This document shows positions 1 through 64,000 of a DNA stretch of 64,000 bases, one piece after another. The position numbers and the translations under genes were made by a program. Location: positions 374,075 through 438,074 of the forward strand of contig CAWHXD010000019.1 of NCBI GenBank assembly GCA_963833225.1. The letters run 5' to 3'. The notes below the pieces were generated by a model. That model saw nothing but the letters and a program-made list of their open reading frames with translations, had not been told where the DNA came from and searched no databases. Positions within the stretch are counted from its first letter, which is position 1, and each line of letters begins with the position of its first letter. Origin of the DNA: an uncultured Chloroflexia bacterium. Lineage in GTDB: Bacteria > Chloroflexota > Limnocylindria > Limnocylindrales > CSP1-4.

Positions 1-1
1 C

Positions 2-217
2 CTGACGGGGGAGAAGACGCCGCTCGACTGCACCGCGTACGGGACCCTGTGCAGCCCCCAGAAGCCGCTGGGCGCGCCGATGGTCAGCTCCGAGGGCACC
101 TGCGCGGCGTTCTTCGGCGCCGGCCGCGGTCTCGGGCCCGGCGGGACGTTCTCGCCCTCGCTGCCGCTCATCTCCGTCGCCCCCGGGGGCGGCATCGCGC
201 CGGAGGGCGCCCGATGA
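2..217 (+). CDS. hypD: HypD hydrogenase maturation protein, C-terminal fragment (gene begins upstream of window)
   Basis: Frame starting at nt 2 reads ...CTAYGTLCSPQKPLGAPMVSSEGTCAAFF..., the conserved C-terminal Cys-rich HypD motif. The TGA at 215-217 overlaps the hypE ATG (ATGA). Confidence 0.8.
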   Translation: MTGEKTPLDCTAYGTLCSPQKPLGAPMVSSEGTCAAFFGAGRGLGPGGTFSPSLPLISVAPGGGIAPEGAR

Positions 218-1293
218 CGACCGAGCCCCAGCCCATCACCACGATCGATGCCGACGGGGTTGCCTGCCCCGCTCCCATCCCGGAGGACCAGCGCGTCATC
301 CTGGGCCACGGCTCCGGCGGCCAGCTGTCGGCCGCCCTGATGCGCGAGGTCCTGGGCCCGGCGCTCGAGGCCGCCTCGCCGGGCGGGGTCCTCAACGACG
401 CCGCCGTGGTCGATGTCGCGGGCACGCGCGTCGCCTTCACCACGGACTCGTTCGTGGTCTCGCCGATCCGGTTTCCCGGCGGGGACATCGGCGAGCTCGC
501 GGTCAACGGCACCATCAACGACCTCGCGATGATGGGCGCGGCGCCCCTGGCCATCAGCCTCGCGTACGTGATCGAGGAAGGACTGCCGCTCGAGGACCTG
601 CGCCTGATCACCGCCTCCGCCGCCGCCGCAGCGGTGAAGGCGGGTGCGCACATCGTCACCGGCGACACCAAGGTCGTCGGCCGCGGCGCGGCGGACCAGC
701 TGTTCGTCAACACCGCGGGCATCGGGCTCGTCCCGGACGGGGTCGCCCCGTCGGCGGACCGGGCGACCCCCGGTGACGCGGTCATCCTGTCGGGCCCCAT
801 CGGGCTCCACGGCGTGGCGATCATGAGCGTCCGCGAGGGCCTCGAGTTCGAGGTCGAGATCGAGTCCGACACCCAGGCCCTCAACGGCCTCGTGGCGGCG
901 ATCACGGCGGTCGAGCCGGGCGTCCATGTCCTGCGCGATCCGACCCGCGGCGGCCTGTCCTCGGCGCTCAACGAGATCGCGACGGCGTCACGGGTCGGGA
1001 TGGTCCTCAACGAGCCGGCCCTGCCGATCCCCGGGCCCGTCCGTGCCGCGTGCGAGTTCCTGGGCCTGGACCCGCTGCACGTGGCCAACGAGGGCAAGCT
1101 GGTGGCCATCGTGCCGGCCGCCTCCGCCGACGCGGTCATCGCGGCGATGCGGGCGATGCCCGAGGGGGCGGAGGCCGCGGTCATCGGCAGCGTGGTGGCG
1201 GATCACCCGGGGATGGTCACCATCCGGACGATCGTGGGCTCGGAGCGGATCGTGGACATGCTGGTGGGGGAGCAACTGCCGCGGATCTGCTGA
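214..1293 (+). CDS. hypE: HypE hydrogenase maturation (carbamoyl dehydratase) protein
   Basis: PurM/AIR-synthase-like sequence (HGSGGQLS, DSFVVSP, GDTKVV) ending in the diagnostic C-terminal PRIC motif. ATG 214 was chosen; the track start at 49 is an Arg-rich extension overlapping hypD. Confidence 0.93.
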   Translation: MTTEPQPITTIDADGVACPAPIPEDQRVILGHGSGGQLSAALMREVLGPALEAASPGGVLNDAAVVDVAGTRVAFTTDSFVVSPIRFPGGDIGELAVNGTINDLAMMGAAPLAISLAYVIEEGLPLEDLRLITASAAAAAVKAGAHIVTGDTKVVGRGAADQLFVNTAGIGLVPDGVAPSADRATPGDAVILSGPIGLHGVAIMSVREGLEFEVEIESDTQALNGLVAAITAVEPGVHVLRDPTRGGLSSALNEIATASRVGMVLNEPALPIPGPVRAACEFLGLDPLHVANEGKLVAIVPAASADAVIAAMRAMPEGAEAAVIGSVVADHPGMVTIRTIVGSERIVDMLVGEQLPRIC

Positions 1294-1350
1294 CCCGACG
1301 CCATCCGCCGCCGGTCAGCCCCGTCGGGCGTGTCGGGGTCCTGCCCGGGG

Positions 1351-1767
1351 TCAGCCCTGTCGTGCGCGTCGACGCCGCTCCGCGATGCGGTTCGCGAGCC
1401 GGCTGAGCCCGTACCCGATGGCGATCGGGGCCCCGAACCACAACGTGGCCACGATCCCGGAGAACAGGTCGATGGGCACGGGCCGTCCGGACACGTAGGA
1501 CAGCGCGACGATCAGCACCTGGCCGGCGATCTGCCCCACGCCGACCACGAACAGGCCCGTCCAACCGCGCGTGATGACGCCCGCGAGCACGCCCGAGATC
1601 AGCAGCACCATCGGGGACAGGAACACGATCTGGGGCGCGCATCCCTGGGTCACCCCCTGGCCCACGCAGGATACGTTCGTGCCGCCGAACACCGACATCG
1701 GCACCGCGACGAGGATGATGAGCAACGCGACCCAGTCGCGAACAACGCTTTGCGGTTGTTCCTGCAA
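1351..1767 (-). CDS. small hydrophobic membrane protein, unknown function
   Basis: About 4 hydrophobic helices (WVALLIILVAVP, LSPMVLLISGVLAGV, LFVVGVGQIAGQVLIVAL, IVATLWFGAPIAIGY). A TTG at 1767 is preceded by GGAGGA. No family recognised. Confidence 0.5.
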   Translation of the reverse strand: MQEQPQSVVRDWVALLIILVAVPMSVFGGTNVSCVGQGVTQGCAPQIVFLSPMVLLISGVLAGVITRGWTGLFVVGVGQIAGQVLIVALSYVSGRPVPIDLFSGIVATLWFGAPIAIGYGLSRLANRIAERRRRARQG

Positions 1768-1915
1768 CGCTGTCCTCCGCTGTTCGGTCGATGATGACGG
1801 GTGAGGGCCGGTCCCGCCAGTCCGATCGGCACGCGATCCACGGCCGGTATGCTTGGCTGGTGAACCTGACCTGCCGGCCACCGACGGCGCCCGCTGATCC
1901 GGCCCGAGCCAGGTC

Positions 1916-3187
1916 ATGACGATGGATGCCTGGATCGCCGCGGCGGTGTTCGTCGTTGCCTACGTCCTGATCGCCCTCGAGCGCTGGGACCGGACCCTGG
2001 TCGCGGTCATCGCCGGGCTGCTCGTGGTGATGCTGGGAATCATCGACCAGCACACGGCGTTCGCGGCCATCGACCTCAACGTCATCTTCCTGCTCGCGGG
2101 GATGATGGTGATCGCGTCCGTCCTGGCCCGGACGGGCTTCTTCGACTGGCTCGCGATCCGCTCGGTGCGCCTGTCCGATGGCCGCCCGATCCGCCTGCTG
2201 CTGATCCTCGCCGTCGTGACGGCCGTGCTGTCGGCATTCCTGGACAACGTGACCACGGTCGTGCTGATGACGCCGGTCACGCTCTCGGTCGCGCATCGCC
2301 TGGGCGTCTCGCCCGTGCCCTACCTGATCTCCGGGATCCTGGCCTCGAACATCGGCGGGACCGCGACCCTGATCGGGGATCCGCCCAACATCCTGATCGG
2401 GTCGGCCGCGGGCCTCGGGTTCGACCAGTTCCTGGTCAACCTGGCGCCCGTGACCATCGTCGTCTTCCTGGTCTATGTCGTGATCGCCTGGGGGCTGTTC
2501 CGCGGCCACCTCCAGGTCCCCGACGAGCGGCGGGAGGCGGCCCTCGAGCGGACCGAGGAGAGCACCATCAAGGATCGCGGGCTGCTGGTCCGGGCCCTGA
2601 TCGTGGCCGGGGCAACGATCCTCGGGTTCCTCGTCCACTCCGCGATCGGGGTGGAGCCGGCCACGATCGCGCTGCTCGGGGCCATGGTGCTGATGCTGAT
2701 CGGCGGGCTGGATCCGCACAAGACGCTGCGCGAGGTCGAGTGGTCCACGCTGTTCTTCTTCGTGGGCCTGTTCATCCTCGTCGAGGCCGTGGTCGAGGTG
2801 GGCATCGTGGGCGGGATCGCCGACGCCCTGTCCCAGGCGACCGAGGGACAGCCGCTGGTGGCGACGATCGGGCTGCTGTGGTTCTCCGCGATCGGCTCGG
2901 CGATCATCGACAACATCCCCTACACGGCGACCGCGATCCCCATCGTGGAGCGCCTGGCGCAGGGCGGGATCCCCGCGGAACCCCTGTGGTGGGCGCTGGC
3001 GTTGGGGGCATGCCTCGGGGGCAACCTCACGATCGTCGGGGCCTCGGCCAACGTCGTGGTGGCGAACGTGGCCCAGCGGGCGGGCCACCCGATCGGCTTC
3101 TTCCAGTTCCTGCGCTACGGCTCCGTCGTGGTCCTGGCGTCGCTGGTGGTCTCGACCGGGTATCTCTGGATCCGGTACCTCGCCTGA
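1916..3187 (+). CDS. ArsB/NhaD (citrate-transporter-like) family permease
   Basis: 423 aa polytopic protein with family signatures LSAFLDNVTTVVLMTP, ASNIGGTATLIGDPPNILIG and IDNIPYTATAIPIV. Confidence 0.85.
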   Translation: MTMDAWIAAAVFVVAYVLIALERWDRTLVAVIAGLLVVMLGIIDQHTAFAAIDLNVIFLLAGMMVIASVLARTGFFDWLAIRSVRLSDGRPIRLLLILAVVTAVLSAFLDNVTTVVLMTPVTLSVAHRLGVSPVPYLISGILASNIGGTATLIGDPPNILIGSAAGLGFDQFLVNLAPVTIVVFLVYVVIAWGLFRGHLQVPDERREAALERTEESTIKDRGLLVRALIVAGATILGFLVHSAIGVEPATIALLGAMVLMLIGGLDPHKTLREVEWSTLFFFVGLFILVEAVVEVGIVGGIADALSQATEGQPLVATIGLLWFSAIGSAIIDNIPYTATAIPIVERLAQGGIPAEPLWWALALGACLGGNLTIVGASANVVVANVAQRAGHPIGFFQFLRYGSVVVLASLVVSTGYLWIRYLA

Positions 3188-3202
3188 CCCGGCTGGCCCG
3201 GC

Positions 3203-4486
3203 TCAGCCCAGGTAGCGCACCCAGAGGTAGACCGTCGAGATCGCCATCGAGGCGCCGACGACGAGCACCCCGTACTTGAGGAACTCCACGAAGTGGATCG
3301 GGTGCTCCTCGCGGGCGGCGAGATTGGCGACCACGATGTTCGCCGACGCCCCGATGATCGTGAGGTTGCCGCCCAGGCAGGCACCAAGGGCGAGGCTCCA
3401 CCACATGGCCCCGGCGGGCAGGCCGTCCACGATGAGGCGCTGGACGATCGGGATCGCGGTGGCCGTGTAGGGGATGTTGTCGACGATTGCCGAGGCACCC
3501 GCCGAGAACCACAGGATCGCGAGCGACGCGACGGCAGGTCGACCATTCGCCGCCTGGGCGATCTCCTGCGCGATGGCGCCCACGATGCCGACCTTGACGA
3601 TGCCCTGGACCAGGATGAACAGGCCAAAGAAGAAGAACAGGGTTGGCCATTCGATCTCGCGCAGCGTGTCGCGGACCTCGAGCCGTCCGACGAGCATCAG
3701 CGCCGTCGCGCCCGCGAGGGCGATCGTCGCCACCTCGAGGCCGATCAGGCCGTGGACCAGGAAGCCGGCGAGCGTGATCGCGAGAACGACCAGCGAGCGG
3801 GCGAGCAGCGGGCGGTCGTGGATGGCGTCGACCGGGTCCTCGGGCATGAGCTCGAAGAAGCGCTCGGCCGGTGGCCTGAGCTGGCGTCCGAAGAACACCC
3901 ACAGGAGCCCGATGAGCGCCACCAGGATCACGAGGATGACCGGTCCCAGGTTCACCAGGAACGCGCTGAAGCTCAGGCCGGCTGCCGACCCGATCAGGAT
4001 GTTGGGCGGGTCCCCGATGAGCGTGGCGGTGCCGCCGATGTTCGACGCGAACACCTGCGCGACGAGGAATGGCACGGGGTTGGCGCCCAGGGTGCGGGCG
4101 ACCGAGATGGCGACCGGCGCCAGCAGGACCACCGTGGTCACGTTGTCCAGGAACGCCGACAGGACGGCCGTGATCAGGGCGAGGACCACCAGCAGCCAGA
4201 ACGGCTGATGACCGCCATGGCGCACCGCGAACAGCGCGATCGCCTCGAACAGGCCGGTCCGCGCCACCGTCTGGGCGAGCACCATCATCCCCGCGAGCAG
4301 GAAGATGACGTTGAAGTCGATGGCCGCGAACGCCTCGGCCTGGTCGAGGATGCCCAGGATCACCATCAACAGGCCGCCCGCGAGGGCGACCAGGGTGCGA
4401 TCGACCTTCTCGATCGCGATCAGGGCATAGGCGACCACGAAGATGCCGCCCGCGACCAGGACGTCGGCGCTCAGGCCGTTGCTCAA
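3203..4486 (-). CDS. ArsB/NhaD family permease (paralog of 1916-3187)
   Basis: 427 aa with the same signature blocks (LSAFLDNVTTVVLLAP, ASNIGGTATLIGDPPNILIG, VDNIPYTATAIPIV). TTG start at 4486 lies 6 nt after GGAGGA. Confidence 0.85.
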   Translation of the reverse strand: MSNGLSADVLVAGGIFVVAYALIAIEKVDRTLVALAGGLLMVILGILDQAEAFAAIDFNVIFLLAGMMVLAQTVARTGLFEAIALFAVRHGGHQPFWLLVVLALITAVLSAFLDNVTTVVLLAPVAISVARTLGANPVPFLVAQVFASNIGGTATLIGDPPNILIGSAAGLSFSAFLVNLGPVILVILVALIGLLWVFFGRQLRPPAERFFELMPEDPVDAIHDRPLLARSLVVLAITLAGFLVHGLIGLEVATIALAGATALMLVGRLEVRDTLREIEWPTLFFFFGLFILVQGIVKVGIVGAIAQEIAQAANGRPAVASLAILWFSAGASAIVDNIPYTATAIPIVQRLIVDGLPAGAMWWSLALGACLGGNLTIIGASANIVVANLAAREEHPIHFVEFLKYGVLVVGASMAISTVYLWVRYLG

Positions 4487-4540
4487 GTGGGGTCCTCCAT
4501 GCCAGCCGATATCCGCGGCGGGGGCATCGCCTGAAGCGGC

Positions 4541-4569
4541 GGAGCCCCTTCGGTCATCGAAGGGGCTCC
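4541..4569 (-). terminator. perfect 12-bp-stem hairpin (GGAGCCCCTTCG-gtcat-CGAAGGGGCTCC)
   Basis: Read directly. Lies downstream of the NCS1 stop codon (4623) and is the second of two hairpins. No U-tract, as is usual in GC-rich genomes. Confidence 0.55.
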
Positions 4570-4590
4570 GAGCTGCCGCGCAAAGGGATC

Positions 4591-4613
4591 GTGGGCCGGC
4601 GTGGCCGGCCCAC
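4591..4613 (-). terminator. GC hairpin (GTGGGCCGG-cgtgg-CCGGCCCAC) directly after the NCS1 stop
   Basis: Read directly, 10 nt downstream of the stop at 4623. Followed on the minus strand by GATCCCTTT. Confidence 0.55.
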
Positions 4614-4622
4614 GGTTACAGC

Positions 4623-6173
4623 CTAATCCTCGCTGGTGGCCTCCTTGCTGCCGACAACCATCGTGAGCACTCCGTAGAGCACGAAGGCGACGACCAGGCC
4701 GGTGAGCCAGCTGAAGTCATAGAAGCTCTTGAGGAACGGGATGATCCCGTTCTCGGGGAACGGTGCGCCACCGGCGGAGTACGCCCCGCCGACCGCCATC
4801 ACGACGCCCACGAGGAGCGACACGACGGCAATCCAGTTCCAGCCGCTGGCGTAGCGGTACTTGCCGGTGCTGCGGTACAGGTCGGCAAGCTTGAGCTGGC
4901 GGCGGCGGACCCACCAGTAGTCGGCGATGAGCACGCCGGCAATGGGTCCGGTCGCGCCGCCGTAGGTGCCCAGCCAGGTGAAGATGTAGCTCTGGGAGTC
5001 AGCGAGCAGGTTCCAGGGCATGATCAGGACACCGATGATGCCCGTGATGATGCCGCCGGTCCGGAAGCTGATTCTCCTCGGCCAGAGGTTCGAGAAGTCG
5101 TAGGACGGGCTCACGACATTGGCGGCCACGTTGGTGGTCAGCGTGGCGAGCGCGAGCGCGAGGAGCATGACCACCAGCATGATCGGGTTGTCCATCTTGG
5201 CGGTGAGGGCAACCGGGTCCCAGATGGTCTCGCCGTAGACGAGGAACGTCGCGGACGTCGTGAGGACGCCGACGAGCGGGAACAGGGTCATAGTGACCGG
5301 CAGGCCGACCGCCTGTCCGATCATCTGCTCGCGCTGGCTCCGACCGAACCGGGTGAAGTCCGGCATGTTGAGCGAAAGCGTGGACCAGAACGCGATGTTG
5401 CCCATCAGGGCGAGCGGGACGATGGCCCAGAAGTCAGAGCCCCAGCCCAGGGTCCCCGGGTTGTCCATGACCGGGCCGAGGCCGCCGGCCTGGACGACCA
5501 TGACCACTGCCAGGCCCAGGAACACCACGATCAGGAACGGGGCGGCATAGCTCTCGAAGCGCTTGATCGCCTCCATGCCCCACAGGATGATGATGATGTT
5601 GAGCACCCAGAAGATCGCGAAGCTCAGCCACAGCGTCCACGGATGGGCTGCGCCGATGAGGATCGAGAAGCCGCCGGCGGTGGTCCACCAGGAGTCCTGT
5701 CCCAGCAGCGCGCCGACCACGGCGAACACCGCGGTCCCGCCGATCCACGTCTGGATGCCAAACCAGCCGCAGGCGACGAAGGCGCGCATCAGGGCCGGCA
5801 GGTTGGCTCCGAACACGCCGAACGCCGCCCGTGCGAACACGGGATACGGGATGCCGTACTTCGTGCCCGCGTGGCTGATGAGCAGCATCGGGACCAGGAC
5901 GATGATGTTGGCGGCCATGATGATCAGGATCGCCTGATACCACGCCATGCCCTGGTCGATCAGGCTCGAGGCCAGGAGCCACGTTGGGACGTTGATCGAC
6001 ATCCCGACCCACAGGGCCAGGTAGTTGTACGTCGACCATGTCCGCTTGCCGATCGGGACCGGGGCCAGGTCGTCGTTGTGGAGCCCGGACGTTCCGAGGC
6101 TCGCGTCGACGGCCGGGTCGAGCTCGACGCGACCGTCGGGCTGGACCACCTGCTCCATGGATGTGAGTGCCAT
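4623..6173 (-). CDS. NCS1 family nucleobase/hydantoin/vitamin:cation symporter (substrate unknown)
   Basis: 516 aa, 12-TM-like, with typical NCS1 N-terminus (NDDLAPVPIGKRTWSTYNYLALWVGMSINVPTW) and FGVFGANLPALMRAFVACGWFGIQTW. RBS GGAGTGGAGGA precedes the ATG. Confidence 0.85.
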   Translation of the reverse strand: MALTSMEQVVQPDGRVELDPAVDASLGTSGLHNDDLAPVPIGKRTWSTYNYLALWVGMSINVPTWLLASSLIDQGMAWYQAILIIMAANIIVLVPMLLISHAGTKYGIPYPVFARAAFGVFGANLPALMRAFVACGWFGIQTWIGGTAVFAVVGALLGQDSWWTTAGGFSILIGAAHPWTLWLSFAIFWVLNIIIILWGMEAIKRFESYAAPFLIVVFLGLAVVMVVQAGGLGPVMDNPGTLGWGSDFWAIVPLALMGNIAFWSTLSLNMPDFTRFGRSQREQMIGQAVGLPVTMTLFPLVGVLTTSATFLVYGETIWDPVALTAKMDNPIMLVVMLLALALATLTTNVAANVVSPSYDFSNLWPRRISFRTGGIITGIIGVLIMPWNLLADSQSYIFTWLGTYGGATGPIAGVLIADYWWVRRRQLKLADLYRSTGKYRYASGWNWIAVVSLLVGVVMAVGGAYSAGGAPFPENGIIPFLKSFYDFSWLTGLVVAFVLYGVLTMVVGSKEATSED

Positions 6174-6644
6174 AGAGATCCTCCACTCCCGGGGCCCGAC
6201 GCGGGCCCCTCCTCCTGCTTACGCGGCGCCCTCCGCTCCGTCACCCCGGGCGCATCCCTCCAGAACGCCGCGATGGGTCGCCCACTCCGGGGCCGGTTCC
6301 ACGAAATGGGGTCGTTGGGTCACGGGGACGGGACCCCGGTCAGCGCGAGTGTCCGTGCATTGCTGCCGGTGCGGGTGCACCATCCGGGCTCAGGCCTCCT
6401 GGAGCGACATGCGTCGCATGGTTGGCCAATTGGAGCATCGGAGACTGCAGGCCCCGAGGGCCCTAGGTCCCAAAATCCTGCCCCGTTCGGTCCTCGCCTC
6501 GGCTGGTTGCCACGGGCCTGGCCTCGCCCCCGGCGCCATCCTCGGCATATCCGCCATGGTAATCACCTGCGGAAGCCCTCGGGCGACGCACTCGCGCTAG
6601 GCTGGTAGCCCATCCAGGCGTCCCCCCTCGGAGGCCGAATTGAC

Positions 6645-7628
6645 ATGGAGTACCGCAGGCTCGGCAAGACAGGACGAGACGTCAGCGTGATCGGGTTTGG
6701 CGCCTGGGCGATCGGCGCCGACTGGGGCGCGGTGGACGACGCCGACAGCCTGCGTGCGCTCCACGCGGCCGCCGACGCCGGGGTGACGCTGATCGACACC
6801 GCCGACGTCTACGGCGACGGTCACAGCGAGCAGGTCATCCGCCGGTTCCTTGCAGAACGGCCGGGCGAGACGTTCTTCATCGCGACCAAGATGGGCCGGC
6901 GCGTGCCGCTGGAGCTCGCCAGCTACACGCCGGAGGCGTTCCGAGCATGGACGGACCGGAGTCGCGAGAACCTCGGCATGGAGACGCTGGACCTGGTCCA
7001 GCTCCACTGCCTGCACCCGTCCATCTACTACAGCCCCGAGCACTTCGCGGCGCTCGATGAGCTGGTGGCCGCGGGTGCGATCCGCAACTACGGCGTGAGC
7101 GTCGAGAAGGTCGAGGAGGCCCTCAAGGCGATCGAGTTCCCGGGCGTGGCGACGGTCCAGATCATCTTCAACATGTTCCGCCAGCGGCCGGCGGAGCGGT
7201 TCCTTGCCGAGGCCGCGCGCCGCGACGTCGGGGTGCTCGCCCGGGTTCCGCTGGCGTCGGGGATGCTGACCGGCAAGCTGACCGCCGCGACCACGTTCGA
7301 GCCGACCGACCACCGGCAGTTCAACCGGCACGGCGAGTCGTTCGACGTGGGCGAGACGTTCGCCGGCGTCGACTACGAGACCGGCCTCGAGGTGGTCGAG
7401 GCGCTCAAGTCGCTGGTGCCCGAGGGGGCGACGCTGGCGCAGCTGGCGCTGCGCTGGATCCTGATGCACGACGGGATCACGGCCACGATCCCGGGCGCCA
7501 AGACCCCCGGGCAGGCGGCTGCCAACGCCGCCGCCGCGGACCTGCCGCCGCTGCCCCCCGCCGTGATGGCGCGGGTCGCGGAGCTCTACGAGGCGCGGAT
7601 CAAGCCCCTCGTCCACCAGCGCTGGTAG
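6645..7628 (+). CDS. aldo/keto reductase
   Basis: MEYRRLGKTGRDVSVIGFGAW...IDTADVYGDGHSE...LDLVQLH is a canonical AKR layout. GGAGG RBS upstream. Confidence 0.9.
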   Translation: MEYRRLGKTGRDVSVIGFGAWAIGADWGAVDDADSLRALHAAADAGVTLIDTADVYGDGHSEQVIRRFLAERPGETFFIATKMGRRVPLELASYTPEAFRAWTDRSRENLGMETLDLVQLHCLHPSIYYSPEHFAALDELVAAGAIRNYGVSVEKVEEALKAIEFPGVATVQIIFNMFRQRPAERFLAEAARRDVGVLARVPLASGMLTGKLTAATTFEPTDHRQFNRHGESFDVGETFAGVDYETGLEVVEALKSLVPEGATLAQLALRWILMHDGITATIPGAKTPGQAAANAAAADLPPLPPAVMARVAELYEARIKPLVHQRW

Positions 7629-7640
7629 CCGGAGATCGAC

Positions 7641-8876
7641 ATGGCCGTGACCGCCACCTTCCGGGTCCCGGGTGCGATCCTCACGGAGCGCGAGCACCGG
7701 GTTCCCCTGGACCACACTCGTCCCGACGGACGGTCCATCACCGTCTTCACCCGCGAGGTCGCCGACCCGGACGGGACCGACCGCCCGTACCTGGTGTTCC
7801 TCCAGGGCGGACCGGGCTTTGAGGCGGCGCGTCCCACCAGCCCGCCGTCAGGCTGGCTCAAGCGGGCCCTGGCGGAGTACCGCGTGCTCCTCCTCGACCA
7901 GCGCGGGACCGGGCGATCGACGCCGGTCGGCGAGCGCATCCCGGGCGAGACGGCGGAGGACCAGGCCGCCTACCTGGCCCTGTTCCGGGCCGATGCCATC
8001 GTGCGGGACTGCGAGTGGATCCGGCGCGAGCTCGACGTCGAACGCTGGACGACCCTTGGCCAGAGCTTCGGCGGGTTCACCTCGCTGACGTACCTCTCGT
8101 TCGCGCCCGAGGGACTCGCCGCGGCCCTGATCACCGGTGGCCTGTCGCCGATCGGGCGCCCGATCGATGATGTCTATGGGGCGACCTGGGCGCGTGTCCT
8201 GGAGGCCAACCGCCGGTACTTCGAGCGGTACCCCGATGACCGGGATCGGTTGAAGGACGTCAACGCGCGCCTCGACGGCGACGACGTGCGCCTGCCCTCT
8301 GGCGACCGGCTGACCGGCCGGCGTTTCCGCCAGATGGGCATGTGGCTCGGCGCCTCCGACGGGTTCGAGCGCCTGCACCATGTCCTCGAGCTGCCGTTCG
8401 GCTCACCGGCGTTCCTGCACGATGTCGACAACGCCGTTGGCTGGGTGCGCAACCCGATGTACGCGACGCTCCACGAATCCTCGTACGCGGACGGGGTGCC
8501 CACCCGCTGGTCCGCGCATCGCCTGGCGCCCGACGAGGCGCTTGCCGGCGAGGTGTTCACGGCCGAGCAGGTGTTCCCGTGGATGTGGGAGGAGTACGGC
8601 GGCCTGCGGCTCCACGCCGCCGCCGCCCAGCTCCTCGCGGAGCACCCGTGGCCTCGTCTGTACGACGCGGCAGCGCTGGCGAGCAACGAGGTCCCCGTCG
8701 CGGCGACGATCTACGTGGACGACATCTACGTGGAGCGCGCGTTCGCCGAGGAGACGGCGGCGCGGGTCCGCGGCCTGCGGCCGTGGATCACCAACGAGTA
8801 CGCCCACAACGGCCTGCGTGCGGACGGTGAGCGGGTCGTGGGTCGCCTGATCGACATGGTGAAGGGCCGCGCCTGA
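7641..8876 (+). CDS. alpha/beta hydrolase, prolyl aminopeptidase-like (S33 family)
   Basis: LQGGPGFE oxyanion region, LLLDQRGTGRSTP and nucleophile elbow GQSFGG. Confidence 0.8.
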   Translation: MAVTATFRVPGAILTEREHRVPLDHTRPDGRSITVFTREVADPDGTDRPYLVFLQGGPGFEAARPTSPPSGWLKRALAEYRVLLLDQRGTGRSTPVGERIPGETAEDQAAYLALFRADAIVRDCEWIRRELDVERWTTLGQSFGGFTSLTYLSFAPEGLAAALITGGLSPIGRPIDDVYGATWARVLEANRRYFERYPDDRDRLKDVNARLDGDDVRLPSGDRLTGRRFRQMGMWLGASDGFERLHHVLELPFGSPAFLHDVDNAVGWVRNPMYATLHESSYADGVPTRWSAHRLAPDEALAGEVFTAEQVFPWMWEEYGGLRLHAAAAQLLAEHPWPRLYDAAALASNEVPVAATIYVDDIYVERAFAEETAARVRGLRPWITNEYAHNGLRADGERVVGRLIDMVKGRA

Positions 8877-8903
8877 CGGAAGGCCCGCGCCGCGGGGGCC
8901 GGA

Positions 8904-9518
8904 TCAGCCGCCGACCGGCGGGGCGCTCTGCTGCCGCTCGAAGAGGTAGACGAACTCCGGTCCGTTGTGGCAGATCCAGCAGTTGTCGCCGCGGTTGGCC
9001 ATCGACGCCGGCAGCGGCGCATGGTCGTCGACGCCATGACACGCCGAGCACGGTTGGGTGCCGCCCATGTGCTCCGGCCGCAGCTCGGGGACCGCGCTGG
9101 CCCCGGCCTCCAGCCGTGTCTGGTGGCAGATCAGACAGTCCTCCTTGTGGAGGCTGCTGTGGCCCTCGGCGGTCTTGACCAGGCTGGCCTCGGAGTGGCA
9201 CGCGGTGCAGTCGCGCCAGCCGGCCAGCGGATGACCCATCACCGGGATCGGCTTGGTCCCGACGCCGCCGCTGGCGGTGAGATGGCAGCCGTTGCAGTTG
9301 GCGTCCGGCGGCATCTCGATCCCCACCGGCGACAGGGCCATGGCAGACTTCGGGGTGGGGGTGGGCGCCGGCGTGGCCCGCGGTGTCGGCGCCTCGGCGA
9401 TCTCGCCCGCGACATCCGGCACGGCGACCAGGACGAGGAACGCGCCAACCACCAGGATCCCGAGCGTCAGCAGCAGGACCACGATGCGGAAGCCGTACAT
9501 CGAGACCGCGCGGATCAC
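8904..9518 (-). CDS. membrane-anchored pentaheme c-type cytochrome
   Basis: One N-terminal TM helix (FRIVVLLLTLGILVVGAFLVLVAV), a Pro/Thr linker and five CxxCH motifs (CNGCH, CTACH, CLICH, CSACH, CWICH). The ATG overlaps the upstream stop (ATGA at 9515-9518). Confidence 0.9.
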   Translation of the reverse strand: MIRAVSMYGFRIVVLLLTLGILVVGAFLVLVAVPDVAGEIAEAPTPRATPAPTPTPKSAMALSPVGIEMPPDANCNGCHLTASGGVGTKPIPVMGHPLAGWRDCTACHSEASLVKTAEGHSSLHKEDCLICHQTRLEAGASAVPELRPEHMGGTQPCSACHGVDDHAPLPASMANRGDNCWICHNGPEFVYLFERQQSAPPVGG

Positions 9519-10883
9519 GACCCGGCTCCCTGGGCTGTCCGCTGCGCGGCGGCGACGGGTGTCGCGGCTCCCGGCTCAACCGCGGCTGCGTCACCGCTCT
9601 CGACGTGCTCCTCGTGGTCATGCTTGCGGAGCCACGGCCAGCTGAAGAACAGGTGCGTGTCGCCTTCGCCCATGTTGAGGTAGCGCTCCGCGAGGGTGTA
9701 GAAGAACGCCATGAACGCGCCCCGCACCCACCAGGATCGCGATCTCCACCATCGTCGGCGTGTAGGTCGCGTACGGGTAGACCACGGTGCCGGCGAGCGC
9801 GGTGACCGGGGCGATCTGCCCGGCGGCGACGAACAGGTACCGGTCGAGCAGGATCCCCGCGAGGATCAGCACGCTCGCGGCAACCATTGCCTCGGGGCGC
9901 CGGGCGATCGGCAGCGAGATGATCACGGCCGGGACCACCAGCCCGAGGATGACCCGCGCCCAGAACTGCGCGGCCAGCGGCCCCGTCAGGAGGGCGGTGG
10001 TCGCCTCGCGAAGGCCCCGCTCCTCGCCGTTCAGCCCGGCTGCGATCATGCGCACGGTCAGCGCGCCGACGAGCGCGATCCCGATGGCGAGCAGGAGCCG
10101 TGCCGACGGCAGCGCGACCGGTGCCGCCCGCTCGAAATCGGCGAGCCGCAGCCGGTGGACGAAGTAGAAGACGATGCCCAGCAGCGCGGTGCCGGCAAGG
10201 AACGCCGAGGCGACCATCGTGATCGGCGTGAAGATCCCGTTCCAGAACACCTTCGCACCCAGGACGCCGAACACCGCGCCCAGCGTCGCCGGCGCCAGGA
10301 TCGCGATGATCGAGGCGCAGGTGCAGGCGTACTGGTGGATCTTCGGATGGTCCGTGAACAGGCTCCAGACCTCGACGACCAGGACCACGAGATAGGCACC
10401 GTAGAACACGCCCATCCACCACATGGGCGACGAGGGGGAGGGGACCAGCACCGCCCCGAAGATCATCCGGACCGGGTAGTGCAGGTCGAGGGCGATGATC
10501 AGGAACGCCGTGGTGAGCGAGAGGAGCGCGAGGATCGCGTGGCGCTTCTCGAACGGCTGGAAACGCTCGATGCCGAACACCGTCCCCAGCGACGACGCGA
10601 GGCACAGCCCGCTGGTCATGATCGCGAAGAACGCGTAGCCGATGATCATCAGCCCCCACTCGAACGAGGGCGTGGTCCCGAACACCTCCCAGCCGGGTGG
10701 CAGGGCCACGATCGCCGCGACGGCCATGACGGCCATCAGGGCGAGCAACAGCCCCAGCCATGCCTGGAGCACGACGGGCATGCTCCTGACCTCGGTCACG
10801 AGCGAGCGGGCGAGCGGTCGCGGGGCCAGCGGGATCCGGTAGTCCAGCAGGTGGAGCTCGAGCGGCGTGACGGTCGCGCGCAC
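9515..10883 (-). pseudogene. NrfD/PsrC-family polytopic quinol-interacting subunit, interrupted by a +1 frameshift near 9720-9723 (or a sequencing error)
   Basis: ORF 9618-10883 is NrfD-like and hydrophobic up to ...TMVEIAILVGAG, then becomes Arg-rich nonsense. The last helix (AFMAFFYTLAERYLNMGEGDTHLFFSWPW) continues in ORF 9515-9727, whose stop forms ATGA with the next gene. An extra G sits in a GGGG run. GTG start at 10883 follows AAGGAGGG. Confidence 0.8.
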
Positions 10884-10886
10884 CCC

Positions 10887-11903
10887 CTATCCCTCCTTGT
10901 TCACCGGGCCGAGGTAGAGCACCCGGGGTTGGGTGCCGTACTCGGGCCACAGGGACTTCGGGTACTGCGTGCGCAGGACCGTGCTGATCTCGCTCTCCGG
11001 GTCCGCGGCGTCGCCAAACTTCCGGGCACCGACGGGACACACCTCCACGCACGCCGGCTGGAGGTTGCGGCTGATGCGGTGGTAGCACCAGGTGCACTTG
11101 TCGGCGACCCCGGGCGTGTCGTTGGGCGCCTGGTCGCCGGCAGGGACGATGTACCGCGCGCCGTAGGGGCAGGAGACGACGCAGTACCCGCAGCCGATGC
11201 AACGGCTGGCGTCGACGAGGACCACCCCGTCCACGGTCTTGTAGGTGGCGCCCACGGGGCACACCGAGGTGCACGGGGAGTTCGCGCACTGCATGCACAG
11301 CCGCGGCATGAAGTAGGCCTCGTCCACCATCTTGCCGGCGGCCGTGGGATCGGTCGAGTCGAACGGGAAGCCGTTGATGCCGCCGTCCGGGGAGTCGATG
11401 TGGATCTCGCCGTCCGTGGTGACCACGTGGCGCTCGATCCAGGTCCGCGTGTACTGGGGCTCCTCCGGGACGTGGTTCTCCTCCTTGCAGGCCGAGACGC
11501 ACAGGCCGCAACCGATGCACGCCGCCGTGTCCACCACGTACGTCCAGCGTCGCGCCTCGGGGTCGTAGGTCGGGATGATCGGCGCGACGTCGGAAGGCTC
11601 CTCCGCAAAGACCGGGGTGAACCTCGCCAGCGCCGCCGCTCCCACCAGGCCGCCGGCGAGCGCGAGACCGAACCCCAGGAAGGCGCGGCGGCTGGTGGAC
11701 GCAGCCGTGATCGCGGGCGCGAGCTCCTCGAGCGGGACGAGCGTCGCATCGGCTGGGGCGGCCTCGACCGGCCGCGGCTCCGCGGGGGCTTCACCAGCCT
11801 CGGCCGGCCGCGCCGCCGCGGGGACGCCGGCGGGCACGGGCGCATCACCGGGCGTGTCCGCGCCGGCGACCGGGGCCGTGGTGGGGGTGGAGTCGTCGGT
11901 CAC
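10887..11903 (-). CDS. NrfC/HybA/PsrB-like 4x[4Fe-4S] ferredoxin subunit with twin-arginine signal
   Basis: Tat motif TSRRAFLGFGLALAGG. Four Cys clusters: CIGCGLCVSAC, CMQCANSPCTSVCP, CIGCGYCVVSCP and CTWC...CVEVCP. GTG start at 11903 overlaps the upstream stop (GTGA). Confidence 0.88.
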   Translation of the reverse strand: MTDDSTPTTAPVAGADTPGDAPVPAGVPAAARPAEAGEAPAEPRPVEAAPADATLVPLEELAPAITAASTSRRAFLGFGLALAGGLVGAAALARFTPVFAEEPSDVAPIIPTYDPEARRWTYVVDTAACIGCGLCVSACKEENHVPEEPQYTRTWIERHVVTTDGEIHIDSPDGGINGFPFDSTDPTAAGKMVDEAYFMPRLCMQCANSPCTSVCPVGATYKTVDGVVLVDASRCIGCGYCVVSCPYGARYIVPAGDQAPNDTPGVADKCTWCYHRISRNLQPACVEVCPVGARKFGDAADPESEISTVLRTQYPKSLWPEYGTQPRVLYLGPVNKEG

Positions 11904-12628
11904 GGTGACACCTGGGGGTTGGGGGAGGCGTCGCCCGCGAGGGCCGCGGCGCCGGCGTCCTCGGCGGGACCCCGTCCGGCGGCGTGGCACTCGAGGCAGC
12001 GGGCGTCATCGCTGGTGCCTGCGGGGTGGCGCTGGTTGCGGGCCTTGAAGCCGTCGGGTCCATGGCAGGTGAGGCAGGGCGGCAGGTCATTGAGCGGATG
12101 GAGGACGACCGGCGGCCGATTGGCCGTTCCAACGTGCGGATCGTGACATTCGAGGCACTGGGACACGTAGTGCTGGCCGGGCAGGACCTGGCGGAAGCCC
12201 ATCGGGCGGCCGGTCGCCGCGGTGTGACAGCGCAGGCAGACCTCGTCGGTGGGGACACGGACGGGGACCTGCTCCGAGGTGGCCCGGTCACCTGCCTCGG
12301 CATGCTCGAGCAGGGCGCCATGGCAGCTCTGGCAGCCGATGTCCTTGTGGGCGGCAAGGACCAGCGCCGTGTGCTCTCGCTCGTGGCAGGCCCCGCAGGT
12401 GCTCGACGCGGTGTACGAGAGCTGCAGACCCGCCCACTGCTTCGCGTTGACCGTGCTGTCGAGCGAGTACCGGAGGTACGGGCTCCATGCCATCGCCACG
12501 CCGACCACGAGCACGATCGAGAGGGCCGCGGCGCCGCCCAGGATGGCGGCAGCCGCAAGGAACCCGCCCCGGCGCGTGCGCGGCCGCACCGAGTCCCAGA
12601 AGCGGCGCAGCCGCTGCGACGGCTTCAC
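11900..12628 (-). CDS. membrane-anchored hexaheme c-type cytochrome
   Basis: N-terminal TM helix (FLAAAAILGGAAALSIVLVVGVAMAW) and six CxxCH motifs (CGACH, CQSCH, CLRCH, CLECH, CLTCH, CLECH). GTG start overlaps the regulator stop (GTGA at 12625-12628). Confidence 0.9.
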   Translation of the reverse strand: MKPSQRLRRFWDSVRPRTRRGGFLAAAAILGGAAALSIVLVVGVAMAWSPYLRYSLDSTVNAKQWAGLQLSYTASSTCGACHEREHTALVLAAHKDIGCQSCHGALLEHAEAGDRATSEQVPVRVPTDEVCLRCHTAATGRPMGFRQVLPGQHYVSQCLECHDPHVGTANRPPVVLHPLNDLPPCLTCHGPDGFKARNQRHPAGTSDDARCLECHAAGRGPAEDAGAAALAGDASPNPQVSP

Positions 12629-13341
12629 AGGACGGAGGGGTTCAGGAGACCGCGGCGGACCGTGTAGCGCAGCAGCTCGACCCGGTCGTGCAGGCCCAGC
12701 TTCTCCATCACGTTGGCGCGGTTGTAGTGGACGGTCTGCTGCGAGAGGCGCAGCGACTTCGCGATCTCGCGGTTGGTGTGGCCCATGGCCGCCAGGAGCA
12801 GGATCTGACGCTCCCGTTCGGTCAGCGACTCGTACGGGTCATCGAGCGTGGCATCAGGGGTCCGGCGCACGTAGGTGTCGACCATCCGGGTGACGATGGC
12901 CGGGCTGACGTAGGTGTGGCCGGCGGCCACGCTGCGGACCGCGCCCGTGATGTCGCTGTCCTGTGCCTCCCGGGTCAGGAAGCCATTCGCTCCCGCCTTG
13001 AGGGCCACCGAGAACTGCTCCGTGGCGCAGCGGCAGTCGAGCGCGATGATCTTGGCGTCCGGGCAGGCTTCGCGGATCGCCTCGATCGAGTCGTAGGTGC
13101 CGCATCCGAACCCGCCGACGCTCTCGCACTCGAGGACGATCACCGCCGGTTGGACGACGCGGGCCTGGTCAACGACCGAGTCCCGGCCGTCGACCTCGCC
13201 AACGACGTGCATGTCCGGGGTGGCGTCGATGACCGACCGCAGGGCCGTCGAGAGCATCGGGAAGTCGACGATCGCGAGCAGCACGCCAAGCCGGTCCACG
13301 GCGGGCACGGCCCCGCCCCGGGCATCGGAAACGGAGGTCAT
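12625..13341 (-). CDS. NarL/FixJ-type response regulator with LuxR HTH and a degenerate, Cys-rich receiver domain
   Basis: C-terminal LTERERQILLLAAMGHTNREIAKSLRLSQQTVHYNRANVMEKLG (LuxR HTH). The receiver aligns to NarL by eye, but the key residues are substituted (see findings). ATG at 13341; the track ORF to 13746 is an Arg-rich extension. Confidence 0.85.
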   Translation of the reverse strand: MTSVSDARGGAVPAVDRLGVLLAIVDFPMLSTALRSVIDATPDMHVVGEVDGRDSVVDQARVVQPAVIVLECESVGGFGCGTYDSIEAIREACPDAKIIALDCRCATEQFSVALKAGANGFLTREAQDSDITGAVRSVAAGHTYVSPAIVTRMVDTYVRRTPDATLDDPYESLTERERQILLLAAMGHTNREIAKSLRLSQQTVHYNRANVMEKLGLHDRVELLRYTVRRGLLNPSVL

Positions 13342-13352
13342 GACGGGCGTGA

Positions 13353-13691
13353 TCAGCGTGCCTGCGGCGTTCCCGTGTCGTCCCCGTGGCGGTTCCTGAC
13401 GACGTATGCCCAGAAGAAGGGCATCGCAACCATGAGCACGGTGACGAGCGCGGCGGCGAGCATGGTCGCCTGGGCGCCGAGGTTGAAGTAGACGAGCATC
13501 AGGGCCACGTAGGCCAGCGCGGAGCCGCACCACAGGGTGAGGGTCACGAGGCCCAGCCAGGCGGCGATCCGGGCGCCCCGCCCGCCCCGAGACCCGTACG
13601 CGAACCACGCGACGAGGGCCACGATGCCCTCGACCAGGAACAGCATCGGGACGACCAGCGCGACGGTTTCGGACAGTTCCGTGATCTGCAT
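13353..13691 (-). CDS. small membrane protein (3-4 TM), unknown function, first gene of the cytochrome operon
   Basis: 112 aa, strongly hydrophobic (ALVVPMLFLVEGIVALVAWF, AAWLGLVTLTLWCGSALAYVALMLVYF, MLAAALVTVLMVAMPFFWAYV). The stop lies 11 nt before the regulator ATG. Confidence 0.6.
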   Translation of the reverse strand: MQITELSETVALVVPMLFLVEGIVALVAWFAYGSRGGRGARIAAWLGLVTLTLWCGSALAYVALMLVYFNLGAQATMLAAALVTVLMVAMPFFWAYVVRNRHGDDTGTPQAR

Positions 13692-13812
13692 CCCCGAGGT
13701 CCCCAGTGCGTATCGCGGCCGCGACAGTGGTCGATAGGGGAATCATCGGTCACGGCCGTCGGTTGGAGCAGGGGCCAAGGGGGAAAAAGTGGCCCGTACC
13801 GGTCGATACATC

Positions 13813-13847
13813 CGGACGGCCGTTCGGACCCGGATCGAACGGCCGTC
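13813..13847 (-). terminator. 13-bp perfect-stem hairpin (GGACGGCCGTTCG-9 nt-CGAACGGCCGTCC)
   Basis: Read directly, about 100 nt downstream of the mtnA stop (13949) on the minus strand. Confidence 0.5.
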
Positions 13848-13948
13848 CGCATTCGGGCGATGTGCGTGGCCCCGGAGCCGACGCTCGTCGCCGGCCTGCC
13901 GCCAGGACCGCTCCGCCGGCGTGATCGGCGTCCCGCTCCTCGTGCCCC

Positions 13949-14956
13949 TCAGGCCCCGCCCGGCGTCTCCCCGCGGTCGGTCCGGATGACCCGCCGGTCG
14001 GTGACGATGGCGGTGATGAGCGACGCCGGCGTGACGTCGAACGCGGGGTTGAGCGCCCGGGTCCCGAGCGGAGCGGACGGGATATCGCGGAAGGACGTGA
14101 CCTCGCGGGCGTCCCGTTCCTCGATCACGATTCCGTCGCCGGTGGGCGTGCCGGCATCGATCGTGGACTCCGGGGCGACGACCAGGAACGGGATCCCCGC
14201 GTGGCGCGCGGCGAGGGCAAGCGCCAGGCTGCCGACCTTGTTCGCCGTGTCCCCGTTCGCGGTGATCCGGTCCGCTCCGATCAGCGCGATGTCGGCCAGC
14301 CCGCGGGCCAGCACCGACGCTGCCGCCCCGTCGACGAGCAGACGATGCGGGGCCCCCATCCTGGAGAGCTCCCACGCCGTCAGCCGCGCGCCCTGCAGCA
14401 GGGGCCGCGTCTCGAGCGGAAGCGCCTCCTCCAGCAGGCCGCGGGCATGAAGCTCGCCCACGACCCCGAGCGCCGTTCCCCGCTCCACGGCGGCCAGCGC
14501 GCCCGTGTTGCAGATGGTCATCGCCCGGACCCGGGGCCGAGCCACGAGCGTCCGGACCAGGTCCGCGCCACGGGTGGCCATCGCGGCACAGGCGGCAATG
14601 TCCTCGTCGCGGACGGCGAGCGCCTCGGCGAGGACCGAAGCCAGGCCGCCGGGCAGCTTCGCCAGGGCACGATCCGTTCCCCAGGCGAGGTTCACCGCCG
14701 TTGGGCGTGCGGCGCGGAGCCGTGTCGCGCCGGCCCGGACCGCTCGTGCATCACCGGGATGGAGGCGTGCCAGCAGCGCGACGCCCATGGCACCCGCGAC
14801 GCCCAGCGCCGGCGCACCCCGCACGGCGAGCCGCGAGATGGCATCCACGAGGGCATCAGGCGACGCCACTCGGAGGATGACGAGCTCGTCCGGGAGCCGC
14901 GTCTGGTCGATGAGGTGGATCTCGCCGTCAACCCAGTCGATCGTGCGTTCCGTCAT
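13949..14956 (-). CDS. mtnA: S-methyl-5-thioribose-1-phosphate isomerase / eIF-2B-like family
   Basis: IDWVDGEIHLIDQTRLPDE...AISRLAVRGAPALGVAGA...NTGALA...GADRITANGDTANKVG is the typical MtnA layout. Confidence 0.85.
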   Translation of the reverse strand: MTERTIDWVDGEIHLIDQTRLPDELVILRVASPDALVDAISRLAVRGAPALGVAGAMGVALLARLHPGDARAVRAGATRLRAARPTAVNLAWGTDRALAKLPGGLASVLAEALAVRDEDIAACAAMATRGADLVRTLVARPRVRAMTICNTGALAAVERGTALGVVGELHARGLLEEALPLETRPLLQGARLTAWELSRMGAPHRLLVDGAAASVLARGLADIALIGADRITANGDTANKVGSLALALAARHAGIPFLVVAPESTIDAGTPTGDGIVIEERDAREVTSFRDIPSAPLGTRALNPAFDVTPASLITAIVTDRRVIRTDRGETPGGA

Positions 14957-15096
14957 GGCGTGGCCACGCTAGCATGCGCCCATGTCGGATCTCATCGCCC
15001 TCGCGGCCTCCGTCCCCGCCACCACCGTTGATCGCCCGGCGGCCCTTGACCGAATCGACGCGGTCGCAGACCACGACGTGGAGGGCTGACTTGGCC

Positions 15097-16974
15097 GTGC
15101 CTCGCGGCCCCGGGATCGGGGAGCGCCTCTCGTATCGCTTCGACCGGTTCATGGAGCGGGGCACCATCGCGCTGATCGCGGGCCTGGCCGTCGTCTCGGT
15201 GCTGATCATCGTGGTCATCGTGGCGCTGCTCGTGCTGTTCCGTGGCGACGACGGGCACGACATCCCGTCCTTGCTCTGGATGTCGATGATGCGCACGCTC
15301 GACCCGGGCACCGTGGGCGGGGACGAGGGCAGCGGCCGGTTCCTGGTCGGGATGTTCGCCGTCACCCTCGCGGGCATCTTCGTCATCAGCACCCTCATCG
15401 GGATCCTGAGCAACGGCCTCCAGGACAAGCTGGCGGCGCTGCGCAAGGGGCGATCCCGGGTGCTGGAGCGCGATCACGTCGTGATCCTCGGCTGGAGCCA
15501 GCAGATCTTCGACGTCGTGTCCCAGCTGCTCCAGGGCGGCGCCGGACGGCCGGGCAACGCGATCGTGATCCTGGCCGATCGCGACCGCGTCGAGATGGAG
15601 ACGGAGCTCCGAGATCGGGTGAAGATCCCTCGCCGAGCCAGCGTCGTCTGCCGGACGGGTCGCGGTTCCGACCTCTCCGACCTGCCCATCGCCAACCCGG
15701 ACGAGTCCCGGGCGATCATCGTCCTCCAGGGCAGCGGCGGCGACCCGGACGTCGAGGTCCTCAAGACCATCCTCGCGGTCACCGGTCGGCATGAGCGGCG
15801 CACGGAGCCGTACCGGATCATCGCCGAGGTTCGGGACAGCGCCAGCGAGGGCATCGCCCGTCTCGTCGCCGGCGACGAGGTCCACCTGCTGCTCGCGGAC
15901 GAGCTGGTCGCGCGGATCATCGCCCAGACCAGCCGCCAGTCCGGGCTGTCCACGGTCTATCTCGAGCTGCTCGACTTCGCCGGCCACGAGTTCCACGTGG
16001 CTGCGATGCCGGCGCTCGATGGCCGAACCTTCGGCGACGCGGTCGCCGCGGTCTCGGGCGGTGTCGCCGTGGGCATCGTGGGGGCCGGCGGCGCCCGACT
16101 GGCACCGTCGCCCGCCGACGTCCTGGGCGCCGGCGACCGGATCGTGATCCTGGCCGAAGACCAGGACTCGGCGCGGTTCGGCGCTCCCCTCGAGGTCGAC
16201 ATGGGGGCCATCCATGGCGCCGAGGCCCGCGAGCCCGAGCCCGAGCGGACGCTCATCCTCGGCTGGAACCGCCGGGGTCCGGCCATCATCCGCGAGCTGG
16301 ACCAGTACGTCGCGCCGGGCTCCGAGGTAGTGGCCGTATCGGCCCTGGACTCGGTGGTCGATGCCGGCGCGATCGAGGGGCTCGCGAACCTTCGCGCCTC
16401 CGGCCGGGTGCTGAGCTCCACCGCGCGGCCGGTGCTCGATTCGCTCGACGTTCCCTCCTACCCGCACGTGATCGTGCTGTGCGAGTCGGACGACAGCGAC
16501 GCGGACCTGGCCGATGCCCGGACGCTGCTGACCCTGCTCCACCTGCGCGACATCGCCTCGAGGAGCGAGCGACCGTTCACGATCGTGTCGGAGATGCTCG
16601 ACGAGGGTGACCGGGAGCTGGCCGAGATCTCGCAGGCCGACGACTTCATCGTCAGCTCGCGGCTGCTGTCCCTGCTCCTGGCCCAGATCGCGGAGACGCC
16701 GGAGCTCGCGGACGTCTTCCGGGAGCTGTTCCACGCGGAGGGCGCCGAGGTCTACCTGCGGGAGGTGCGCGACTACATCGTGCTCGGCAGGCCCGTGTCG
16801 TTCGCCACGCTCCAGGCGGCTGCCCAGGCCCGCGGGGAGGTGGCCCTCGGCTACCGGATCGCCGCCCGCGCAAAGGAGCCGGGTGCCCGATATGGGGTCG
16901 TGCTCAACCCGGACAAGGGCGCGGCGGTGACCTTCGTCGATGGTGACCGCGTGGTGGTGCTGGCCGAGCGCTAG
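15097..16974 (+). CDS. CASTOR/POLLUX-related ion channel with two RCK/TrkA-N-like domains
   Basis: LSYRFDRFMERGT N-terminus, two TM helices flanking a pore loop (TLDPGTVGGDEG), then HVVILGWSQQ and TLILGWNRRG Rossmann-like RCK starts. Start is uncertain (GTG 15097 or ATG 15151); the track start 14974 is Pro/Arg-rich. Confidence 0.75.
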   Translation: MPRGPGIGERLSYRFDRFMERGTIALIAGLAVVSVLIIVVIVALLVLFRGDDGHDIPSLLWMSMMRTLDPGTVGGDEGSGRFLVGMFAVTLAGIFVISTLIGILSNGLQDKLAALRKGRSRVLERDHVVILGWSQQIFDVVSQLLQGGAGRPGNAIVILADRDRVEMETELRDRVKIPRRASVVCRTGRGSDLSDLPIANPDESRAIIVLQGSGGDPDVEVLKTILAVTGRHERRTEPYRIIAEVRDSASEGIARLVAGDEVHLLLADELVARIIAQTSRQSGLSTVYLELLDFAGHEFHVAAMPALDGRTFGDAVAAVSGGVAVGIVGAGGARLAPSPADVLGAGDRIVILAEDQDSARFGAPLEVDMGAIHGAEAREPEPERTLILGWNRRGPAIIRELDQYVAPGSEVVAVSALDSVVDAGAIEGLANLRASGRVLSSTARPVLDSLDVPSYPHVIVLCESDDSDADLADARTLLTLLHLRDIASRSERPFTIVSEMLDEGDRELAEISQADDFIVSSRLLSLLLAQIAETPELADVFRELFHAEGAEVYLREVRDYIVLGRPVSFATLQAAAQARGEVALGYRIAARAKEPGARYGVVLNPDKGAAVTFVDGDRVVVLAER

Positions 16975-17002
16975 CCCGGCTCGGGCGTCGCCCGGTCGGT
17001 CG

Positions 17003-18864
17003 CTATCGCCGGCGCAGGCGCTCGCGGGCGTTGTCAAGCAGGATGAACAGCCCAAGGCCCGCAAGGACCAGCAGCACGAGCTCGCGCAGATACGTCCACG
17101 CGAGCAGCAGCGCGGACACGGACGCCAGGATCACCGTCACTCGGAGCAGGAGCGTCTCGACGCGTCGCTGGCGCGAACGACTCGATCGCGAGGTATCCGA
17201 TCACGAGCAGCATGACGGTGGCGCCCACGGGCAGGATCTGGAACCACAGGATCACGGCGAGCGCGATGACCAGGACCCCGACGCTCAACGCCGCCCACGT
17301 CTCGGCAAACACGCGCCGCCGGGTGTGGTCGGGCGGCTCCGGGGTGGCGGTAGACGTGAGGTGTTCCCGAGGATCGCCGCGGTAGCCCGCGTCATAGCGG
17401 GCGAGATACGCCTCGGCCGCGGCCGCCGCGGCCCGCAGCTCCGCCGCGGCCGCCCGCTGCGACGCGAGGCGGGCCTCGCCGTCGGCCAGCTCGGTCGCCC
17501 GGCGAGCCCGGTACTCGCCAAGCCCGGAGGCCTCGGCCAGGGCACGGACCTCAACACCCAGCCCGGGAAGGGTCGAGGCAAGCTCGGATGCCTCGGCTTC
17601 GATCGCGCGCCGTTCCGCATCGAGGGTCGCAACGCGGCCCTCGAGCGTCGCACGCGTCTCGGCCGGCGTCGGGATCCCGGCCAGCCCGACGAAGCTCAGC
17701 GGGTCGTTCCAGGACTGGCGGACGGTCCCGGCGCGTGTGTACTTCGGCCCCGCGGGCGCTCGCTCGCCCGCCATCCGGTCCCCGGTGTCCAGGCCCCACA
17801 GGCCCCGGTACGCGTCCACCCACCCGTCGGCATCCGAGACCAGGACGGGGCTCCACGCGATCTCCTGGCCCGGGCCGACGGTGACGCCGTCGCCACGCGC
17901 ATAGTCCACGAACGGGATGCTCACGAGGCGCGCGATCATCTCGGCAAGGTCGCCGGGGTCGGGCTGGTTGAGCGTGTCGCGCCACGTCCGTCGGACCCAG
18001 TCGAGAATGCCGCGCTGCAGCGCGGACCCGGGCAGGGCAAGCCGCATGATGTACTCGCCAGGCTCGACGTACGTCGCATGCGGACCCGGCGCCGGGGTAG
18101 ACGACGACGTGCTCGCCCTCCTTGCGGAGCGTGGGGTCGTCCCAGCGGCGGCGCAGGTCCGCGCCACGCTCGTCGTGCGCCGCGGCCGCGAACCAGATCG
18201 GGATGACGTCCCCGTCGGGCAGCTGCTCGAGGATCACGAAGGCCTGCTCCCAGTCGGCCTCGTGGTCATTGGCGCCCTCGAACGTCGAGCGCCAGTCATT
18301 CATCGGGTAGAAGAACAGGTAGTGCAGGACGACCCAGCCATCCTGGCGGACGACGCGTCCGTGATAGCTGACCCGCGGGTCCCTCGAACGCAGGCGCTGG
18401 TACTTGATTGCGGCCGCGGCGGCCGTGCCGCCCGGGACCTTGCCGCGCACGAGGAGCGAGGCCACGACCCCGGCGTCCAGCATGCGGGCGAGGATGCCCA
18501 CGCGAGCCAGGCGCCCGGGCGCGCGGAACCGTGGCCGGTCTGGCCGGTTCATGAACCTCGCGAGCTCGAGCGGGTTGAGCGGCTCCTGCACGAAGCGCAG
18601 GAAATGGGCTTCCCCGGGCGGCGCGTCGCCAATCGCCGCCAGGCGCTCGGCGTCGAGCTCGCCGACCGGGACCACCACCCGTGCGGCTGACGGCGTGGGG
18701 CCAGAGAGCAGGTCGCATGCGGCCAGGTAGCTCGTCGCCGGGGTGGGGAAGAACTGCTCCCCGTGCGTGAACCGCAGGATCGGCTCGAAGCGGCGAAGCA
18801 GGGCCTCGTCCCCATCGCCCGGGCTCGCCGGGGCCGCGGGCGCCACGCCCACCGGGACGGTCAT
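17003..18864 (-). pseudogene. membrane-anchored protein with FFYPMNDW...NDHEADWE motif (tentatively Vps62/DUF946-like), coiled coil and C-terminal TM helices; two frameshifts
   Basis: Three reading frames must be joined. The first join is ...EGEHVVVYPGAGS|HATYVEPGEYIM... near 18080-18087. The second is ...LLVIGYLAIESFA|QRRVETLLLRVTVILASVSALLLAWTYLRELVLLVLAGLGLFILLDNARERLRRR* near 17168-17176, with TAG at 17003-17005. Both sites are extra C/G in short runs. Confidence 0.7.
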
Positions 18865-19336
18865 TCGCGTTGCCCGGCCGAGATGCGTGCGCGGTCGAGG
18901 AGGTCACACCCAGGACCTCGCGGACCTCGCGCTGGTTGAGGTAGAACACGGTGATGATGTTGAGCCCCATCCACAGGTGGTTGGCGCCGCCGTTCGCGAA
19001 GCCGTAGAGATCGAGCGCGATGGCCAGCCCGGTGACGACCATCGCCAGCAGCCAGCCCACCCGCCTGCGGCCCAGCATCCCCAGGGCCGAGACCACCAGC
19101 ACGACGCCGTAGATCGCGAGGATCGAGCCCGCCCACGGCACCTGTCGGACCAGCGCGATGAAGTCGGGCGTGGTCGAGAGCGCGACCGCGGGCTGGAGTG
19201 CGACGAAGCTGGTCCCGCCGACCAGGATGAACACCAGGATCGCCCTGAACAGCATCACGCCGGAGAGGATGTAGAGCGTCAGCGGCAGCCGCCGCCGGGG
19301 CGATCCCGAGGCGGGCAGGGGAGCAGGTTCCGACAT
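18861..19336 (-). CDS. 4-TM membrane protein, unknown function (3' end uncertain)
   Basis: MSEPAPL...LTLYILSGVMLFRAILVFILVGG...SILAIYGVVLVVSALGML...WLLAMVVTGLAIALDLY...MGLNIITVFYL. The in-frame ORF runs on to 18296 through the next gene. An alternative frame ends at 18861 with an ATGA overlap, so a further frameshift near the 3' end is possible. Confidence 0.5.
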
Positions 19337-19370
19337 CGAGCCTATGGTGCCACGCACCCTCTCCCGGGTC

Positions 19371-20312
19371 TCACGGGTGCAGCAGCAGCAGGCCGCCCGG
19401 GTAGAGGCGTGCGTCGAGCGACGAGGGGGCGACGACGTCCCCGTCCACCTGCGTGGGGCCCGGCGGTGACACGGTGACCCTGACGTGGGTGCCGAGGAGC
19501 CGGATTCCGGCTCCCGAGTGGGATTCGCCGGCCGCGTCGGCGAGCATGAGCTCCAGCGCGCCACGGATCCCGCCGAGGAGCCCCCCTCGGGGCAGGACGA
19601 ACACGTGCAGCAGCCCGTCATCGGGGCGGATCGGCAGCCTTGGTCCCAGCCGTCCGGGGATCGGCTCGCCGCAGTTGGCCACGAGGACGACGACCGACTC
19701 CAGCTCCTTGCGGACGCCGTCGACCTCCACGATCGTCGGCCGCGGGGCGAGATCACCCAGCAGCCGGCTTGCCGCCAGGAAGTACGCGGCCACCCCGTAC
19801 CGGCGCTTGGCGTCATGGGACGTGGCCGCGATGAGCCGGGCGTCGAGGCCCGTGCCACAGGCCACGATGAACGGGGAGTCGACCGCGTCCGCCCCGTCGC
19901 GGGGGCCACCCGACGGCCGCATCCGGACAGACCCCACGTCGAACGGCACGGGCGAGCCTGCGCGGATGACGTCGATCGCCGCGCCCAGGTCACGGGGCAG
20001 TCCGACCGCCGTCGCGTACAGGTTGCCGGTGCCGCAGGGGACGATGGCGACAGGGGTCCCGCTGCGGGTGAGCGGCCCCGAGGCGTCCCGGACGGTCCCG
20101 TCTCCGCCGGCCACCACGACGAGCCCGGCGCCGGCGTCCACGGCGGAGGTCGCTGCCGCCCGAACCATCGCGGACTCGCCGGCCTCGATCACCTCGATCC
20201 GCGTGGCCCCGCGGGCGCGCGCCGCGGCGGTCACGGCCCGAATGACGCGGCGGCGCTCCCGGTCGTCGCGGATGCGCGACGCGAGCGGGCTGACGATGAG
20301 CGTGGCGAGCAT
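19371..20312 (-). CDS. diacylglycerol kinase catalytic-domain family lipid kinase (YegS/BmrU-like)
   Basis: VVVAGGDGTV, AIVPCGTGNLYA and a C-terminal beta-sandwich-like region. The start lies 10 nt after the E2 stop. Confidence 0.8.
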   Translation of the reverse strand: MLATLIVSPLASRIRDDRERRRVIRAVTAAARARGATRIEVIEAGESAMVRAAATSAVDAGAGLVVVAGGDGTVRDASGPLTRSGTPVAIVPCGTGNLYATAVGLPRDLGAAIDVIRAGSPVPFDVGSVRMRPSGGPRDGADAVDSPFIVACGTGLDARLIAATSHDAKRRYGVAAYFLAASRLLGDLAPRPTIVEVDGVRKELESVVVLVANCGEPIPGRLGPRLPIRPDDGLLHVFVLPRGGLLGGIRGALELMLADAAGESHSGAGIRLLGTHVRVTVSPPGPTQVDGDVVAPSSLDARLYPGGLLLLHP

Positions 20313-20322
20313 CAGCCCGGGC

Positions 20323-21674
20323 TCAAGCGTTCGCGATCTCGTCCCGGAACGCGCGGATGTCCTCCAGGCGGCGCCGGAGCGCGTTGAGGAAGCGGGCGCC
20401 TGTCTCGCCGTCCACGATCCGGTGGTCTGCCGAGAGCGTCAGCTTCATCACCTGCCGGATCCCGATGCCGCCGTCGACGGCCATCGGGGTGGCGATCGCC
20501 GAGGACACGGCCAGAATCGCGGCCTCGCCGGGGTTGATGATCGCGCTGAACTCCTCGACGCCGAACATCCCGAGGTTGCTCACGGTGAACGTGGAGCCGG
20601 CCAGGTCGTCGACCGGGATGGAGCCGTCCCTCGCCGCCGCCGCCAGCGCCGCGACACGATCGTGGAGCGCCGCGATGGTGAGACGGTCCGCGTCACGGAC
20701 GACGGGCACCACGAGCCCCGACGGGACCGAGACCGCCACCCCGAGGTGGACGCGCCGACGGGGATAGACGACCTCGCCGTCGGTGCGCGAGTTGACGTCC
20801 GGGAACTCGGCCAGCGTCTGGGCGGTGGCCGCGAGCACGAAGTCGGTCACGGTGAGGGTGTGGCCCTCTGCCTTGAGCTCCGCGCGGAGCGCGAGCACGC
20901 GGGTGACGTCCACCGCCACCGTCACGGTGAAGTGCGGCGTCGTCTGCCAGCTGTTCGTGAGCCGGGCGGCGATGGTCCGGCGCATCCGGCTCATCGGACG
21001 CGGTGCGTCCTCGCCCTCGACCGGGGGGATGACCGGCTGGGCGACGGGCACCGTCGCGGGGGCTGGCGCTGTGGCTGCGGGTGCCGCCGCGGGCGTGGGT
21101 GCCCCGGCCACGGGGACCGGTCGCGCGGTGGCCGCGGCCCGGACGTCGCGCTCGACGATCCGGCCCTCGGGGCCCGAGCCGGTGACCGAGAGCGGGTCAA
21201 CGCCCAGCTGCGCGGCAAGACGGCTCGCGCGCGGGCTGATCTTCACGCGGCCGGGGGCCGCGGGCGCGGGCGAAGGTGCGGCCTCCGGTGCCGCGGCGGC
21301 CGCTTCCACCGGGGCCTCTTGTGCCTGCGGCGAGGCGGGCGTCGCGACCGCGCGCAGCACCGCGTCCGCGACGGGCGCGGTCACGCGGCGTGACCGGCTC
21401 GGCCGGCGTCTCGGGGACGGCCTCGCCTGGCTGGCCGATCCAGCCGCAGACCGCGTTGACCGGTGCCGTCTCACCATCGGCGACGACCCGGGCGAGGAGC
21501 ACGCCCTCCTCGAATGTCTCGACCTCCATCGAGCTCTTGTCGGTCTCGATCTCGAACAGGACGTCGCCCTTGTGGACGGGGTCGCCCACCTCCTTGCGCC
21601 AGAGGGTGAGCACGCACTCCTCGGTCATCTGGCCGGGCTTGGGCATCAGGATCGGGGTGGCCATCGGTGGCTCC
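20323..21674 (-). pseudogene. dihydrolipoamide acyltransferase (E2) of a 2-oxoacid/acetoin-type dehydrogenase complex, frameshifted in the Ala/Pro linker (or a sequencing error)
   Basis: The lipoyl domain (MATPILMPKPGQMTEE...EIETDKSSMEVE) is in one frame, with ATG at 21674 after AAGGAG. The E3-binding segment (ISPRASRLAAQLGVD) and catalytic domain (SADHRIVDG) are in ORF 20323-21477. The frames switch near 21380-21400. Confidence 0.8.
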
Positions 21675-21696
21675 TTGCTCGCTCGGCGTCCGGCCG

Positions 21697-24000
21697 TCAG
21701 ACCAGCGCCACGACGGCGGTGACGATGTCGCCCGAGTTGGGCAGGAACGCCTTCTCGAGGCGTTCCGCCTGGGGGCTGATCCCCGGTGCGGCGCCGATCC
21801 GGCCCACCGGGGCGTCGAGATCGTCGAACGCCTCGGCCTGGATGCGGGCCACGATCTCGTTCACGAACGAGCCGGTGAGCACCGCCTGTGCGGCGACCAC
21901 GCAGCGTCCGGTCTTGCGCACGGACGCGAGGATCGTGTCCATGTCCAGCGGGACGAGGCTGCGGACGTCGATCACCTCGGCCTGGATCCCGCGCGATACC
22001 GCGAGCACGTCGGCAGCGGCCAGGGCGTCCGGGACCGCCGGCCCCCAGGCCACGATCGTGGCATCGCCGCCCTGCCGGACGACGTTCGCCTTGCCGATCG
22101 GCGTGGTGTAGTCGCCCTCGGGCACCACGCCCTTGGTGGAATACAGGCCCTGGCTCTCCACGAACACCACCGGGTTGTTGGTCTGGATCGCGCTCCGCAG
22201 CAGGCCCTTGGCGTCCGCGGCCGTGGCCGGGTAGACGACCCACAAGCCGGGGATGTGGGTGAACAGCGACTCCAGGCTCTGGCTGTGCTGGCCGCCGTAG
22301 CCCTTGCCGGCCCCCACCGAGCACCGGATCACGATCGGCACCTCGACCTGGCCGCCGGACATGTAGTGCCACTTCGCGGCCTGGTTGGCGATCTGGTCGG
22401 ACGACATCAGCGCGAAGTCCATGTACATCAGCTCGACCACCGGTCGCAGGCCCACGATGCCCGCCCCGACCGCGGTGCCGCAGATCGTCGCCTCGGAGAT
22501 CGGCGTGTTGAACACGCGGTCGCGCCCGAAGGTCTCGATCAGGCCCTTGGTCATCTTGAACGCTCCGCCATAGTCGGCCACGTCCTCGCCGTAGAAGATG
22601 ACCCGCCGGTCGCGGCGCATCTCCTCGACCAGCGCGTCGCGGATGGCATCGCGGTACAGGATCCGGCCCTCCGCATCGACCTTGCTCACCGGGGCGTCCG
22701 CGAGCAGCGCGGGCTTCGCATCTGCGGCCGGAACCTCCTCGGACGTGCCGTCGGTGTAGAGCAGGTCAAGCAGGCTGGACGGATCGGGGTCCGTGGCCGC
22801 CGCGGCGCGCTTCGCTGCCCGGGCGTTGCGCTCGGCCGCTCCCGCAAGCACAGCGGCCACCTCGTCGTCGGTGGCAAGCCCGGTTTCGACGAGTTGGCCC
22901 TTGAGCTGCTCGATCGGGTCGACGGCCTTCCACGCGGCCTCCTCGTCGCGCGTCCGGTACTCGTTGCGCGGGTCGGACAGCGAATGGCCGTAGTAGCGGT
23001 AGGTGGAGGCCTCGATGAGGACGGGCCCGTCTCCGGCGCGGCACAGCGCCGCGGCCCGCGTGACGGCGTCGCGGACGGCCAGCACGTCCATGCCGTTGAC
23101 CACCTCGGCGTGCATGTTGTCCGTCGCGAACCCGGCCGCGCGGCGCGCCAGGTGCTTGATGCCCATGACCTCGTCGTCGGTCCGGTGGGTCATGCCGTAG
23201 TGGTTGTTCTGGATGAAGAAGATGATCGGCAGCCCGTACGGCCGATCGCCCGCCAGGTGGTTCGTCCACTGGTGCTGGGCCGCCCAGTTGAGCAATTCCA
23301 GGACCACGCCGTTCGCGTACGCGCCGTCGCCGGCGAAGCAGCACACGACCCCGTCGGTCTGCTCGTAGCGGTGGGCCATCGCCGCGCCTGTCGCGATCGG
23401 CACCGAGCCACCGACGATCGCGTTGGCGCCCAGGTTGCCCGTGGAGAAGTCGCCGATGTGCATGCCGCCCCCGCGGCCGCGGGAGTAGCCCTCGTCCTTG
23501 CCGAACAGCTCGGCGATCACCTTGTAGACGTGCTCCTCGAGGGCCGCGTCCAGGAGCTCGTCGCGGGTGCCGTCCTCGCGGCCCATCCGCGCGCGCAGCT
23601 GCTCGAGCGTCATCTGGCGCAGCGCCGAGAAGCCCTTGGCGATCGCGTCGCCGTGCCCGCGGTGTGACGAGGTGACGTTGTCCGTGATCCGGAGCACGGA
23701 CGAGGCGCCCACCGCCGACGCCTCCTGCCCGATGGAGACGTGCGTGGGACCCCGGTAGTCGTAGCCGGGCAGGGGTTCGTAGCCGCCGCCGGAGCGGAGA
23801 CGGACGATCATCTCCTCCATCTCGCGGATCGCGAGCATGTCGTCCAGGATGCCCAGCGCCTTCGCCTTGTCCAGCGACCCAGCCTTCACCTCGGAGGCGA
23901 GATCGCCCGCGTACTGGAAGCCCGTGATGGACCCCAGCTCCTCCTCGAACGGCGCGAAGTCGGGGCGGGTGTCGCTGTGGTAGACGGTCTCGGTGCTCAT
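21697..24000 (-). CDS. fused E1 alpha-beta component of a thiamine-diphosphate-dependent 2-oxoacid/acetoin-type dehydrogenase
   Basis: N-terminal half carries the TPP motif (FAGDGAYANG...FFIQNNHYGM). C-terminal half is E1-beta-like (ILYRDAIRDAL...FNTPISEATICG...transketolase C-terminal-like). ATG 24000 follows AGGAGA. 767 aa. Confidence 0.85.
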   Translation of the reverse strand: MSTETVYHSDTRPDFAPFEEELGSITGFQYAGDLASEVKAGSLDKAKALGILDDMLAIREMEEMIVRLRSGGGYEPLPGYDYRGPTHVSIGQEASAVGASSVLRITDNVTSSHRGHGDAIAKGFSALRQMTLEQLRARMGREDGTRDELLDAALEEHVYKVIAELFGKDEGYSRGRGGGMHIGDFSTGNLGANAIVGGSVPIATGAAMAHRYEQTDGVVCCFAGDGAYANGVVLELLNWAAQHQWTNHLAGDRPYGLPIIFFIQNNHYGMTHRTDDEVMGIKHLARRAAGFATDNMHAEVVNGMDVLAVRDAVTRAAALCRAGDGPVLIEASTYRYYGHSLSDPRNEYRTRDEEAAWKAVDPIEQLKGQLVETGLATDDEVAAVLAGAAERNARAAKRAAAATDPDPSSLLDLLYTDGTSEEVPAADAKPALLADAPVSKVDAEGRILYRDAIRDALVEEMRRDRRVIFYGEDVADYGGAFKMTKGLIETFGRDRVFNTPISEATICGTAVGAGIVGLRPVVELMYMDFALMSSDQIANQAAKWHYMSGGQVEVPIVIRCSVGAGKGYGGQHSQSLESLFTHIPGLWVVYPATAADAKGLLRSAIQTNNPVVFVESQGLYSTKGVVPEGDYTTPIGKANVVRQGGDATIVAWGPAVPDALAAADVLAVSRGIQAEVIDVRSLVPLDMDTILASVRKTGRCVVAAQAVLTGSFVNEIVARIQAEAFDDLDAPVGRIGAAPGISPQAERLEKAFLPNSGDIVTAVVALV

Positions 24001-24028
24001 CGGGTCTCCTGGGTTTCGGCGGATCGGG

Positions 24029-25021
24029 TCAGGGTTGCGGGGTGGCGACCAGGAGGCGGGCCGCCTCCTCGTCGGTGACCAGGCGGTGGACGAGGCCGCT
24101 GCGGAGGGCGGCCCGGATGGCAGGCACCTTGTCGGCCCCGCCGGCGATGGCGATGACATCCGGCACCCGCCGGAACTGGTCCTCGCGGACGGCGATGCAC
24201 CGCTCCGGCAGGCCGGCGGCGCGGACCTCGCGGCCCTCCGCGTCGAGGACGATCGAAGCGATGTCGGCAACGCCACCCGCCTCGTCAACGGCACGCGCGT
24301 CGGTCTCGGTGAGCGCCGCGCGGATCGTGGATGCACCCGGGCCCCATGCGCCGATGCCGACGACCGCACGCGTCAGTCGATCGAACTGGCTCAGCGTCGC
24401 CGAGGCCATCGGGTCGCTCGCGAGGGCGTCCGCCATCTCGGCGCTGCCCACCAGGAGCGGCACGTGGAGCGGGAAGACCGGGCCTGTCGCGCGTTCGGCC
24501 AGACGGCGCACGAGCTCGAGCGAGTTCAGCTCAAGCTGCAGCGTGGGGACGCTGCCCACGAGCTGCACGACGGTGCAGGCGGGGAGCCGGGGGAGCTGCT
24601 CGACCAGGGCGTGCAGCGTCCTGCCCCACGAGATGCCGAGCACGTCGGCGGCCTCGAGGACATCGCCCAGGACGGCGGCGGCCGCCCGCCCGAGCCCCGC
24701 GAGGCGCATCGCCTCCGTCCCGGTCGAGGAGCGGACCACCACGGCCCCGCGGATCCGGTAGCGGTCCCGGAGCGCGTCGGCGAGCTCCAGATCCAGCTCC
24801 GGAAGCGGCGCGATGTCAATCCGGACGATGCCGTCCCGACGGGCCCGGTCCAGCATCCGGGCAACCCTGAAGCGCGACACGCCCAGCTCGGCGGCGATCT
24901 CGCTCTTGCTGGCGCCGTCGAGGTAGTAGCGGCGGCAGGCCAGCACCGTGCTCAGGAGGTGCAGCCGGGATGCGGACGCGTCGCGATCGAGGACCACGCG
25001 AGTAGCGTATGACCTGATCAT
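24029..25021 (-). CDS. SorC/DeoR(Bsu)/CggR family sugar-binding transcriptional regulator
   Basis: HTH (SKSEIAAELGVSRFRVARMLDRARRDGIVRI) followed by a sugar-phosphate-binding domain (ISWGRTL...VVQLVGS...VVGIGAW...AGGADK). The true start is possibly a downstream GTG near 24994. Confidence 0.8.
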   Translation of the reverse strand: MIRSYATRVVLDRDASASRLHLLSTVLACRRYYLDGASKSEIAAELGVSRFRVARMLDRARRDGIVRIDIAPLPELDLELADALRDRYRIRGAVVVRSSTGTEAMRLAGLGRAAAAVLGDVLEAADVLGISWGRTLHALVEQLPRLPACTVVQLVGSVPTLQLELNSLELVRRLAERATGPVFPLHVPLLVGSAEMADALASDPMASATLSQFDRLTRAVVGIGAWGPGASTIRAALTETDARAVDEAGGVADIASIVLDAEGREVRAAGLPERCIAVREDQFRRVPDVIAIAGGADKVPAIRAALRSGLVHRLVTDEEAARLLVATPQP

Positions 25022-25052
25022 TCGAGCGTCAACCGCTCAAATGATCAGGTCA
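25010..25052. promoter_or_regulatory. perfect 13-bp inverted repeat TGACCTGATCATT-N17-AATGATCAGGTCA at the sorC 5' end
   Basis: Read directly. AT-rich relative to its surroundings. Overlaps the annotated start and upstream region of the SorC-family gene, so it is a candidate operator. Confidence 0.5.
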
Positions 25053-25443
25053 GGCAAGGAGCTGGCCGCCGATCAGCCGGCGGCAAGCGACTGGCCGCCC
25101 CCCCAAGCCTGCGGGCGGTTGAACGGTGCGGTCCCGGCACCGGTCGGCCGTCCGGCGCCCGGATCAGGCCCTGGCCCGTCGCCGCACCGCACAGATGGAC
25201 CGCCCGGCGGCAGGAGGCGAACGTGGCTGCACCGTAGGACCGCTGAGCTGCAGATGCGCGACGGTCATCCGATCCTGTCAGCACCGGATGGCATGGGGAC
25301 ACCCAGCGGCGCAGTCGTCGCAGGGTGCGACCGTCGGGTCACGGAGCGGCCGGGCACATCGTCGGCCACTCCCATCCGCGCGGCCGGACTCCAATCGCCG
25401 TGCCGTCGTTGGCCCCGCCACCTCGAGGCGGCAGGGCATCGGG

Positions 25444-26268
25444 TCAGACCAGGTCGGTTTCGATCCCGAAGGCGTCCTTGACCGAGCGGAGCTCATCGTC
25501 GGTCAGGCGCTGGCCGCGACCGCCGGCGACGAGGTCCAGGTACTCGTAGCGGGCCCCGGCCTCCGCGTACTCGATCCGGTCGACCGCGCGGGTGACGCTG
25601 ATGTCGCTGCGGGCCATGACCCCGTGCTTGGACCAGACGTCGATGCGGTGCGTCCTCAGGCTTCCCACGTTGGCGGCCATCATTGCGTCCGACCCGGGGA
25701 GCATGAACGGCAGGATGCCGATGCCCCGCGGGAGCTGGACGATGGTCTCCGGCTCCCAGCGCATGACCCTGGCGTTGAAGTAGGCCTCGTCGCTGTATTC
25801 GGGGATGTGCGACAGGTAGGTCAGGTGCGGCGGCTGGGCGTGGACGACCGCATGGAAGTTCGTGCCGGTGCGTGCGACGGTGTCGTCGTGGACGGCGAGG
25901 TGCGAGTTCCACTCCGAGGTGAGCTTCTCGAACAGCCGCCCCGGGGAAGTCCACAGCGTCGCTGTCACGCCGTCGGCTTCGATGACGACCGCTCCCACGC
26001 TGTTGACCGGCGTGACCGCCAGGTCCCGGAGGCGCCGGCCGGATCCCGTGACGATGACGGTGTGGCCGGCCAGGCGCGCGGCCGGGAGCGGCAGTGCGAT
26101 GGACTCGCGGTTCGGGAAGCGCCGCCGGACCTCGATCGGCCAGCCGATGCAGATCGAGATGTTGCCGGCGGCCCCTTCGCCCGCGTCGATCGCGGCCACG
26201 CGGCGGCCGCCCTCGCCCATCGAGGCCAGGAGCTCGTCGAGCTCGGGGAACGGCTCGTTCAGCGCCAT
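25444..26268 (-). CDS. rhaD: rhamnulose-1-phosphate aldolase (class II aldolase/adducin family)
   Basis: 274 aa, the same length as E. coli RhaD. Colinear motifs: GGNISI, VIVTGSG, HxxxH region (FHAVVHAQPPH), GIGILPFMLPGS. ATG 26268 follows GGGAGGA. Confidence 0.8.
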   Translation of the reverse strand: MALNEPFPELDELLASMGEGGRRVAAIDAGEGAAGNISICIGWPIEVRRRFPNRESIALPLPAARLAGHTVIVTGSGRRLRDLAVTPVNSVGAVVIEADGVTATLWTSPGRLFEKLTSEWNSHLAVHDDTVARTGTNFHAVVHAQPPHLTYLSHIPEYSDEAYFNARVMRWEPETIVQLPRGIGILPFMLPGSDAMMAANVGSLRTHRIDVWSKHGVMARSDISVTRAVDRIEYAEAGARYEYLDLVAGGRGQRLTDDELRSVKDAFGIETDLV

Positions 26269-26278
26269 CGAGTCCTCC

Positions 26279-27496
26279 CTACCAACTCGCGGCCGTGCCG
26301 CCCACCCGCGCCGCGTACTTCGCCTCCTCCTCACCCGACGCGAGGTAGGCGCGGTAGGGGTCGGGCGCGAGCCCGCGCGCGACCCGCAGCTCGGCGAGGA
26401 GCGGCCGGACGTCGGTGTTGAACGCATCCCACAGGCAGCCGTTCGCCTCCAGCACGTCGCCCGCCGCCTGCGCCGCCACCAGCCGCTCGCGGTCCACCAG
26501 CAGCACCTTGGCGATCGTCTCCTGGAGGTTCATGACGCTCCGGATCATGGCCGGCACCTTGGGCTCGATGTTGTGGCACTGGTCGAGCATGTAGGTGGTC
26601 TGGTTGGCGGTCTCCTGAGCGATCGGATCGGCGTCGTCGCGCATCGCGTTGACCAGCTCGTGGGCGATCCGGAAGAGCTGGTATGGGTCGATGGAGCCGA
26701 CCATGAGATCGTCGTCGCCGTACTTCTTGTCGTTGAGGTCGAAGGCGGCCAGCTTCCCCTCGGCGAGGAGCAGGGCCACGATCTGCTCGATGTTGACGCC
26801 CATCGCGTGGTGTCCGGTGTCGACGCACACGCCGGCGCGATCGCCCAGCTGGCGCACGACGTTGAGGCTCTGTCCCCAGTCCTGGACGTCGGTGCTGTAC
26901 AGCGCGGGCTCGTAGAGCTTGTACTCGAGGTACAGGCGGGCGTTCGCGGGCAGCGCGGCGTAGACCTCCCGCAGCCCGGCGACCAGCCGTCGGTGCCGTC
27001 CGCGCAGGTCGTCCTGGCCCGGGTAGTTGGTGCCGTCGCCCAGCCAGACCTTGACCGCCTGGGCATCGGTCGCGGCGGCGATCTCGCAGCAGCCCACGAT
27101 GGCCGCGACGGCCTTGGCGCGGACACGGGCGTCGGGATGACAGATCGACCCGAGCTTGTAGTCCTCGTCTTGGAAGGTGTTGCTGTTGATGCCGCCGAGG
27201 ACGAGCCCGCGCCCCTTCGTGTAGGCCGCGAGCCCCGCCCAGTCATCGACCATGTCCCAGGGGATGTGGAGGCTCACGCTGCCCGCGATCCCCGTGTAGC
27301 GGTTGACGGTCGCCGCGTCGTCGATCTTCTCGAACACCGTGCGCGGCACCCCCTGCTGGGGGAACACGCGGAACCGGGTCCCGGTATTGACGAAGCCCCA
27401 CGACGGAATCTCGATGTTGACGCCGTTCATGGCCCAGTCGATGCGCTCGATGGCCGGGGCGGACGCGGGCTTGGCGATGGCGGCGATGGTGGCCAT
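26279..27496 (-). CDS. rhaI: L-rhamnose isomerase (xylose-isomerase-like TIM barrel; actinobacterial/Pseudomonas stutzeri type)
   Basis: 405 aa with IEIPSWGFVNTGTRF, LHIPWD, CVDTGHH, FDLNDKKYGDDDL. Located between the kinase and the aldolase. Confidence 0.8.
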   Translation of the reverse strand: MATIAAIAKPASAPAIERIDWAMNGVNIEIPSWGFVNTGTRFRVFPQQGVPRTVFEKIDDAATVNRYTGIAGSVSLHIPWDMVDDWAGLAAYTKGRGLVLGGINSNTFQDEDYKLGSICHPDARVRAKAVAAIVGCCEIAAATDAQAVKVWLGDGTNYPGQDDLRGRHRRLVAGLREVYAALPANARLYLEYKLYEPALYSTDVQDWGQSLNVVRQLGDRAGVCVDTGHHAMGVNIEQIVALLLAEGKLAAFDLNDKKYGDDDLMVGSIDPYQLFRIAHELVNAMRDDADPIAQETANQTTYMLDQCHNIEPKVPAMIRSVMNLQETIAKVLLVDRERLVAAQAAGDVLEANGCLWDAFNTDVRPLLAELRVARGLAPDPYRAYLASGEEEAKYAARVGGTAASW

Positions 27497-27513
27497 GGCG
27501 GTCTCCTTGGGGC

Positions 27514-29007
27514 TCAGGCGGAGGTGGCGGGCCGGCGGGCGCAGATCGCGGCGAACCGCGCGCGCGCCTCGGTCCAGTCACCGGACGGTTCATAGGTGGT
27601 GATCGGGAAGGAGCGGGCCGCCAGCTCGCGTGCCTCGGCGACCGAGGCGAGCTCGCCCGACGCGATGGCCTGGACGGCGAGGTTGCCAATGGCCGTTGCC
27701 TCGACGGGGCCGGCTCGCACCGGGAGCCCGGTGGCGCCGGCGGTCAGGCGGTTGAGGAGGCGGTTCCTGCAGCCACCGCCCACGATGTGCACGGCATCGA
27801 TCGGCTGGTCTGACGCGGCGGCAAGCTGGTCGATCGCCGCGGCATAGCGCAGCGCCAGGCTCTCCAGCAGGACGCGCATCAGCGTGCCGGTGTCGCGCGG
27901 CACGGGCTGATCGGTCTCGGCGCAGAACTCGCGGACGCGAGCCGGGAGGTCGCCCGGGCGCAGGAAGCGCTCGTCGTCGGGATCGATGAACGCGGTGAAC
28001 GCCGGCGCGGCCTCGGCGAGGCCGGCCAGCTTCTCGTAGGTCGGTGCCTCGCGATCCGGCCACAGGGCGCGCCGGCTCTCCTGGACCAGCCACAGGCCAA
28101 CCACGTTGCGCAGCAGCCGGATCGTGCCGACCACGCCACCCTCGTTGGTCAGGTTCGCGGCGAGGGACACGTCGGAGATCACCGGCTCCGGCATCTCCAA
28201 CCCGATCAGCGACCAGGTGCCCGAGGAGAGGAAGGCGGTGGATCGGGATCCGATCGGGGTGCCGACAACGGCCGAGGCCGTGTCGTGCGAACCGGGGAGC
28301 ACCACCCGCGTGAGGGCGAGCCCGGACGCGCTCGCGAGCCCGTCCATCAGGCCGCCCACGTCCGTGCCGGGCGGAACGATCTCCGGCAACAGCCGGGTCG
28401 GGATGCCAAGGCGCTCCAGCATGGGTCGAGCCCAGTCGCGGGCCCGGGCGTCGAGCGCCTGGCTGGTGGATGCGAGCGTGTACTCGGACACGCTGGCGCC
28501 CGACAGGAAGTGGGCGAACAGGTCGGCCATCATCAGCAGCCGGTCCGCGTGCCGCAGGAGCGGGTCGTCCGCGCTCGCCATGGACAGCAGCTGGTACACG
28601 GTGTTGATGGCCATGAACTGGATGCCCGTGACGGCGTAGATCTCGTCCCGCGGGACCAGCCCGAACGCCCGCTCAAGCATGCCGTCGGTCCGTGCGTCAC
28701 GGTAGTGGACGGGGTTCGCGAGCAGTCGCCCCCGCTCGTCGAGGAGCGCGAAGTCCACGCCCCAGGTGTCGACGGCGACGGAGGCCACATCGCCTGCCGC
28801 GCCGGCCTTGCGCAGGCCGGTCCCGATGTCGCCGAACAGGCGCAGGGCGTCCCAGTGGAGCGTCCCCGCCACGGCCACGGGCACGTTCGGGAACCGGTGG
28901 ATGTCCTCGATCGCAAGCCGCTCGCCGTCGAAGGTGCCGACGAGGACTCGACCGCTTTCGGCACCCAGGTCGACGGCCGCGAGCCGGACGTTGGCGCGCT
29001 CAGTCAA
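27514..29007 (-). CDS. rhaB: rhamnulokinase (FGGY carbohydrate kinase family)
   Basis: LAAVDLGAESGRV...HRFPN...TLHWD...SVAVDTWGVDFALLD...GSHDTASAV...IVGGG is typical RhaB. Confidence 0.88.
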   Translation of the reverse strand: MTERANVRLAAVDLGAESGRVLVGTFDGERLAIEDIHRFPNVPVAVAGTLHWDALRLFGDIGTGLRKAGAAGDVASVAVDTWGVDFALLDERGRLLANPVHYRDARTDGMLERAFGLVPRDEIYAVTGIQFMAINTVYQLLSMASADDPLLRHADRLLMMADLFAHFLSGASVSEYTLASTSQALDARARDWARPMLERLGIPTRLLPEIVPPGTDVGGLMDGLASASGLALTRVVLPGSHDTASAVVGTPIGSRSTAFLSSGTWSLIGLEMPEPVISDVSLAANLTNEGGVVGTIRLLRNVVGLWLVQESRRALWPDREAPTYEKLAGLAEAAPAFTAFIDPDDERFLRPGDLPARVREFCAETDQPVPRDTGTLMRVLLESLALRYAAAIDQLAAASDQPIDAVHIVGGGCRNRLLNRLTAGATGLPVRAGPVEATAIGNLAVQAIASGELASVAEARELAARSFPITTYEPSGDWTEARARFAAICARRPATSA

Positions 29008-29314
29008 GGCGGAACACCTCCTCCAGGCGCCGGTGGAACCCCGTGGCCGGGTCGGTGCACGGGTCGATGAGGCGGGCCATGTCCGCCTGCCAGAGGTCGT
29101 TGACCGGCTGCTCGGCCATGAACGCCCGGAACCGGTCGAAGTCCTCGACGTCGAACACGCCGATCAGTGTCCCGTCGAGCAGGTAGATGGAGTAGTTGCT
29201 GACCCCGCCGTCCCGGAGGGCCCCGAGCATCTCGGGCCAGACGTCGGCGTGGCGCCGGCGGTACTCGTCCTCGGCGCCGGGCAGCAGGCGCATGGTGAAG
29301 GCGATGCGTTCCAT
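29000..29314 (-). CDS. rhaM: L-rhamnose mutarotase
   Basis: 104 aa: MERIAFTMRLLPGAEDEYRRRHADVWPEMLGALRDGGVSNYSIY (RhaM/YiiL family). Overlaps the rhaB start by 8 nt. Confidence 0.88.
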   Translation of the reverse strand: MERIAFTMRLLPGAEDEYRRRHADVWPEMLGALRDGGVSNYSIYLLDGTLIGVFDVEDFDRFRAFMAEQPVNDLWQADMARLIDPCTDPATGFHRRLEEVFRLD

Positions 29315-29340
29315 CGATGGTGGCTCCCGGGATGGGAAAC

Positions 29341-29369
29341 GGGCCCCGGCGGAGGATCCGCCGGGGCCC
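29341..29369 (-). promoter_or_regulatory. perfect 12-bp-stem hairpin GGGCCCCGGCGG-aggat-CCGCCGGGGCCC between the SBP gene and rhaM
   Basis: Read directly. It is intercistronic, 12 nt after the SBP stop and 27 nt before the rhaM start. A near-identical stem core occurs at 45664-45696. Confidence 0.5.
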
Positions 29370-29380
29370 GGCTGGAGGAG

Positions 29381-30489
29381 CTAGAAGTCGAACTGGTCGA
29401 CGTTCGTCGCGTCGAACCGGAAAGCCGGCCCGAGGATGACGACGCTGTCCGCACCGATCGTGTACGGCTGGCCGTTGTTGAGACTCGGCACGGTGAAGGT
29501 CTCGCCCTCAGCGCCCGTGATCTCGCCCTTGACCAGCTTGTCGGCGATGACGTAGGAGAGGTAGCCGAGGTCCGGGAACACTCCACAGGCCGAAGACCGG
29601 GGAGGTGCCGTCCTTGACGAACGGCCTTCATGTCGTTGGGGAAGCCGAGGCCGGTGACCTTGACGGAGTCCGACTTGCCGGCCTGCGAGACGACCTGTGC
29701 CGCCGCGAGGATGCCGACCGTGGTCGGGGCGACGATGACCTTGAGGTTCGGGTACTTGGTCAGCAGAGTCTGCGCCTGCTGGGTGCTCTTGGTCGCGTCG
29801 TCATCGCCGTAGACGGTGTCGACGAGCTTGAGCCCCGCGTACTTGGTCGTCCTTGAGGGTCGTCTTCATGAGGTCGATCCAGGCGTTCTGGTTGGTGGCC
29901 GTGGCGGCCGCCGACAGGATCGCGATCTCGCCGGTGCAATTCGGCGCGAGCTCGCACGCCCAGTCGGCGAGGTTGACGCCGACGCCGCTGAAGTCAACCT
30001 GGTTGACGAACACGTTGTAGGCGCCGACCGCGGGGCTGGAGTCAAAGCCGACAACCTTGATGCCCGCTGCCATGGCCTCCTTGAGCGCCGGGGCGACCTC
30101 GTCCTTGCCGTCAGCGGAGATGATGATCGCGCTGACGTTCTGGGTGGTGAGGTCCGTGATGAACGGGATCTGGAGGTCGGCCTTCGCCTCGTTGGGCCCG
30201 ACCTGGATGACGGTCCCGCCGAGCTCGCCGGCAGCCTTGTCGACGCCCGTCTTCGCGGCGGCGAAGTACTGGTTGACGATGTCCTTGGGCAGGTAGCCGA
30301 CGGTCATGGACCGGGCGCCATGGACGCGGGCGCCATGGACCGGGCGCCATGGACTCGGGCGCCATGGACTCGGGCGCCTGGGCTGGCGGGGGCGGCGGAC
30401 GGGCTGGCGGCGCCGTTGCCGCAGGCCGACAGCACGATGACGGCCGTGCCTGCGATGGCGAGCCACCGTCCGGCTGAATGGAGCTTCAA
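29381..30489 (-). pseudogene. rhamnose-type sugar ABC transporter substrate-binding lipoprotein (RhaSTPQ-type), at least 4 frameshifts
   Basis: TTG 30489 follows GGAGGA. Lipoprotein signal KLHSAGRWLAIAGTAVIVLSAC. The mature domain (VGYLPKDIVNQYFAAAKTG...) is in another frame. Further frame changes occur near 29843-29850 (LKDD|KYAGLKLVDTVYGDDD), 29619-29626 (NDMKA|FVKDGTSPVFGLW) and 29578-29588 (|VFPDLGYLSYVIADK...FDF*). Confidence 0.8.
30306..30378. repeat. tandem repeat, 5 units of 15/14 bp (ATGGAC[T/C/G]CGGGCGCC), inside the SBP lipoprotein linker
   Basis: Units lie at 30306-19 (14), 30320-34 (15), 30335-48 (14), 30349-63 (15) and 30364-78 (15). They encode GARVH pentapeptide repeats in the signal-peptide frame. 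Confidence 0.9.
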
Positions 30490-30527
30490 GGGAGTTCCTC
30501 CTCTATGTCGATTACTGGCGCGCGTTC

Positions 30528-31564
30528 TCACCCGGGAATCGCGTCGGCCGGCTGGTGCCGGCGCCTCTGGACGCGTTCATGGCCGTTCTGGCCTTGGTGA
30601 GCGAAGGTTGGGATGAGGACGGACAGGATCAGCAGCAACCCCAGGGCGATGCTCTGGACCTCGACCGACACGCTGGCGAGCCGGAGGGCGTTCTGCATCA
30701 CGGCGATCGTGAGCACGGCCAGGACCGTGCCCGGGATCGTGCCCGAACCTCCGAAGATATTGGCGCCGCCCGAGCAGCACGACCGTCGACGGCCGTGATC
30801 GTCATCCCCTCGCCGGCATCGGCGCGGGCGCTCGAGAGACGGGATGTCAGCACGACGCCCGCGAAGGCGGCGATGGTGCCCGTGAGGACGAACAGGCTGG
30901 TGCGGAGACGGGTCACCCGGACGCCCGAGTAGCGAGCCGTCCCCGCGTTCCGGCCAATGGCGTAGATCTGGCGCCCGATCCACGTCCGGTGGAGCACGAT
31001 GCCGAGCGCCAGCGCGAGGCCGAGGAAGATGACGAACGACCATGGGATCACCGTGCCGGGAACGTCGCCGAACCCGAGCTGGGTGAAGGCCTCCGGGAAG
31101 TTGCTGACACCGCGCGGCCCAAGGACGATGAGCGCCATCCCGCGGAACAGGGCCAGCGTGCCGAGCGTGACCACGAGCGACGGCAGGCCGCCGCGGCCGA
31201 CGAGGACGCCGTTGAGGAAGCCGCCGGCGGCGCCGATGAGCGAGCACGAGCGGGATGGCGATCTCGAGGGGCACGCCGGCCGCCCACAGGAAGCCAAGGG
31301 TTGCGCTGGCGAGCCCGGCCATCGACTCCACCGACAGGTCGATCTCGCCGAGGATGATGACCAGGGTCAGCGGCAGGGCCATGATCGCCACCTCCATGAG
31401 GGCGGCGACCAGGTTCGAGAAGTTCTTGGCGGTCAGGAAGTACGGGGAGAGGGCGTTGCCCATCACACCAGCCCCAGCAGGGCGACCAGGAGCAGCGTCT
31501 CCCATCGGGCCAGCCCCCGAAGCACGGAGCCGATCACCGGCCGGGACCGCGCCGGCGCCGTCAT
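30528..31564 (-). pseudogene. sugar ABC transporter permease (RhaQ-like), at least 4 frameshifts
   Basis: ATG 31564 overlaps the upstream stop (ATGA). Good sequence alternates between frames: MTAPARSRPVIGSVLRGLARWETLLLVALLGLV | VMGNALSPYFLTAKNF...IAIPLVLA | LIGAAGGFLNGVLVG...GEGMTITAV | VVLLG | GANIFGGSGTIPGTVLAVLTIAVMQNALRL... Switch sites are near 31465, 31238-46, 30791-801 and 30776-83. Confidence 0.8.
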
Positions 31565-32580
31565 CGGGCGCCACTCCGGGTGTTCGCGCGCTGGACGCCA
31601 CGACGGATGAGCTGGTCGCTGCTGATCGCCAGCAGGATGACAACGCCGTAGATCGCCTGGAGCCAGAACTGCGACAGGCCGACGAGGATCAGCGCATTCG
31701 CGATGAACCCGAGGAACAGGGCGCCGATCGCCGCGCCGGCGAGCGTGCCCGAGCCGCCGAGGATGTTCACCCCGCCGACCACGACCGCGGCGATGACCGC
31801 GAGGACCACGCCCGTTGCCGCTGTGCCGTTGATGGTGCCGAACTCGATCACCCACATCACGCCCGCCAGGCCCGCGAGGATGCCGCACACGGCATAGGCG
31901 ACGAAGATGACCCGGCGGGACGGGATGCCCAGGATCGCGGCCGCATCAGGGTTGCTGCCGACGGCGTAGACCTGGCGGCCGAAGCGGGTCGAGCGCAGGA
32001 GCACGGAGCCCACGACGACCACCCCGATCGTGACGCAGGACGAACACGGGGATGCCGAGGAAGTCGGTGCGGGCGATGTGGGCGAACCCCTCGGGAAGGC
32101 AGGCGAGCGGGACCTGGTCGGGACCGGCGATCACGTAGTCGATCCCGCGGAAGATGCTGAGCGTTCCCAGGGTGGCCACGATCGCGCGGCACCTTGAGCA
32201 TCGCGATGATGAACCCGTTGACCATCCCGAGCACAAGGCCGATGGCGAGCCCCAGCACGAGCGCACCGAGCCGGGTCGACGGTCTCCAGCTCGAGCGAGC
32301 GGGCGACGGCGTAGGCAACCAGCCCGATGATCGCCTCGACCGACAGGTCGATGCCCCGGGTGATGATGACGAGCGCCTCGCCGACAGCGGCGATCGCCGT
32401 GATCGACGCGAGGACCGCGACCTGGCTGAAGTTGTCGACGGACAGGAACTGCGGGGCCATGGTCGTGACCAGGCCGCCGAGCACGAACATGAGCGCGACC
32501 AGGGTCAGCTCGCGCTGGCGTCCGATCACCAGCAGCCAGTGGCCGCGGCCCCGCCGCACCGGGAGCGTCGCTTCAGCCAT
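31561..32580 (-). pseudogene. sugar ABC transporter permease (RhaP-like), at least 3 frameshifts
   Basis: Segments MAEATLPV...ITRGIDLSVEAIIGLVAYAVA | GALVLGLAIGLVLGMVNGFIIAMLKVP | AIVATLGTLSIFRGIDYVIAGPDQ...GIPVFV | TIGVVVVGSVLLRSTRFGRQVYAVGSN...GGVNILGGSGT... lie in four frames. Switch sites are near 32270-300, 32184-90 and 32030-37. Confidence 0.8.
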
Positions 32581-34070
32581 GGGATCGCCTGGGTGCCGGT
32601 GGCCGCGAACATCACGCGCTCCTGGGTGGCCTCATCCCTCGAGATCTCGGCCGTGACCCGGCCCTCGTGGAGGACGATGATCCGGTCGGACATCGCCAGC
32701 ACCTCGGGCAGATCGCTCGAGATCAGGATGATCGCCAGGCCCTTCGCGGCCAGCTCGGCGATCAACCGGTGCACCTCGACCTTGGCTCCGATGTCGATGC
32801 CCCGCGTCGGCTCGTCGAGGATCAGGACCCGCGGGCCGGACGCCAGCCACTTGGCCAGCACGACCTTCTGCTGGTTGCCGCCCGACAGGGCGCCCACCTG
32901 TTGGTCGACGCCGGTCATCCGTACGTCGAACTGCTCGGTGTGCTCGGCTGCCACGGCTCGCTCCTTCGCCTCGTGCACCAGGAGCCTGGGGAACAGGCGG
33001 GGCAGGATGGGCAGCGTGACGTTGTGGGCAATGGAGAAGTCGAGGATCAGGCCCTGCTGGTGGCGGTCCTCGGGCAGATAGGCGATGCCCGCGCTCATCG
33101 CCCCGGACGGCGCGCCGAAGTCCACGGGTGTTCCGTCCAGCCGCACGTCTCCGCTGTCCCGCCGGTCGATCCCGAACAGCACCCGAGCGATCTCGGACCG
33201 GCCGGCCCCGACGAGGCCCGCGAGCCCGACGATCTCCCCGGCCCGCACCGAGAACGAGACATCGCGGAACACACCGACCCGCGTCAGGTTGGAGACCTCG
33301 AGCAGCACATCGCCGATCGGGTTCTCGACCTTTGGAAACAGGGACACGGTCCGGCCGACCATGTGGCGGATGAGGTCGGCGGTCGTGAGCTCCGATGTCG
33401 GCGCGGTGACGACATGACGGCCATCACGGAAGACCGTCGCCCGGTCACTCAGGTCGAACACCTCGTCCAGGCGGTGGCTCACGAACAGGATGGCCACGCC
33501 CCGGTCCCGCAGCCGGCGGACGATGGTGAACAGCCGCTCGACTTCGTGGGCCGAGAGCGAGGCCGTGGGTTCATCAAGGATGAGCACGTTGGCCTCGACC
33601 GACAGGGCCTTGGCGATCTCGATCAGCTGCTGGTCGGCCATCGACAGGCCACGAACCGGTGCGCCGACGTTGACCTGCACGTCCAGCTCTTCAAACAGCG
33701 TCTCCGCCGACCGCCGCATGCCGCGCCAGTCGATCAACCCGAGGTGGCCAGACGGCGCGTGACCGATGAACACGTTCTCGGCGACCGTGAGGTCCGGGAA
33801 CAGGCGTGGCTCCTGGTGGACGACCGCGATCCCCAGCGCGCGCGACCGGGATGGCCCGGCGATCTGGGTTGGCACGCCGTCCAGCAGGATCGTGCCGCTG
33901 TCCGGCTGGTGGACCCCGGCCAGGATCTTGACAAGGGTGCTCTTGCCGGCACCGTTCTCGCCGACGAGCGCGTGCACCTCGCCCGCCAGGATGTCGAGCG
34001 AGACATCGCTCAGCGCCGCGGTCGCCCCAAAGCGCTTGGAGATCCCGGACAGGGCGACGCGCGGCGTCAT
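32526..34070 (-). CDS. sugar ABC transporter ATP-binding protein (duplicated ATPase, RhaT/RbsA-like)
   Basis: Two ABC cassettes (GENGAGKST...LSMADQQLIEIAKAL...LILDEPT and GLVGAGRSE...LSGGNQQKVVLAKWL...LILDEPTRGID). The ATG 34070 overlaps the deoR stop (ATGA). The last ~18 codons overlap the permease start and look non-native. Confidence 0.88.
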   Translation of the reverse strand: MTPRVALSGISKRFGATAALSDVSLDILAGEVHALVGENGAGKSTLVKILAGVHQPDSGTILLDGVPTQIAGPSRSRALGIAVVHQEPRLFPDLTVAENVFIGHAPSGHLGLIDWRGMRRSAETLFEELDVQVNVGAPVRGLSMADQQLIEIAKALSVEANVLILDEPTASLSAHEVERLFTIVRRLRDRGVAILFVSHRLDEVFDLSDRATVFRDGRHVVTAPTSELTTADLIRHMVGRTVSLFPKVENPIGDVLLEVSNLTRVGVFRDVSFSVRAGEIVGLAGLVGAGRSEIARVLFGIDRRDSGDVRLDGTPVDFGAPSGAMSAGIAYLPEDRHQQGLILDFSIAHNVTLPILPRLFPRLLVHEAKERAVAAEHTEQFDVRMTGVDQQVGALSGGNQQKVVLAKWLASGPRVLILDEPTRGIDIGAKVEVHRLIAELAAKGLAIILISSDLPEVLAMSDRIIVLHEGRVTAEISRDEATQERVMFAATGTQAIPWLKRRSRCGGAAATGCW

Positions 34071-34891
34071 CCGGCGGCCCCGGCGTCGACGCGCATGACG
34101 GTCACGCCAAGCCTCTCGAGGGCGGTGACCATGTCGGCGGGCGCCTGCTGGTCCGTGATGATGCCGGTCAGCCGGTCCGCGCGGCAGAACGTCGCCGACG
34201 CCGTGCGCCCGAACTTGGTGTGGTCCACGACCGCATAGACCTCGCGCGCCGCCGCGACCATCGAGCGCTTGATCTGGGCCTCCTCCTCCATCGCGTCGGT
34301 GAGGCCGGCCTCCATCGTGAGGCCCACGGCCCCCACGAATGCCTTCTGGACGTTGACCCGGCGGAAGACGCCATCGCCCAGCGGCCCAACGACCGAGAGC
34401 GCCTCGGAGCGGACGCGGCCGCCCAGCATCAGGACCGTGATCCCGGGGTGGCCCGCGAGCTCCAGCGCGATCCGGATGCTGTTGGTCACCACCGTGAGCT
34501 GATGCCAGGTCGTGCGCTCCTTGAGGTGGCGGGCGACGTAGAGCGCCGTGGTGCTCGCGTCGAACACGATGCTCTCGCCGTCCGCGATGAGGGCGGCGGC
34601 GGCCGAGCCGATCTGCCACTTCTCGTCGCGCTGGCGTCGTTCGCGGACCTCGAACGCGGGCTCCGGACGGTCGGAGGCACGGGGGGCGATCGCGCCACCG
34701 TGGGTCCGCATGACGCGCGCCTCGCCCTCGAGCACGAGGAGGTCCTTGCGGATCGTGACCGGCGACACGCCGAACTGGACGGCCAGCTCCGCGACCCGCA
34801 CACGGCCGGCGTTGGCGACCATCTCCGCGATCTGCTCCTGGCGCTCCGGGGCGAACACGGCCTCGGGCGTGGTACCGGGCTTCACAGCCAC
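34067..34891 (-). CDS. DeoR/GlpR family transcriptional regulator
   Basis: PERQEQIAEMVANAGRVRVAELAVQFGVSPVTIRKDLLVLEGE HTH plus a DeoR C-terminal sensor domain (IVFDASTTALYVARHL...VVTNSI...GAVGL...). GTG start at 34891/34885 lies after GGAG. Confidence 0.85.
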   Translation of the reverse strand: MAVKPGTTPEAVFAPERQEQIAEMVANAGRVRVAELAVQFGVSPVTIRKDLLVLEGEARVMRTHGGAIAPRASDRPEPAFEVRERRQRDEKWQIGSAAAALIADGESIVFDASTTALYVARHLKERTTWHQLTVVTNSIRIALELAGHPGITVLMLGGRVRSEALSVVGPLGDGVFRRVNVQKAFVGAVGLTMEAGLTDAMEEEAQIKRSMVAAAREVYAVVDHTKFGRTASATFCRADRLTGIITDQQAPADMVTALERLGVTVMRVDAGAAG

Positions 34892-35104
34892 AAGGTTCGA
34901 CTCCAAGCGAAACGGGGAAGGTCGATTTCGAAACTTCGGTTGGTTGCGAATAGGAGCACTTTGCGACGGCGAGCGGGCTCTGTCAAGCGCAATCGCGCCA
35001 GAGATGCCTGGCCTGGGTTGAGTTGGCGCCGTCGGTCGCGTACGATGCGGTATCACAACCAATCGGAATGAGTCGTAACTACTCGGAGAGCAGGCGAACC
35101 GCAG

Positions 35105-36331
35105 ATGCAGACGGCTCGCAGCATGGAGGACCCGGTGCACGCGGGACTGCCCATCGTCAACACCCACGTGCACCTGGCGCCCAACTTCTCGGCGTTCGAG
35201 ACGCCCGAGGACGCTGTCGCGGCGGCGCAGGCAGAGGGCGTCCGGGTATTCGGCGCGTCGAACTTCCACGACCACCGGGTCTATGCGCGCTTCGCGCAGG
35301 CGGCCGAGGGAGCCGGAATCCTGCCGCTGTTCGGGGTCGAGTTCATCACGGTGGTCGAGGACCTGCGCGCCGCGGACATCCGGGTGAACGACCCCGCGAA
35401 CCCAGGGCGCATGTACCTCTGCGGCAAGGGCGTCGACCCGTTCCGGGACCCCGGGCCGGAGGCCGGCCGGATCGCGGACGCGGCTCGCGTCGCGAACGAG
35501 TCGCGCGCGCGAGCGATGGCACGCCTCCTGCGCGATCACTTCGCGGCGGCCGGGCTGGCCACGTCGCTCGACGATCGGGCGATCGTCGCGGACATCGCGG
35601 AACGGGCCCGCGTCCCCGAGGCCTGGGTGGTGCTCCAGGAGCGCCATCTCGCCATGGCGTTCCAGGAGGCCCTGTTCCTGCAGGTCCCTCCGGCCCGTCG
35701 GGCCGACCTGCTGGCCCGCGCGTACGGCCGGGTGCCCGCTGCCCCCGTCGAGGACAATGTCGCGGTGCAGGGTGAGATCCGGTCCCGGTTGCTGAAGGCT
35801 GGCTGCCCGGCATTCGTGCCCGAGACGGCGCTCGGATTCGATGACGCCGTGCGACTGGTCCTGGCCCTCGACGGCATCCCCGCCTACCCGACGCTCGCCG
35901 ACGGCGCGCAACCGGTCTGCCCGTTCGAGGCGTCACCGGACGAGCTGGCGACCGAGCTGAAGGCGCGCGGCCTGCACCTGGCCGAGCTCATCCCCGGGCG
36001 CAACGAGCCAGGGACCGTCGACGCCTACGTGACGGCCTTTCGCGCCGCCGGGATCGCGGTCACCGCGGGAACCGAGCACAACACCCCGGAGCGAATCCCG
36101 TTCGCGCCGGCCGGCAAGGGCGGGCGGCCCCTGTCGCCGGTGGCCCGATCCGCGTTCTTCGAGGGCGCGTGCGTGGTCGTGGCCCATCAGCAGCGGCGCC
36201 AAACGGGGCTCGGCGGGTTCGTCGGCGCCGACGGCATCCCGGCGCCCGGTTTCGCGGACGACGACGCGCGCATCCGCTGGTTCGCGGCACTCGGTGCCCA
36301 GGTGATCGCGGGCGAAGGGGGCGTCGCATGA
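35105..36331 (+). CDS. hypothetical metal-dependent phosphoesterase-like protein (tentatively PHP-domain-like)
   Basis: N-terminal NTHVHLAPNFSAF and C-terminal AGTEHNT resemble PHP-family metal-ligand motifs. The stop overlaps the next gene's ATG (ATGA at 36328-31). The family call is tentative. Confidence 0.45.
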   Translation: MQTARSMEDPVHAGLPIVNTHVHLAPNFSAFETPEDAVAAAQAEGVRVFGASNFHDHRVYARFAQAAEGAGILPLFGVEFITVVEDLRAADIRVNDPANPGRMYLCGKGVDPFRDPGPEAGRIADAARVANESRARAMARLLRDHFAAAGLATSLDDRAIVADIAERARVPEAWVVLQERHLAMAFQEALFLQVPPARRADLLARAYGRVPAAPVEDNVAVQGEIRSRLLKAGCPAFVPETALGFDDAVRLVLALDGIPAYPTLADGAQPVCPFEASPDELATELKARGLHLAELIPGRNEPGTVDAYVTAFRAAGIAVTAGTEHNTPERIPFAPAGKGGRPLSPVARSAFFEGACVVVAHQQRRQTGLGGFVGADGIPAPGFADDDARIRWFAALGAQVIAGEGGVA

Positions 36332-38364
36332 CCACCACGATCGACCCGCCGGCGGCCGACGACCCCGTCATCGGGGAGTTGATCGCGCTCGCCCACCGGT
36401 TCGGGCTGGACCCGGAGTTCTCGCGCGGCGGTGGCGGGAACGCCTCGGCAAAGGCGGATGGCGTGCTGTGGATCAAGCCAAGCGGGGTTCCGCTCGCCAC
36501 GCTCGAGACGGCCGATCTCGTGCCGCTCGATCGTGCGAGCCTGCTCGCGACGCTGGACGCCCCGGTGGCGCCGCGGGCCGACGTCGGCGATCCGGTGATG
36601 CGCGCGGCCGAGCAGGCCCGACTGGGCCCCGCCGGCGGGCGCCGGCCCTCGGTGGAGCTCCTGTTCCACGCGCTGATGCCCGAGCGGTTCGTCCTGCATA
36701 CCCACCCGATCGTGATCAACGCGGTCACCTGCAACGAGGATGGCGAGGCGATCGCCCGCCGCCTGTTCGGCGACGACGTCCTGTGGGTGCCGTACAGGGA
36801 TCCGGGGCTGCCGCTGGCGCACGCCATCCGGGACGCCCGGGACGCCCACGTCCTGCGGACCGGCGGGCCTGTCCCCCGGATCACGCTGATGCAGAATCAC
36901 GGGCTGATCGTCGCGGCCGACTCAGTTGCGGACATCGACGCGGCATCGCGGCGGCTGGTCGAGGTCATCGCGGGTGCCGTCGATCACGCCATCGAGAGGA
37001 CGGCCGCCCCCGCCTTCACGCCGCCACTGCCGGCACCCGCCGACGCGCTGGTCCAGGCGCTTGCGCCAACGCTGCGGGCCCTGCTGTCGCCGGCCTCGCG
37101 GCGGGTCGTGATCTTCGACGGGATCCCGTCCGCCGCGGCGTTCACCGCGACGGCGGCCGGGCGTGCGTTCGTGCAGGGTGGCCCGCTCACGCCCGACCAG
37201 ATCGTGTACGCCGGGGCCCAGCCGCTGTTGCTCGACCTCGACGACGTGCCGCCGGACTCGGCGGCGGACATCGGGGCCGGCGCCCTTGCGCGCCATGCGG
37301 CGGACGGGCTCGACGCCCCGCTCGTCGTGGTGGTGCCCGGCGTCGGGCTGTTCGCGGTCGGTGACACCTGGGCCGCCGCGGACACCGCGCGCCACATCTA
37401 CCTCGATGCCCTGCGGGTGGGCGAGGCCGCCAACCGGATCGGGCGAGTGCGCCACCTGGCACCGGCGGAACGCCAGTTCATCGAGGACTGGGAGGCCGAG
37501 GCATACCGCAAGCAGGTCGCCGCCGGCGACGCGGGCCCAGGTCGCGCGGCCGGCCGGATCGCCCTCGTCACCGGGGCCGCGCAGGGCTTTGGCCTCGCGA
37601 TCGCCGAGGATCTCGTCGCCAACGGCGCCCACGTCGTCCTCGCCGATCTCAACGTCCCGCTCGCGGAGGCCAACGCGGCGGCCCTCGTGGACCGCTTCGG
37701 CCCCGGGCGGGCGATGGCGATCGCGATGGACGTCACCGACGAGGCGAGCGTCGCCGCCGGCATCGCGGCCACGGTGCGAGCGTATGGCGGCCTTGACCTC
37801 CTCGTGTCCAACGCGGGCGTGCTGCGGGCCAGCGGGGTCACGGCCCAGCCGCTGGCCGACTTTGACCTCGTGACCCGGGTCAACTACCGCGGCTACTTCC
37901 TCGCGGTCAAGCACGCCGCCCCGGTCATGGCCGCGCAGCACCGCGCCAACCCCGACTGGTGGGGCGACATCATCGAGATCAACTCCAAGTCCGGCCTCGT
38001 GGGCTCGTCGCGCAACAGCGCCTACGCGGGCTCCAAGTTCGGCGGCATCGGTCTCACCCAGTCGTTCGCCCTCGAGCTGGTCAGCGACGGGATCAAGGTC
38101 AACGCCATCTGCCCTGGCAACTTCCTCGATGGACCGCTGTGGTCGGACCCGGACAACGGCCTGTTCGTGCAGTACCTGCGCGAGGGCAAGGTGCCGGGCG
38201 CGACGACGATCGACGACGTGCGCCGCGCCTACGAGGCCAAGGTCCCGATGGGCCGCGGCTGTACCCCGGCCGACGTGATGGAGGCCCTCTACTATCTCGT
38301 GGCCCAGGAATACGAGACGGGCCAGGCGCTGCCGGTGACCGGTGGCCAGGTGATGCTGAGCTGA
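36328..38364 (+). CDS. rhaEW: bifunctional rhamnulose-1-phosphate aldolase / short-chain (lactaldehyde) dehydrogenase
   Basis: 678 aa. N-terminal class II aldolase domain (GGGGNASAK...IKPSGVPL...HTHP). C-terminal SDR (VTGAAQGFG...NAG...YAGSKFG). Confidence 0.85.
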   Translation: MTTTIDPPAADDPVIGELIALAHRFGLDPEFSRGGGGNASAKADGVLWIKPSGVPLATLETADLVPLDRASLLATLDAPVAPRADVGDPVMRAAEQARLGPAGGRRPSVELLFHALMPERFVLHTHPIVINAVTCNEDGEAIARRLFGDDVLWVPYRDPGLPLAHAIRDARDAHVLRTGGPVPRITLMQNHGLIVAADSVADIDAASRRLVEVIAGAVDHAIERTAAPAFTPPLPAPADALVQALAPTLRALLSPASRRVVIFDGIPSAAAFTATAAGRAFVQGGPLTPDQIVYAGAQPLLLDLDDVPPDSAADIGAGALARHAADGLDAPLVVVVPGVGLFAVGDTWAAADTARHIYLDALRVGEAANRIGRVRHLAPAERQFIEDWEAEAYRKQVAAGDAGPGRAAGRIALVTGAAQGFGLAIAEDLVANGAHVVLADLNVPLAEANAAALVDRFGPGRAMAIAMDVTDEASVAAGIAATVRAYGGLDLLVSNAGVLRASGVTAQPLADFDLVTRVNYRGYFLAVKHAAPVMAAQHRANPDWWGDIIEINSKSGLVGSSRNSAYAGSKFGGIGLTQSFALELVSDGIKVNAICPGNFLDGPLWSDPDNGLFVQYLREGKVPGATTIDDVRRAYEAKVPMGRGCTPADVMEALYYLVAQEYETGQALPVTGGQVMLS

Positions 38365-38387
38365 CCGTGACCCACAGGAGCGCCCAC

Positions 38388-40082
38388 GTGACCGATCTCC
38401 CTCTCACCGAGCACGCCATCCAGTTCACCGGCCCGGGCGAGGTGGTGCACAACGTGGCCAAGCCCGTGCACCGTCCAGGTCCCCACCAGCTCGTGGTGCA
38501 GGTGGAGGCGGTCGGCATCTGCTTCTCCGACACGAAGCTGCTCAAGGCGTTCACCGCGCACCCGCGCAAGAGCGAGGTCCTGAACGGCCTGGCGCCAGAG
38601 ATCCTGGCCCAGATCCCGAGCTACACGCCCGGCGACCTCCCGCTTGTTCCAGGCCACGAGTGTGCCGGGCGGATCGTCGCGATCGGGGATGCGGTGACGT
38701 ACCACCGGGTGGGGGAGCGGGTCCTGGTCCAGACCGACTACCGGCACCTGCCCACGGCCGGCGCGAACGCCGCGTTTGGCTACAACTTCGAGGGCGGGCT
38801 CCAGGAGTACGCGCTCCTCGACGAGCGGATGATCCTCGACCCGGACACTGGCGAGCGGTTCCTCATCCCGGTCGGAGATGATCCCTCCGGATCGGCCGTC
38901 GCCCTGCTCGAGCCCTGGGCCTGCGTGGAGCGGTCCTACGCCTCGGAGGAGCGCGGCACCCTCACCCCGGGCGGTCGCCTGCTGGTCGTGGCCGAGCCGG
39001 GCCGGGTGATCCGGGGCCTGGACACCCTCGTGGCGGCTTCGCGACCGGGCACGGTGTCCGCCATCCTCGCGGATACCGGACAGGCGGGCGCGCTGGAGGC
39101 CGCGCTTGGTGGCGAGCTCCGCGTCCGCCGGGTCGTCGATCTCGCCGCGCTCGCCGGCGAGCGCTTCGACGACATCATCTGCTTCGGTGCCGATGCCGGC
39201 CGGATCGAGACCCTGCAGGACCTGATGGCACCCCGGGCCACCATCGACGTCGTCCTGGATGGCGCGGTGCCGGACCGGCCGGTCGCGGTCGACGTTGGGC
39301 GCATCCACTACGACCTGCTGCGCTGGGTGGGCACGACCGGCGACAGCGCCGCCGATGGGTATGCGTGGGTCCCGGCCACGGGCGAGCTGCGAGCGGGCGA
39401 TCGGGTTGCGATCATCGGCGCGGCGGGGCCGATGGGCTTCATGCACGTGATCCGCGCCCTGACGATCGGGCAGCCCGACGTGTCGGTCGATGCCATCGAC
39501 ATCGATGACGCCAGGCTCGCCCATCTCGCCGAGGTCGCCGCGCCGCTGGCCGCGGCCAGCGGGTTGAAGGCCGCGTTCCTCAACAGCCGCACCAGCCCGC
39601 CGGCCGCGGGCGGGTACGACTACGTGGGCGTGATGGTCCCCGCGCCCGCGCTCGTCCTCGAGGCCCTCGCGGCGGCGGCGCCCGGGGCGATCGTCAACCT
39701 GTTCGCGGGATTTGCCGTGGGGACGCTGGCGAGCGTCGATCTCGGGGATCTCCTCGGCCGGAAGATCTTCGTGTTCGGCACCAGCGGGTCCGTGATCCGC
39801 GACATGGAGGCGGTTCTTGCCCGCCTCGAAGCCGGCCGCCTGGACACCAACGTGTCGGTTGACGCCGTGTCCGGGATGGAGGGTGTCCGCGACGCGCTCG
39901 CTGCCGTCGAGGCGAGGTCGTCGGGCGGCAAGATCGTGGTCTACCCCCAGCTCCATGACCTGGGCATGGTCCGGCTGGGCCAGCTTTCGGACCGGCTGCC
40001 CCAGGTCGCCGCGAAGCTCCGGGACGGCCGCTGGACACGCGAGGCCGAGGAGGCGCTGCTCGCCTCGGCGCCCCGGTCATGA
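38388..40082 (+). CDS. atypically long (564 aa) medium-chain dehydrogenase/reductase-like protein
   Basis: GTG 38388 lies 7 nt after AGGAG. GroES-like ADH_N (VEAVGICFSDTKL...PGHECAGRIVAIGDAV), then about 200 extra residues, then a Rossmann motif (VAIIGAAGPMGFMHV). Confidence 0.7.
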   Translation: MTDLPLTEHAIQFTGPGEVVHNVAKPVHRPGPHQLVVQVEAVGICFSDTKLLKAFTAHPRKSEVLNGLAPEILAQIPSYTPGDLPLVPGHECAGRIVAIGDAVTYHRVGERVLVQTDYRHLPTAGANAAFGYNFEGGLQEYALLDERMILDPDTGERFLIPVGDDPSGSAVALLEPWACVERSYASEERGTLTPGGRLLVVAEPGRVIRGLDTLVAASRPGTVSAILADTGQAGALEAALGGELRVRRVVDLAALAGERFDDIICFGADAGRIETLQDLMAPRATIDVVLDGAVPDRPVAVDVGRIHYDLLRWVGTTGDSAADGYAWVPATGELRAGDRVAIIGAAGPMGFMHVIRALTIGQPDVSVDAIDIDDARLAHLAEVAAPLAAASGLKAAFLNSRTSPPAAGGYDYVGVMVPAPALVLEALAAAAPGAIVNLFAGFAVGTLASVDLGDLLGRKIFVFGTSGSVIRDMEAVLARLEAGRLDTNVSVDAVSGMEGVRDALAAVEARSSGGKIVVYPQLHDLGMVRLGQLSDRLPQVAAKLRDGRWTREAEEALLASAPRS

Positions 40083-41089
40083 AGGTTGCGAGGCTGCACG
40101 GGCCGGGTGACATCCGTCTCGCGTCCGAGCCGGAGCCGCAGCCCGGGCCCGGCGAGGCCCTCGTCCGGGTGACGGCCGTCGGAATCTGCGGCTCGGACCT
40201 GCACTGGTATACCGAGAGCAGCATCGGCGGAGCCGAGCTCACTCGCCCCCTGGTCCTGGGTCACGAGGCGGCCGGCGTCATCGCGTCCGGGCCGAGGGCC
40301 GGCACCCGCGTCGCGATCGATCCCAGCCTGCCGTGCGGGGCGTGCGAAACCTGTGCCCGGGGGCTGGGCCACCTCTGCCCCCACGTCCGGTTCCTGGGCC
40401 ACAGCGACACCGACGGCGCGCTGCGCGAGCAGATCGCCTGGCCCGAGGCGCACCTGGTCCCCATCCCCGACGCGATCGACGACGTTGCCGCGGCCGTCCT
40501 CGAGCCGCTCGGGGTCGCCATCCACGCCATGCGGCTCGCCGGCCTGCGCCCGGGAGGCACCATCGCCATCACCGGTGCCGGACCCATCGGCCAGCTCCTG
40601 ATCCAGCTGGCGTTCGCCGCGGGCGCGTCCGCGGTCGCGGCTACCGACATCCTTGCCCATCGTGTCGAGGCGGCCCGCGCCGCCGGGGCGGTGGCAGAGG
40701 TCGTGGACGGCGGTGCCGAGCGGGAGCGCCTCCTGGCAGCCCTTGGTGGCCGGCCCGTGGACACGGCGATCGAGATCGCGGGCGTGGATGACGCGATCGC
40801 CACTGCTGCTGCCCTCGTGCGCCCCGGCGGCACGGTGGTCATTGCCGGCATCCCCACGGGCAACGAGAGCGTCGTCCCGGCCTCGGTGCTGCGTCGCAAG
40901 GGCATCGACCTCCGGTTCTCTCGCCGGATGAACCGGGTCTACCCGGAAGCGATCGCGCTGGTGACCTCAGGACGCGTTCGCCCCGGCGACGTGGTCACCG
41001 CGACCTACTCGCTCGACGATGCCGACGCCGCGTTCCGGACCGCCGCGCGCCGCGAGGGCGGCAAGGTCGTGGTGCTGCCCAACGCGTAG
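40079..41089 (+). CDS. zinc-type alcohol/polyol dehydrogenase (sorbitol/L-idonate dehydrogenase-like MDR)
   Basis: VTAVGICGSDLHWY, LGHEAAGVI, structural-Zn Cys cluster CGACETCARGLGHLC, ITGAGPIGQL. ATGA overlap with the upstream gene. Confidence 0.88.
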   Translation: MKVARLHGPGDIRLASEPEPQPGPGEALVRVTAVGICGSDLHWYTESSIGGAELTRPLVLGHEAAGVIASGPRAGTRVAIDPSLPCGACETCARGLGHLCPHVRFLGHSDTDGALREQIAWPEAHLVPIPDAIDDVAAAVLEPLGVAIHAMRLAGLRPGGTIAITGAGPIGQLLIQLAFAAGASAVAATDILAHRVEAARAAGAVAEVVDGGAERERLLAALGGRPVDTAIEIAGVDDAIATAAALVRPGGTVVIAGIPTGNESVVPASVLRRKGIDLRFSRRMNRVYPEAIALVTSGRVRPGDVVTATYSLDDADAAFRTAARREGGKVVVLPNA

Positions 41090-41338
41090 CGCGGGCGGTC
41101 AACGCGGGTGCCGCGAGAGGGCGCACGCGGGGTCGCGAGACGGGCGCCCGCCGGCGGGGTGGCCACGACCACCGCGATCCCGGCGCCCACCGCCCAGGTG
41201 GCCAACACCGCCGCGGCATCCGGTCGACGCGGATCACCACCAGCGCCCTGACCGCTCCGCGCCTCCTCCGCCGACCAGTCGCGGTCGTGGCGGGTCCGCG
41301 GTCGTGGCGGTCGTCAAGGCAGTGCTCGCGTTGCACCT

Positions 41339-41512
41339 TGATCAGCAGCCCTGATCAGCGGCGGGTTTCTCCGGACACTGTTGGCCGGACAGGCCGGGAT
41401 CCCTGCCCGGAGATCAGGGTTCCTGATTCTCTTGGCGACTTCCGCGTGTGCTCGGACATCGGCGCCCCGCCGGAACGTCGGGAAGCCGCCGTTGATCATG
41501 GGTCGTGATCAA
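41339..41512. repeat. cluster of TGATCA palindromes, including inverted repeat TTGATCA-N7-TGATCAA (41492-41512)
   Basis: TGATCA occurs at 41339, 41352, 41493 and 41506, plus an imperfect inverted repeat GAGATCAGG/CCTGATTCTC at 41410-41431. All lie in a 770-bp non-coding gap. Confidence 0.6.
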
Positions 41513-41635
41513 GCGGCGCGGAGCAGTGCCGTAGGCAACCCCACCGCGAGGCGAGGGACGGCCCAGGGGCAGGCCTGCCTCCTCGGGCACGAGGGGGCTG
41601 AGCAGGACGTCGTGGTGCCGGCCGCACCACGGACA

Positions 41636-41710
41636 CCGTCCCCTCCTGGGACTCGGACCCCCGTCCCCTCCAGGGACTCGGACGCCCGTCCCTCCCGTGT
41701 CCGGGCCGGC
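41636..41710. repeat. 25-bp tandem repeat, 2 good units plus 1 degenerate (CCGTCCCCTCC[T/A]GGGACTCGGAC[C/G]C)
   Basis: Read directly. Each unit contains a small GTCCC...GGGAC hairpin. Confidence 0.8.
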
Positions 41711-41771
41711 TGCGTGACGGGCGCAGAATCGTCGTGCACAGACCTTGAGGGGTGCGGTACCGTTCGGTGGT

Positions 41772-41783
41772 GTTACCGGTAAC
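41772..41783. promoter_or_regulatory. perfect 12-bp palindrome GTTACCGGTAAC, candidate LacI-family operator
   Basis: Read directly, 76 nt upstream of the LacI-family ATG (41859). It has the central-CG symmetry typical of LacI/GalR operators. Confidence 0.5.
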
Positions 41784-41858
41784 CGACGCCGCTGGCCCGC
41801 TTCCCCTGCCCTCGATCTCCCTGCGGCCCTCCCGATCCGAACCCAGACCTCAGATCCC

Positions 41859-42905
41859 ATGAGCACCATCAGCGACGTTGCCAGGCGAGCCGGCGTGTCC
41901 GCGATGACCGTCTCGCGGGTCGTCAACGGCACCGGCTACACCAGCACGGAGACGCGCGCCCGCGTGGAGGCGGCCATCAAGGAGCTGGGCTACGTGCCCA
42001 ACGCCCTTGCCCGCCAACTGCGGTCGAAGCGCACCAAGACCCTCGCTCTCGTGGTCTCGGACATCTCCAACCCGTTCTTCACCACGATCGCTCGCGGCGT
42101 CGAGGACGTCGCGATGGCCCACGGCTTCTCGGTCATGTACGGCAACACCGACGAGTCCGAGGCCGAGGAGGAGCAGTACCTCCTGATGCTGGTCGAACGC
42201 CAGATCGACGGCATCCTCCTGGTGCCCACCCGGAGCTCCGGCGAGTCGTTCCGGCTCCTGCGCACCCACCACGTGCCGGTCGTCGTCCTGGACCGCCGGA
42301 TCGACGCCGGCGCCGTCGATACCGTGCGCTGCGATTCCGAGGCCGGTGCCCACGCGCTCACGAGGCACCTGCTCGAGCTCGGCCACCGCGACATCGCCGT
42401 GCTGACCGGCCGCGAGACCATCTCGACCTCCGTCGACCGCGTGGCGGGCTGCCGGCGAGCCATGGAGGAGGCCGGGCTCGACCTGCCCGGCGAGCGCGTG
42501 CAGTATGGCGGCTACATGTTCGGGAAGAGCCACCAGGCCGATGGCCACCGGATGGCGCAACGGGTCCTCGACGGCCTGGGCCTGCTGCCCACGGCCATGT
42601 TCTGTGCCAACAACTTCATCGCCTTCGGGGCGATCCGGGCGCTGCGCGAGCGAGGCCTGCGGGTGCCCGACGACATGAGCATCGTCGCCTTCGACGATCT
42701 GCCGGCGGAATGGGTCAGCGAGCCCTTCCTCACCTGTGCGGCCCAGCCCGCCTACGACATCGGGCACTGCGCCGCCGCGCGCCTCCTCGGCCACATCTCC
42801 GGCGAGCAGGTGCCCAGGGGCGAGTCCGTCGTGCTCCCGTACGAGCTGATCATCCGGCGGTCCAGCGGACCGCCGCGAACCATCGACCTGGTCGCCACGG
42901 GCTGA
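41859..42905 (+). CDS. LacI family transcriptional regulator
   Basis: MSTISDVARRAGVSAMTVSRVVNG HTH plus a periplasmic-binding-protein-like sugar domain. Confidence 0.9.
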   Translation: MSTISDVARRAGVSAMTVSRVVNGTGYTSTETRARVEAAIKELGYVPNALARQLRSKRTKTLALVVSDISNPFFTTIARGVEDVAMAHGFSVMYGNTDESEAEEEQYLLMLVERQIDGILLVPTRSSGESFRLLRTHHVPVVVLDRRIDAGAVDTVRCDSEAGAHALTRHLLELGHRDIAVLTGRETISTSVDRVAGCRRAMEEAGLDLPGERVQYGGYMFGKSHQADGHRMAQRVLDGLGLLPTAMFCANNFIAFGAIRALRERGLRVPDDMSIVAFDDLPAEWVSEPFLTCAAQPAYDIGHCAAARLLGHISGEQVPRGESVVLPYELIIRRSSGPPRTIDLVATG

Positions 42906-42938
42906 CCGTGCTCGAACCCATGACGTAAAGGAGGCCCG

Positions 42939-43358
42939 ATGCTCAAGACCCGCCTGCTTCACCCGGAGATCCTCGCCGCGCTCGGCGAGGCCGGCCACGG
43001 CGCCCAGGTGCTGATCGCGGACGGCAACTACCCGCTGGCCACGCGCTCCAACCCCGACGCCTACCGGGTGTTCCTCAATCTCGCGCCCGGCCAGCTCACC
43101 GTCACCGACGTCCTCGACGTCATCGCCGACGCGATCCCCATCGAGGCCGCCTGCGTGATGGGCCCCGACGATGACACGGAGCCGTCGATCTACGCGGACT
43201 TCCGACGGATCCTGCCGGACACGGAGCTCCAGCGGCTGGGCCGCTTCGAGTTCTACGACATGGCCAGGGGCCCGGACACGGCGCTCGCGATCGCCACCGG
43301 CGAGCAGCGCATCTACGCCAACATCCTGCTCACCATCGGGGTGGTGATGCCCGAGTAG
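42939..43358 (+). CDS. fucU: L-fucose mutarotase / RbsD-FucU family
   Basis: [27 protein letters not shown]...ERFEFYDMA...[14 protein letters not shown] is RbsD/FucU family. Lies directly upstream of fucI. Confidence 0.85.
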
Positions 43359-43410
43359 GGCAGGGCAGGTTTCGTTCACACCGCGTCCCAGGAACAAGAG
43401 GACCACGACC

Positions 43411-45216
43411 ATGACCACCGTCAACACGTCCGGCCGCTTCGTCGGGGACTGGCCCAGGATCGGTATCCGCCCCGCGGTCGACGGCCGCCAGCACGGCGTC
43501 CGTGAGTCGCTCGAGGAGCAGACCCGGAACATGGCGCTCCGGACGGCGGAGCTCATCCGCGCCAACCTGCGCTACCCGGACGGCACGCCCGTGGAGGTCG
43601 TGGTCCCCGACCACAACATCGGCGGCGTGTACGAGGCGGCCAAGGTTGCCGAGCTGTTCCGCAAGGAGGGCGTTGGCGTCTCGCTGACGATCACGCCCTG
43701 CTGGTGCTACGGCTCCGAGACGATGGACATGGATCCCCTGACCCCCAAGGCCGTATGGGGCTTCAACGGCACCGAGCGCCCGGGCGCTGTGTACCTCGCG
43801 GCGGTCCTCGCCGCCCACACCCAGAAGGGGCTGCCGGCGTTCGGCATCTACGGCCGAGACGTCCAGGACGCCGGCGACGGCACGATCCCTGACGACGTGC
43901 AGGCGAAGATCCTGCGCTTTGCGCGGGCCGGCATGGCCGCCGCGATCCTGCGCGGCAAGTCGTACCTGAGCCTCGGTGGCGTGTCCATGGGCATCGCCGG
44001 CTCGATCGTGGACCAGCCGTTCTTCGAGAAGTACCTGGGCATGCGTGTCGAGGCCGTCGACATGTCCGAGATCTACCGCCGGCTCGAGGAGGGGATCTAC
44101 GACCCGGTCGAGTTCGAGAAGGGTCTCGCCTGGGCCAGGGCCAACTGCCGCGAGGGTGTGGATCGCAACCCGGCCGACAAGGCCAAGACCCGCGAGGAGC
44201 TCGACCGCGACTGGGAGGTCGTGGTCAAGATGACCCTCATCGCGCGCGATCTCCTGGTGGGCAACCCGAGACTCGCCGAGCTCGGCTTCGGCGAGGAGGC
44301 GCTGGGCCGCAACGCGATCCTGGGCGGGTTCCAGGGTCAGCGGGCATGGACCGACCACAGCCCCAACGGCGACTTCATGGAGGCGATCCTCAACTCCAGC
44401 TTCGACTGGAACGGGATCCGCGCCCCGCACATGTTCGCGACCGAGAACGACTCGCTCAACGGCGCGACGATGCTGCTCTCCTACCTGCTGACCAACCGGG
44501 CCCAGATCTTCGCGGACGTCCGCACATACTGGAGCGCGGAGGCCGTGGAGCGGGTGACCGGGCACAGGCTCGAGGGTCTCGCCGCGGGCGGCTTCATCCA
44601 CCTCATCAACTCCGGCGCGGCGACGCTCGACGCCACCGGCGCGATGACGGACGCCGACGGCAAGCCGGCCATGAAGCCGTTCTGGGACATCACCGACGGC
44701 GACGTGAAGGCCGCGCTCGCGGCCACGACCTGGTACCCGGCCAACCGCGGCTACTTCCGCGGCGGCGGCTTCTCCAGCCAGTTCGTGTCCAAGGGCGGGA
44801 TGCCCGTCACCATGGCCCGCCTCAACCTCGTGAGCGGGACCGGACCCGTGCTCCAGATCGCCGAGGGCTGGACCGTGGACCTGCCCACGGATGTCCACGA
44901 CATCCTGGACCAGCGGACGGATCCCACCTGGCCCACCCACTGGTTCGTGCCGCGGACCACGGGCGAGGGCGTCTTCCGCGATGTCTACACCGTGATGGCC
45001 AACTGGGCCGCGAACCACGGTGCGATCAGCTACGGCCACATCGGTGCCGACCTGATCAGCCTGGCCTCGGTGCTCCGGATCCCGGTCCACATGCACAACG
45101 TGGCCGAGGAGGATCTCTTCCGACCCAGCGCGTGGGCCAACCTGGGCACGGCCGATCCGGAGGGCGCCGACTTCCGGGCCTGCGCCAGCTTCGGCCCGCT
45201 CTACGGTCGCAAGTAG
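43411..45216 (+). CDS. fucI: L-fucose isomerase
   Basis: 601 aa, colinear with FucI ([61 protein letters not shown]). Confidence 0.92.
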
Positions 45217-45306
45217 CCGCCCGCTCGCGTCAGCCTTGCCGGCCGTCCCGCTCTCGGGCGGGGCGGCCGATGCCTGTCCGGGACGGTGCCCGCCGGCCTC
45301 GGTGCC

Positions 45307-45630
45307 TCAGTCCTGGTGGAACAGCTCGTCCATCGACGCCCACCATTCGCCCTCGGCGCGGTCGGCGAGCGGCTCCTGGAGCGGCTTGTTGACCGCCCAC
45401 CACTCCTGGGTCGTGGGATCCTCGCCCATCCGGGCCATGTCTGCCTCGTAGTCCTCGCCGACGTACTCGAAGTAGCTGAACAGCCAGCCGCCGCGGTGGT
45501 AGATCGAGTAGTTGCGGATGTTGCACTCGGTGATCTTGGCGAGCACCGCCGGCCACACCGCGGCGTGGAGCTCGCCGTACCGGGCAAGGTTCTCGGGGGG
45601 CATGCGCAGCACGCTGGCGTACCTGGTCAT
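45307..45630 (-). CDS. L-rhamnose mutarotase family protein (second copy)
   Basis: MTRYASVLRMPPENLARYGELHAAVWPAVLAKITECNIRNYSIY...EWWASMDELFH (RhaM/YiiL family). GGAGG lies 8 nt upstream of ATG 45630. Confidence 0.85.
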   Translation of the reverse strand: MTRYASVLRMPPENLARYGELHAAVWPAVLAKITECNIRNYSIYHRGGWLFSYFEYVGEDYEADMARMGEDPTTQEWWAVNKPLQEPLADRAEGEWWASMDELFHQD

Positions 45631-45663
45631 CCTGGTGCCTCCACGATGCATGGGTGGGGGATT

Positions 45664-45696
45664 GGCGCCCGGCGGGGAGGAGGTCCGCCGGGCGCC
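45664..45696 (-). promoter_or_regulatory. perfect 12-bp-stem hairpin GGCGCCCGGCGG-9 nt-CCGCCGGGCGCC upstream of the second rhaM
   Basis: Read directly. On the mRNA strand the loop is ACCUCCUCC (anti-SD-like). The stem core CCCGGCGG/CCGCCGGG is shared with 29341-29369. Confidence 0.5.
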
Positions 45697-45711
45697 GTGA
45701 TCGACGGAGAG

Positions 45712-46902
45712 CTATTCCGCCGGCAGATGAAGCGGGTACGTCCCGTACTCGCGGACGAGCTTGACGATCTGGTCGTAGGTGTGACCCGACACGTCGCTCG
45801 CGACCGAGTGGTCGCTCATGAATACGTAGCCGCCGCCCTCGGCGGCGCGCAGCCGGTGGAGCACCTCGCGACGTACCTCGTCCGGATCGCCGCGCTCCCA
45901 GACGCGGATGTCGCTGTTGCCGCAGAACGTGAGCCGATGGCCCAGCCGCTCGCGGAGCGTGACGACGTCGAGGTCCGCCTTGGCCTCGAGCGGGTTGTAG
46001 CCGTCGAGCCCGATCTCGATCATGTCCTCGAAGATCGCGTTGGCGTTGCCGCACCCGTGGTACATGACCAGCAGGCCGTGCTGGTGGGCCAGCTCGATGA
46101 TCCGGGCGACCGTCGGCTTGTAGTACTTGCGCCAGTAGGTGGGGCCCATGAACAGGCTCTTGCCGTAGGCGACGTCGCCCCAGATGACGAGCCCGTCCAG
46201 GAGGCCGTCCGCCGCCTCGATCTGGGCCTTGGCGATCTCGTAGCTGAACTCGCCGATGCGAAGCAGCTGCTCGCCGAACCGCTCCGGGAACTCGCCGGTC
46301 CACATCAGGGTGTTGAGCTGGCCCAGGAGGCGCGTGCAGATCTCGGACGCCTCCGTGACGCTGCCGAACACCGGGAAGTCCGGGTACAGCCCCTTGACGG
46401 TCTCCACCCACGGCGGGCTGTTGCGCTCGAAGCCATCGCCCACGCCGGCGATCTGGTTGTCGCCGGCCTCGAAGTAGCGGCGCCGGTCGGTCGGGTCGTC
46501 GAACTCGAACGCCTCCAGCTTCTCGATCGTGTCCGTCTCCCAGCTCACCTGCTCGGGCATCGGCAGGTCGAAGCGCTTGCGGATCGTGGTCTCGAAGCCG
46601 GTCTTGACCACCACCTCCTCGTCGTCCTCGCGGATCGTCTCGAAGGCCCGGATGTGGGGATCCATGTTGGGGACGGTGGTGATGAAGTCGAGGTCGTAGT
46701 GGTAGTACGGATCGGCGTCGGCCGGCAGCCCCAGCTCCGTGCGCCACCGGTCACGGAACTGGCCCCAGAAGAAGTCCGTGATCGGGACGCGGTCCGCCTC
46801 CTGGTGCCCGAAGGTCTTCCGGATCCGGTCCAGCTTGGCCAGCGTCGAGGGCTTGCGGTCCGTGCCTCCGCCCCGTCCGTAGGTCTCGAACATGCCGGGC
46901 AT
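45712..46902 (-). CDS. uroporphyrinogen-decarboxylase (URO-D)/MtaA-family methyltransferase (methylcobamide-dependent type)
   Basis: 396 aa TIM-barrel-like sequence with an MtaA-style His/Cys metal motif (LVMYHGCGNA...LTFCGNSD). The ATG lies 4 nt after the corrinoid-protein stop. Confidence 0.7.
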   Translation of the reverse strand: MPGMFETYGRGGGTDRKPSTLAKLDRIRKTFGHQEADRVPITDFFWGQFRDRWRTELGLPADADPYYHYDLDFITTVPNMDPHIRAFETIREDDEEVVVKTGFETTIRKRFDLPMPEQVSWETDTIEKLEAFEFDDPTDRRRYFEAGDNQIAGVGDGFERNSPPWVETVKGLYPDFPVFGSVTEASEICTRLLGQLNTLMWTGEFPERFGEQLLRIGEFSYEIAKAQIEAADGLLDGLVIWGDVAYGKSLFMGPTYWRKYYKPTVARIIELAHQHGLLVMYHGCGNANAIFEDMIEIGLDGYNPLEAKADLDVVTLRERLGHRLTFCGNSDIRVWERGDPDEVRREVLHRLRAAEGGGYVFMSDHSVASDVSGHTYDQIVKLVREYGTYPLHLPAE

Positions 46903-46906
46903 CGGA

Positions 46907-47536
46907 TCAGCTCCCCGCCAACAGCTGCTTGGCCAGGTCCACCGCCGCACCCGCATCGGGAGCGAAGCCGTCGGCGCCGATCTGCTCGGCGAACTCGGGC
47001 GTGGTGGGCGCGCCACCGATCATCACCTTGGCACCGACGTCGGCGGCCTTGATGGCCTCCACCACGGCCCGCATGTTGGGCATCGTGGTGGTCAGCAGGG
47101 CGCTGAGGCCGATCAGGCGGGCGTCGTGCTCGCGGGCGGCCTCGACGAACTTGGCGGCGGACACGTTCACCCCGAGGTCGATGACCTCGATCGCCGCTCC
47201 CTTGAGCATCATGCCGACCAGGTTCTTGCCGATGTCGTGGAGGTCGCCCTCGACGGTCCCGATCACCGCCGTGTGCTCGGGCCGGATCCCGGCCTCCACC
47301 AGGCTCGGCTCGAGGATGGCCGTGGCTTCCTTCATCGCCCTCGCGGCGATGAGCATCTCGGGGACGAAGATCTCGCCCTCCTGGAACTTGCGGCCGATGA
47401 CCCCCATCGCCTCGGTCATCGCATCCAGGATCTCCTGGGCCGATACGCCCGCCGCCAGGGCCTCGGTTGTCAGCCGGGCCGCCGATGCCCGGTCGCCTGC
47501 CTCGATCGCCCTGCCCAGCTCGCCCAGGTCAGCCAT
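46907..47536 (-). CDS. corrinoid (cobalamin-binding) protein
   Basis: N-terminal helical B12-binding_2-like cap, then GTVEGDLHDIGKNLV (DxHxxG), SALLTTT (SxL) and MIGGAP. 209 aa. RBS GAGAGGAG. Confidence 0.88.
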   Translation of the reverse strand: MADLGELGRAIEAGDRASAARLTTEALAAGVSAQEILDAMTEAMGVIGRKFQEGEIFVPEMLIAARAMKEATAILEPSLVEAGIRPEHTAVIGTVEGDLHDIGKNLVGMMLKGAAIEVIDLGVNVSAAKFVEAAREHDARLIGLSALLTTTMPNMRAVVEAIKAADVGAKVMIGGAPTTPEFAEQIGADGFAPDAGAAVDLAKQLLAGS

Positions 47537-47598
47537 GTCTGTGACTCCTCTCGATACCAGGGTCGCGGTGGCCGCTCGTGGCCCCGCTCGCCCCGGGG

Positions 47599-48921
47599 TT
47601 ATGCCTTGGCCAGCCGCATGGCGACGTCGACCCACTCCCAGAGCCGTCGTGCGTCGTAGCGGATCGTGCTGACGTCCTTGAGGATCAGCTCCACCGGTGT
47701 CCCGGTGCGCCGGCACGCGTCGATCGTTGCCTGGAGCTCCTTCTCGACTGCCTCGGGCTCCCAGCTGTCCATCGCGAGGAGCGCCGGGTTGGGCTTGCGC
47801 GAGAACACGAAGTCGGGACCCATGCTCTCCGCGCCACGGTCCACGTTGACCCACGGGCACATCGAGATCTTCCGGACGTTGGGGATCTCCCGGATGATGT
47901 CGATCCGCCGGTCGAGCACGTCGCAGCAGCCGTAGTAGCCGAGCCCGAACCGCTCGTACCAGCGGACGGTGTACGGGATCTCGTACTCCTTGAACATCGC
48001 CGGCGAGGCGGAGGTGAAGACCTGCGCCATGCCCATCGTCCACAGGTCCTCGGCCCGCGGTCGCTCCGGGTCGAAGCCCTCGTGCGGCAGATCGTCGGTC
48101 CAGGCCGGCGTGCAGTGGACCGTGGACATCGAGTGCCCGAGCAGGCCCTGCGCCTCCATCTGGTCGAGCATGCCGAGATACGCGGTCACCAGGCGGTCGA
48201 TGATCCGGCGCGTATGGTCCGGGCGATCCGCCATGTCGATCAGGATGGCCTCCGCGCCTCGCCAGAACTCGATGGTGTCCCAGAAGTTCGCCCCGCCCGC
48301 CAGCAGCTCCGTCGGCCAGTCGTGCACCAGGGCCCGCGTCTCGGGCTGGGACTCGAGGCCGGGCCACTGGTTGGTGCTCGGCACCCAGCCCTGGAGACGG
48401 ACGGGCAGCACGCCGTCGAAGATGTCGTGCGCCTGGGCCTCGATCCGGGCGGTCTCCTCGGCATCGAGCCAGACCTTCGGGGTCCGGATCTTGTCGGCGT
48501 CCGACTCGTTCGCGAGCTGGTCGATGAAGTGGTGGGAGACGATGTCGTTGCGGGCGTCGACGGCCTCGGTCTCCTCGACCATCTCGATCCCGAAGCCATC
48601 CAGGCGGAGGACCTTCGGGATGAGCAGCACCGGCTCGACCACCATGTCCGCGCGTATGTGCTCCCAGCGATACAGGGTGCGGCGAAGATCGATCTCGAGC
48701 CCGCGATTGAATGGGTCCGTGCACTGGTTGACCAGCATCGGATCATCGGCCAGCTCGTGCCAGGGCAGCTGGTCCAGCGCCACCATCGGGCGCTGCGGAT
48801 GCAGGTCGTTGACCGCCTTCCAGAGCGAGATGGTCTCCTGCTGGACGGGCAGCGCCGCGATCTCGGCGACGCGGCTTCCGAGCTCCCGCAGGATCTCGCG
48901 GTCCCGGGCTACCCCGGCCAT
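47599..48921 (-). CDS. conserved hypothetical protein; positional candidate for the substrate-specific methyltransferase of the corrinoid system (possibly a distant URO-D-like barrel)
   Basis: 440 aa. ATG 48921 lies 6 nt after GGAGGAG. Codon usage looks coding, and Cys-containing blocks are present (YYGCCDVLD, ISMCPW). The family was not securely recognised by eye. Confidence 0.5.
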   Translation of the reverse strand: MAGVARDREILRELGSRVAEIAALPVQQETISLWKAVNDLHPQRPMVALDQLPWHELADDPMLVNQCTDPFNRGLEIDLRRTLYRWEHIRADMVVEPVLLIPKVLRLDGFGIEMVEETEAVDARNDIVSHHFIDQLANESDADKIRTPKVWLDAEETARIEAQAHDIFDGVLPVRLQGWVPSTNQWPGLESQPETRALVHDWPTELLAGGANFWDTIEFWRGAEAILIDMADRPDHTRRIIDRLVTAYLGMLDQMEAQGLLGHSMSTVHCTPAWTDDLPHEGFDPERPRAEDLWTMGMAQVFTSASPAMFKEYEIPYTVRWYERFGLGYYGCCDVLDRRIDIIREIPNVRKISMCPWVNVDRGAESMGPDFVFSRKPNPALLAMDSWEPEAVEKELQATIDACRRTGTPVELILKDVSTIRYDARRLWEWVDVAMRLAKA

Positions 48922-49218
48922 ATGCCACTCCTCCAGGACGCCTGTATCGTCAACCCTGGGCCGCCGCGGGCCCGTCCGCGACACCTCAAGGGTGCAAGAC
49001 TACCATAATCGGCCGTTGGTATATCGATTTTTCGCGCCATTCGTGGCACCATTCAGGCACCGCGACGTGCGTGACCCGGGCGATCTCCGCACGAATGGGG
49101 AGGACATGAGCCAGACGCTGACAAGGCACCCGGATACGGTGAATGGAGGACCGATGGTTCGTCATGGGCCAGAAGTCACGCGTGATAGCGATCCCAGCCA
49201 CTGCTCGCTGGCCGATCC

Positions 49219-50508
49219 ATGCCCGGCCACGAGGCCCGGGCTGTGACCCCGGCCACGGTCCGCCTCGCCTTTGGTCGAGATGGCCTCGAGATCGACGTGC
49301 CGGCCGGCGTGGACGTGCTCCTGCCACGGGCCCGGGTACCGCTCGCCGACCCTGGGGCGGCGCTCCGGGCGGCGCTGGCCGCGCCGGCGACGGCCCATCC
49401 GCTGCCGGAGCTGGCGCCGATCGGCAGCACCGTGGCGGTGAGCGTCTGTGACGTCACGCGTCCGTTTCCATCGCGGGTGGTCCTCCCGGTGCTCCTCGAT
49501 CAGCTCCCGGGCCGGCACGTGCGGCTGGTGATCGCCACCGGAAGTCATCGCGCGTGCACGGACCGGGAGCTCGAGGCGATGCTCGGACCCCGGGTTCTCG
49601 CCAGGTGCGAGGTGGTCCAGCATGATGCGGATGACCCTGCCGCCCATGTCACGCTGGGAACGGTGCCCGGCTCGGATGTGCCGGCCCGCGTCGATCGCCG
49701 GTTCATCGAGGCGGATGTCCGGGTCACGCTGGGATTCGTGGAGCCCCACTTCTTCGCGGGGTTCTCCGGCGGACCCAAGATGGTGGTTCCCGGCCTGGCC
49801 GGCATCGACACCATCCGCGAGCTGCATTCGGTGGCCCGGATCGCCAGCCCCCACGCGACGTGGGGCGTGCTCGACGGCAACCCGGTCCATGATCCGATCC
49901 GGGCGATTGCCGCCCGCGCCGGCGTGGACTTCGCGCTCGACGTCGCGCTCGACGAGGGGAACCGGATCTCCGCCGTCTTCTCGGGGTCGCTGGAGGCCGA
50001 GCACCGCGAGGCATGCGCCGACGTCCGCCAGACGGCAATGGTCGGCGTCGCGGAGCCGTACGACGTCGTCGTCACGACCAACAGCGGGTATCCGCTGGAC
50101 CAGAACCTCTACCAGTGCGTGAAGGGCCTCAAGGCCGCGGCGGGGATCGTGCGCGACGGTGGCACGATCATCCTGGCTGCGGCCTGCGAGGACGGGCTGC
50201 CAGCCCACGGCCGCTACGCGCACCTGCTGGCGAGCGCGCCCGGACCGGCCGAGTTCCTCGCGGCCCTCTCCCGAGGGGAGATCTCGGAGCGGGACCAGTG
50301 GCAGGTGCAGGTGCAGGCGGGGATCCAGGCGCGCGCTCGCGTCCTCGCCCACACGCCCGGCCTGGGCGCCGAGGATCTGCGGAGGGCGTGGCTTCAGGCG
50401 GCGGATGACGTGGCGGTCGCCCTGCGGGACGCCCTCGCGGTGGCCGGTCCGGGGGCGCGTGCGGCGATCCTGCCAGTCGGTCCCCAGACGATCGCGTATG
50501 TGACCTGA
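49219..50508 (+). CDS. larA: LarA-family nickel-pincer-dependent 2-hydroxyacid racemase/epimerase homolog (DUF2088)
   Basis: VIATGSHR, GFVEPHFFAGFSGGPKMVVPG (cofactor-Lys block), TTNSGYPLDQNLYQCVKG. The exact start is uncertain (ATG 49219 or a downstream GTG). Confidence 0.8.
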   Translation: MPGHEARAVTPATVRLAFGRDGLEIDVPAGVDVLLPRARVPLADPGAALRAALAAPATAHPLPELAPIGSTVAVSVCDVTRPFPSRVVLPVLLDQLPGRHVRLVIATGSHRACTDRELEAMLGPRVLARCEVVQHDADDPAAHVTLGTVPGSDVPARVDRRFIEADVRVTLGFVEPHFFAGFSGGPKMVVPGLAGIDTIRELHSVARIASPHATWGVLDGNPVHDPIRAIAARAGVDFALDVALDEGNRISAVFSGSLEAEHREACADVRQTAMVGVAEPYDVVVTTNSGYPLDQNLYQCVKGLKAAAGIVRDGGTIILAAACEDGLPAHGRYAHLLASAPGPAEFLAALSRGEISERDQWQVQVQAGIQARARVLAHTPGLGAEDLRRAWLQAADDVAVALRDALAVAGPGARAAILPVGPQTIAYVT

Positions 50509-50576
50509 GCCCGTTCGTTTGACATGCCAACGTCCGCTGTCTACCGTGGACAAACGTTGTTTCAGAGGAGCCGACC

Positions 50577-51446
50577 TTGACCGTCATCGACGCCCACCAG
50601 CACTTCTGGAACCCGAGCCGCGTCGCCTATGACTGGCTGGGACCGGATCTGGGCCCGATCAACCGGGCCATCGAGTTTGCGGACCTGGAGCCGCTGCTTG
50701 CGGCCACGGGCGTGGAACGCACGGTCCTCGTCCAGTCGGCGGACAACGCAGCCGACACCGACTTCATGTTCGAGATCGCGGCCGCGCACCCCGAGATCGC
50801 GGCCGTGGTCGGCTGGGTCCCACTCGATGATCCGGTTGCCACGGCGGAGCGCCTCCCGGTGTTGCTCGCGAACCCGGTGTTCGCCGGGATCCGCAACCTG
50901 ATCCATACGCAGCCCGATCCCGACTGGCTGCTGAGGCCCGACGTGGATGAGTCCCTGGGCCTCCTCGCTGCCCGGGACGTGCCGTTCGACGTCGTATCGG
51001 TCCTGCCCCGGCACCTGGAGCACGTCCCGACCCTGTCCGAGCGACACCCCGAGCTCCGGATGGTCATCGACCATCTCTCCAAGCCGCCCATCAAGGCCGC
51101 GAGCGACGAGCCCTGGCGGTCCCTCATCGCTCGCGCGGCCGAGAACCCGCTCGTGTTCGCCAAGGTCTCGGGTCTGTACCCGTCCGTCGGCGACATGGCC
51201 GCCTGGACAGCGGACGACGTGCGGCCCTATCTGCACACGGCCCTCGAGCTGTTCGGCGCCAAGCGCCTCATGTTCGGTGGCGACTGGCCGATCTCGGTGC
51301 TGGCCGGTGGGTACGTGCGGGTGTGGGAGAACCTGAGCAGCCTGTTCGACGAGCTGTCGGCCGAAGACCGGGAAGCCATCCTGGGTGGGACCGCGGCGCA
51401 GTTCTATGGAATCCCGGCGGGCCGGCTCCCGGGAGGCGGCGCGTGA
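50577..51446 (+). CDS. amidohydrolase-2 family sugar lactonase (L-fucono-/L-rhamnono-lactonase-like)
   Basis: IDAHQHFWNP...VLVQ...IDHLSKPP...FGGDWP is the signature of the COG3618 lactonase group. Confidence 0.75.
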   Translation: MTVIDAHQHFWNPSRVAYDWLGPDLGPINRAIEFADLEPLLAATGVERTVLVQSADNAADTDFMFEIAAAHPEIAAVVGWVPLDDPVATAERLPVLLANPVFAGIRNLIHTQPDPDWLLRPDVDESLGLLAARDVPFDVVSVLPRHLEHVPTLSERHPELRMVIDHLSKPPIKAASDEPWRSLIARAAENPLVFAKVSGLYPSVGDMAAWTADDVRPYLHTALELFGAKRLMFGGDWPISVLAGGYVRVWENLSSLFDELSAEDREAILGGTAAQFYGIPAGRLPGGGA

Positions 51447-52525
51447 TCACGCGGTTTGATCCCGTCGCCGAGGCCTGCCGGATCGAGGTCCCCGACGCCC
51501 ATCGACGGCCGATCGCCATCGTCGGCGCCGGCGCCATCGTGGACTTCGCGCACCTGCCGGCCTATCGCGCCGCCGGCCTCGAGGTTGCCGGGATCCACAA
51601 CCACCATCCCGCGCGGGCCGTCGACGTGGCCGGCCGTCACGGTGTGCCGCGGGTCTACGAGACGCTCGAGGACCTGCTTGGCGACGACCGGGTCGAGGTG
51701 GTGGACGTCGCCGTGTCCGCGGCCGCCCAGCCCGAGATCGTGCGCCGGGCGCTCGAATCGGGGCGCCACGTGCTAGCCCAGAAGCCGTTCGCACCGGATC
51801 CGGCCACCGGCCAGGCGCTGGTGGACCTCGCCGAGTCGCGCGGGCTGGTCCTGGTCGTGAACCAGCAGCTCCGCTTCGACGAGGGGATGGCCGCGGCCCA
51901 CCGGATGGTCGAGCTGGGCTGGATCGGCGACGTCACCGCGATGTCGATCACGGTCAACATCTGGACGGACTGGCATTCCTGGCCATGGATGCTCGAGACA
52001 CCCCGGCTGGAGGTGATGGTCCATTCGATCCACTATCACGACGTGATCCGCTGGTTCCTGGGCGAGCCGTCGCTCGTGTTCAGCGTCGGAGGCCGCACGC
52101 CGGGCCAGGCGCCCGTCGGGGAGACGCGGACCGTGACCACGTCCACCTATCCGTCCGGCGCGATCTCCGTGGTCCACGCCAACCACGAGAACGGCACCGG
52201 TGACAACCTCGCGACGTTCCGCATCGATGGCTCGCGGGGTGCGATCCGGGGCACCCTGGGCCTGCTCTACGACTACCCCAGCGGGCGGCCGGACACCCTG
52301 GAGATCAGCAGCGAGGTGCTGCCGACTGACGGCTGGGTCCCCTATCCGGTGGGCTCACGCTGGCTGCCCGACGCGTTCCTGGGGCCTATGGCGTCGCTGC
52401 TGCGGGCGGTCGCCACCGGGTCCACGCCCCGTTCCAGCGGCCGCGACAACGTGGGCACGCTGCGGCAGATCCAGCGGATCTACGAATCGATGGAGCGGGG
52501 AGCGGCGGTCCGGGTCGAGGGCTGA
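51443..52525 (+). CDS. Gfo/Idh/MocA family NAD(P)-dependent oxidoreductase (candidate sugar 1-dehydrogenase)
   Basis: IAIVGAGAIV...HVLAQKPFA Rossmann/EKP-like motif. GTG 51443 overlaps the lactonase stop (GTGA). Confidence 0.8.
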   Translation: MITRFDPVAEACRIEVPDAHRRPIAIVGAGAIVDFAHLPAYRAAGLEVAGIHNHHPARAVDVAGRHGVPRVYETLEDLLGDDRVEVVDVAVSAAAQPEIVRRALESGRHVLAQKPFAPDPATGQALVDLAESRGLVLVVNQQLRFDEGMAAAHRMVELGWIGDVTAMSITVNIWTDWHSWPWMLETPRLEVMVHSIHYHDVIRWFLGEPSLVFSVGGRTPGQAPVGETRTVTTSTYPSGAISVVHANHENGTGDNLATFRIDGSRGAIRGTLGLLYDYPSGRPDTLEISSEVLPTDGWVPYPVGSRWLPDAFLGPMASLLRAVATGSTPRSSGRDNVGTLRQIQRIYESMERGAAVRVEG

Positions 52526-52536
52526 GCCGGCGCCGA

Positions 52537-52998
52537 TCAGGCGGGTGCCGACCCGCGCTTCTCGACGACGTACAGGTGGACGAGGACGAGCACCACCTCG
52601 CCGGCCTGGTTGGTCACGGTCACCGTCTCCTCGACCATGCCCAGCGCCTCGGGTCGCCGGCGGTGGTCGGCCAGGCCCGTGATCTCGGCTCGCACCGTGA
52701 TCGTGTCACCGATGAACACGGGCCGCACGAACCGGACCCGATCGTAGCCGTAGCTCATCGCCCGGGGGTTGATGTCGCCCGCCGTCATGCCCACGGCCAT
52801 CGACATCACGAGCGTGCCATGTGCCATCCGGCGCTCGAAGGCCTGCGTGGCGCACCACTCGGCGTCCATGTGGTGGGGGAAGAAGTCGCCGGTCTGCCCG
52901 GCGTGCAGGACGATGTCGGCCTCGGTCACGGTCCGGCCCGTGGTCGTCCGGCTGGTGCCGGTGACGTAGTCCTCGAAGAACGCCTCAACCGTGTTCAT
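52537..52998 (-). CDS. MaoC-like (R-specific enoyl-CoA hydratase / hot-dog fold) dehydratase
   Basis: 153 aa: [23 protein letters not shown]...AHGTLV...[15 protein letters not shown] overlap with the upstream gene. Confidence 0.85.
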
Positions 52999-54143
52999 GT
53001 CGCGGTCTCCTCCTCCCGTGCCCGGGCGACCACCCGGTCGGCCGCCTCCAGGCAGGCCGCGTCGGTCAGCTCACCGCGCAGGGCCCGGTTGACCAGCCCG
53101 CCCACCTCGTCCTGGACCTGCAGCCAGCCATCGAACCGGGGCCGCACCCAGGCGCCGTCCAGCGTCCGCCGCGTGCCGCGGAAGAACCCCAGGCTGTCGG
53201 CGTCGACCGCCTCGTCGTCCCAGGCGTCGATGTTGGCCGGCTGGCCGCCGCTGGCGTAGTAGACGCCGCGCTGGACCTCGCCGCTCGCGAGCCAGAAGGC
53301 ATGGTCGACGGCAATCTCCGGCTGCGGCGAGAAGGCCGACACCGCGATCCCGGCGCCACCCAGGCAGGAGCCGGCGACGCCCCGGGGACCGGCGGGCATG
53401 TCCACGTAGGCGAGGCGGTGGGCACGGAACCCGGCACGGCTGTAGTTCGTATAGCCGAAGGCGAGCGGCGCGTAGCACCAGCGATCATCAGTGGCGAGGC
53501 GTTCCGCAGCCTGGATCGGGTTCTCGTCGAGGCATGCCGGATCGACCAGCTCCGCGAGGTGGTGCAGGTCCTCGAGGATGCCCTCGCCGTCCCCGCGGGC
53601 GATGAACCCGTCCCCGGCGATCGCGGCGCCGCGGTTTGCCGCGAGCGTCAGGAAGCTCGAGATGGCGTCCACCGGCTTGGCCGGCCAGACGACCCTGCCC
53701 GTGCGTGCGAGCTCGAGCACCTCGTCCCACGTCTTCGGCGGCACGGGCAGCAGATCGGGGCGATGGATGGCCACCTGGGCCGCGGCATCGATCGCGAGGC
53801 CGTACTGGTGACCGGCGTGCGCATAGGTCGCGTGTGACGGGCCGACGGCCTGCGTCGCGAGGGCCGCAAGCTCCACGTCACGACCGCACGTGTCGAGCGC
53901 GGCGAGGAGCCCGGCTGTCGCCGCGTGCGGGATGTGCGGATGGTCGATCACCATCAGGTCGTACGTCCGGGCGAGGGTCTCGAGCGGCTGGTCGGCGAAC
54001 CCCTGGAGCGATCGGGCCTCCCACTCCACCCGCACGCCGGGGTGGAGCGAGCTGTAGGCCTCCGCCGCCCCCCGCACGCTGTCCAGGCCGCGCGGATGGT
54101 CCCACGTCATGCCTCGGAGAACCGCCGGCAGCGGATCGCTCAT
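52995..54143 (-). CDS. solute-binding-protein-like protein without signal peptide (cytoplasmic), unknown function
   Basis: 382 aa. The N-terminus [19 protein letters not shown] has no hydrophobic or lipobox segment. Overall SBP family-1-like pattern (LMVIDHP..., WDEVLELA..., GGAGIAVS). ATGA overlaps on both sides. Confidence 0.55.
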
Positions 54144-55390
54144 GCGCCCGCCGCGTCGTCGATGGGACGGAGGTCCAGCTCCGCGTCGATGGACGCCGTG
54201 TGCTCGCCCAGCCGCGGGGCGCCCCGGTCGCCGCCCAGCGTGCCGTGGTCGATCCGCAGCGGGCTCCGGGTCGTGTGCAGGGTCACCTCGCCGTCGCCCG
54301 TAGCCGAGGGCCGTCGCACCACCCGGTCCATCGCCAGGGCATGGAACCCCTCGTGGCCGACGAGATCGGGCAGCGTGAGCACGGGAGCGCACCACACGTC
54401 CGCCGGCTCCAGGATGTCGAGCCAGTCGCGGGTCGGGCGCGTGGACAGGTGGGCCGCCAGCAGGTCCTCGATCCGCTCCCGCTCCGTCCACCACGTCTCG
54501 GGGTCGCCGAATGCCGACAGGGCATCGAGCCCGATGAGCTCGCCGAGCCGCGGCACCGAGTTCATCGCGAGCGCGAGGTACCCGTCCGCGGTGGGGTAGA
54601 CGCCGTACGGGGCGGCGAGGAAGGCGTTGGCCCCGTGCGGTCCACCGCGGTCAACGAGCACCGACGGATCGTTCAGGTGGGCGCTGAGGAGCTCGAACTG
54701 GAGGTCGAGCATTCCCTCCATCAGGCTGGTCTCCACCAGGCCACCCTTGCCGGTGCGCTCACGGCGCAGGAGCAGCGCCGTGATGCCCTGCGCCAGGTGG
54801 ACCGAGGCGAGCAGGTCCGCGATCGACAGCCCGACCGGCACCGGCCCGTGGTCCCGGCTCCCGCTGAGCCACGGCAGGCCCGACATCGACTGCGCGAGCA
54901 GGTCCTGGCCGGGCAGGTCGCGCCACGGCCCATCGGGCCCGTAGCCGCTCACGCTCCCGTAGACCAGGCGCGGGTTGAGCGCCCGCGCGGATTCGAAGTC
55001 CAGCCCGATGCGCTCCATGACCCCCGGCCGGAAGTTCTGGATGAGCACGTCGGCGCGGGCCACGAGCCGGCGGATGGCCGCCAGGTCGGACGCGTTCTTG
55101 AGGTCGGCGGCGTAGCTCTCCTTGCCGCGGTTCATGATCTGGAACGAGAGGGTGTCGCCGTCGAGGAACTTGCCGGCGAAGGCGAGCGTGCGCCCGATGT
55201 CGCCGACCCCGGGACGCTCGATCTTGATCACCCGGGCCCCGAGATCGGACAGCCGCATCGCGGCGACGGGCCCGGCGAGGAACTGGCTGAAGTCGAGGAC
55301 CAGGATGCCGTCCAACGGCGGGATCGGCACCTTCCGGGCTCCCTCGCGTGCGGCACCCATCCGTGCTCCTCCCTCGTCGGCTCGGTTCAT
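54140..55390 (-). CDS. family III CoA-transferase (CaiB/BaiF/Frc family)
   Basis: PLDGILVLDFSQFLAGPVAAMRLSDLGARVIKIERP...NRGKES...VLIQNFRPG...GYG...GQDLLAQ is canonical. Confidence 0.88.
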   Translation of the reverse strand: MNRADEGGARMGAAREGARKVPIPPLDGILVLDFSQFLAGPVAAMRLSDLGARVIKIERPGVGDIGRTLAFAGKFLDGDTLSFQIMNRGKESYAADLKNASDLAAIRRLVARADVLIQNFRPGVMERIGLDFESARALNPRLVYGSVSGYGPDGPWRDLPGQDLLAQSMSGLPWLSGSRDHGPVPVGLSIADLLASVHLAQGITALLLRRERTGKGGLVETSLMEGMLDLQFELLSAHLNDPSVLVDRGGPHGANAFLAAPYGVYPTADGYLALAMNSVPRLGELIGLDALSAFGDPETWWTERERIEDLLAAHLSTRPTRDWLDILEPADVWCAPVLTLPDLVGHEGFHALAMDRVVRRPSATGDGEVTLHTTRSPLRIDHGTLGGDRGAPRLGEHTASIDAELDLRPIDDAAGA

Positions 55391-55400
55391 CACGTCCTCG

Positions 55401-56615
55401 TCAGCTCGCCGATGCCCGCTCGGCGACCGTGACCAGCGGCTGGCAGGCCGGCCCGATGGGCTCGAAGCTCTTGTAGCCGAGGACGAACTCCTGGTGGCCC
55501 ATCTGCTCGCTCGCGGTCTGGCGGCCATCGGCCACGTCACGGACCAGCTGCACGATCTCGGCACCGACCTCCGCCAGGGTTCCCCGGCCCTCGATCACGC
55601 GCCCGGCGTTGACGTCCATGTCGTCGGCCATCCGGGCGTACGTCTCGGGGTTGGCGCAGACCTTGACGATCGGCGAGATCGCGGACCCCACGACCGAGCC
55701 GCGGCCGGTCGTGAACAGGATCATGTGGGCGCCACAGGCCATGAGCTCGGCCGCCTCGGCGTTGTCGTTGATGTTGGGGAAGCCCCACCGCACCTCGCCG
55801 TCCGGGATCACGTCGAGCAGGTAGAGGCCTGGGTGGGCCGGGATGTCGCCGGGCTTGATGATCCCGCTGATGGCTGCCCGGCCGCTCTTGGCATAGGCGC
55901 CCAGGGACTTCTCCTCGATGGTCGTGAGCCCGCCCTCGGCGTTGCCGGCGGCGAAGCTCCCGTGCCCGAGCACGTTGTAGTAGGCCTCCGCCTTGTGCAC
56001 GGCGCCCACGAGGGCCTGGCCCAGGTCCGGGGTGATCGCGCGCTCCGCCATCCGGTACTCGCAGCCGATGAGCTCGCCGGTCTCCTCGAAGATCGCGACC
56101 GCGCCGGCCGCCACCAGCTGGTCGAACGCGAGGCCGACCGCCGGGTTGGCCGTGATGCCGCTGGTGCTGTCGGAGCCCCCGCAGATGGTGCCGATGACCA
56201 GGTCGGAGAGGTCCATCGGCACCCGCGGGACGCTGGCGATCTCGTTGATGGCCTGCCGGACCCAGGCCCGTCCGGCCTCGATCGTGGCTCGCGTGCCACC
56301 CGCGTGCTGGACGACCAGCGTGTGCACCGGGCGGCCGCTCGCCGCGACGGTCCGCGCGAGCTCGGCCCGGTCGAACCCCTCGCAGCCCAGCGAGACGATC
56401 AGCACCGCACCGACGTTGGGATGGGTCGCGAGCCGGTGGAGCATCAGCGCCCCGTAGTCGTTGGGATAGCAGCCGCCGAACCCGATCACGTGGACGTCGT
56501 CCTCGAGCCCGCTCGCGATGCGGGTGGCGACGTGGTGGGAGCACTCGACCGTGTAGATCACCGCGACGACGTTGCGGATGCCCTTGCGGCCGTCGGACCG
56601 GAGGAACCCCTGCAT
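55401..56615 (-). CDS. UxaA/GarD-family sugar-acid dehydratase, large (catalytic) subunit
   Basis: GFLRSDGRKGIRN, VSLGCE, ICGGSDSTSGITANP, FTTGRGS is the altronate/galactarate dehydratase C-terminal domain pattern. Confidence 0.85.
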   Translation of the reverse strand: MQGFLRSDGRKGIRNVVAVIYTVECSHHVATRIASGLEDDVHVIGFGGCYPNDYGALMLHRLATHPNVGAVLIVSLGCEGFDRAELARTVAASGRPVHTLVVQHAGGTRATIEAGRAWVRQAINEIASVPRVPMDLSDLVIGTICGGSDSTSGITANPAVGLAFDQLVAAGAVAIFEETGELIGCEYRMAERAITPDLGQALVGAVHKAEAYYNVLGHGSFAAGNAEGGLTTIEEKSLGAYAKSGRAAISGIIKPGDIPAHPGLYLLDVIPDGEVRWGFPNINDNAEAAELMACGAHMILFTTGRGSVVGSAISPIVKVCANPETYARMADDMDVNAGRVIEGRGTLAEVGAEIVQLVRDVADGRQTASEQMGHQEFVLGYKSFEPIGPACQPLVTVAERASAS

Positions 56616-56619
56616 GCGG

Positions 56620-56925
56620 TCAGGCCTCCCCTCGCGCGTGCGTGCGCATGTAGATGCTGGTGAGGTTGTGGGTGTGGATCAGCTCGCCGCGGGTGACCGG
56701 CTGCGTCGTCCGTCCGATGGGCATCCCGTACCGGATCGCGTCGGTTCCCTGGGCGAGGTCCAGGGCAGCGACCTTGAACCCCAGTGGCAGCGGGACCTGC
56801 GTCTCGACGCTGACCCCGTCGACCATCATCCGCTCGCCGGCGGCGATGGCGGCGATCACGATCAGCACGTTGTCCCCGTCCGCGAGCCGGAGCAGCCGGG
56901 GATCGGATCCGCCCGCGTCGCTCAC
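56620..56925 (-). CDS. UxaA-family dehydratase small subunit (SAF domain)
   Basis: DNVLIVIAAIAAGERMMVDG...VPLPLGFKVAALDLAQGTDAIRYGMPIG...GELIHTHN (SAF/altronate dehydratase N-terminal). The likely GTG start at 56925 overlaps the RraA-like stop (GTGA). The track start is 56937. Confidence 0.8.
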   Translation of the reverse strand: MSDAGGSDPRLLRLADGDNVLIVIAAIAAGERMMVDGVSVETQVPLPLGFKVAALDLAQGTDAIRYGMPIGRTTQPVTRGELIHTHNLTSIYMRTHARGEA

Positions 56926-57629
56926 AGGACGTGCCACCGTTCCCAGACCTCGCGCAGGCTCGCACCCCCGAGGAGCTCCCCGAGGACCGACCGCTCGGCG
57001 GTTGCCCGGGCGGTGGCTCGCGCCAGGACCTCGGCCTCGACGGCGGCCGGCACCACGACCACGCCGTCATCGTCGGCAAGCACGAGGTCGCCGGGCGCGA
57101 CGAGCACACCGCCGCAGCGGACGGGTTCGCCGGTCGAGACCACGCGCATCCGCCCCCGGAAGTCGACCGGCCGTGAGCCGGGCGCGAAGACGTCAAACCC
57201 GACGGACCGGATCTTGGCCACGTCGCGGACCGGGCCGTCGCAGACCGCGCCAGCAGCCCCGTGGCCCTTGGCGGCCGCCGAGAACAGCTCGCCCCAGTAG
57301 GCCGTCCGCAGATCACCCCCGGTGGCGATCACGGCGAGCGAGCCGTTGTCGAGCCCGTCGATGAAGTCCATCACGGCATCGTACGGGTTGTCGGGGTTCG
57401 TCTCAGTCGGGGCGAACTGGACCGTCCGGGCGCGCCCAACGGCTCGAGCGCCCGTCACCAGGGGCGCGATGGCCGGGATCATGACCTGCGCCCGGACCCC
57501 GAGCGTGTCGAGCGAATCGGACACGATCGCCGACGTGAGCGCGGCCGCAAGCTGGGTGGGCAGATCCTCGAAGCGAGCCGCACGACCCTGGACATTCGTT
57601 TGCTCAGCCATGCGGGGCAGTATAGCCAC
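56922..57629 (-). CDS. RraA/HMG-CHA aldolase family protein (class II pyruvate aldolase / oxaloacetate decarboxylase-like)
   Basis: SAIVSDSLDTLG...GSLAVIATGGDLRTAYWGELFSAAAKGHGAAGAVCDGPVRD...GDLVLADDDGVVVVP. Start is GTG 57629 or ATG 57611. Confidence 0.8.
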   Translation of the reverse strand: MAILPRMAEQTNVQGRAARFEDLPTQLAAALTSAIVSDSLDTLGVRAQVMIPAIAPLVTGARAVGRARTVQFAPTETNPDNPYDAVMDFIDGLDNGSLAVIATGGDLRTAYWGELFSAAAKGHGAAGAVCDGPVRDVAKIRSVGFDVFAPGSRPVDFRGRMRVVSTGEPVRCGGVLVAPGDLVLADDDGVVVVPAAVEAEVLARATARATAERSVLGELLGGASLREVWERWHVL

Positions 57630-57670
57630 CCCGCTTCCGAGCGTACAGGGGGCAACTTCCGGCTGAAATG

Positions 57671-57722
57671 TATCGTTCGATATAGGAGCGTCGAGGGTGC
57701 TGTTTATCGTTACCAGATTGAC
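57671..57722. promoter_or_regulatory. AT-rich divergent control region: TATCGTTCGATA quasi-palindrome (57671-82), second TATCGTT (57705-11), TTGACA -35-like hexamer (57717-22)
   Basis: Read directly between the divergent RraA-operon and SBP-gene starts. Confidence 0.35.
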
Positions 57723-57821
57723 ATTTGCGGCCGCGAATGGTTACCCTGCCTTCGTTCCGGCGCTGTCCGTTCAGGTCGGTCGCCGGCGGTGGCAGGGACC
57801 ACACCTTTGGAGGAGCTATCT

Positions 57822-59216
57822 ATGCGCTCACTGTCCAGGCATTCCGGCCTGGCCCGTCTGGTCGCCGGCGGCACCGTCGCGGTGCTCCTGGTGTCCGCAT
57901 GCTCGGGCTCGTCGAGCACACCGGCGCCCGCATCGCAGGCGCCCGGCGCGTCCACGGCTCCCGCGACCCAGGCGCCCGCCGATGACAACGCCACTGACTC
58001 GGGCGGCCCCATCATGGTCTGGGTGGACGCCCCGCGCGTCCCCGCCGCCGAGGCGTTCCAGAAGGCCTACCCGGACATCCAGATCGAGATCAACGCGATC
58101 CCGGGCAACGTCGGCAGCACCGACCTGCAGCAGAAGTTCGCCCTGTTCAACCAGGCCGGCAGCGGCTGGCCGGACGCGATCTTCTTCCCGTCCAACGACG
58201 ACATCGCCTGGGCGACCAGCGCCAAGATCAACTACGCCCGCGACCTGAGCGGCCTGCTCGGGGACTACCTCACGGGCTACACCGAAGCCAACAACGCCCC
58301 GTGCAACATCGACGGCCAGGTCCGCTGCGCCCGCAACGACTCGGCACCCGACGTGTTCTGGTACAACAAGACGCTGTTCGACGAGTGGGGCTACACCCCG
58401 CCGACGACGTGGGAGGCGTACCAGGACCTCGGCATCAAGATCGCCACCGAGCATCCGGGCTACATCAGCGGCTTCCTCGGTGACGCCTACGCGCCGGACC
58501 GCTACCTGTGGGCCAGCGGCTGCCCGACCAACGACCGCCTGTCCGAGACCAAGGTCCACATCAACACCAGCGATCCGATGTGCACGCGGGTCGTGGACCT
58601 CGTCGACAAGATGGTCGCGGCCGGGGCCCTCAGCGCCGTCGGCATCTTCGACCCCAACGCCGCCGAGATCGGCCCCAAGCTCGCCATGAGCCCGGGCGCC
58701 GTGTGGTGGGGCAACTACCTGTTCCGCGACACCTGGAAGATCCCGGCCGGCCAGATGACCGCCACCAACCCGATCAACTGGACCGGCGAGACCCCCGGCT
58801 TCACCGGTGACGAGGGGGGCGGCCTGTGGGGCGTCTCCAGCCACATCAAGGGCAAGCAGCTCGATAACACGCTGACCTTCATCAAGTTCGTCACCAGCGA
58901 CCCGCGCTGGCAGGTCGATCTCTCGACCGGCCTTCCCGCCTACACGGCTCCCCAGCAGGCGTGGCTCGACAAGGGCGCGAAGGACGGCTACTTCGCCGAC
59001 TACCCGACGACTGCGGCGGCCATGGTCGAAGCCGGCAACCGCGTTCGCGGCAACCACTACTACATGCTCTACAACACCGGCGGCATCTGGAGCAAGACCG
59101 TGACGCCGGTCCTCACCGCGGGCCAGGACCTCAGCGCGGCCTGGGATGCCTTCGGCACCCAGCTCGTCAACGAGGCCAAGACCTTCGGGTACGAGGTCGT
59201 CGACACCGGGAACTGA
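57822..59216 (+). CDS. carbohydrate ABC transporter substrate-binding lipoprotein (family 1)
   Basis: ATG 57822 lies 6 nt after GGAGGAG. Signal plus lipobox (LVAGGTVAVLLVSAC), a Ser/Pro/Ala linker, then an SBP_bac_1-like body. Confidence 0.88.
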   Translation: MRSLSRHSGLARLVAGGTVAVLLVSACSGSSSTPAPASQAPGASTAPATQAPADDNATDSGGPIMVWVDAPRVPAAEAFQKAYPDIQIEINAIPGNVGSTDLQQKFALFNQAGSGWPDAIFFPSNDDIAWATSAKINYARDLSGLLGDYLTGYTEANNAPCNIDGQVRCARNDSAPDVFWYNKTLFDEWGYTPPTTWEAYQDLGIKIATEHPGYISGFLGDAYAPDRYLWASGCPTNDRLSETKVHINTSDPMCTRVVDLVDKMVAAGALSAVGIFDPNAAEIGPKLAMSPGAVWWGNYLFRDTWKIPAGQMTATNPINWTGETPGFTGDEGGGLWGVSSHIKGKQLDNTLTFIKFVTSDPRWQVDLSTGLPAYTAPQQAWLDKGAKDGYFADYPTTAAAMVEAGNRVRGNHYYMLYNTGGIWSKTVTPVLTAGQDLSAAWDAFGTQLVNEAKTFGYEVVDTGN

Positions 59217-59228
59217 TCCCTGCGCAGG

Positions 59229-59253
59229 CAGCCTCCCGGCCCCCGGGAGGCTG
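59229..59253 (+). terminator. hairpin CAGCCTCCCGG-ccc-CCGGGAGGCTG after the SBP gene
   Basis: Read directly, 13 nt after the stop. Confidence 0.5.
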
Positions 59254-59261
59254 ACTAGACT

Positions 59262-59291
59262 GATGGGGAAGGGCCTGTGTCCTTCCCCATC
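59262..59291 (+). terminator. hairpin GATGGGGAAGG-8 nt-CCTTCCCCATC (second intercistronic stem-loop)
   Basis: Read directly. Together with 59229-59253 it forms a tandem stem-loop pair between the SBP and permease genes. Confidence 0.5.
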
Positions 59292-59352
59292 ACGAGTTCC
59301 AGCGCCAATCGCCCCATCCTCGTCACAGCCCGTGAGGTGACCGCAGGCCCGC

Positions 59353-60285
59353 ATGAGCAGTTCGTCCCCGGTCGGAGTGGCGGCCGCCCGTCGTCGATCC
59401 GGAATGCCTCGCCTGTCCCTGCCCGGCGCCGAGTCGCGTGGCGCCGCCATCCTGGTGCTCCCGTTCGTGGTGCTGCTGACGGTCGCGGGCATCGTCCCGA
59501 CCGTCTACGCGCTGCTCAAGAGCCTCGGCGACAGCAACGGCGAAGGCATTGGGTTCAGCAGCTTCGCGAAGATCATCGGGGACTTCCGGTTCGTCGACAC
59601 CTTCCTCAACATCGGGATCACGCTGATCGTCTGGCTGCCCCTGATGATGGTCGGTGTCGTGGCCCTCGCCCTGCTCGTGCACGCCAGCCCGGGCCGCTTC
59701 GGCTCCGTGATGCGGTTCGTGTACTACGTGCCGGGCGCGCTTGCCGGGATCGCGAACTTCATGCTCTGGCTGTTCATCCTGAATCCGGGCCAGAGCCCCG
59801 TCGACTTCCTGTGGAACGGGTTCGGGTACACGACCCTCAACCAGGTCGCCCAGCCCACCTACCTGCCAGTCATCCTGGCGGCGATGCTGTTCTTCCAGGG
59901 CGCCGGCACGTGGCTGGTGATCGTCAACGGCGGCCTCAACGGGATCCCCGACGAGGTCATCGAGGCGGCCGTCGTGGACGGGGCCGGATCGTGGGCGATG
60001 ACATGGCACATCATGCTGCCGATCATCCGGCCGTGGATCGGCTACATGCTCCTGCTCAACGTCGCGTACGGGTTCCAGCTGTTCATCGAGCCGCAGGTGC
60101 TGAGCCAGGTCACGCATGGGCAGATCTCGCCCCAATGGAGCCCGAACCAGCTCAGCTACACCTACGCGTACCAGATCCTCGACACGGGCGCGGCTGCCGC
60201 GATGTCGGTGATCCTGCTCGCCATCTCCCTCGGACTCGGCCTGGTGATCGTCTTCCGCACCGGCCTGTTCTCCGATGATCACTGA
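59353..60285 (+). CDS. carbohydrate ABC transporter permease (MalF/UgpA-like)
   Basis: 310 aa, 6 TM, with an EAA-type loop (IPDEVIEAAVVDGAGSWAMTWHIMLPIIRP). Confidence 0.88.
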   Translation: MSSSSPVGVAAARRRSGMPRLSLPGAESRGAAILVLPFVVLLTVAGIVPTVYALLKSLGDSNGEGIGFSSFAKIIGDFRFVDTFLNIGITLIVWLPLMMVGVVALALLVHASPGRFGSVMRFVYYVPGALAGIANFMLWLFILNPGQSPVDFLWNGFGYTTLNQVAQPTYLPVILAAMLFFQGAGTWLVIVNGGLNGIPDEVIEAAVVDGAGSWAMTWHIMLPIIRPWIGYMLLLNVAYGFQLFIEPQVLSQVTHGQISPQWSPNQLSYTYAYQILDTGAAAAMSVILLAISLGLGLVIVFRTGLFSDDH

Positions 60286-60296
60286 GGAGGCGGAGC

Positions 60297-61223
60297 GTGA
60301 GCAGTAGAACGTCCGACACCCATCGCCGCCACGCTGGCGCCCACTGGACCCTCAGCCGGGCCGGCCGCGTCGGCGCGCTGGCGGTCGCGGCCCTGATCTT
60401 CGGCATCCCGATCCTGACCTTCGTGCTGATGGGCTTCCGCCAGCAGGACCCCGTCGGCCAGGTGCCCGGCGGCATCTTCTCGCTGGGCGGGCTGTCCCTC
60501 GAGAACGCCGCCAACAGCCTGCGCGTCGTGATGGACTTCAACCACGGCATCTTCGCCAAGTGGATGGCGAACTCGCTGATCGTGGGCATCGGCGGCACCG
60601 CCCTGGCCGTGCTCACCGCCATGCCGGCCGGCTATGCCCTGGCCATGCTCCGGTTCCGAGGCCGGCGCCAGCTGCGCTTCATCACCCTGCTGACCATGGT
60701 GATGCCCAACACCGTGCTCGTGATCCCGTTGTTCCTCGAGGTCAGCGCCGTCGGCGCCATCGGCCAGCTGTGGCCCGTCATCGTGATCATGGGCTTCTAC
60801 CCGTTCGGCGTGTACCTCGCCTACATCCACTACCTCACGACGCTGCCACGCGAGCTGGTGGAGGCCGCCCGGCTCGATGGCCTCAACGAGGTCATGGTTT
60901 TCCTGCGGATCGCGGTGCCCATCTCGAAGCAGGCCGTCGCCCTGGTGATCTTCTTCAGCTTCGTGGCCAACTGGACCAACTACTTCCTGCCCCTGGTGCT
61001 GCTGCCGCTGTCGGAGCAGGGGACGGTCTCGCTCGGCCTGCAGCAGCTGGTCGGGTCGAGTCCGCTGTTCGACCCGACGATGTCCGCGGGCCTGAGCGTC
61101 AAGCTCTACATGCCGCAGCTGGCTCTCGCCACGACCATTACCATCGTGCCCGTCCTGGCCGTGTTCATCATGGCCCAGCGGTTCCTGTCGCGGGGAGCCG
61201 TCGTCGGGGCCGTCAAGGGCTGA
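60297..61223 (+). CDS. carbohydrate ABC transporter permease (MalG/UgpE-like)
   Basis: 308 aa, with EAA loop (LPRELVEAARLDGLNEVMVFLRIAVPISK). Confidence 0.88.
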   Translation: MSSRTSDTHRRHAGAHWTLSRAGRVGALAVAALIFGIPILTFVLMGFRQQDPVGQVPGGIFSLGGLSLENAANSLRVVMDFNHGIFAKWMANSLIVGIGGTALAVLTAMPAGYALAMLRFRGRRQLRFITLLTMVMPNTVLVIPLFLEVSAVGAIGQLWPVIVIMGFYPFGVYLAYIHYLTTLPRELVEAARLDGLNEVMVFLRIAVPISKQAVALVIFFSFVANWTNYFLPLVLLPLSEQGTVSLGLQQLVGSSPLFDPTMSAGLSVKLYMPQLALATTITIVPVLAVFIMAQRFLSRGAVVGAVKG

Positions 61224-61254
61224 GCGCGTCGCACCGGGGAGCCACCGTCGCCAG

Positions 61255-62355
61255 ATGACAACGACGCCGCGCCGACCTGCCTCGAGGATGAGGCCACGGA
61301 TCACGCTGGCCGACGTGGCCCGCAGGGCCGGCGTGTCCGTCTCGGTCGTCTCGCGGGAGCTCAACGGGGATCCGGCGCTGCGGGCCCGCAGCGAGACGCG
61401 ACGGCGGATCCACGGGGCCGCCAAGGCGCTGGGCTACACCCCCAGCCATGCGGCGCGCGCCCTCCGCCTGTCAAAGGCGTTCGCGATCGCGCTCGTCGTT
61501 CCGGACCTCACGAACCCCGTCTACAGCCAGCTGATCCGGGGGATCGAGGATGCCGCGGACGAGCTTGGCTACCAGGTGCTCATGGGCCGCACCGAGCGGA
61601 TCGAGCCCGGCACGGACTTCATCCGGCGGCTGGTAGGTGAGGGCCGCGTCGACGGCTTCCTCGTCCAGCGCCGCGACGAGACCGACCCCCAGGAGTTCGC
61701 GCACCTGATCGACGGCACGGCGCCCGTGGTGCTGATCAACTCCCGCGGCTCGCGGCGCGGCTCGGTGGTGCTCGACGATGCCGCCGGGGCGCGAAGGGCG
61801 ACCCAGCACCTGCTGGACCTTGGTCACCGGGATATCGCCCTGATCGGTGGGGACATCCACAGCCACACCGGGCGAGCACGCGAGCGGGGCTACGTCCAGG
61901 CGATCAACGCTGCGCGCATGCGCCGCCGGTCGGCCTGGGTGCTGCACTCCGGCTATACGCCCGAAGCCGGCCGCCTCGCCATCCGTGAGCTGTGCGTGAC
62001 CAATGGCCGGCGGCCGACCGGCGTCGTGGTGTCCAACGTGAACGCCGCCATGGGTGTCCTGCTCGGGGCGCGGGAGGTCGGGCTCAAGGTCCCGGAGCAG
62101 CTGTCGGTCGTGGCGATCCACGATTCCTGGTTCACCGAGTACGCGTCGCCGTCGCTGACCACCGTCCGGATGCCGATGTACGAGATGGGGCGCGAGGCGG
62201 TCACGCTGCTCCACCTTCGCCTCGAGGGCGAACGACCGGTCGACGTGATGATCGAGGCCCCGGCGCCCGAGCTCGTCCACCGCCAGTCCACGGCACCGCC
62301 CCCGAAGCGGCTGGCCCGGGCGCGCGAGCCCATCCCCGGACCCGAGCGTGGCTGA
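61255..62355 (+). CDS. LacI family transcriptional regulator
   Basis: ITLADVARRAGVSVSVVSRELNG HTH plus a sugar-binding core. Confidence 0.88.
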   Translation: MTTTPRRPASRMRPRITLADVARRAGVSVSVVSRELNGDPALRARSETRRRIHGAAKALGYTPSHAARALRLSKAFAIALVVPDLTNPVYSQLIRGIEDAADELGYQVLMGRTERIEPGTDFIRRLVGEGRVDGFLVQRRDETDPQEFAHLIDGTAPVVLINSRGSRRGSVVLDDAAGARRATQHLLDLGHRDIALIGGDIHSHTGRARERGYVQAINAARMRRRSAWVLHSGYTPEAGRLAIRELCVTNGRRPTGVVVSNVNAAMGVLLGAREVGLKVPEQLSVVAIHDSWFTEYASPSLTTVRMPMYEMGREAVTLLHLRLEGERPVDVMIEAPAPELVHRQSTAPPPKRLARAREPIPGPERG

Positions 62356-62361
62356 CCGCGC

Positions 62362-63387
62362 CTAGGCCTCGAGGCCCTGCTCCTCCGGCACCAGCCGGCC
62401 CTCGTCCCGCATCCGCGTGAACAGCTCGATCGTCTCCGCGATCCCGTCGCCGATGGGCGTGACGGGGACGGGGCCGATCGCGGCCAGCGCATCGTCGGCG
62501 ATCTCCTCAGGGAACGGGAGTGGCGCCCCCTCGACGGTGATCCTGGCGCCGGCTCCGGGGATCCGGGCGTCGATCTCGCTGACGAAGTCCCGCAGGTCCA
62601 CCAGGCTGCCGCCCAGGTTGAACGCGTGCGCTCCGCGCAGCGGGCTCCGGCTCGCGATGATCAGCGTCCGCGCGACGTCGTGCGCGTACTGGAACAGGGT
62701 CCGCCCGGAGAAGCCGATGGTGGCTGGCCTCCCCAGCACGGCGGCGACGATCGCCTTGGTCGGCGAGCTGGTCAGCCCCTGGTCGCGGCCGGGGCCGTAG
62801 ACCGTCATCGGCCGAAGCCCGATGCTCGAGACCCCGTTTTCCAGCCAGTACACGCGCGCGGTGCCCTCGTTGGCCTGCTTGTACACGCCGTAGTGGTTGA
62901 CGGGGTGGGCGGTCGCGTCGTTCTCGAGGCGCATCGTCCCGGGATCCGCATCGGCCGCATCGAACATGCCGACCGAGCCCGTGTAGACGACCTGTCCGAT
63001 CCGGTCCGCGCGTCGGCTGGCCGCGTCGAAGATGTTCACCGTCCCCAGCACGTTGACCCGGGCACCGAGCGGCGGATCCGCCCGGCAGAACGGGACCTGC
63101 AGGGCGGCGAGGTGGATGATGTTGGTGATGCCGTGGTCGTCGAGCCCCTGCTCGACGGACGCGAGATCGGTGATGTCGCCCCGCACCATGGTCAGCCGGG
63201 CGAGCTCCTCCTCGGTGCAGATCTGGCGGATCCGGCGCGGGTTCGCGGCGAGGTCGAAGGCGACGACCTCGGTCCCCTCGCGGAGGAGGTTCCGGACGGT
63301 CCACGCGCCGATGCAGCCCATGGCGCCGGTGACCAGGAACCGCTCCGCCGGGCGCCGTGGCGTGGTGGGGCGAGGGTCGTCGTGCAT
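62362..63387 (-). CDS. NAD-dependent epimerase/dehydratase (extended SDR) family protein
   Basis: FLVTGAMGCIGAWTVRNLL (GxxGxxG) and YGVYK (YxxxK). ATG 63387 follows GGGAGG, 4 nt after the upstream stop. Confidence 0.8.
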   Translation of the reverse strand: MHDDPRPTTPRRPAERFLVTGAMGCIGAWTVRNLLREGTEVVAFDLAANPRRIRQICTEEELARLTMVRGDITDLASVEQGLDDHGITNIIHLAALQVPFCRADPPLGARVNVLGTVNIFDAASRRADRIGQVVYTGSVGMFDAADADPGTMRLENDATAHPVNHYGVYKQANEGTARVYWLENGVSSIGLRPMTVYGPGRDQGLTSSPTKAIVAAVLGRPATIGFSGRTLFQYAHDVARTLIIASRSPLRGAHAFNLGGSLVDLRDFVSEIDARIPGAGARITVEGAPLPFPEEIADDALAAIGPVPVTPIGDGIAETIELFTRMRDEGRLVPEEQGLEA

Positions 63388-63391
63388 CGCG

Positions 63392-64000
63392 TCAGGCCTC
63401 CCTGGCCGGACCGGTCCGGCACGTGTTGGTGAGCGTTCCGATCCCCTCGACGACGACCTCGACGACATCGCCGTCGCCCAGCAGCCGGGGCGGCCGCCGG
63501 AAGATGCCGACGCCCCCGGGGGTACCGGTGGCGATCACGTCGCCGGACTCAAGGGTGAAGGCGCGCGAGCAGTGGCTGATGAGCTCCCGCACCCCGAAGA
63601 ACATGGACGACGTGCGGTCGTGCTGGAGTCGCTCGCCGTTGACCAGGCAGGCGATCTCCAGGTCCCCGGGATCGGGAAGCTCGTCCGCGGTGACCAGCAC
63701 GGGGCCCATCGGGCAGAACGTGTCGAGCGACTTGCCGCGCACCCACTGCCCGTCACCAAACTGGATGTCCCGGGCCGAGACGTCGTTGAGGCAGGTGTAG
63801 CCGAGGACGTGGTCGAGCGCATCGTCCGGGCTGACGGACCGGGCCCGGCGGCCGATCACGACCGCCAGCTCCGCCTCGTAGTCAACCTGGCTGGTCAGCT
63901 CCGGATCCCAGCGGATCTCGTCACCGGGACCGATCACCGAGCTCGGGAACTTGGCGAACACCAGCGGGGACGGCGGGGGAACGGCCCCATCCTCCGCCGC
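63392..64000 (-). CDS. fumarylacetoacetate hydrolase (FAH) family protein, 5' end beyond window (candidate 2,4-diketo-3-deoxy-L-fuconate/rhamnonate hydrolase)
   Basis: FAKFPSSVIGPGDEI...DYEAELAVVIG...GYTCLNDVSARD...GKSLDTFCPMGP...TGTPGGVG. The reading frame stays open to the window edge. Confidence 0.8.
   Translation of the reverse strand, partial: AAEDGAVPPPSPLVFAKFPSSVIGPGDEIRWDPELTSQVDYEAELAVVIGRRARSVSPDDALDHVLGYTCLNDVSARDIQFGDGQWVRGKSLDTFCPMGPVLVTADELPDPGDLEIACLVNGERLQHDRTSSMFFGVRELISHCSRAFTLESGDVIATGTPGGVGIFRRPPRLLGDGDVVEVVVEGIGTLTNTCRTGPAREA

Follow-up and report, generated by a model that had tools for sequence, protein, structure and literature searches.

In a soil-type, respiring-type Chloroflexota genome, a corrinoid (B12-binding) protein is encoded between two URO-D-fold proteins, X440 and UroD396, amid genes for fucose catabolism. 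We tentatively read these three components (together, the triad) as an O2-independent corrinoid O-demethylase for a methylated 6-deoxyhexose, likeliest O-methyl-L-fucose, and give this reading slightly less than an even chance. A sequence-only reading had earlier proposed a B12-dependent deoxyhexose O-demethylase here. Its anatomy and sugar link are borne out in the window (the whole 64-kb stretch analyzed) and in related loci, but fucose is now favored over rhamnose, and it is from gene order, folds, motifs and conserved neighborhoods that we infer methyl transfer, its substrate, the split into half-reactions and the methyl acceptor.

Anatomy of the triad

The triad and its surroundings comprise the following features:

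47599-48921, minus strand: X440, 440 aa, ATG with GGAGGAG ahead
46907-47536, minus strand: corrinoid (B12-binding) carrier, by sequence of the MtgC/MtbC/MetH type, 209 aa, PF02607 and PF02310
45712-46902, minus strand: UroD396, URO-D family, 396 aa, PF01208
45664-45696, minus strand: conserved GC hairpin at the triad 3′ end, 12-bp stem, 9-nt loop ACCUCCUCC, no U tract
45307-45630, minus strand: putative FucM-type (RhaM-fold) L-fucose mutarotase paralog, 107 aa, GGAGG RBS, PF05336 at 103 bits
48994..49037, minus strand: promoter/operator-like block upstream of the triad, GCGAAAAATCGATATACCA-N11-TGGTAGTCT
41745-42905, plus strand: LacI regulator (Pfam)
42939-43358, plus strand: FucU (Pfam)
43411-45216, plus strand: FucI, L-fucose isomerase (1039 bits against an NCBIfam equivalog cut-off of 775)
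49219-50508, plus strand: LarA-like protein (Pfam), in the divergent operon 49219..52525
50577-51446, plus strand: Amidohydro_2, lactonase-like protein (Pfam), same operon
about 51440-52525, plus strand: GFO/IDH/MocA dehydrogenase (Pfam), same operon
29000-29314: second, canonical rhaM, in the rhamnose cluster of the window

The minus-strand gene string stands as originally read, including its coordinates, the GGAGGAG RBS and the tight spacing. Its intergenic gaps are 62 nt and then 4 nt (the UroD396 ATG lies 4 nt past the corrinoid-protein TGA), with an RBS before each gene. A GC3 frame bias of 0.92-0.94 backs the three resolved frames, the corrinoid-protein gene forming no separate ORF in that analysis.

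The motifs claimed for the corrinoid protein can be read directly in its translation: GDLHDIGKN (DxHxxG), GLSALL (SxL) and MIGGAP (GG). HMM searches are likewise positive for its cap and Rossmann domains (PF02607 at 69 bits, PF02310 at 100 bits). The top NCBIfam matches are MtgC (184 bits), pyl_corrinoid (158 bits) and MtbC (157 bits), all under their equivalog cut-offs, and the MetH B12 domain scores 121 bits, against only 36 bits for CarH. By these profiles, it is a carrier of the methyltransferase type (MtgC, MtbC, MetH), not of the CarH or mutase type.

UroD396 scores 68 bits against PF01208 (cut-off 24) and 37-48 bits against MtaA-family models (cut-offs 235-400). Neither UroD396 nor X440 reaches any curated MtaA/MtbA/CmuA threshold in NCBIfam-type models. 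While the URO-D-family assignment holds for UroD396, its proposed HGCG...FCG metal motif does not: the ‘FCG’ cysteine (C327) is rejected as a ligand, being variable in the family and aligned to ‘LVG’ of MtaA. The conserved candidate ligands instead follow the pattern HxC...E...DH (H282-x-C284, E306, D364-H365), in which the H-x-C of MtaA is kept and the invariant D-H falls at the position of the UROD ‘GHG’, with H365 aligned to its His. In MtaA, we take this position to be the second Zn-Cys, ‘GCG’. The Zn sphere of UroD396 is predicted from conserved residues to have His/Asp rather than Cys as its third ligand. Within the UroD superfamily, a His-Cys-Cys sphere marks S-methyltransferases, and O-methyltransferases miss one or both Cys (PMC10418091). 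UroD396 is our candidate for the sugar-side (methyl-sugar:corrinoid) methyltransferase.

X440 matches no Pfam or NCBIfam family and is a divergent URO-D/MtaA-fold (beta/alpha)8 protein, which rules out a glycosidase or other unrelated enzyme, upholds its earlier placement in a corrinoid system and gives the string corrinoid methyl-transfer anatomy. Profile-profile alignment with UroD396 reaches only 2% probability, so that the active site of X440 is not mappable from sequence; we regard the protein as a candidate corrinoid methyltransferase. As the sequence-only reading had stated, a RamA-like activase and a pterin-binding domain are missing: the 64-kb window holds no RACE/RamA activase, pterin-binding (folate-type) methyltransferase, B12 gene or cobalamin riboswitch.

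Conserved neighborhoods and the link to fucose

The triad is flanked, as described earlier, by fucU-fucI on one side and LarA, lactonase and dehydrogenase genes on the other. The LacI-FucU-FucI block (41745..45216, plus strand) is convergent with the triad side, and the divergent LarA-Amidohydro_2-GFO/IDH/MocA operon probably encodes an oxidative (non-phosphorylating) sugar route, by analogy with a described pathway (PMC11199699). Between this operon and the triad lies the block at 48994..49037, with inverted arms TACCA/TGGTA at 49001-49021. It is the sole conserved non-coding block in the X440-upstream alignment (window, L003, L016, L017 and L019), with CGATATACCA at the equivalent spot in the four relatives, and this conservation suggests a promoter/operator role. 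The site occurs once in the window (chance expectation 0.01) and was not found at fucUI.

Triad order is kept in at least nine Chloroflexota loci (L001-L004, L009, L016, L017, L019, L022), and every close-clade locus has the corrinoid protein lodged between the two enzymes, with the 4-nt stop-start spacing. The neighbors across related loci are fucI/fucU, LacI, sugar ABC transporters or the LarA-lactonase-dehydrogenase operon. FucI, FucU, LacI, sugar ABC transporters or PfkB adjoin in the window, L001, L004, L016, L017, L099 and L100, with FucI near the triad in L001, L004, L016 and L017; the divergent LarA arrangement recurs in L003, L016 and L017, and relatives add RraA-like genes beside the divergent neighbors. 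Synteny with sugar genes is conserved in related genomes, although not in L101, discussed below.

Orthologs of UroD396 (66-72% identity) are found in Verrucomicrobiota, Planctomycetota and two further contigs. In all four loci they directly precede a RhaT-family symporter gene, followed in three by FucM, giving URO-D-RhaT-FucM operons next to AraC, with genes for GH29 fucosidase, GH106 rhamnosidase, GH2 and sulfatases in the vicinity. This shared arrangement suggests that the link between URO-D enzyme and mutarotase is older than is seen in the window. In L103, such an operon has a gene resembling X440 (35% identity) at a distance of 5.5 kb. None of the four distant UroD396 loci has a corrinoid protein within 10 kb; of the 48 X440 loci whose flanks total 10 kb or more, only 7 have one within that distance, and the immediate neighbors of 40 distant X440 loci include no consistent partner gene. 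The wider families therefore need not depend on B12: at these distant loci the URO-D enzymes may manage with no B12 carrier of their own, or may have an activity other than methyl transfer.

The mutarotase, previously called RhaM-family, does have the RhaM fold, but its subtype is better described as FucM: it matches the L-fucose mutarotase 7BYU/7BYW at E 4e-32, against about 2e-3 to 6e-3 for RhaU/YiiL. Its identity to the rhaM genes downstream of URO-D-RhaT in L102-L104 is 58-61%, against 35% to the canonical rhaM of the window, which points to a URO-D-linked FucM subfamily and shifts the likeliest substrate from methyl-rhamnose to methyl-fucose. The hairpin ahead of this gene is real: the 81-nt intergenic stretch that holds it folds at -38.6 kcal/mol (z = -3.9), and a counterpart with compensatory stem changes follows the UroD396 stop in L003, L004, L016 and L017. 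A consensus terminator scan does not call it because it has no T run, and it is probably a U-less terminator or mRNA-end stabilizer. Since it marks the end of the triad with either rhaM or a dehydrogenase gene next in line, and rhaM sits elsewhere in L001, rhaM is no fixed operon member; the claim that it is the last gene of the operon fails in that form, and separate transcription is suggested.

Proposed reaction and alternatives

In the proposed reaction, a methyl-sugar would enter the cell and be held by UroD396 at its predicted Zn site (His282, Cys284, His365, possibly Glu306 or Asp364), where the metal would polarize the ether oxygen. Attack on the methyl carbon by Co(I) of the corrinoid protein would yield CH3-Co(III) and free L-fucose, and X440 would hand the methyl group to an acceptor, a thiol being one possibility. 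The FucM-type mutarotase and FucU would then anomerize L-fucose, which would continue either through the neighboring FucI or along the oxidative route of dehydrogenase, lactonase and dehydratase. The nearest chemical precedent is methanol activation by MtaB, which breaks an aliphatic C-O bond with Co(I) and Zn; apart from this, we know of no characterized precedent for aliphatic methyl-ether cleavage by Co(I).

We favor demethylation because a methyltransferase-type corrinoid protein sits between two URO-D-fold proteins at spacings of 62 and 4 nt, because the close clade keeps both triad order and sugar neighbors, because UroD396 retains H-x-C with D-H and its distant orthologs join RhaT, FucM and fucosidase/rhamnosidase genes, and because of the X440-like gene in L103. 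It is weakened by the distant loci lacking a corrinoid protein or, for X440, a consistent partner, by the absence of activase and acceptor enzyme from the window, by the sugar-free L101, and by the mutarotase, for which the non-phosphorylating fucose pathway (PMC11199699) already offers an ordinary function and which appears to be separately transcribed.

It is unlikely, but worth weighing, that the URO-D-fold pair are not methyltransferases and instead convert a fucose-type sugar or sugar acid by another reaction (e.g. isomerization, epimerization or decarboxylation) that needs no cofactor or else a metal, with the Chloroflexota B12-binding protein as a lineage-specific accessory or regulatory part. 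The absence of a corrinoid protein within 10 kb of the distant UroD396 orthologs and most X440 relatives fits this explanation, as do the H365 alignment with UROD and the resemblance of URO-D-RhaT-FucM to a set of transporter, mutarotase and first catabolic enzyme. It accounts poorly for the invariant position and spacing of the corrinoid protein in the close clade, its methyl-carrier type (MtgC 184 against CarH 36 bits) and the H-x-C metal motif shared with MtaA, which UROD, to our knowledge, lacks. Furthermore, with a bona fide FucI, as well as FucU, RhaI-type genes and a complete rhamnose cluster, the genome already has isomerases and does not need the URO-D enzymes for that purpose; we also know of no URO-D-fold sugar isomerase.

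We consider it distinctly improbable that the triad is a genuine corrinoid methyltransferase with a non-sugar donor (a lignin/plant aryl methyl ether, a methylated thiol or a methylated amine) and that the fucose genes are merely its neighbors in a catabolic island. All characterized URO-D-type MT I enzymes known to us have aryl methyl ethers, methylthiols or chloromethane as their substrates, and in L101 X440 and the corrinoid protein lie beside IclR, RraA-like, HpcH, Ldh_2, Amidohydro_2, Aldedh and TPP genes in a neighborhood free of sugar genes. The GFO/IDH/MocA and Amidohydro_2 neighbors, with the RraA-like genes of relatives, also belong to the families from which LigC, LigI/J and LigK of protocatechuate 4,5-cleavage are drawn, and the operator-like site is not common to the triad and fucUI. 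However, the window yielded neither a ring-cleavage dioxygenase nor any further gene of aromatic metabolism, the tight UroD396-RhaT-FucM operons (3/4 distant loci) lie beside fucosidase, rhamnosidase and sulfatase genes, and in L001, L099 and L100 the triad or the X440-corrinoid pair is bordered by LacI, PfkB and sugar ABC transporter genes.

Very unlikely as the main role is methyl capture or movement rather than the unlocking of a carbon source, for example transfer to homocysteine or another thiol for methionine or methyl-sulfur salvage: the MetH-like B12 domain (121 bits), the invariant G-C-C of X440 (C332, C333), which is similar to the GGCC Zn motif found in homocysteine S-methyltransferases, and the SelA and SelB genes adjoining a URO-D gene in L100 are consistent with it, but it concerns the acceptor side only and is compatible with sugar demethylation, the conserved neighbors are catabolic sugar genes and the UroD396 metal sphere is not His-Cys-Cys. 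A similar role in methyl-S/Se metabolism has been proposed for mlp clusters, which combine several URO-D paralogs with a corrinoid protein (PMC10418091); the triad is absent from these anaerobe-only, RACE-containing clusters as defined.

Comparison with known systems

Aryl-methyl-ether O-demethylases (Odm/Vdm of Acetobacterium dehalogenans, MtvABC of Moorella, MtoABCD of Methermicoccus; PMC8630106, PMC6739815) resemble the triad in their clustered genes for a URO-D-superfamily methyltransferase and an MtaC-like corrinoid protein, and in the attack of Co(I) on an O-methyl group that we propose. They rely on a pterin-binding MT II, with tetrahydrofolate as its acceptor, as well as on an ATP-dependent activase; both are absent from the window, and the second triad enzyme is another URO-D-fold protein without a Pfam family. 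Demethylation by the triad would release a sugar alkoxide instead of phenolate, and the setting is fucose catabolism in a respiring-type genome. Among proteins of solved structure, MtaA (MtaA/MtbA, PDB 4ay7) is closest to UroD396 in sequence, with aligned H-x-C Zn motif and a fold common to UroD396 and X440, but UroD396 scores far under the MtaA cut-offs and differs in its predicted third Zn ligand, and unlike MtaABC, the window has no MtaB-family protein or coenzyme M context.

Type 1 mlp clusters (Kountz and Balskus, PMC10418091) likewise place several URO-D-superfamily paralogs around one corrinoid protein, have no folate methyltransferase and owe their proposed function to context. They carry a Ram/RACE activase, His-Cys-Cys Zn spheres and an S/Se link in obligate anaerobes (mostly Firmicutes), whereas the triad has no activase, a different metal sphere, a sugar context and the Pfam-less X440 family. 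For the fucose side, the non-phosphorylating pathway (PMC11199699) matches the window in its L-fucose mutarotase and in its dehydrogenase, Amidohydro_2 lactonase, altronate-dehydratase, SDR and FAA-hydrolase families; it differs in that the mutarotase subfamily shares an operon with a URO-D enzyme and RhaT-type symporter in other phyla, an association not found in the literature searched.

The physiological role we propose, methyl-ether removal for sugar catabolism, is that of the P450 6-O-methyl-D-galactose demethylase of marine Bacteroidota, an unrelated enzyme encoded in polysaccharide-utilization contexts that releases formaldehyde by O2- and NAD(P)H-dependent hydroxylation (PMC6292453). 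No P450 is present in the window; in L018, one shares a sugar cluster with a URO-D gene and X440. In agreement with the sequence-only reading, our literature search found this P450 as the only carbohydrate demethylase (PMC6292453), and neither a corrinoid triad of this kind or one assigned to methyl-sugars nor an enzyme demethylating methyl-fucose or methyl-rhamnose. If our reading is correct, the triad would supply an enzyme for a reaction that has none in that literature: the B12-dependent removal of methyl groups from fucose-type sugars.

The triad and its genomic setting

The window has a GC content of ~70%, and its real reading frames were chosen by third-position GC bias. The triad comprises three minus-strand genes, here called X440, the corrinoid protein and UroD396, and a mutarotase gene follows them:

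47599-48921, minus strand: X440, 440 aa; ATG after GGAGGAG; no Pfam or NCBIfam match
46907-47536, minus strand: corrinoid protein, 209 aa; B12-binding_2 and B12-binding domains (Pfam)
45712-46902, minus strand: UroD396, 396 aa; URO-D domain (Pfam); ATG 4 nt past the corrinoid-protein TGA
45307-45630, minus strand: triad-side rhaM, 107 aa; GGAGG RBS; rhaM domain (Pfam)

Coordinates, Pfam domains and RBSs bear out the four-gene string described in a sequence-only reading of this DNA. The context claimed there, with fucU-fucI on one side and a LarA/lactonase/dehydrogenase set on the other, agrees with the Pfam domains and the FucI score (1039 bits; equivalog cut-off 775): one flank is LacI-FucU-FucI and the other carries LarA-like, Amidohydro_2 and GFO/IDH/MocA genes. 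Database records label these proteins 'hypothetical', 'uroporphyrinogen decarboxylase', 'methionine synthase' and 'L-rhamnose mutarotase'.

The nearest genomes with the triad are Chloroflexota MAGs (Limnocylindrales, Chloroflexia). Among the loci from other genomes that carry X440 or UroD396 relatives (L001-L105), the order X440-corrinoid protein-UroD396 is kept in L001, L002, L003, L004, L009, L016, L017, L019 and L022. The neighbours of the triad vary, yet they are sugar genes: FucI/FucU (L001, L004, L016, L017), a LacI regulator (L001, L009), a divergent LarA-lactonase-dehydrogenase operon (L003, L016, L017), or extra URO-D paralogs and an ABC transporter (L016). Linkage to sugar genes in related genomes, a question raised by the earlier reading, is thus kept among the Chloroflexota loci. 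Of the relatives of 61-73% identity, L021, L100 and L101 retain the X440-corrinoid pair. In L100 it lies amid LacI, PfkB, sugar ABC transporter and several URO-D genes; in L101 the neighbourhood consists of IclR, RraA-like, HpcH, Ldh_2 and Amidohydro_2 genes and is devoid of sugar genes. In L099, X440 has no partners and adjoins a sugar ABC transporter and LacI.

Two of these loci contain further genes of interest. Directly past a URO-D paralog in L100 (14212-16607) lie genes for SelA (selenocysteine synthase) and SelB (elongation factor); mlp gene clusters reportedly tend toward genomes with selenocysteine biosynthesis and decoding machinery (PMC10418091). In L018 (4541-6966), a cytochrome P450 gene adjoins a URO-D gene within a sugar cluster of ABC transporter, LacI-like, SDR, KDPG-type aldolase, ADH and PfkB genes, with an X440 homolog (61% identity) at its end. 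This cluster may combine two demethylation routes, P450 being a known carbohydrate demethylase type.

Several other regions of the window were recorded:

49219-50508, plus strand: LarA homolog (lactate-racemase family), heading an operon with a lactonase-like Amidohydro_2 and a GFO/IDH/MocA dehydrogenase gene; also in L003, L016 and L017
52537-56615, minus strand: conserved set (also L016 1117-6207, L017 1269-6320) of altronate/galactarate-dehydratase family, family III CoA-transferase and MaoC dehydratase genes, with an SBP_bac_8 solute-binding-like gene embedded among these cytoplasmic enzymes
8904-12838, minus strand: multihaem cytochrome c, NrfD-like membrane subunit and 4Fe-4S dicluster genes
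16975-19370, ~2.4 kb: long ORFs at 17031-18206 (plus) and 17551-18864 (minus), with no Pfam match

From where it sits, the LarA homolog could be a C2-epimerase that acts on an aldonic acid, for instance along a 6-deoxyhexonate route; genes for cofactor synthesis (LarB, LarC or LarE) were not found in the window. The set at 52537-56615 has RraA-like and SAF genes ahead of it in relatives, and hints that a sugar-acid product passes through a CoA-dependent branch. The 8904-12838 module resembles alternative complex III or a polysulfide reductase, and points to a respiring host, not a strict fermenter.

UroD396 and rhaM are separated by 81 nt containing a perfect 12-bp GC hairpin (45664-45696, minus strand; loop ACCUCCUCC) without a U tract, and this gap folds at a dG of -38.6 kcal/mol (z = -3.9). 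This hairpin recurs 3′ of the UroD396 stop in L003, L004, L016 and L017, with compensatory stem changes, and the gene past it is either rhaM (window, L016) or a GFO-family dehydrogenase gene (L004, L017). Because the hairpin is kept whichever gene comes next, and the L001 rhaM sits elsewhere, next to an ABC transporter, the hairpin belongs to the 3′ end of the triad, and rhaM is a frequent neighbour. The claim that rhaM is the last gene of the operon thus stands in part: it adjoins the triad in the window and in L016, but the hairpin ends the triad and rhaM is not a fixed member. The loop, A(C/U)CU(C/U)CUCC in the window, L003, L004, L016 and L017, is complementary to a GGAGG Shine-Dalgarno sequence. 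When the gap is folded to minimum free energy, the rhaM RBS also pairs, with the last part of the UroD396 ORF; this could couple termination or transcript stability to translation of the next gene. Rfam models, those of cobalamin riboswitches included, gave no match above threshold in the window; the only hit below it, to ar14 (26.8 bits against 58.8), overlaps the hairpin and was treated as chance.

Consensus promoters and terminators had no match between 45000 and 49400, as expected in a 70% GC genome with U-less hairpins. A short-range inverted-repeat scan of the triad intergenic region for an operator shared with fucUI or the ABC transporter found nothing, and a TACCA-N11-TGGTA site, a conserved footprint, was found nowhere but in the triad/LarA region. 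These scans speak neither for nor against co-regulation of the triad and the fuc genes.

The corrinoid protein and two URO-D-fold proteins

The corrinoid protein matches PF02607 (helical cap, 69 bits) and PF02310 (Rossmann B12-binding domain, 100 bits), and its translation contains GDLHDIGKN (DxHxxG), GLSALL (SxL) and MIGGAP (GG), as the sequence-only reading had said. Its top NCBIfam models are methyl carriers (MtgC 184, pyl_corrinoid 158, MtbC 157 and MetH 121 bits), and it qualifies as the corrinoid protein of a three-component methyltransferase system. A primary role as a CarH/AerR-like light or B12 sensor was rejected, as CarH scores only 36 bits against 184 for MtgC.

UroD396 scores 68.1 bits against PF01208 (gathering score 23.9) and belongs to a family of at least 4,989 relatives among 8,000 candidates scored. 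The 26 members compared, some of them from MAGs named Planctomycetota, Verrucomicrobiota and Akkermansiaceae, are 65-91% identical to the window protein, with a mean column identity of 79%. H282, C284, E306, D364 and H365 are among the invariant residues. Its best solved sequence relative is MtaA (4ay7), and the UroD396 'YHGCGN' (H282-x-C284) aligns to the H-x-C zinc motif 'LHICGN' of that enzyme. The second half of the 'HGCG...FCG' metal motif proposed earlier does not hold up: C327 of 'FCG' is Val in one family member and aligns to 'LVG' in MtaA. The invariant D364-H365 ('SDHSV') aligns instead to 'LGHGV' of Bacillus subtilis UROD, a position that we take to be that of the second zinc cysteine ('GCG') of MtaA. 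The predicted metal sphere of UroD396 is His-Cys-His (plus Glu or Asp), not His-Cys-Cys. In the URO-D superfamily, His-Cys-Cys sites belong to S-methyltransferases, while in O-methyltransferases one or both Cys are replaced (Kountz and Balskus, PMC10418091); a Cys as third Zn ligand marks the former, and a carboxylate or other ligand the latter (PMC10418091). The alignment thus gives one URO-D-fold component of the triad an MtaA-like putative metal motif of the non-thiol type, which is consistent with an oxygen-binding site without proving one. UroD396 lies outside the clades of known substrate covered by the MtaA, MtbA and CmuA equivalogs, with scores of 47.7 (cut-off 244), 37.2 (400), 30.8 (235) and 27.9 bits (600). 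The flanking enzymes could have proved to be members of such clades; all these curated cut-offs are widely missed.

X440 has at least 2,793 relatives among 8,000 candidates scored, none of them named. It has no PF01208 match at E <= 0.01, although a precomputed one exists for a few of its homologs, and a profile search of PDB sequences returned nothing meaningful; fold comparison alone was informative. An AlphaFold model built with 30 homologs (pLDDT 91.4, pTM 0.90) matched only uroporphyrinogen decarboxylases and MtaA (methylcobalamin:CoM methyltransferase) in a Foldseek search of the PDB, with probability 1.0. Since all matches are of this kind, the model places X440 in the URO-D superfamily as a highly divergent member, and not among the glycosidases or other unrelated enzymes that the sequence-only reading had allowed for. 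Both URO-D-fold proteins of the triad have the (beta/alpha)8 fold. The invariant residues of X440 include C332, C333 and H130; aligning the X440 family profile to that of UroD396, in order to transfer the metal site, gave a probability of 2% and was unusable.

Among the 48 X440 loci whose flanks total 10 kb or more, seven contain a corrinoid protein and 17 other URO-D paralogs. GH78/GH116-like, GH123 and GH127 genes adjoin X440 in Armatimonadota and other loci. A Pfam census of 129 immediate neighbours of distant X440 relatives (40 loci) was heterogeneous (URO-D 4, sulfatase 2, AraC 2, etc.) and gave no consistent partner or functional signal. Arrays of three to five divergent URO-D paralogs, ~25-43% identical to each other where compared, surround X440 in L045 (1666-7576), L092 (2-11141), L021 (2808-9505) and L100 (354-14062), the last two with two corrinoid-protein genes each; these arrays suggest family expansion for multiple substrates.

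The mutarotase and UroD396 relatives in other phyla

The triad-side rhaM scores 102.7 bits against PF05336 (threshold 23.4) and 30.5 against TIGR02625, the L-rhamnose mutarotase equivalog (cut-off 99.6), which makes it by profile score a PF05336 superfamily member and not a YiiL equivalog. Its nearest characterised relative is the L-fucose mutarotase FucM (7BYU/7BYW, E 4e-32, 114 bits); the rhamnose mutarotases RhaU and YiiL reach only 2e-3 and 6e-3. The earlier assignment to a RhaM-type family therefore holds at the superfamily level, but the protein is of the fucose type. A second, canonical rhaM in the window, 35% identical to the first, has the opposite preference, for rhamnose over fucose mutarotases, and belongs to a rhamnose-type cluster:

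24029-38364: canonical rhamnose-type cluster, with SorC-like regulator, class II aldolase, xylose-isomerase-like TIM barrel, FGGY kinase, ABC transporter (Peripla_BP_4, BPD_transp_2, ABC_tran) and DeoR regulator genes
29000-29314: canonical rhaM within this cluster (Pfam)
about 36169-38364: aldolase_II-SDR fusion within this cluster

The families of the non-phosphorylating fucose pathway, known from the FucM work, are all present around the triad.

Four distant UroD396 orthologs were examined: L102 (Verrucomicrobia, 70% identity), L103 (67%), L104 (Planctomycetes, 66%) and L105 (72%). In all four, the gene directly past UroD396 encodes a RhaT-family sugar/H+ symporter; three of them have a FucM-type rhaM next, with 58-61% identity to the triad-side rhaM. 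L102 and L103 have a divergent AraC regulator, and genes for GH29 alpha-L-fucosidase, GH106 alpha-L-rhamnosidase, GH2 and sulfatases are among the neighbours. UroD396 is thus tied deeply across phyla to the uptake and anomerisation of a fucose-type sugar. None of the four loci has a corrinoid protein within 10 kb; in L103, an X440-like gene (35% identity) lies 5.5 kb from the URO-D-RhaT-FucM operon. At 19293-21203 in L102, 8-10 kb away from the URO-D-RhaT-FucM operon of that locus, are genes for FolD and a PduO-type cob(I)alamin adenosyltransferase (PF01923), perhaps by coincidence.

A candidate sugar O-demethylase

The triad is a conserved operon with the anatomy of corrinoid methyl transfer, in which two URO-D-fold genes flank a corrinoid protein; a methyltransferase role for either we infer from fold and motifs. 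We tentatively read the triad as a corrinoid O-demethylase of a methylated fucose-type sugar, with a confidence that stays a little under the balance. An O-methyl-6-deoxyhexose, most likely methyl-L-fucose, would be demethylated, and the freed fucose would be handed to the adjacent FucI route and an oxidative route. UroD396, being linked to transporter and mutarotase genes, would act on the sugar side, and X440 would perform the second half-reaction, passing the methyl group to an acceptor. By analogy, the system would work like the anaerobic aryl-ether O-demethylases and MtaABC, without their MT II (acceptor-side methyltransferase) and activase, and it belongs to none of the curated families.

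The demethylase reading is weakest on two counts: neither an activase nor an acceptor enzyme was found with the triad, and beyond the Chloroflexota clade no corrinoid protein is linked. Scans of the ORFs in the 64-kb window found no RACE/RamA activase, pterin-binding methyltransferase, folate gene or B12 gene, and the flanks of the relatives examined held no RamA/RACE activase. For the methyl acceptor, the window ORFs scanned likewise had no pterin-binding domain and the MtaA, MtbA and CmuA cut-offs were unreached; the sequence-only reading had already noted that both parts are absent from the window. The URO-D-fold enzymes might instead carry out other, B12-independent sugar chemistry, which would suit the distant operons of URO-D, transporter and mutarotase genes; with a corrinoid protein kept between the two genes in nine loci, we consider this unlikely. 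That the corrinoid system takes its methyl group from a donor other than a sugar, as in the established systems and compatible with the setting of L101, is less probable again, given the sugar genes beside the triad. A methyl-salvage role, which would bear mainly on the acceptor, is the least probable.

The type 1 mlp gene cluster was also considered as an explanation and rejected. Such clusters are found only in anaerobes and have a RACE activase and His-Cys-Cys sites (PMC10418091), whereas the triad has no activase and another predicted metal sphere, and the multihaem cytochrome c, NrfD and Fe-S genes of the window point to a respiratory host. The literature searched contained no paper on corrinoid or URO-D enzymes with methyl-sugars, in line with the earlier claim that no corrinoid system is assigned to them, and none on URO-D-RhaT-rhaM operons. 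The sole carbohydrate demethylase found there is the O2-dependent P450 specific for 6-O-methyl-galactose, which the sequence-only reading had cited correctly (PMC6292453).

Returning to the demethylase reading, its wider form is more tentative: UroD396 and X440 might be founding members of two large unannotated families that, with a corrinoid carrier, form an O2-independent, B12-dependent sugar O-demethylase, the first corrinoid methyltransferase on an aliphatic carbohydrate methyl ether, used by Chloroflexota, Planctomycetota and Verrucomicrobiota on methylated fucose- or rhamnose-type sugars of plant, algal and microbial glycans. What we propose as new is an enzyme family and a substrate class within corrinoid methyltransferase systems. 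The URO-D-RhaT-FucM operon found across phyla offers a simple three-gene experimental target.

Methyl ethers on sugars hinder glycosidases and catabolic enzymes. Pectin RG-II, for example, contains 2-O-methyl-fucose, glycans of algae, mosses and bacteria contain methyl-rhamnose and methyl-fucose, and mycobacterial glycolipids also have methylated sugars. A B12 route, if true, would account for the recycling of methylated deoxyhexoses, also at low oxygen, and would bring carbohydrate ethers within reach of corrinoid methyl transfer, beside aryl ethers and C1 compounds. Thousands of genes labelled 'hypothetical', or wrongly 'uroporphyrinogen decarboxylase' or 'methionine synthase', would gain a function, and polysaccharide breakdown by the Chloroflexota, Planctomycetota and Verrucomicrobiota that abound in soil and sea would come with a need for B12.

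Follow-up and report, generated by a model that had tools for sequence, protein, structure and literature searches.

Gene content of the deoxyhexose island

The window, by which we mean the whole 64 kb stretch of DNA analysed, contains a deoxyhexose island, as an earlier note on this DNA had proposed, with genes for FucU, FucI, RhaI, RhaB, an ABC transporter, a RhaEW-type fusion and two RhaM-like proteins (Table 1). Within it lies a gene for a LarA homolog, in a frame that is open from 49219 to 50508 on the plus strand, with Pfam matches to Lar_N (E 3e-45) and LarA_C (E 2e-27) and the sequence blocks ATGSHR and GFVEPHFFAGFSGGPK. These domains and blocks confirm the LarA gene of the earlier note, which had placed the start at the ATG at 49219. 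The true start is probably the in-frame GTG 24 nt inside, at 49243, since homologs have 421 aa and the relative L001 (91% identity) has ATG at the position of that GTG.

Table 1. Features of the window around the LarA homolog
Feature	Position	Strand	Evidence or remarks
RhaI, RhaB, sugar ABC transporter genes	~26-35 kb		
Aldolase-SDR fusion, RhaEW-type	35845-38364		
LacI regulator, FucU mutarotase, L-fucose isomerase (FucI)	41745..45216	+	Pfam; FucU and FucI at 42939-45216
Operon divergent from LarA, transcribed last to first	45307..48921	-	Pfam, NCBIfam
RhaM-like mutarotase	45307-45651	-	divergent operon
URO-D/MtaA-like methyltransferase	45712-46902	-	divergent operon
Corrinoid protein	46907-47536	-	divergent operon; DxHxxG motif
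URO-D-fold protein, 440 aa	47599-48921	-	divergent operon; model and fold search
Intergenic region, LarA/corrinoid methyltransferase operon (divergent)	48922..49242	.	blocks 49017-49030 and 49182-49197 conserved in relatives
LarA homolog	49243..50508	+	421 aa, GTG start; Pfam Lar_N and LarA_C
LarA/lactonase spacer, 68 nt	50509..50576	+	TTGACA 50519-50524, 17 nt, TACCGT 50542-50547
Amidohydrolase-2 sugar lactonase (L-fucono-1,5-lactonase family)	50577..51446	+	Pfam Amidohydro_2 E 2e-50
Gfo/Idh/MocA oxidoreductase	51443..52525	+	Pfam; GTG start 51443
Operon convergent with LarA set, transcribed last to first	52537..57611	-	Pfam, NCBIfam; order kept in relatives
MaoC hydratase	52537-52998	-	convergent operon
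Cytoplasmic SBP-like protein	52995-54143	-	convergent operon
Family III CoA-transferase	54140-55390	-	convergent operon
UxaA large subunit	55401-56615	-	convergent operon; UxaA-type dehydratase split
UxaA small (SAF) subunit	56620-56937	-	convergent operon
RraA-like aldolase/decarboxylase	56922-57611	-	convergent operon
Sugar ABC transporter: SBP; permeases	57822-59216; 59353-60285, 60297-61223	+	Pfam
LacI regulator	61255-62355	+	Pfam
Extended SDR	62362-63387	-	Pfam
FAH-family hydrolase, partial (5' part beyond window)	63392..64000	-	Pfam

The two same-strand neighbours named in the earlier note were likewise found by Pfam and sequence: a lactonase carrying IDAHQHFW, and a Gfo/Idh/MocA oxidoreductase whose start overlaps the lactonase stop by 4 nt (GTGA), an overlap that is identical in relatives. 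The best NCBIfam model for the lactonase was FuconLaconase (189.7 bits; cut-off 400), and its best PDB matches were 4DLF/4DNM (124 bits), which we take to be the B. multivorans L-fuconolactonase. Lactonase orthologs of 63% identity belong to fuconate-type clusters that also encode an AKR, an enolase-type dehydratase, RhaM, FAH and SDR. The oxidoreductase matched PDB entry 5UHW best (67 bits) and gave no equivalog match in NCBIfam. The candidates that had been suggested for later steps (UxaA, SDR and FAH) are present by Pfam, all on the minus strand. Each step of a non-phosphorylating route has a candidate (Gfo/Idh/MocA, split UxaA, RraA-like, extended SDR, FAH), none of which reaches an equivalog cut-off. 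The SDR and FAH proteins are 56% and 60% identical, respectively, to those of a fuconate-type cluster in the actinomycete locus L005. The UxaA and RraA genes share their operon with genes for a CoA-transferase, MaoC and an SBP-like protein with no signal peptide, which are unused in the known fucose/rhamnose pathway. No lactate dehydrogenase, oxidase or permease genes were found within the 64 kb.

LarA had also been described as heading the lactonase/dehydrogenase set. The adjacency is real and is kept in relatives of 77-95% identity, a narrow clade to which it is confined. The description holds only in part, given a conserved promoter/operator-like footprint in the spacer, the lack of the lactonase-to-LacI block in L001 and the existence of lactonase clusters without LarA elsewhere. 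In the spacer, the putative promoter elements are followed by a LacI-operator-like GGACAAACGTTGTTTC at 50548-50563; TTGACA is kept in L082 only and the GG.CAA.CGTT core in both L082 and L001. L001 retains LarA and the upstream region and is missing the counterpart of 50561-62113, so that synteny stops inside the spacer. Orthologous lactonase clusters of the fuconate type without LarA were seen in actinobacteria (Leifsonia-like and Microbacterium genomes). Because of these three observations, we suggest that LarA is probably transcribed alone, divergent from the corrinoid methyltransferase operon, and that expression of the lactonase and oxidoreductase genes would start from a promoter in the spacer under LacI-type control. 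LarA and the lactonase may also be co-transcribed, since the sequence following LarA has no predicted terminator and a consensus promoter scan does not pick up the promoter-like site. On the other side, the RhaM-containing operon remains the divergent partner of LarA in all relatives of 77-91% identity with DNA (L001, L082, L084, L085) or gene calls (P0003). A three-way alignment of the window, L082 and L001 revealed the two conserved blocks in the intergenic region; the region has no Rfam match, and neither block has a second copy in the window beyond chance.

Catalytic residues and substrate pocket of the LarA homolog

Compared against NCBIfam, the protein matched the LarA model best (Ni_dep_LarA, 431.6 bits), ~150 bits ahead of the next family and 28 bits below the equivalog cut-off (NF033504, 460 bits). 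The malate racemase models scored 282 and 271 bits and LarAH10 207 bits. The Lar_N + LarA_C architecture extends over the full length of the LarA homolog (PF09861, 154 bits; PF21113, 97 bits), and lactate racemases head its PDB matches (9EID, 257 bits, alignment spanning residues 13-426; 2YJG, 241 bits; 5HUQ, 214 bits), with malate racemase 6D6Z at 160 bits. All 8 catalytic, cofactor- and carboxylate-binding residues of Lactiplantibacillus plantarum LarA are conserved (R75, H108, H174, K184, H200, Y294, Q295 and K298). The residues that bind the nickel-pincer nucleotide (NPN) are present, with Lys184 as thioamide tether and His200 as Ni ligand alongside Arg75; SGGPK, IRELHS and CDVTRP align with L. 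plantarum, and these residues are invariant in almost all of 202 orthologs. The catalytic His108 and His174 and the residues that bind the carboxylate and 2-OH (Tyr294, Gln295, Lys298) are found in ATGSHR, VEPHFF and NLYQCVK. These features place the protein in the lactate-racemase (LAR) group of NPN-dependent 2-hydroxyacid racemases. If it works like the solved enzymes, the conserved lysine would anchor the cofactor, the two histidines would shuttle the C2 proton, and a hydride would pass to the cofactor and back, leaving C2 inverted.

At the positions equivalent to F175, F176, W358 and T359 the window protein has F,F,W,Q. According to PMC11770544, lactate racemases have F,F,W,E/Q at these positions and the D-gluconate 2-epimerases GntE have E,V,A,H; the window protein carries the former signature and lacks the latter. 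A 12-residue signature is identical in 181 of the 202 orthologs, and 13 more differ solely by E at the last position, independent of context. Since the Phe-Phe-Trp-Gln pocket is small and rigid, the enzyme would be expected to accept lactate and perhaps further C3-C4 acids, for instance glycerate. PMC11851776 explains the narrow substrate range of L. plantarum LarA by its rigid Phe175/Phe176. Characterised enzymes with the pocket type of the window protein are ~1000-fold less efficient on C4 (dihydroxy) acids than on lactate, and gluconate/mannonate activity is absent from the substrates listed for them.

The canonical lactate racemases of L. plantarum (5HUQ/6C1W) and Thermoanaerobacterium thermosaccharolyticum (2YJG) share the architecture, the eight residues and the first three pocket positions (Phe-Phe-Trp) with the window protein, which differs at the fourth, having Gln instead of Thr and Glu, respectively. 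Whereas canonical LarA serves cell-wall D-lactate supply, the window gene lies outside any larA-E operon, in a sugar island. The host differs as well, being a high-GC soil organism that resembles actinobacteria. The closest structural relative by sequence is Isosphaera pallida LarA (LarAH2/SAR, 9EIA/9EID), a broad-spectrum short-chain 2-hydroxyacid racemase whose pocket is lined at the back by the same Trp-Gln pair but has Leu174/Met175 in place of Phe/Phe. As PMC11851776 ties Leu/Met to the wider substrate range, the window protein would be expected to have a narrower one. The lactate/glycerate racemase LarAH43 of the gut anaerobe Enterocloster asparagiformis, compared here by its description in PMC11770544, is another LAR-group enzyme and has Gln at T359, like the window protein.

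Orthologs and cofactor genes

LarA occurs in fuconate-type clusters in several lineages, both in Actinomycetes (L005, L013, L071, L077) and in Chloroflexia (L073). The L005 and L073 loci have a GntR regulator, an FAH hydrolase and LarA on the same strand, with FAH and LarA overlapping by 4 nt or lying 3 nt apart, beside a lactonase, an extended SDR, an enolase-type dehydratase and a sugar ABC transporter; the enolase-type dehydratase adjoins LarA also in L013, L071 and L077. Genes for GlcD/E/F adjoin LarA in ~10 of 80 loci, and the same island of the relatives L082 and L085 has LutABC-like genes inserted. In the majority of the 80 loci, no deoxysugar or lactate genes lie within 10 kb of LarA; the association with such genes is therefore recurrent without being general.

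In agreement with the earlier note, no significant match to larB, larC or larE was found in the 64 kb by tblastn with LarB, LarC and LarE queries from an ortholog operon (best E 0.006, 42 residues). In three cultured actinomycetes, namely Saccharopolyspora soli and two members of Streptosporangium, the cofactor genes accompany LarA in an operon, as larA-larE-larB-larC (L023) or larA-larB-larC-larE (L071, L077). Only 6 of 80 genomes have larC within 10 kb of the LarA ortholog, which makes its absence from the window the rule and no warning. The cofactor pathway is presumably present in this genome. An inactive apo-protein or relic, in a genome unable to make the nickel-pincer cofactor, would fit the lack of all three genes from the window; it is the least probable of the readings considered here, a very slim chance, given this rarity of linkage and a frame that is intact and full length with all cofactor-binding and catalytic residues conserved.

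Proposed role and alternatives

The combined evidence suggests that the LarA homolog, probably transcribed as a separate unit, is on balance a lactate (possibly also glycerate) racemase handling the L-lactate end-product of deoxyhexose breakdown. This corresponds to one of two readings in the earlier note, racemisation of the L-lactate end-product, and is supported by the pocket, by LarA as the best model and by orthologs elsewhere beside an L-lactate-releasing FAH hydrolase and GlcDEF-type oxidases. All island routes would lead to L-lactate or its precursor L-lactaldehyde: RhaEW from rhamnose, FucI via L-lactaldehyde, and the oxidative lactonase/dehydratase/FAH route. In route 3 of fucose/rhamnose catabolism an FAH-type hydrolase yields pyruvate and L-lactate (PMC11199699). 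RhaEW likewise leads to L-lactate, and lactate dehydrogenase genes occur in Actinomycetales rhamnose regulons (PMC3870299). We infer the in vivo substrate and the direction of flux from this context: interconversion of L-lactate and D-lactate would let the cell's stereospecific lactate oxidase, whichever kind it has, reach pyruvate.

The other reading in the earlier note was a 6-deoxy-aldonate C2 epimerase, which by analogy with GntE would pass the dehydrogenase/lactonase product to the dehydratase, for example by converting 6-deoxy-L-talonate to L-fuconate or L-rhamnonate to 6-deoxy-L-gluconate. LarA does lie on the same strand directly upstream of the lactonase and oxidoreductase, 68 nt away with no predicted terminator. 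GntE (LarAH19/20/15) shares the superfamily and C2-inversion chemistry with the window protein and sets an example of a LarA homolog whose product goes to an aldonate dehydratase, and LarAH10 shows that gluconate epimerisation can also arise outside the GntE clade; 6-deoxy-aldonates are absent from the substrates listed for LarA-family enzymes in the available parts of PMC11770544 and PMC11851776, which leaves room for such an activity. We nevertheless disfavour this reading and regard it as quite improbable, since the pocket is F,F,W,Q and not E,V,A,H, and the hexonate-epimerase models scored far under their cut-offs (LarAH14/15/16, NF052592, 64.8 bits versus 740; putative hexonate epimerase, NF052594, 22.8 bits versus 500) and against 432 bits for LarA. 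The reported loss of efficiency on C4 acids argues in the same direction, as do the lactonase clusters that function without LarA and a pocket that is identical in larBCE, GlcDEF and unrelated contexts, which gives no sign of neofunctionalisation.

Two further explanations keep the enzyme class, and we consider each of them unlikely. The physiological substrate could be another short 2-hydroxy acid from the island. L-glycerate would be released by the fuconate-type hydrolase if a promiscuous pathway ran on L-galactose, with the D-glycerate form needed for use; 2-hydroxybutyrate or 2,3-dihydroxybutyrate could come from the UxaA/RraA/CoA-transferase/MaoC branch, and this convergent operon is without an assigned pathway. 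Lactate racemases also act on glycerate, 2-hydroxybutyrate and 2,4-dihydroxybutyrate and epimerise 4-deoxy-threonate/erythronate, and the Gln shared with LarAH43 goes together there with a glycerate activity slightly above that on lactate (PMC11770544). However, this link rests on one enzyme, and I. pallida LarA, with Gln too, prefers lactate and 2-hydroxybutyrate (PMC11851776). The recurrent GlcDEF and the LutABC-like genes of relatives indicate lactate/glycolate and not glycerate, and none of the annotated neighbours was identified as a glycerate kinase. Alternatively, a lactate racemase for general D/L-lactate use could have no functional tie to the sugar genes, its adjacency being an accident of island assembly in a narrow lineage. 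The variable context would fit, with unrelated LarA neighbours in L083 (75%) and L002 (70%), no neighbour family in more than 15 of the 80 loci, and L001 without the lactonase block. Against such an accident stand the independent lineages with LarA in fuconate-type clusters, the tight FAH/LarA spacing in L005 and L073, and the retained divergent pairing with the RhaM-containing operon.

The favoured role, a lactate racemase serving deoxyhexose catabolism, has its nearest parallel in the lldD and lldEFG/lutABC genes recruited into Actinomycetales rhamnose regulons (Rodionova et al. 2013, PMC3870299), where L-lactate handling likewise sits inside a deoxyhexose locus. Those loci recruit an oxidase, whereas the L-lactate function recruited at the window locus would be a racemase; no mention of LarA in a deoxyhexose utilisation locus was found in the literature searched. 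As a counterpoint, the LutABC-like genes in the islands of L082 and L085 would, by analogy with lldEFG, presumably oxidise L-lactate, and a racemase is not obviously needed beside them.

The LarA gene and its predicted substrate pocket

Genes in the window (G+C ~71%) were called by third-position GC and checked against Pfam. The plus-strand frame at 49219-50508, in which the earlier note had reported LarA signature motifs, carries both motifs together with the Lar_N (E = 3e-45) and LarA_C (E = 2e-27) domains. Because LarA homologs are nearly all 416-427 aa long and the 91% identical relative (locus L001) has an ATG at the exact position of the window's GTG at 49243, with GAGG ahead of that start, the predicted coding sequence is most likely 49243-50508, giving a protein of 421 aa. 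No database record was identical to the protein in either its 429-aa or its 421-aa form.

The solved structures closest in sequence to the window LarA were lactate racemases. For subfamily assignment we used NCBIfam models, which are separate for the experimentally defined LarA subfamilies. Alignment to the L. plantarum enzyme revealed that Arg75, His108, His174, Lys184, His200, Tyr294, Gln295, and Lys298 are all kept (8 of 8).

Scores of the window LarA against solved structures and NCBIfam subfamily models
Target	Description	Score (bits)	Cut-off (bits)
PDB 9EID/9EIA	I. pallida LarA	257	
PDB 2YJG	T. thermosaccharolyticum LarA	241	
PDB 5HUQ/6C1W	L. plantarum LarA	214	
PDB 6D6Z	Malate racemase Mar2	160	
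NF033504	LarA	431.6	460
NCBIfam	Malate racemase, LarAH6 family	282	500
NCBIfam	Malate racemase, LarAH5 family	271	462
NCBIfam	LarAH10	207	540
NCBIfam	LarAH14/15/16 (includes a GntE)	65	740
NF052594	Putative hexonate epimerase	23	500

According to Urdiain-Arraiza et al. (PMC11770544), four pocket positions (F175, F176, W358, and T359) define the LarA subfamilies, being F,F,W,E/Q in lactate racemases, E,V,A,H in gluconate 2-epimerases, and Y,F,H/Q,T in 2-hydroxyglutarate racemases; in malate racemases the last two read H/Q,K. The window LarA has F,F,W,Q. In the work of Gatreddi et al. (PMC11851776), the substituent at the substrate C-alpha faces the space lined by these four residues, and rigidity of Phe175/Phe176 is given as the cause of the narrow range of L. 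plantarum LarA; at these two positions I. pallida LarA, which has a broad range, carries Leu/Met and the window LarA Phe/Phe. For enzymes with the lactate-racemase pocket, the literature reports a measured efficiency ~1000-fold lower on C4 dihydroxy acids than on lactate and lists no gluconate or mannonate activity.

We aligned the pocket across 202 orthologs (120 database matches of 58-91% identity, 81 loci, and the window). The 12-residue signature RHHFFKHYQKWQ was identical in 181 of them, and 13 others differed just by Glu at the last position. The signature positions were alike in the window LarA, in relatives with the same cluster, and in copies adjoining FAH or GlcDEF genes or lying in larBCE operons. 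Across genomic contexts, these positions give no sign that the window lineage has been retooled for a six-carbon substrate. In all sequence-level comparisons the protein agreed with the lactate-racemase group except for the NCBIfam cut-off, missed by 28 bits, and it agreed with the GntE group in neither pocket signature nor NCBIfam models (0 of 2).

Genomic surroundings of LarA

Coordinates of features surrounding LarA in the window
Feature	Position	Strand	Basis
RhaI-like, FGGY kinase, and sugar ABC transporter genes	~26-35 kb		
Class II aldolase-SDR fusion with the architecture of bifunctional RhaEW (rhamnulose-1-phosphate aldolase/L-lactaldehyde dehydrogenase)	35845-38364	plus	
FucU and FucI	42.9-45.2 kb		
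Operon divergent from LarA (440-aa protein, corrinoid protein, URO-D/MtaA-like protein, RhaM-like mutarotase)	45307-48921	minus	
CoA-transferase/SBP-fold/hydratase module (L086, 2350-5275; L087, 17443-20560)	52537-55390	minus	
Split UxaA-type dehydratase	55401-56937	minus	Pfam
Extended SDR	62362-63387	minus	Pfam
FAH hydrolase, partial	63392 to window end	minus	Pfam

The two genes that the earlier note had placed downstream of LarA were both confirmed by Pfam and sequence: an Amidohydro_2 gene with IDAHQHFW (50577-51446, 68 nt after LarA), and a Gfo/Idh/MocA gene that starts with GTG inside the lactonase stop, the two sharing GTGA. The candidates for later steps (UxaA, SDR, and FAH) are all present, although all lie on the minus strand. 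The proposed deoxyhexose island was likewise recovered, with FucU/FucI, two RhaM-like genes, a RhaI-like gene, an FGGY kinase, and the aldolase-SDR fusion. Two Zn-dependent alcohol dehydrogenase genes follow the fusion (37866-41089). An RraA-like protein of the HMG/CHA aldolase family, which could be a 2-keto-3-deoxy-aldonate aldolase, precedes the split dehydratase (SAF and large subunits; 55401-57611, minus strand). A fused E1 gene (alpha and beta, 891 aa) and an E2 acyltransferase gene of a 2-oxoacid dehydrogenase complex (20323-25036, minus strand) adjoin a SorC-type sugar regulator and rhamnose genes.

In relatives with 77-80% identical LarA (P0003, P0010/L084, P0011/L082, and P0058/L085), gene calls or DNA revealed an arrangement identical to that of the window: a minus-strand part beside LarA (RhaM, URO-D-like, B12-binding, and ~440-aa proteins), the plus-strand LarA, lactonase, and Gfo genes, a further minus-strand part (MaoC, SBP-like, CoA-transferase, UxaA large and small, RraA-like), and a last plus-strand part with SBP and permeases. 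LutABC-like genes (LUD, Fer4, and CCG domains) lie between the RhaM and URO-D-like genes in L082 (3431-6287) and L085 (2801-4607); the 64-kb window has no Lut homologs, and these two genes are adjacent there. A 90% identical LarA was found on a 2.6-kb contig and a 95% identical lactonase was recorded from a contig of equal length and the same source, so that the two probably lie together. The neighbors of LarA in L083 (75%) and L002 (70%) are unrelated to those of the window.

L001 (compared over 1-1830) aligns to window positions 48878-50561, a stretch that runs from the 5' end of the divergent gene across the intergenic region and LarA into the spacer, most of which it includes. Beyond the equivalent of 50561, this locus has only short remnants of 62113-62177 and 62833-62881 and an unrelated LacI gene. 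It keeps LarA and its upstream region and lacks 11.5 kb extending from the lactonase as far as the second LacI gene, which looks like a deletion or a misjoin of the metagenome contig at the operator-like spacer site. The 68-nt spacer between LarA and the lactonase contains TTGACA, 17 nt, TACCGT, and then the operator-like 16-mer GGACAAACGTTGTTTC; the TTGACA is kept in L082, and a GG.CAA.CGTT core in both L082 and L001. From this conservation and the L001 break-point we infer that the lactonase pair has its own LacI-controlled promoter in the spacer, although a consensus scan of 48800-52700 returned neither promoter nor terminator; read-through from LarA into the pair may also occur. Upstream, LarA shares a 321-nt region with the divergent operon. 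Two intergenic blocks there, at 49017-49030 (TGGTATATCGATTT, nearly conserved) and 49182-49197 (GTGATAGCGATCCCAG, fully conserved) in the 77-91% relatives, are candidate binding sites for a regulator of the divergent pair. Rfam had no match in the window or the LarA upstream region, which disfavors a known riboswitch as their explanation, and no further copies beyond chance were found of the 16-mer or, in the window, of either block.

A wider set comprised 80 species-level genomes with LarA 45-70% identical, the best listed relative being at 70%, and their flanking ORFs were clustered all against all. Among the matches listed, no neighbor family was common to more than 15 of the 80 loci, and four themes recurred: fuconate-type genes, GlcDEF, larBCE, and a classical SDR. 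Among the same matches, 8 loci had a FAH hydrolase within 10 kb of LarA and 5-6 had an enolase-type dehydratase, GlcD, GlcE, and GlcF adjoined LarA in ~10 loci (Vicinamibacterales and others), and the classical SDR occurred in 15. In L005, GntR, FAH, and LarA share one strand with a 4-nt FAH/LarA overlap; around them lie a lactonase, an enolase-type dehydratase, a sugar ABC transporter, and an extended SDR that is 56% identical to that of the window. In L073 (Chloroflexia), FAH ends 3 nt before LarA with a lactonase and an enolase-type dehydratase upstream, and in L013 such a dehydratase lies 35 nt upstream. This recurrent embedding of LarA in fuconate-type clusters seems to be unreported, there being no mention of it in the LarA, rhamnose, or SAR202 papers searched.

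As the earlier note had claimed, larB, larC, and larE were not found in the 64-kb window by tblastn with the LarB, LarC, and LarE of one ortholog operon (best E = 0.006 over 42 residues). Since larC lies within 10 kb of LarA in just 6 of the 80 loci among the matches listed, this absence says little. The order larA-larE-larB-larC occurs in Saccharopolyspora soli, and two Streptosporangium genomes have GntR-larA-larB-larC-larE, which runs divergently to an enolase-type dehydratase gene.

Probable role of LarA in deoxyhexose catabolism

All deoxyhexose routes encoded in the island would end in L-lactate or L-lactaldehyde. DHAP and L-lactate are what RhaEW makes from rhamnulose-1-phosphate (PMC3870299), and the FucI route would lead to L-lactaldehyde. 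The non-phosphorylating routes yield pyruvate and L-lactaldehyde through an aldolase, or pyruvate and L-lactate through a 4-dehydrogenase and a FAH-type hydrolase (PMC11199699); lldD and lldEFG lie within rhamnose regulons of Actinomycetales (Rodionova et al., PMC3870299). We consider that LarA is probably a lactate racemase handling L-lactate from deoxyhexose catabolism, the first role suggested in the earlier note; the lactate-racemase pocket, LarA as the best family model, and orthologs beside FAH and GlcDEF genes are consistent with it. By analogy with solved homologs, the conserved lysine would hold the nickel-pincer nucleotide (NPN) as a tether, and proton-coupled hydride transfer would proceed via the two histidines. 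LarA would equilibrate L- and D-lactate so that whichever oxidase is available, of GlcDEF/D-lactate or of Lut/Lld type, completes the pathway.

The best NCBIfam model of the lactonase was L-fucono-1,5-lactonase (190 bits, cut-off 400), and its best PDB match was 4DLF/4DNM (124 bits), which we take to be the L-fuconolactonase from Burkholderia multivorans described by Hobbs et al. (2013), a study that PMC11199699 cites. Orthologs with 63% identity, on a Leifsonia-like contig (L086) and in Microbacterium sp. AZCO (L087), share their clusters with genes for AKR, SDR, GntR, RhaM, an enolase-type dehydratase, and a sugar ABC transporter (in L087 also FAH and Zn-ADH). A Gfo gene, CoA-transferase III, a hydratase of MaoC or ECH type, and a protein that is SBP-like or unannotated are present as well. 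Neither cluster has a LarA, so the oxidative deoxyhexose module, including its CoA-dependent part, works without it, and LarA looks like an optional add-on. The view that LarA heads a lactonase/dehydrogenase set holds for the adjacency in the 77-95% relatives but not for the block missing from L001 or for these clusters. That LarA is a lactate racemase functionally unconnected with the island is unlikely in our judgment.

We give about the same small chance to an enzyme of this class acting on another short acid, glycerate first: Gln at the fourth pocket position accompanies high glycerate activity in LarAH43, and a promiscuous fuconate pathway acting on L-galactose would yield L-glycerate. 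An aldonate 2-epimerase, the second role offered in the earlier note, is very improbable, the pocket being F,F,W,Q and not E,V,A,H and the hexonate-epimerase models scoring far below their cut-offs. Here the adjacency of lactonase and dehydrogenase had hinted at a sugar-acid epimerase, and the four pocket positions and family models argue otherwise, a caution for annotation. We regard an inactive protein as the least probable case, all eight aligned residues being kept. If the lactate racemase reading is right, the protein would be one more lactate-racemase-type LarA, adding little to enzymology; it would couple fucose- and rhamnose-derived L-lactate to the cell's own stereospecific lactate oxidase, and offer a physiological reason for the presence of LarA among soil Actinomycetota, Chloroflexota, and Acidobacteriota, groups known mostly from metagenome bins.

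Corrinoid methyltransferase operon and CoA-dependent genes

The CoA-transferase/SBP-like/MaoC module and the corrinoid methyltransferase operon are more unusual material than LarA. A family III CoA-transferase, a MaoC/ECH hydratase, and an SBP-fold protein that lacks a signal peptide and is cytoplasmic co-occur with fuconate-type clusters in three actinobacterial lineages; we know of no CoA-dependent step in the non-phosphorylating fucose and rhamnose routes. The UxaA-type dehydratase occupies in the window the place of the enolase-type dehydratase in the L005, L086, and L087 clusters.

The 440-aa protein of the operon has no sequence-level family, profile searches against the PDB and the neighboring URO-D-like protein being negative. 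Its AlphaFold model (pLDDT 89.6) is predicted to have a URO-D fold (Foldseek E = 1e-7; best target-normalized TM 0.62, to MtaA 4AY7). The corrinoid protein carries DxHxxG, and on the P0003 contig MTHFR-like, pterin-binding, RACo-type activase, and DUF1638 genes follow the operon. Together these genes make up the parts list of a putative corrinoid:tetrahydrofolate O-demethylase, beside a mutarotase in a sugar island, and an O-methyl-deoxyhexose demethylase is a possible and attractive idea. The only sugar demethylases known to us are P450s, carbohydrate demethylation by which is the subject of a 2018 Biochem J title. The mlp methyltransferase cluster is associated with methyl-sulfur/selenide metabolism and anoxic habitats. 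A 55% homolog of the 440-aa protein, on a metagenome contig and in a cluster labeled Armatimonadetes, lies beside large glycoside hydrolases and further URO-D paralogs.

The supercluster of ~17 kb (45307-62355) is conserved in at least 4 related metagenomic genomes. It is doubtful, a shade more so than the glycerate case, that it catabolizes O-methylated 6-deoxyhexoses via corrinoid-dependent demethylation, oxidation and lactone opening, and a new dehydratase/aldolase/CoA-dependent branch, with LarA acting on a pathway-specific short 2-hydroxy acid and not on bulk lactate. If true, both the corrinoid-dependent demethylation of sugars and the dedication of an NPN racemase to a sugar pathway would be new.

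The adjoining putative demethylase led us to consider a LigI/LigC/LigK-like identity (protocatechuate 4,5-cleavage) for the lactonase, Gfo, and RraA-like proteins. It was rejected, since the lactonase best matches L-fuconolactonase and its orthologs lie in fuconate clusters; the lack of a ring-cleavage dioxygenase among the annotated window genes also counts against it.

A respiratory module unrelated to the sugar island lies at 8904-13749 (minus strand), adjoining a LuxR-type regulator; it comprises a 4Fe-4S protein, an NrfD-like membrane subunit, and multihaem cytochrome c (Cytochrome_C7, paired CXXCH). A pair of divergently oriented CitMHS-family transporter genes and one gene for an aldo/keto reductase lie at 1898-4615 and 6609-7628; AKR homologs using the nickel-pincer cofactor, with a His/Lys motif, were reportedly described in 2026.

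Follow-up and report, generated by a model that had tools for sequence, protein, structure and literature searches.

What does an operon do that joins the genes of a split sugar-acid dehydratase to those of CoA-ester chemistry, with a solute-binding-like protein devoid of any export signal among them? Six such genes lie on the minus strand of the 64-kb stretch of DNA analysed here (the window), within an island that had been described as a fucose island and in which both rhamnose and fucose genes were recognized, in agreement with a deoxy-sugar context.

The operon and its surroundings

All six open reading frames of the operon were verified among the window ORFs, and Pfam upheld the domain assignments of their products:

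56922..57629, minus strand: RraA-like protein, class II pyruvate-aldolase/decarboxylase fold (PF03737, 6e-34)
56620..56937, minus strand: SAF-domain small subunit of a heteromeric UxaA/GarD-family dehydratase (PF08666)
55401..56615, minus strand: large subunit of a UxaA/GarD-family dehydratase (PF04295 and PF20629; GD_AH_second 3e-28, GD_AH_C 8e-80)
54140..55390, minus strand: family III (CaiB/BaiF) CoA-transferase, CoAT (PF02515, CoA_transf_3 4e-96)
52995..54143, minus strand: MalE/CUT1-type solute-binding fold without signal, SBPcyt (PF13416 and PF01547; SBP_bac_8 and SBP_bac_1, 2e-15)
52537..52998, minus strand: MaoC-type (hot-dog) enoyl-CoA hydratase/dehydratase (PF01575, 3e-22)

The preliminary description of six tightly packed genes with these domains was thus borne out by ORF coordinates, Pfam and a reading of the junctions. 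RraA/SAF is a GTGA overlap, provided that SAF starts at GTG 56925 and not at GTG 56937; 4 nt separate SAF from UxaA, and the CoA-transferase/SBPcyt and SBPcyt/MaoC junctions are both ATGA overlaps. Translation of SBPcyt is coupled to that of its CoA-transferase and MaoC neighbours. The RraA-like protein probably starts at ATG 57611, kept in syntenic loci about 8 nt past a conserved TATACT, the alternative being GTG 57629. For the CoA-transferase, ATG 55360 is likelier than ATG 55390, because a Shine-Dalgarno sequence (GGGAGGAG) precedes it. The claim that no gap exceeds 10 nt therefore holds for the five junctions at the listed starts, where UxaA and the CoA-transferase lie 10 nt apart, but at the likelier start this gap is 40 nt.

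The neighbouring features are as follows:

57630..57821: divergent promoter/operator region with LacI-type AACGATA/TATCGTT cores
57822..62355, plus strand: divergent operon, CUT1 sugar ABC importer and LacI (Pfam)
57822-59216, plus strand: lipoprotein CUT1 solute-binding protein (lipobox LVSAC, start ATG 57822)
59353-60285, plus strand: permease 1 of the importer (Pfam)
60297-61223, plus strand: permease 2 of the importer (Pfam)
61255-62355, plus strand: LacI regulator (Pfam)
49219..52525, plus strand: convergent operon of three genes (Pfam)
49219-50508, plus strand: LarA-like 2-hydroxyacid racemase (NCBIfam lactate racemase, 431 bits against a cut-off of 460)
50577-51446, plus strand: fuconolactonase-like Amidohydro_2 (NCBIfam L-fucono-1,5-lactonase, 190 bits against a cut-off of 400)
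about 51503-52525, plus strand: GFO/IDH/MocA dehydrogenase, GFO (Pfam)
62362-63468, minus strand: SDR/epimerase-family dehydrogenase (Pfam)
63392..64000, minus strand: FAH-family hydrolase, running off the window end (Pfam)
45307..45711, minus strand: RhaM-family (L-rhamnose mutarotase-like) protein (PF05336, 3e-29)

The divergent sugar importer noted earlier was confirmed by Pfam and carries a LacI gene. Two candidate LacI-type cores, at 57671-57682 (TATCGTTCGATA) and 57701-57715 (TGTTTATCGTTACCA), are followed by a -35-like TTGACA at 57718-57723; a scan of the 64-kb window found the TATCGTT core only at these two places, both in the divergent promoter, and the TTGACA together with a TG(G/A)TAACGATAAACA block is kept in syntenic loci. 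Synteny of the convergent operon is preserved in six loci (L001-L003, L094, L099 and L103), and the sole PDB relative of its lactonase is BmulJ_04915 (4DLF, 4DNM, 4DO7). The best NCBIfam match of the FAH protein was 2,4-didehydro-3-deoxy-L-rhamnonate hydrolase (172 bits), and the SDR and FAH genes are probable route-III enzymes. FucI/FucU and, upstream, a rhamnose-type phosphorylative cluster complete the deoxy-sugar surroundings. A homologue of MtaA/URO-D-like methyltransferases adjoins RhaM.

Two separable modules

Co-occurrence was assessed in 80 loci, 56 of them forming a full-flank subset, and in a UxaA-centred set, comprising 39 loci that contain close relatives of UxaA. The CoAT-SBPcyt-MaoC triad was present in 78 of the 80 loci, RraA in 23 and UxaA in 7; CoA genes appeared in only 4 of the 39. 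The tight six-gene operon recurs in closely related window-like loci, apparently Chloroflexota, and in L004 the RraA-SAF-UxaA set lies on the opposite strand. The earlier view of the six genes as one unit was therefore abandoned: the operon consists of two separable modules, A (RraA-like, SAF and UxaA), mostly found without CoA genes, and B (CoA-transferase, SBPcyt and MaoC), which is the conserved and interesting part.

In module A, the SAF protein corresponds to the N-terminal part of galactarate dehydratase (TIGR03248, positions 3-78) and adjoins the large subunit in 36/39 loci of the UxaA-centred set. The large subunit is related to galactarate dehydratase 6U7L (3e-42); its relatives bear the name 'altronate dehydratase large subunit' and the close ones reside in GFO-SAF-UxaA-lactonase-SDR-FAH clusters. 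SAF plus UxaA match the heteromeric two-subunit L-fuconate dehydratase that Watanabe et al. (2019) inferred from the context of a fucose-induced cluster (PMC6336799), and the title of a further paper connects UxaA-family proteins with the non-phosphorylative pathways for L-fucose, L-galactose and D-arabinose (PMID 30985034). As far as these sources go, the statement that this half of the operon uses only families foreign to fuconate routes does not stand. The RraA-like protein reached no NCBIfam equivalog cut-off. Its proposed aldolase role agrees with the alignment of its Arg-Asp catalytic pair with that of HMG/CHA aldolase 3NOJ, but such proteins are not aldolases only, as FlDet, an RraA-like 2-keto-3-deoxy-acid dehydratase/decarboxylase, illustrates (PMC8563752). 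SAF and UxaA form a two-subunit sugar-acid dehydratase of a known type, which would turn a 6-deoxy-aldonate into the 2-keto-3-deoxy acid; the metal-dependent RraA-like protein would most likely split this product into pyruvate and L-lactaldehyde.

In module B, the CoA-transferase keeps the catalytic Asp within GLSIADLLAS (alignment to YfdE, Frc and SUGCT) and reached no NCBIfam equivalog cut-off. The suggested resemblance to itaconate or mesaconate enzymes survives at the family level only: against such profiles the CoA-transferase scored 180 bits (cut-off 700) and MaoC 52 (cut-off 340). Set against the hydratase motif of such enzymes, the GDFFPHH motif of MaoC presumably provides the Asp/His dyad, and in the PDB the protein is related to 4FFU (164 bits), to the hydratase domain of PaaZ and to beta-methylmalyl-CoA dehydratase. 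SBPcyt begins straight at the first beta-strand. An upstream in-frame signal peptide, possibly missed earlier, was looked for and the stretch yielded none, only Arg/Pro/Gly-rich off-frame sequence inside the CoA-transferase gene, so that the description of a signal-less protein was correct; the absence is common to the whole family (719 clusters at 50% identity, E <= 1e-30). With an AF2 model (pLDDT 86, pTM 0.87), Foldseek returned transport SBPs only (TM about 0.8, identity <=20%). An invariant polar signature across six phyla includes TWxHxRG, DHP, RxD, GGQP and RPR. A search for a CoAT-SBPcyt fusion family found none, the fused ORF in L040 being probably a MAG artefact; Hymenobacter holds a second signal-less SBP-like protein, fused to a dehydrogenase.

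Distribution and neighbourhoods of module B

The triad occurs in at least 493 species genomes, and module B loci in at least six bacterial phyla, the groups being Actinomycetota, Chloroflexota, Planctomycetota, Verrucomicrobiota, Bacteroidota and Alphaproteobacteria. In 55 of the 56 full-flank loci, one or more genes of oxidative sugar pathways were found: a 1-dehydrogenase in 54, a lactonase in 48, a conventional dehydratase in 40 and RraA or FAH in 35; mutarotase, fucosidase and rhamnosidase genes are also among the neighbours. RraA and FAH are both missing as well from the 16 full-flank loci that have no conventional dehydratase. Among the 80 loci, the importer SBP accompanies the triad in 46, LacI in 63-65 and an adjoining RhaM homologue in 13-14. 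Genes for deoxy-sugar oxidation accompany module B across phyla. We found no publication on module B and, as the preliminary description had stated, no published link of these CoA genes to deoxy-sugar acids.

Composition varies around this core. The window has a single CoA-transferase, 14/80 loci have two, and tandem CoAT-CoAT orthologues occur in other phyla, with tandem fusions in several phyla outside the 80-locus set. Sinorhizobium meliloti has a CoAT-SBPcyt pair without adjacent MaoC. In Hymenobacter and Pelagicoccus the triad adjoins GH78, GH106 and GH29 glycosidases and the transporter is of the MFS type, not ABC; in Pelagicoccus a crotonase takes the place of MaoC, a finding in support of a genuine enoyl-CoA hydratase reaction, and an aldehyde dehydrogenase adjoins the module. 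In Nocardioides the triad is part of a single gene string that also contains AKR, MR_MLE, SDR, FAH, lactonase and LutABC; a complete canonical route III is present besides the module, as are two dehydrogenases, AKR and GFO, and a pair of cytoplasmic SBP-like proteins. Compact clusters without conventional dehydratase or cleavage enzyme were seen in Kribbella (LacI, ABC importer, GFO, CoAT, SBPcyt, MaoC and lactonase, with 4-nt overlaps), Planctomycetales (GH29 fucosidase, two MaoC, GFO, SBPcyt, lactonase, RhaM and CoAT) and Bifidobacteriaceae (RhaT, GFO, lactonase, RhaM, SBPcyt, CoAT-CoAT and MaoC); RhaM is present in compact clusters L072 and L089.

Proposed function and alternatives

Our preferred reading, held tentatively and at somewhat less than an even chance, is that the operon comprises two modules of a LacI-controlled oxidative pathway for 6-deoxy-L-hexoses of the L-fucose/L-rhamnose type, module B acting in the manner of CaiB/CaiD with SBPcyt as an accessory. 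CaiB/CaiD of carnitine metabolism is a documented CoA-cycling dehydratase (PMC2131755); module B likewise pairs a transferase with a putative hydro-lyase. The transferase would attach CoA to one of the pathway's own hydroxy-acids, most likely the 6-deoxy-aldonate that arises through the 1-dehydrogenase (GFO or AKR) and the Amidohydro_2 lactonase. On the resulting thioester, MaoC would catalyse an alpha,beta-elimination or a hydration, turning 2,3-dihydroxyacyl-CoA into the enol of 2-keto-3-deoxyacyl-CoA, and the transferase would hand the CoA to the next substrate molecule, so that no ATP would be spent. SBPcyt, descended from a sugar-transport binding protein, may serve as ligand-recognition or accessory (specificity) subunit of the transferase, or else catalyse a further step; no CoA-transferase with such an SBP-fold subunit is known to us. 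The lack of a CoA ligase for priming counts against this reading, as do the single CoA-transferase of the window, the failure to find a CoAT-SBPcyt fusion family and the S. meliloti pair with no MaoC beside it. A second dehydratase also looks redundant, because 40/56 loci hold a conventional one and Nocardioides possesses the full route III, a redundancy avoided if the second acted on another stereoisomer or on a modified sugar.

That last thought leads to an unlikely but serious alternative, in which module B and GFO handle a different, related substrate of the same regulon, e.g., 2-O-methyl-L-fucose or another modified 6-deoxy sugar, or a branched or acidic sugar derived from pectic or fucoidan-type glycans, while the canonical route handles plain L-fucose/L-rhamnose. 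The double equipment of Nocardioides speaks for it, as do the methyltransferase homologue beside RhaM in the window and the Hymenobacter module among GH78, GH106, two GH2 and GH127 genes, which we take to resemble a pectin/RG-II-like set. The PaaZ hydratase domain, among the closest characterised relatives of MaoC, hydrolyses an enol ether. However, the compact clusters hold only mutarotase, 1-dehydrogenase and fuconolactonase-like lactonase, with no demethylase or esterase hinting at a modification.

It is less probable still that CoA-transferase, MaoC and SBPcyt replace both the conventional dehydratase and the cleavage enzyme, SBPcyt performing, once the substrate is CoA-activated and dehydrated, C-C cleavage or another conversion of 2-keto-3-deoxyacyl-CoA. 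The compact clusters and the 16 loci point that way, and the SBPcyt signature is unusually rich, more enzyme-like than transporter-like. Yet we know of no aldolase or lyase with an SBP fold, Foldseek returned binding proteins only, canonical downstream enzymes are present in most loci, and in the compact-cluster genomes they may reside elsewhere.

We consider it very improbable that module B acts on the CoA ester of a three-carbon product (L-lactate or a lactaldehyde-derived acid) and not on the sugar acid: the LarA-like racemase of the window, LutABC closing the Nocardioides string and the aldehyde dehydrogenase of Pelagicoccus would fit, but MaoC-type enzymes take 3-hydroxyacyl or 2-enoyl thioesters, not 2-hydroxyacyl-CoA such as lactoyl-CoA, lactate-oxidising genes are already there where lactate is expected, and the compact clusters lack lactate-producing enzymes. 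Least credible is a linear six-step pathway (sugar acid to 2-keto-3-deoxy acid to pyruvate and an aldehyde-derived acid, then the CoA genes), or an unrelated itaconate/mesaconate-type dicarboxylate module co-located by accident, since the tight operon of window-like loci and the family-level similarity are outweighed by the separability of the halves (7/80 and 4/39; opposite strands in L004), by scores far under the equivalog cut-offs, by a CitE/HpcH-type lyase gene near the triad in L080 only among annotated loci, and by sugar-gene synteny spanning six phyla, which argues against accident.

Returning to the CaiB/CaiD-like reading, the 16 loci without dehydratase, RraA and FAH imply that module B may exceed dehydration or feed a pathway encoded elsewhere. 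If it did replace both enzymes, the compact clusters would suffice by themselves to take a sugar to central metabolites.

The six-gene operon and its surroundings

The G+C content of the window is about 71%, which fills the ORF lists with shadow frames, and the real genes were picked by a third-position G+C filter combined with Pfam searches. The operon of six co-directional genes proposed in the preliminary description was confirmed by both and lies on the minus strand. Its genes, in order of transcription, and a convergent racemase gene are:

56922-57629, minus strand: RraA-like protein (PF03737)
56620-56925 or 56620-56937, minus strand: SAF-domain protein (SAF; Pfam)
55401-56615, minus strand: UxaA/GarD large subunit (Pfam, GD_AH second and C-terminal domains)
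54140-55360 or 54140-55390, minus strand: family III CoA-transferase (CoAT; PF02515, 4e-96)
52995-54143, minus strand: signal-less solute-binding-protein-like protein (SBPcyt; SBP_bac_8/SBP_bac_1)
52537-52998, minus strand: MaoC protein (Pfam)
49219-50508, plus strand: LarA-like racemase (431.5 bits, almost reaching the 460-bit lactate-racemase cut-off)

Reading of the sequence placed a GTGA overlap at the RraA/SAF junction and a 4-nt gap between SAF and UxaA. The UxaA to CoAT spacing is 10 or 40 nt, as set by the choice of CoAT start, of which ATG 55360 is preceded by a strong GGGAGGAG Shine-Dalgarno site, and the CoAT/SBPcyt and SBPcyt/MaoC junctions are both ATGA overlaps. None of the six proteins reached a curated equivalog cut-off in the NCBIfam search. 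A TATACT hexamer, kept in the window and in the syntenic loci, is found about 8 nt 5' of the conserved RraA-like ATG 57611 (region 57605-57630), a position suggesting that the transcript is leaderless or has a very short leader.

Divergent from the operon, on its upstream side, lie genes for a CUT1 lipoprotein binding protein (57822-59216, separate from SBPcyt, with start ATG 57822 and lipobox LVSAC), two permeases and a LacI regulator. The group convergent with it downstream encodes the LarA-like racemase, an Amidohydro_2 protein (the lactonase) whose best family is L-fucono-1,5-lactonase and whose sole solved relative is BmulJ_04915, and a GFO/IDH/MocA dehydrogenase (GFO); the racemase gene is co-transcribed with those of the lactonase and GFO. 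Farther out are an SDR and a FAH-family hydrolase (FAH) with 2,4-didehydro-3-deoxy-L-rhamnonate hydrolase as its best family, and further left a mutarotase-like RhaM gene, an MtaA/URO-D-like protein, FucI/FucU with a LacI regulator and a rhamnose-type phosphorylative cluster. This cluster (24029-38364) contains a SorC-type regulator, a class II aldolase, a xylose-isomerase-like TIM protein, an FGGY kinase, a CUT2 ABC transporter and an aldolase-II::SDR fusion, so that the island serves rhamnose besides fucose. The operon is divergent from a sugar ABC importer, as had been stated, but the "fucose island" in which it was placed was too narrow a name, and the genes around the operon make the region a 6-deoxyhexose island. 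The nearest syntenic relatives are Chloroflexota MAGs, with proteins 68-91% identical.

Three other genes deserve mention. A homologue of MtaA/CmuA/URO-D-like methyltransferases (45712-47019, minus strand) is directly upstream of the RhaM-like gene, and upstream of it lies a gene for a 461-aa protein that matches nothing in Pfam or NCBIfam (47599-48984, minus strand). Both are kept in syntenic loci, the latter at 80-86% identity in four of them (L002, L094, L099 and L103), and they might be connected to methylated deoxy sugars. The gene at 21697-24369 (minus strand), adjoining the sugar cluster, encodes an 890-aa 2-oxoacid dehydrogenase E1 with alpha and beta parts fused: a single chain holds E1 dehydrogenase, transketolase pyrimidine-binding and transketolase C-terminal domains.

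The divergent promoter region has two copies of a TATCGTT/AACGATA core (57671 and 57705), the only ones in the 64 kb. The block TTGACA + TG(G/A)TAACGATAAACA was kept in syntenic loci. The exact operator TATCGWWCGATA was absent from all the other loci searched, and close relatives kept only a looser AACGATA-core block. From these motifs we infer that both divergent operons are probably under one LacI repressor.

Separation of the operon into two modules

Of at least 493 genomic loci encoding SBPcyt relatives, 80 were fetched, and the window proteins were mapped onto these. CoAT and MaoC accompanied SBPcyt almost throughout, and UxaA was found in few loci.

Table. Genes found in the 80 loci with SBPcyt relatives
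CoAT and MaoC beside SBPcyt: 78/80 (MaoC 77-78/80)
LacI regulator: 65/80
Lactonase: 60/80
GFO: 49/80
Importer solute-binding protein: 46/80
RraA: 23/80
UxaA: 7/80

Further recurrent neighbours were AKR, two enolase-superfamily dehydratases, SDR, FAH and GntR. One locus (L004) had the RraA-SAF-UxaA set encoded on the opposite strand. The reverse test started from UxaA relatives of 65-89% identity in 39 metagenome loci no shorter than 8 kb: the SAF gene was kept beside UxaA in 36 of these loci, the order GFO-SAF-UxaA-lactonase-SDR-FAH-RraA-like-SDR appeared in about 20, and CoAT, SBPcyt and MaoC were present in only four, all with window-like synteny. RraA-SAF-UxaA was also seen on its own in two loci (L104 and L161). 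The six genes, formerly presented as one set, are split by this gene-neighbourhood tally, and the finding is best framed on the conserved CoAT-SBPcyt-MaoC module (module B, or the triad) rather than on all six; the RraA-like, SAF and UxaA genes make up module A.

Among the 56 loci with full flanks, 55 had at least one sugar-oxidation gene next to the triad, 40 a conventional dehydratase and 35 RraA or FAH. The 16 without a conventional dehydratase (UxaA or MR_MLE) were exactly the 16 without RraA and FAH; that is, the canonical dehydration and cleavage genes are gained or lost together, regardless of the triad.

Module A is a further member of the already known UxaA/GarD-type kind, and the SAF and UxaA pair is a predicted sugar-acid dehydratase. 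Positions 3-78 of TIGR03248 match the small subunit and positions 108-493 the large one. As in other heteromeric members, the separate SAF subunit adjoins a GD_AH large subunit, here in a non-phosphorylative deoxy-sugar context with 1-dehydrogenase, lactonase, SDR and FAH genes. The window large subunit holds eight Cys residues; in C785_RS13685 four conserved ones (Cys134, 173, 208 and 276) are the proposed iron ligands (PMC6336799). The first half of the operon had been thought to use enzyme families foreign to the fuconate routes, which does not hold for UxaA: the superfamily includes the heteromeric SuyAB, and Paraburkholderia mimosarum A19U_RS0100650/655, from a fucose-induced route III cluster, was inferred from gene context to be a heteromeric L-fuconate dehydratase (PMC6336799). 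A follow-up paper is devoted to UxaA-family enzymes of the L-fucose, L-galactose and D-arabinose routes (PMID 30985034). The window pair resembles the P. mimosarum enzyme as described in its separate SAF small subunit, large subunit of about 400 aa and clusters with 1-dehydrogenase, lactonase, SDR and FAH; what sets the window pair apart is a transcript shared with an RraA-like gene and the CoA module. Relatives of the large subunit bear generic source names such as "altronate dehydratase large subunit", from which the split architecture is seen to be routinely recognised, and the homology search with the large subunit returned no Paraburkholderia reference.

The Arg-Asp pair of HMG/CHA aldolase, a catalytic Arg next to a metal-binding Asp, is also present in the RraA-like protein, whose DGPVRDVAKIR aligns to DAGVRDTQTLR of 3NOJ. 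This protein stayed below the LigK/PcmE equivalog cut-offs (94.8 bits vs 179 and 89.4 vs 304.5), scores that place it in a distinct subfamily, not LigK, and its closest solved relative, 3K4I, is uncharacterised. To our knowledge, no aldolase with an RraA-like fold has been described for L-KDF (which, with L-KDR, is one of the 2-keto-3-deoxy acids of the fucose and rhamnose routes), and a 2020 paper in JBC on L-KDF aldolase is said to hold that the known ones are of the DHDPS/NAL type. The fold and catalytic Arg-Asp pair are shared with HMG/CHA aldolase (LigK) and FlDet, enzymes whose substrates are 4-hydroxy-2-oxo or 2-keto-3-deoxy acids. Aldol cleavage of a 2-keto-3-deoxy acid is the likely predicted reaction of the window protein, yet an unproven one because RraA-like enzymes can also dehydrate and decarboxylate, as does FlDet, a KDGR dehydratase/decarboxylase acting on 2-keto-3-deoxy acids (PMC8563752).

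The cytoplasmic SBP-like family and the distribution of module B

A database search retrieved more than 3,900 SBPcyt relatives of about 375-385 aa; searched with a profile, 1.84 billion representatives yielded 719 clusters at E <= 1e-30. SBPcyt itself opens with its first beta-strand, and in an alignment of 21 relatives all begin within a few residues of that strand; a signal peptide or lipobox was lacking in these, in 10 more aligned members and in nearly all of the top 150 representatives, and the profile start fell on residues 1-19 in nearly all top profile-search matches. The SBP homologue was thus correctly described as devoid of signal or lipobox, a property of the whole family. A mis-started gene for an exported protein was rejected because the family-wide alignments exclude an exported form; the longer in-frame extension of SBPcyt sits within the CoAT gene and is rich in Arg, Pro and Gly, as off-frame sequence would be.

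The AlphaFold model of SBPcyt (pLDDT 86, pTM 0.87) predicts a complete MalE/CUT1 fold with two lobes, and a Foldseek search with it returned only transport binding proteins (SmoF, MalE and TMBP; TM about 0.8, at most 20% identity). Family members are named "multiple sugar transport system substrate-binding protein" in databases. Compared with CUT1 solute-binding proteins, SBPcyt has the predicted fold and lacks the export signal and the permease operon, its gene being tied to CoAT and MaoC by ATGA overlaps; Hymenobacter and Bifidobacteriaceae have an MFS or RhaT transporter instead. Comparison across six phyla at 36-61% identity revealed invariant TWxHxRG, RSL, DHP, Y107, Q113, D119, RxD, E214, GY, Y234, GGxG, Q291, GGQP, W308, RPR and Q344, which point to a precise Arg-rich site.

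In many phyla the triad, or part of it, lies among genes of deoxy-sugar oxidation:

Kribbella: CoAT2, LacI and SBP-perm-perm-GFO-CoAT-SBPcyt-MaoC-lactonase, with 4-nt overlaps and unrelated genes on both sides
Nocardioides: ...GFO-FAH-SDR-CoAT-SBPcyt-MaoC-SBP2cyt-AKR-MR_MLE-lactonase-LutABC, a complete canonical route III up to lactate oxidation with the triad mid-string
Planctomycetales: GH29 fucosidase, two MaoC, GFO, SBPcyt, lactonase, RhaM and CoAT
Bifidobacteriaceae MAG: RhaT-GFO-lactonase-RhaM-SBPcyt-CoAT·CoAT-MaoC
Hymenobacter: SBPcyt, CoAT·CoAT, an SBP2cyt::GFO fusion, MaoC and an MFS transporter amid GH78, GH106, GH2 and GH127 genes
Pelagicoccus: SBPcyt, crotonase, aldehyde dehydrogenase and CoAT·CoAT, beside two GH29 genes
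Rhodobacteraceae: triad with an ABC importer, two MR_MLE, RhaM and SAF-UxaA, the large subunit 66% identical to that of the window

Sinorhizobium meliloti pSymB carries a CoAT-SBPcyt pair with a 4-nt overlap just after traA (L084:14847-17134, about 731.3-733.5 kb of NC_003078), 54% and 46% identical, respectively, to the window proteins and with no MaoC adjoining. A cluster of amidohydrolase, IclR, sugar ABC and MR_MLE genes lies about 10 kb away, with unrelated genes between. The pair could be tested in this model organism.

A further family of signal-less SBP-like proteins, SBP2cyt, is very divergent and has no member in the window. Its gene follows MaoC in Nocardioides (L085:11589-12758) and precedes GFO in Planctomycetota (L090:12922-14157), and in Hymenobacter (L087:12444-14798) it is fused to the GFO/IDH/MocA dehydrogenase in a 784-aa protein. 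Within the small sample of 80 loci, SBP2cyt (nine loci) and RhaM (13-14 loci) never occurred together.

A CoAT-SBPcyt fusion was considered as evidence of physical coupling and discarded, since the roughly 300 long proteins to which the search led turned out to be CoAT-CoAT tandems. One 806-aa ORF of a Microbacteriaceae MAG (L040:8717-11137) joins CoAT and SBPcyt, probably through a frameshift or assembly artefact, because no fusion family was found. The tandem proteins (770-830 aa; P0121-P0240, e.g., L087:10001-12454 and L089:5147-7639) come from Hymenobacter, Pelagicoccus, Planctomycetota and Bifidobacteriaceae; their two halves each share about 50% identity with the window CoAT, and in the one example aligned (P0148) the catalytic Asp is present in both. 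A second CoAT copy was found in 14 of the 80 loci.

A possible role for module B

The catalytic Asp of family III CoA-transferases is kept in the window CoAT, as aligned to YfdE, Frc and SUGCT, and MaoC carries a GDFFPHH motif, which we take to be the Asp/His dyad of (R)-specific hydratases. Literature searches found no described link between the CoA module and deoxy-sugar acids, in agreement with the earlier statement; no paper describing the triad or linking its genes was found, and the GapMind paper has nothing on it.

The closest functional precedent is CaiB/CaiD of Escherichia coli, where a family III CoA-transferase is likewise co-encoded with an enoyl-CoA hydratase. The "carnitine dehydratase" is in fact this pair, which dehydrates or hydrates the acid only as a CoA ester and passes CoA from product to substrate (PMC2131755), as module B would do. 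Unlike CaiD, the window hydratase is a MaoC hot-dog protein and not a crotonase, except that in Pelagicoccus a crotonase takes the place of MaoC; the triad also has an extra, obligatory-looking SBP-fold partner and a sugar-oxidation rather than betaine context. The window CoAT scored 66 bits against the CaiB model (cut-off 413). No CaiC-like AMP-binding CoA ligase was found in the window operon or the annotated loci, so that module B lacks one feature of the CaiB/CaiD type; it may work like that system with a differently folded hydratase and an added SBP-fold component.

DddD is reportedly a tandem CaiB-CaiB CoA-transferase/lyase for DMSP in which the CoA ester enables beta-elimination, and the tandem CoAT-CoAT orthologues of 770-830 aa recall it. 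Unlike DddD, the window CoAT is single-domain, elimination would be left to the separate MaoC, and the leaving group would be a hydroxyl instead of dimethyl sulfide. The itaconate (Ict-Ich-Ccl) and mesaconate (Mct-Mch) modules also combine a family III CoA-transferase with a MaoC-family hydratase, and the CoA module had been compared to them. Its conserved neighbours are, however, sugar-oxidation genes, CoAT scored 180.5 bits against Mct (cut-off 700) and MaoC 52.4 against RipB/Ich (cut-off 340), and a CitE/HpcH-type acyl-CoA lyase was lacking in the window and present in only one of the Pfam-annotated loci (L080). The resemblance is at family level only and, judged by these scores, module B is not an itaconate/mesaconate module.

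The genes around the triad are homologues of those of the non-phosphorylative L-fucose/L-rhamnose routes 1 (aldolase) and 3 (4-dehydrogenase and hydrolase), i.e., mutarotase, 1-dehydrogenase, lactonase, dehydratase, SDR and FAH (PMC11199699), and the solved relatives of the window lactonase are L-fucono-1,5-lactonase only. A CoA-dependent step and a cytoplasmic SBP-like protein belong to no described version of either route. We put forward, as a tentative reading that we ourselves regard as doubtful, that CoAT, SBPcyt and MaoC, joined in many lineages by a second CoAT, SBP2cyt and GFO, form an unrecognised CoA-dependent branch of L-fucose/L-rhamnose oxidation in which the sugar acid is handled as a thioester. 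The triad would then stand as a fourth class of aldonate dehydratase, distinct in mechanism from the enolase, IlvD/Edd and UxaA types, might replace both dehydratase and cleavage enzyme, and would contain a transport-type SBP fold recruited to the cytoplasm as enzyme subunit or catalyst.

By analogy, a 6-deoxy-aldonate (a 2,3-dihydroxy acid) would become a thioester, making elimination of the 3-hydroxyl possible; the reaction would yield a 2-keto-3-deoxyacyl-CoA as its enol, after which the next aldonate would receive the CoA. Tandem or second CoAT copies could have separate priming and cycling roles, the second CoA-transferase being a possible primer in the absence of a ligase. SBPcyt is coupled to CoAT throughout, and SBP2cyt adjoins GFO in Planctomycetota or is fused to it in Hymenobacter, suggesting that each SBP-like protein serves one enzyme, as ligand-recognition subunit or catalyst. 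Substrate, CoA cycling and the part of SBPcyt are all proposed here by analogy. Because conventional dehydratases occur alongside the triad, and canonical dehydration genes are absent wherever the cleavage genes are, three rival readings are kept alive: module B may form a parallel branch serving a modified or related sugar, may fully replace dehydratase and cleavage enzyme, or may act on a downstream product.

L-fucose and L-rhamnose are major parts of plant, algal, host and microbial glycans, and their oxidative catabolism is regarded as solved by routes 1 and 3. What is new is a three-gene module inside such clusters in at least six phyla and at least 493 species genomes, its SBP-like component falling into about 700 clusters at 50% identity. 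The question lends itself to a direct test in the compact Bifidobacteriaceae and Kribbella clusters of seven to ten genes. If true, a CoA-dependent step on sugar acids would introduce chemical logic that is new to non-phosphorylative sugar pathways and would put right the label "sugar ABC transporter substrate-binding protein", routinely but wrongly given to thousands of proteins. It would also clearly exemplify how a transport binding protein can become a metabolic component of the cytoplasm.
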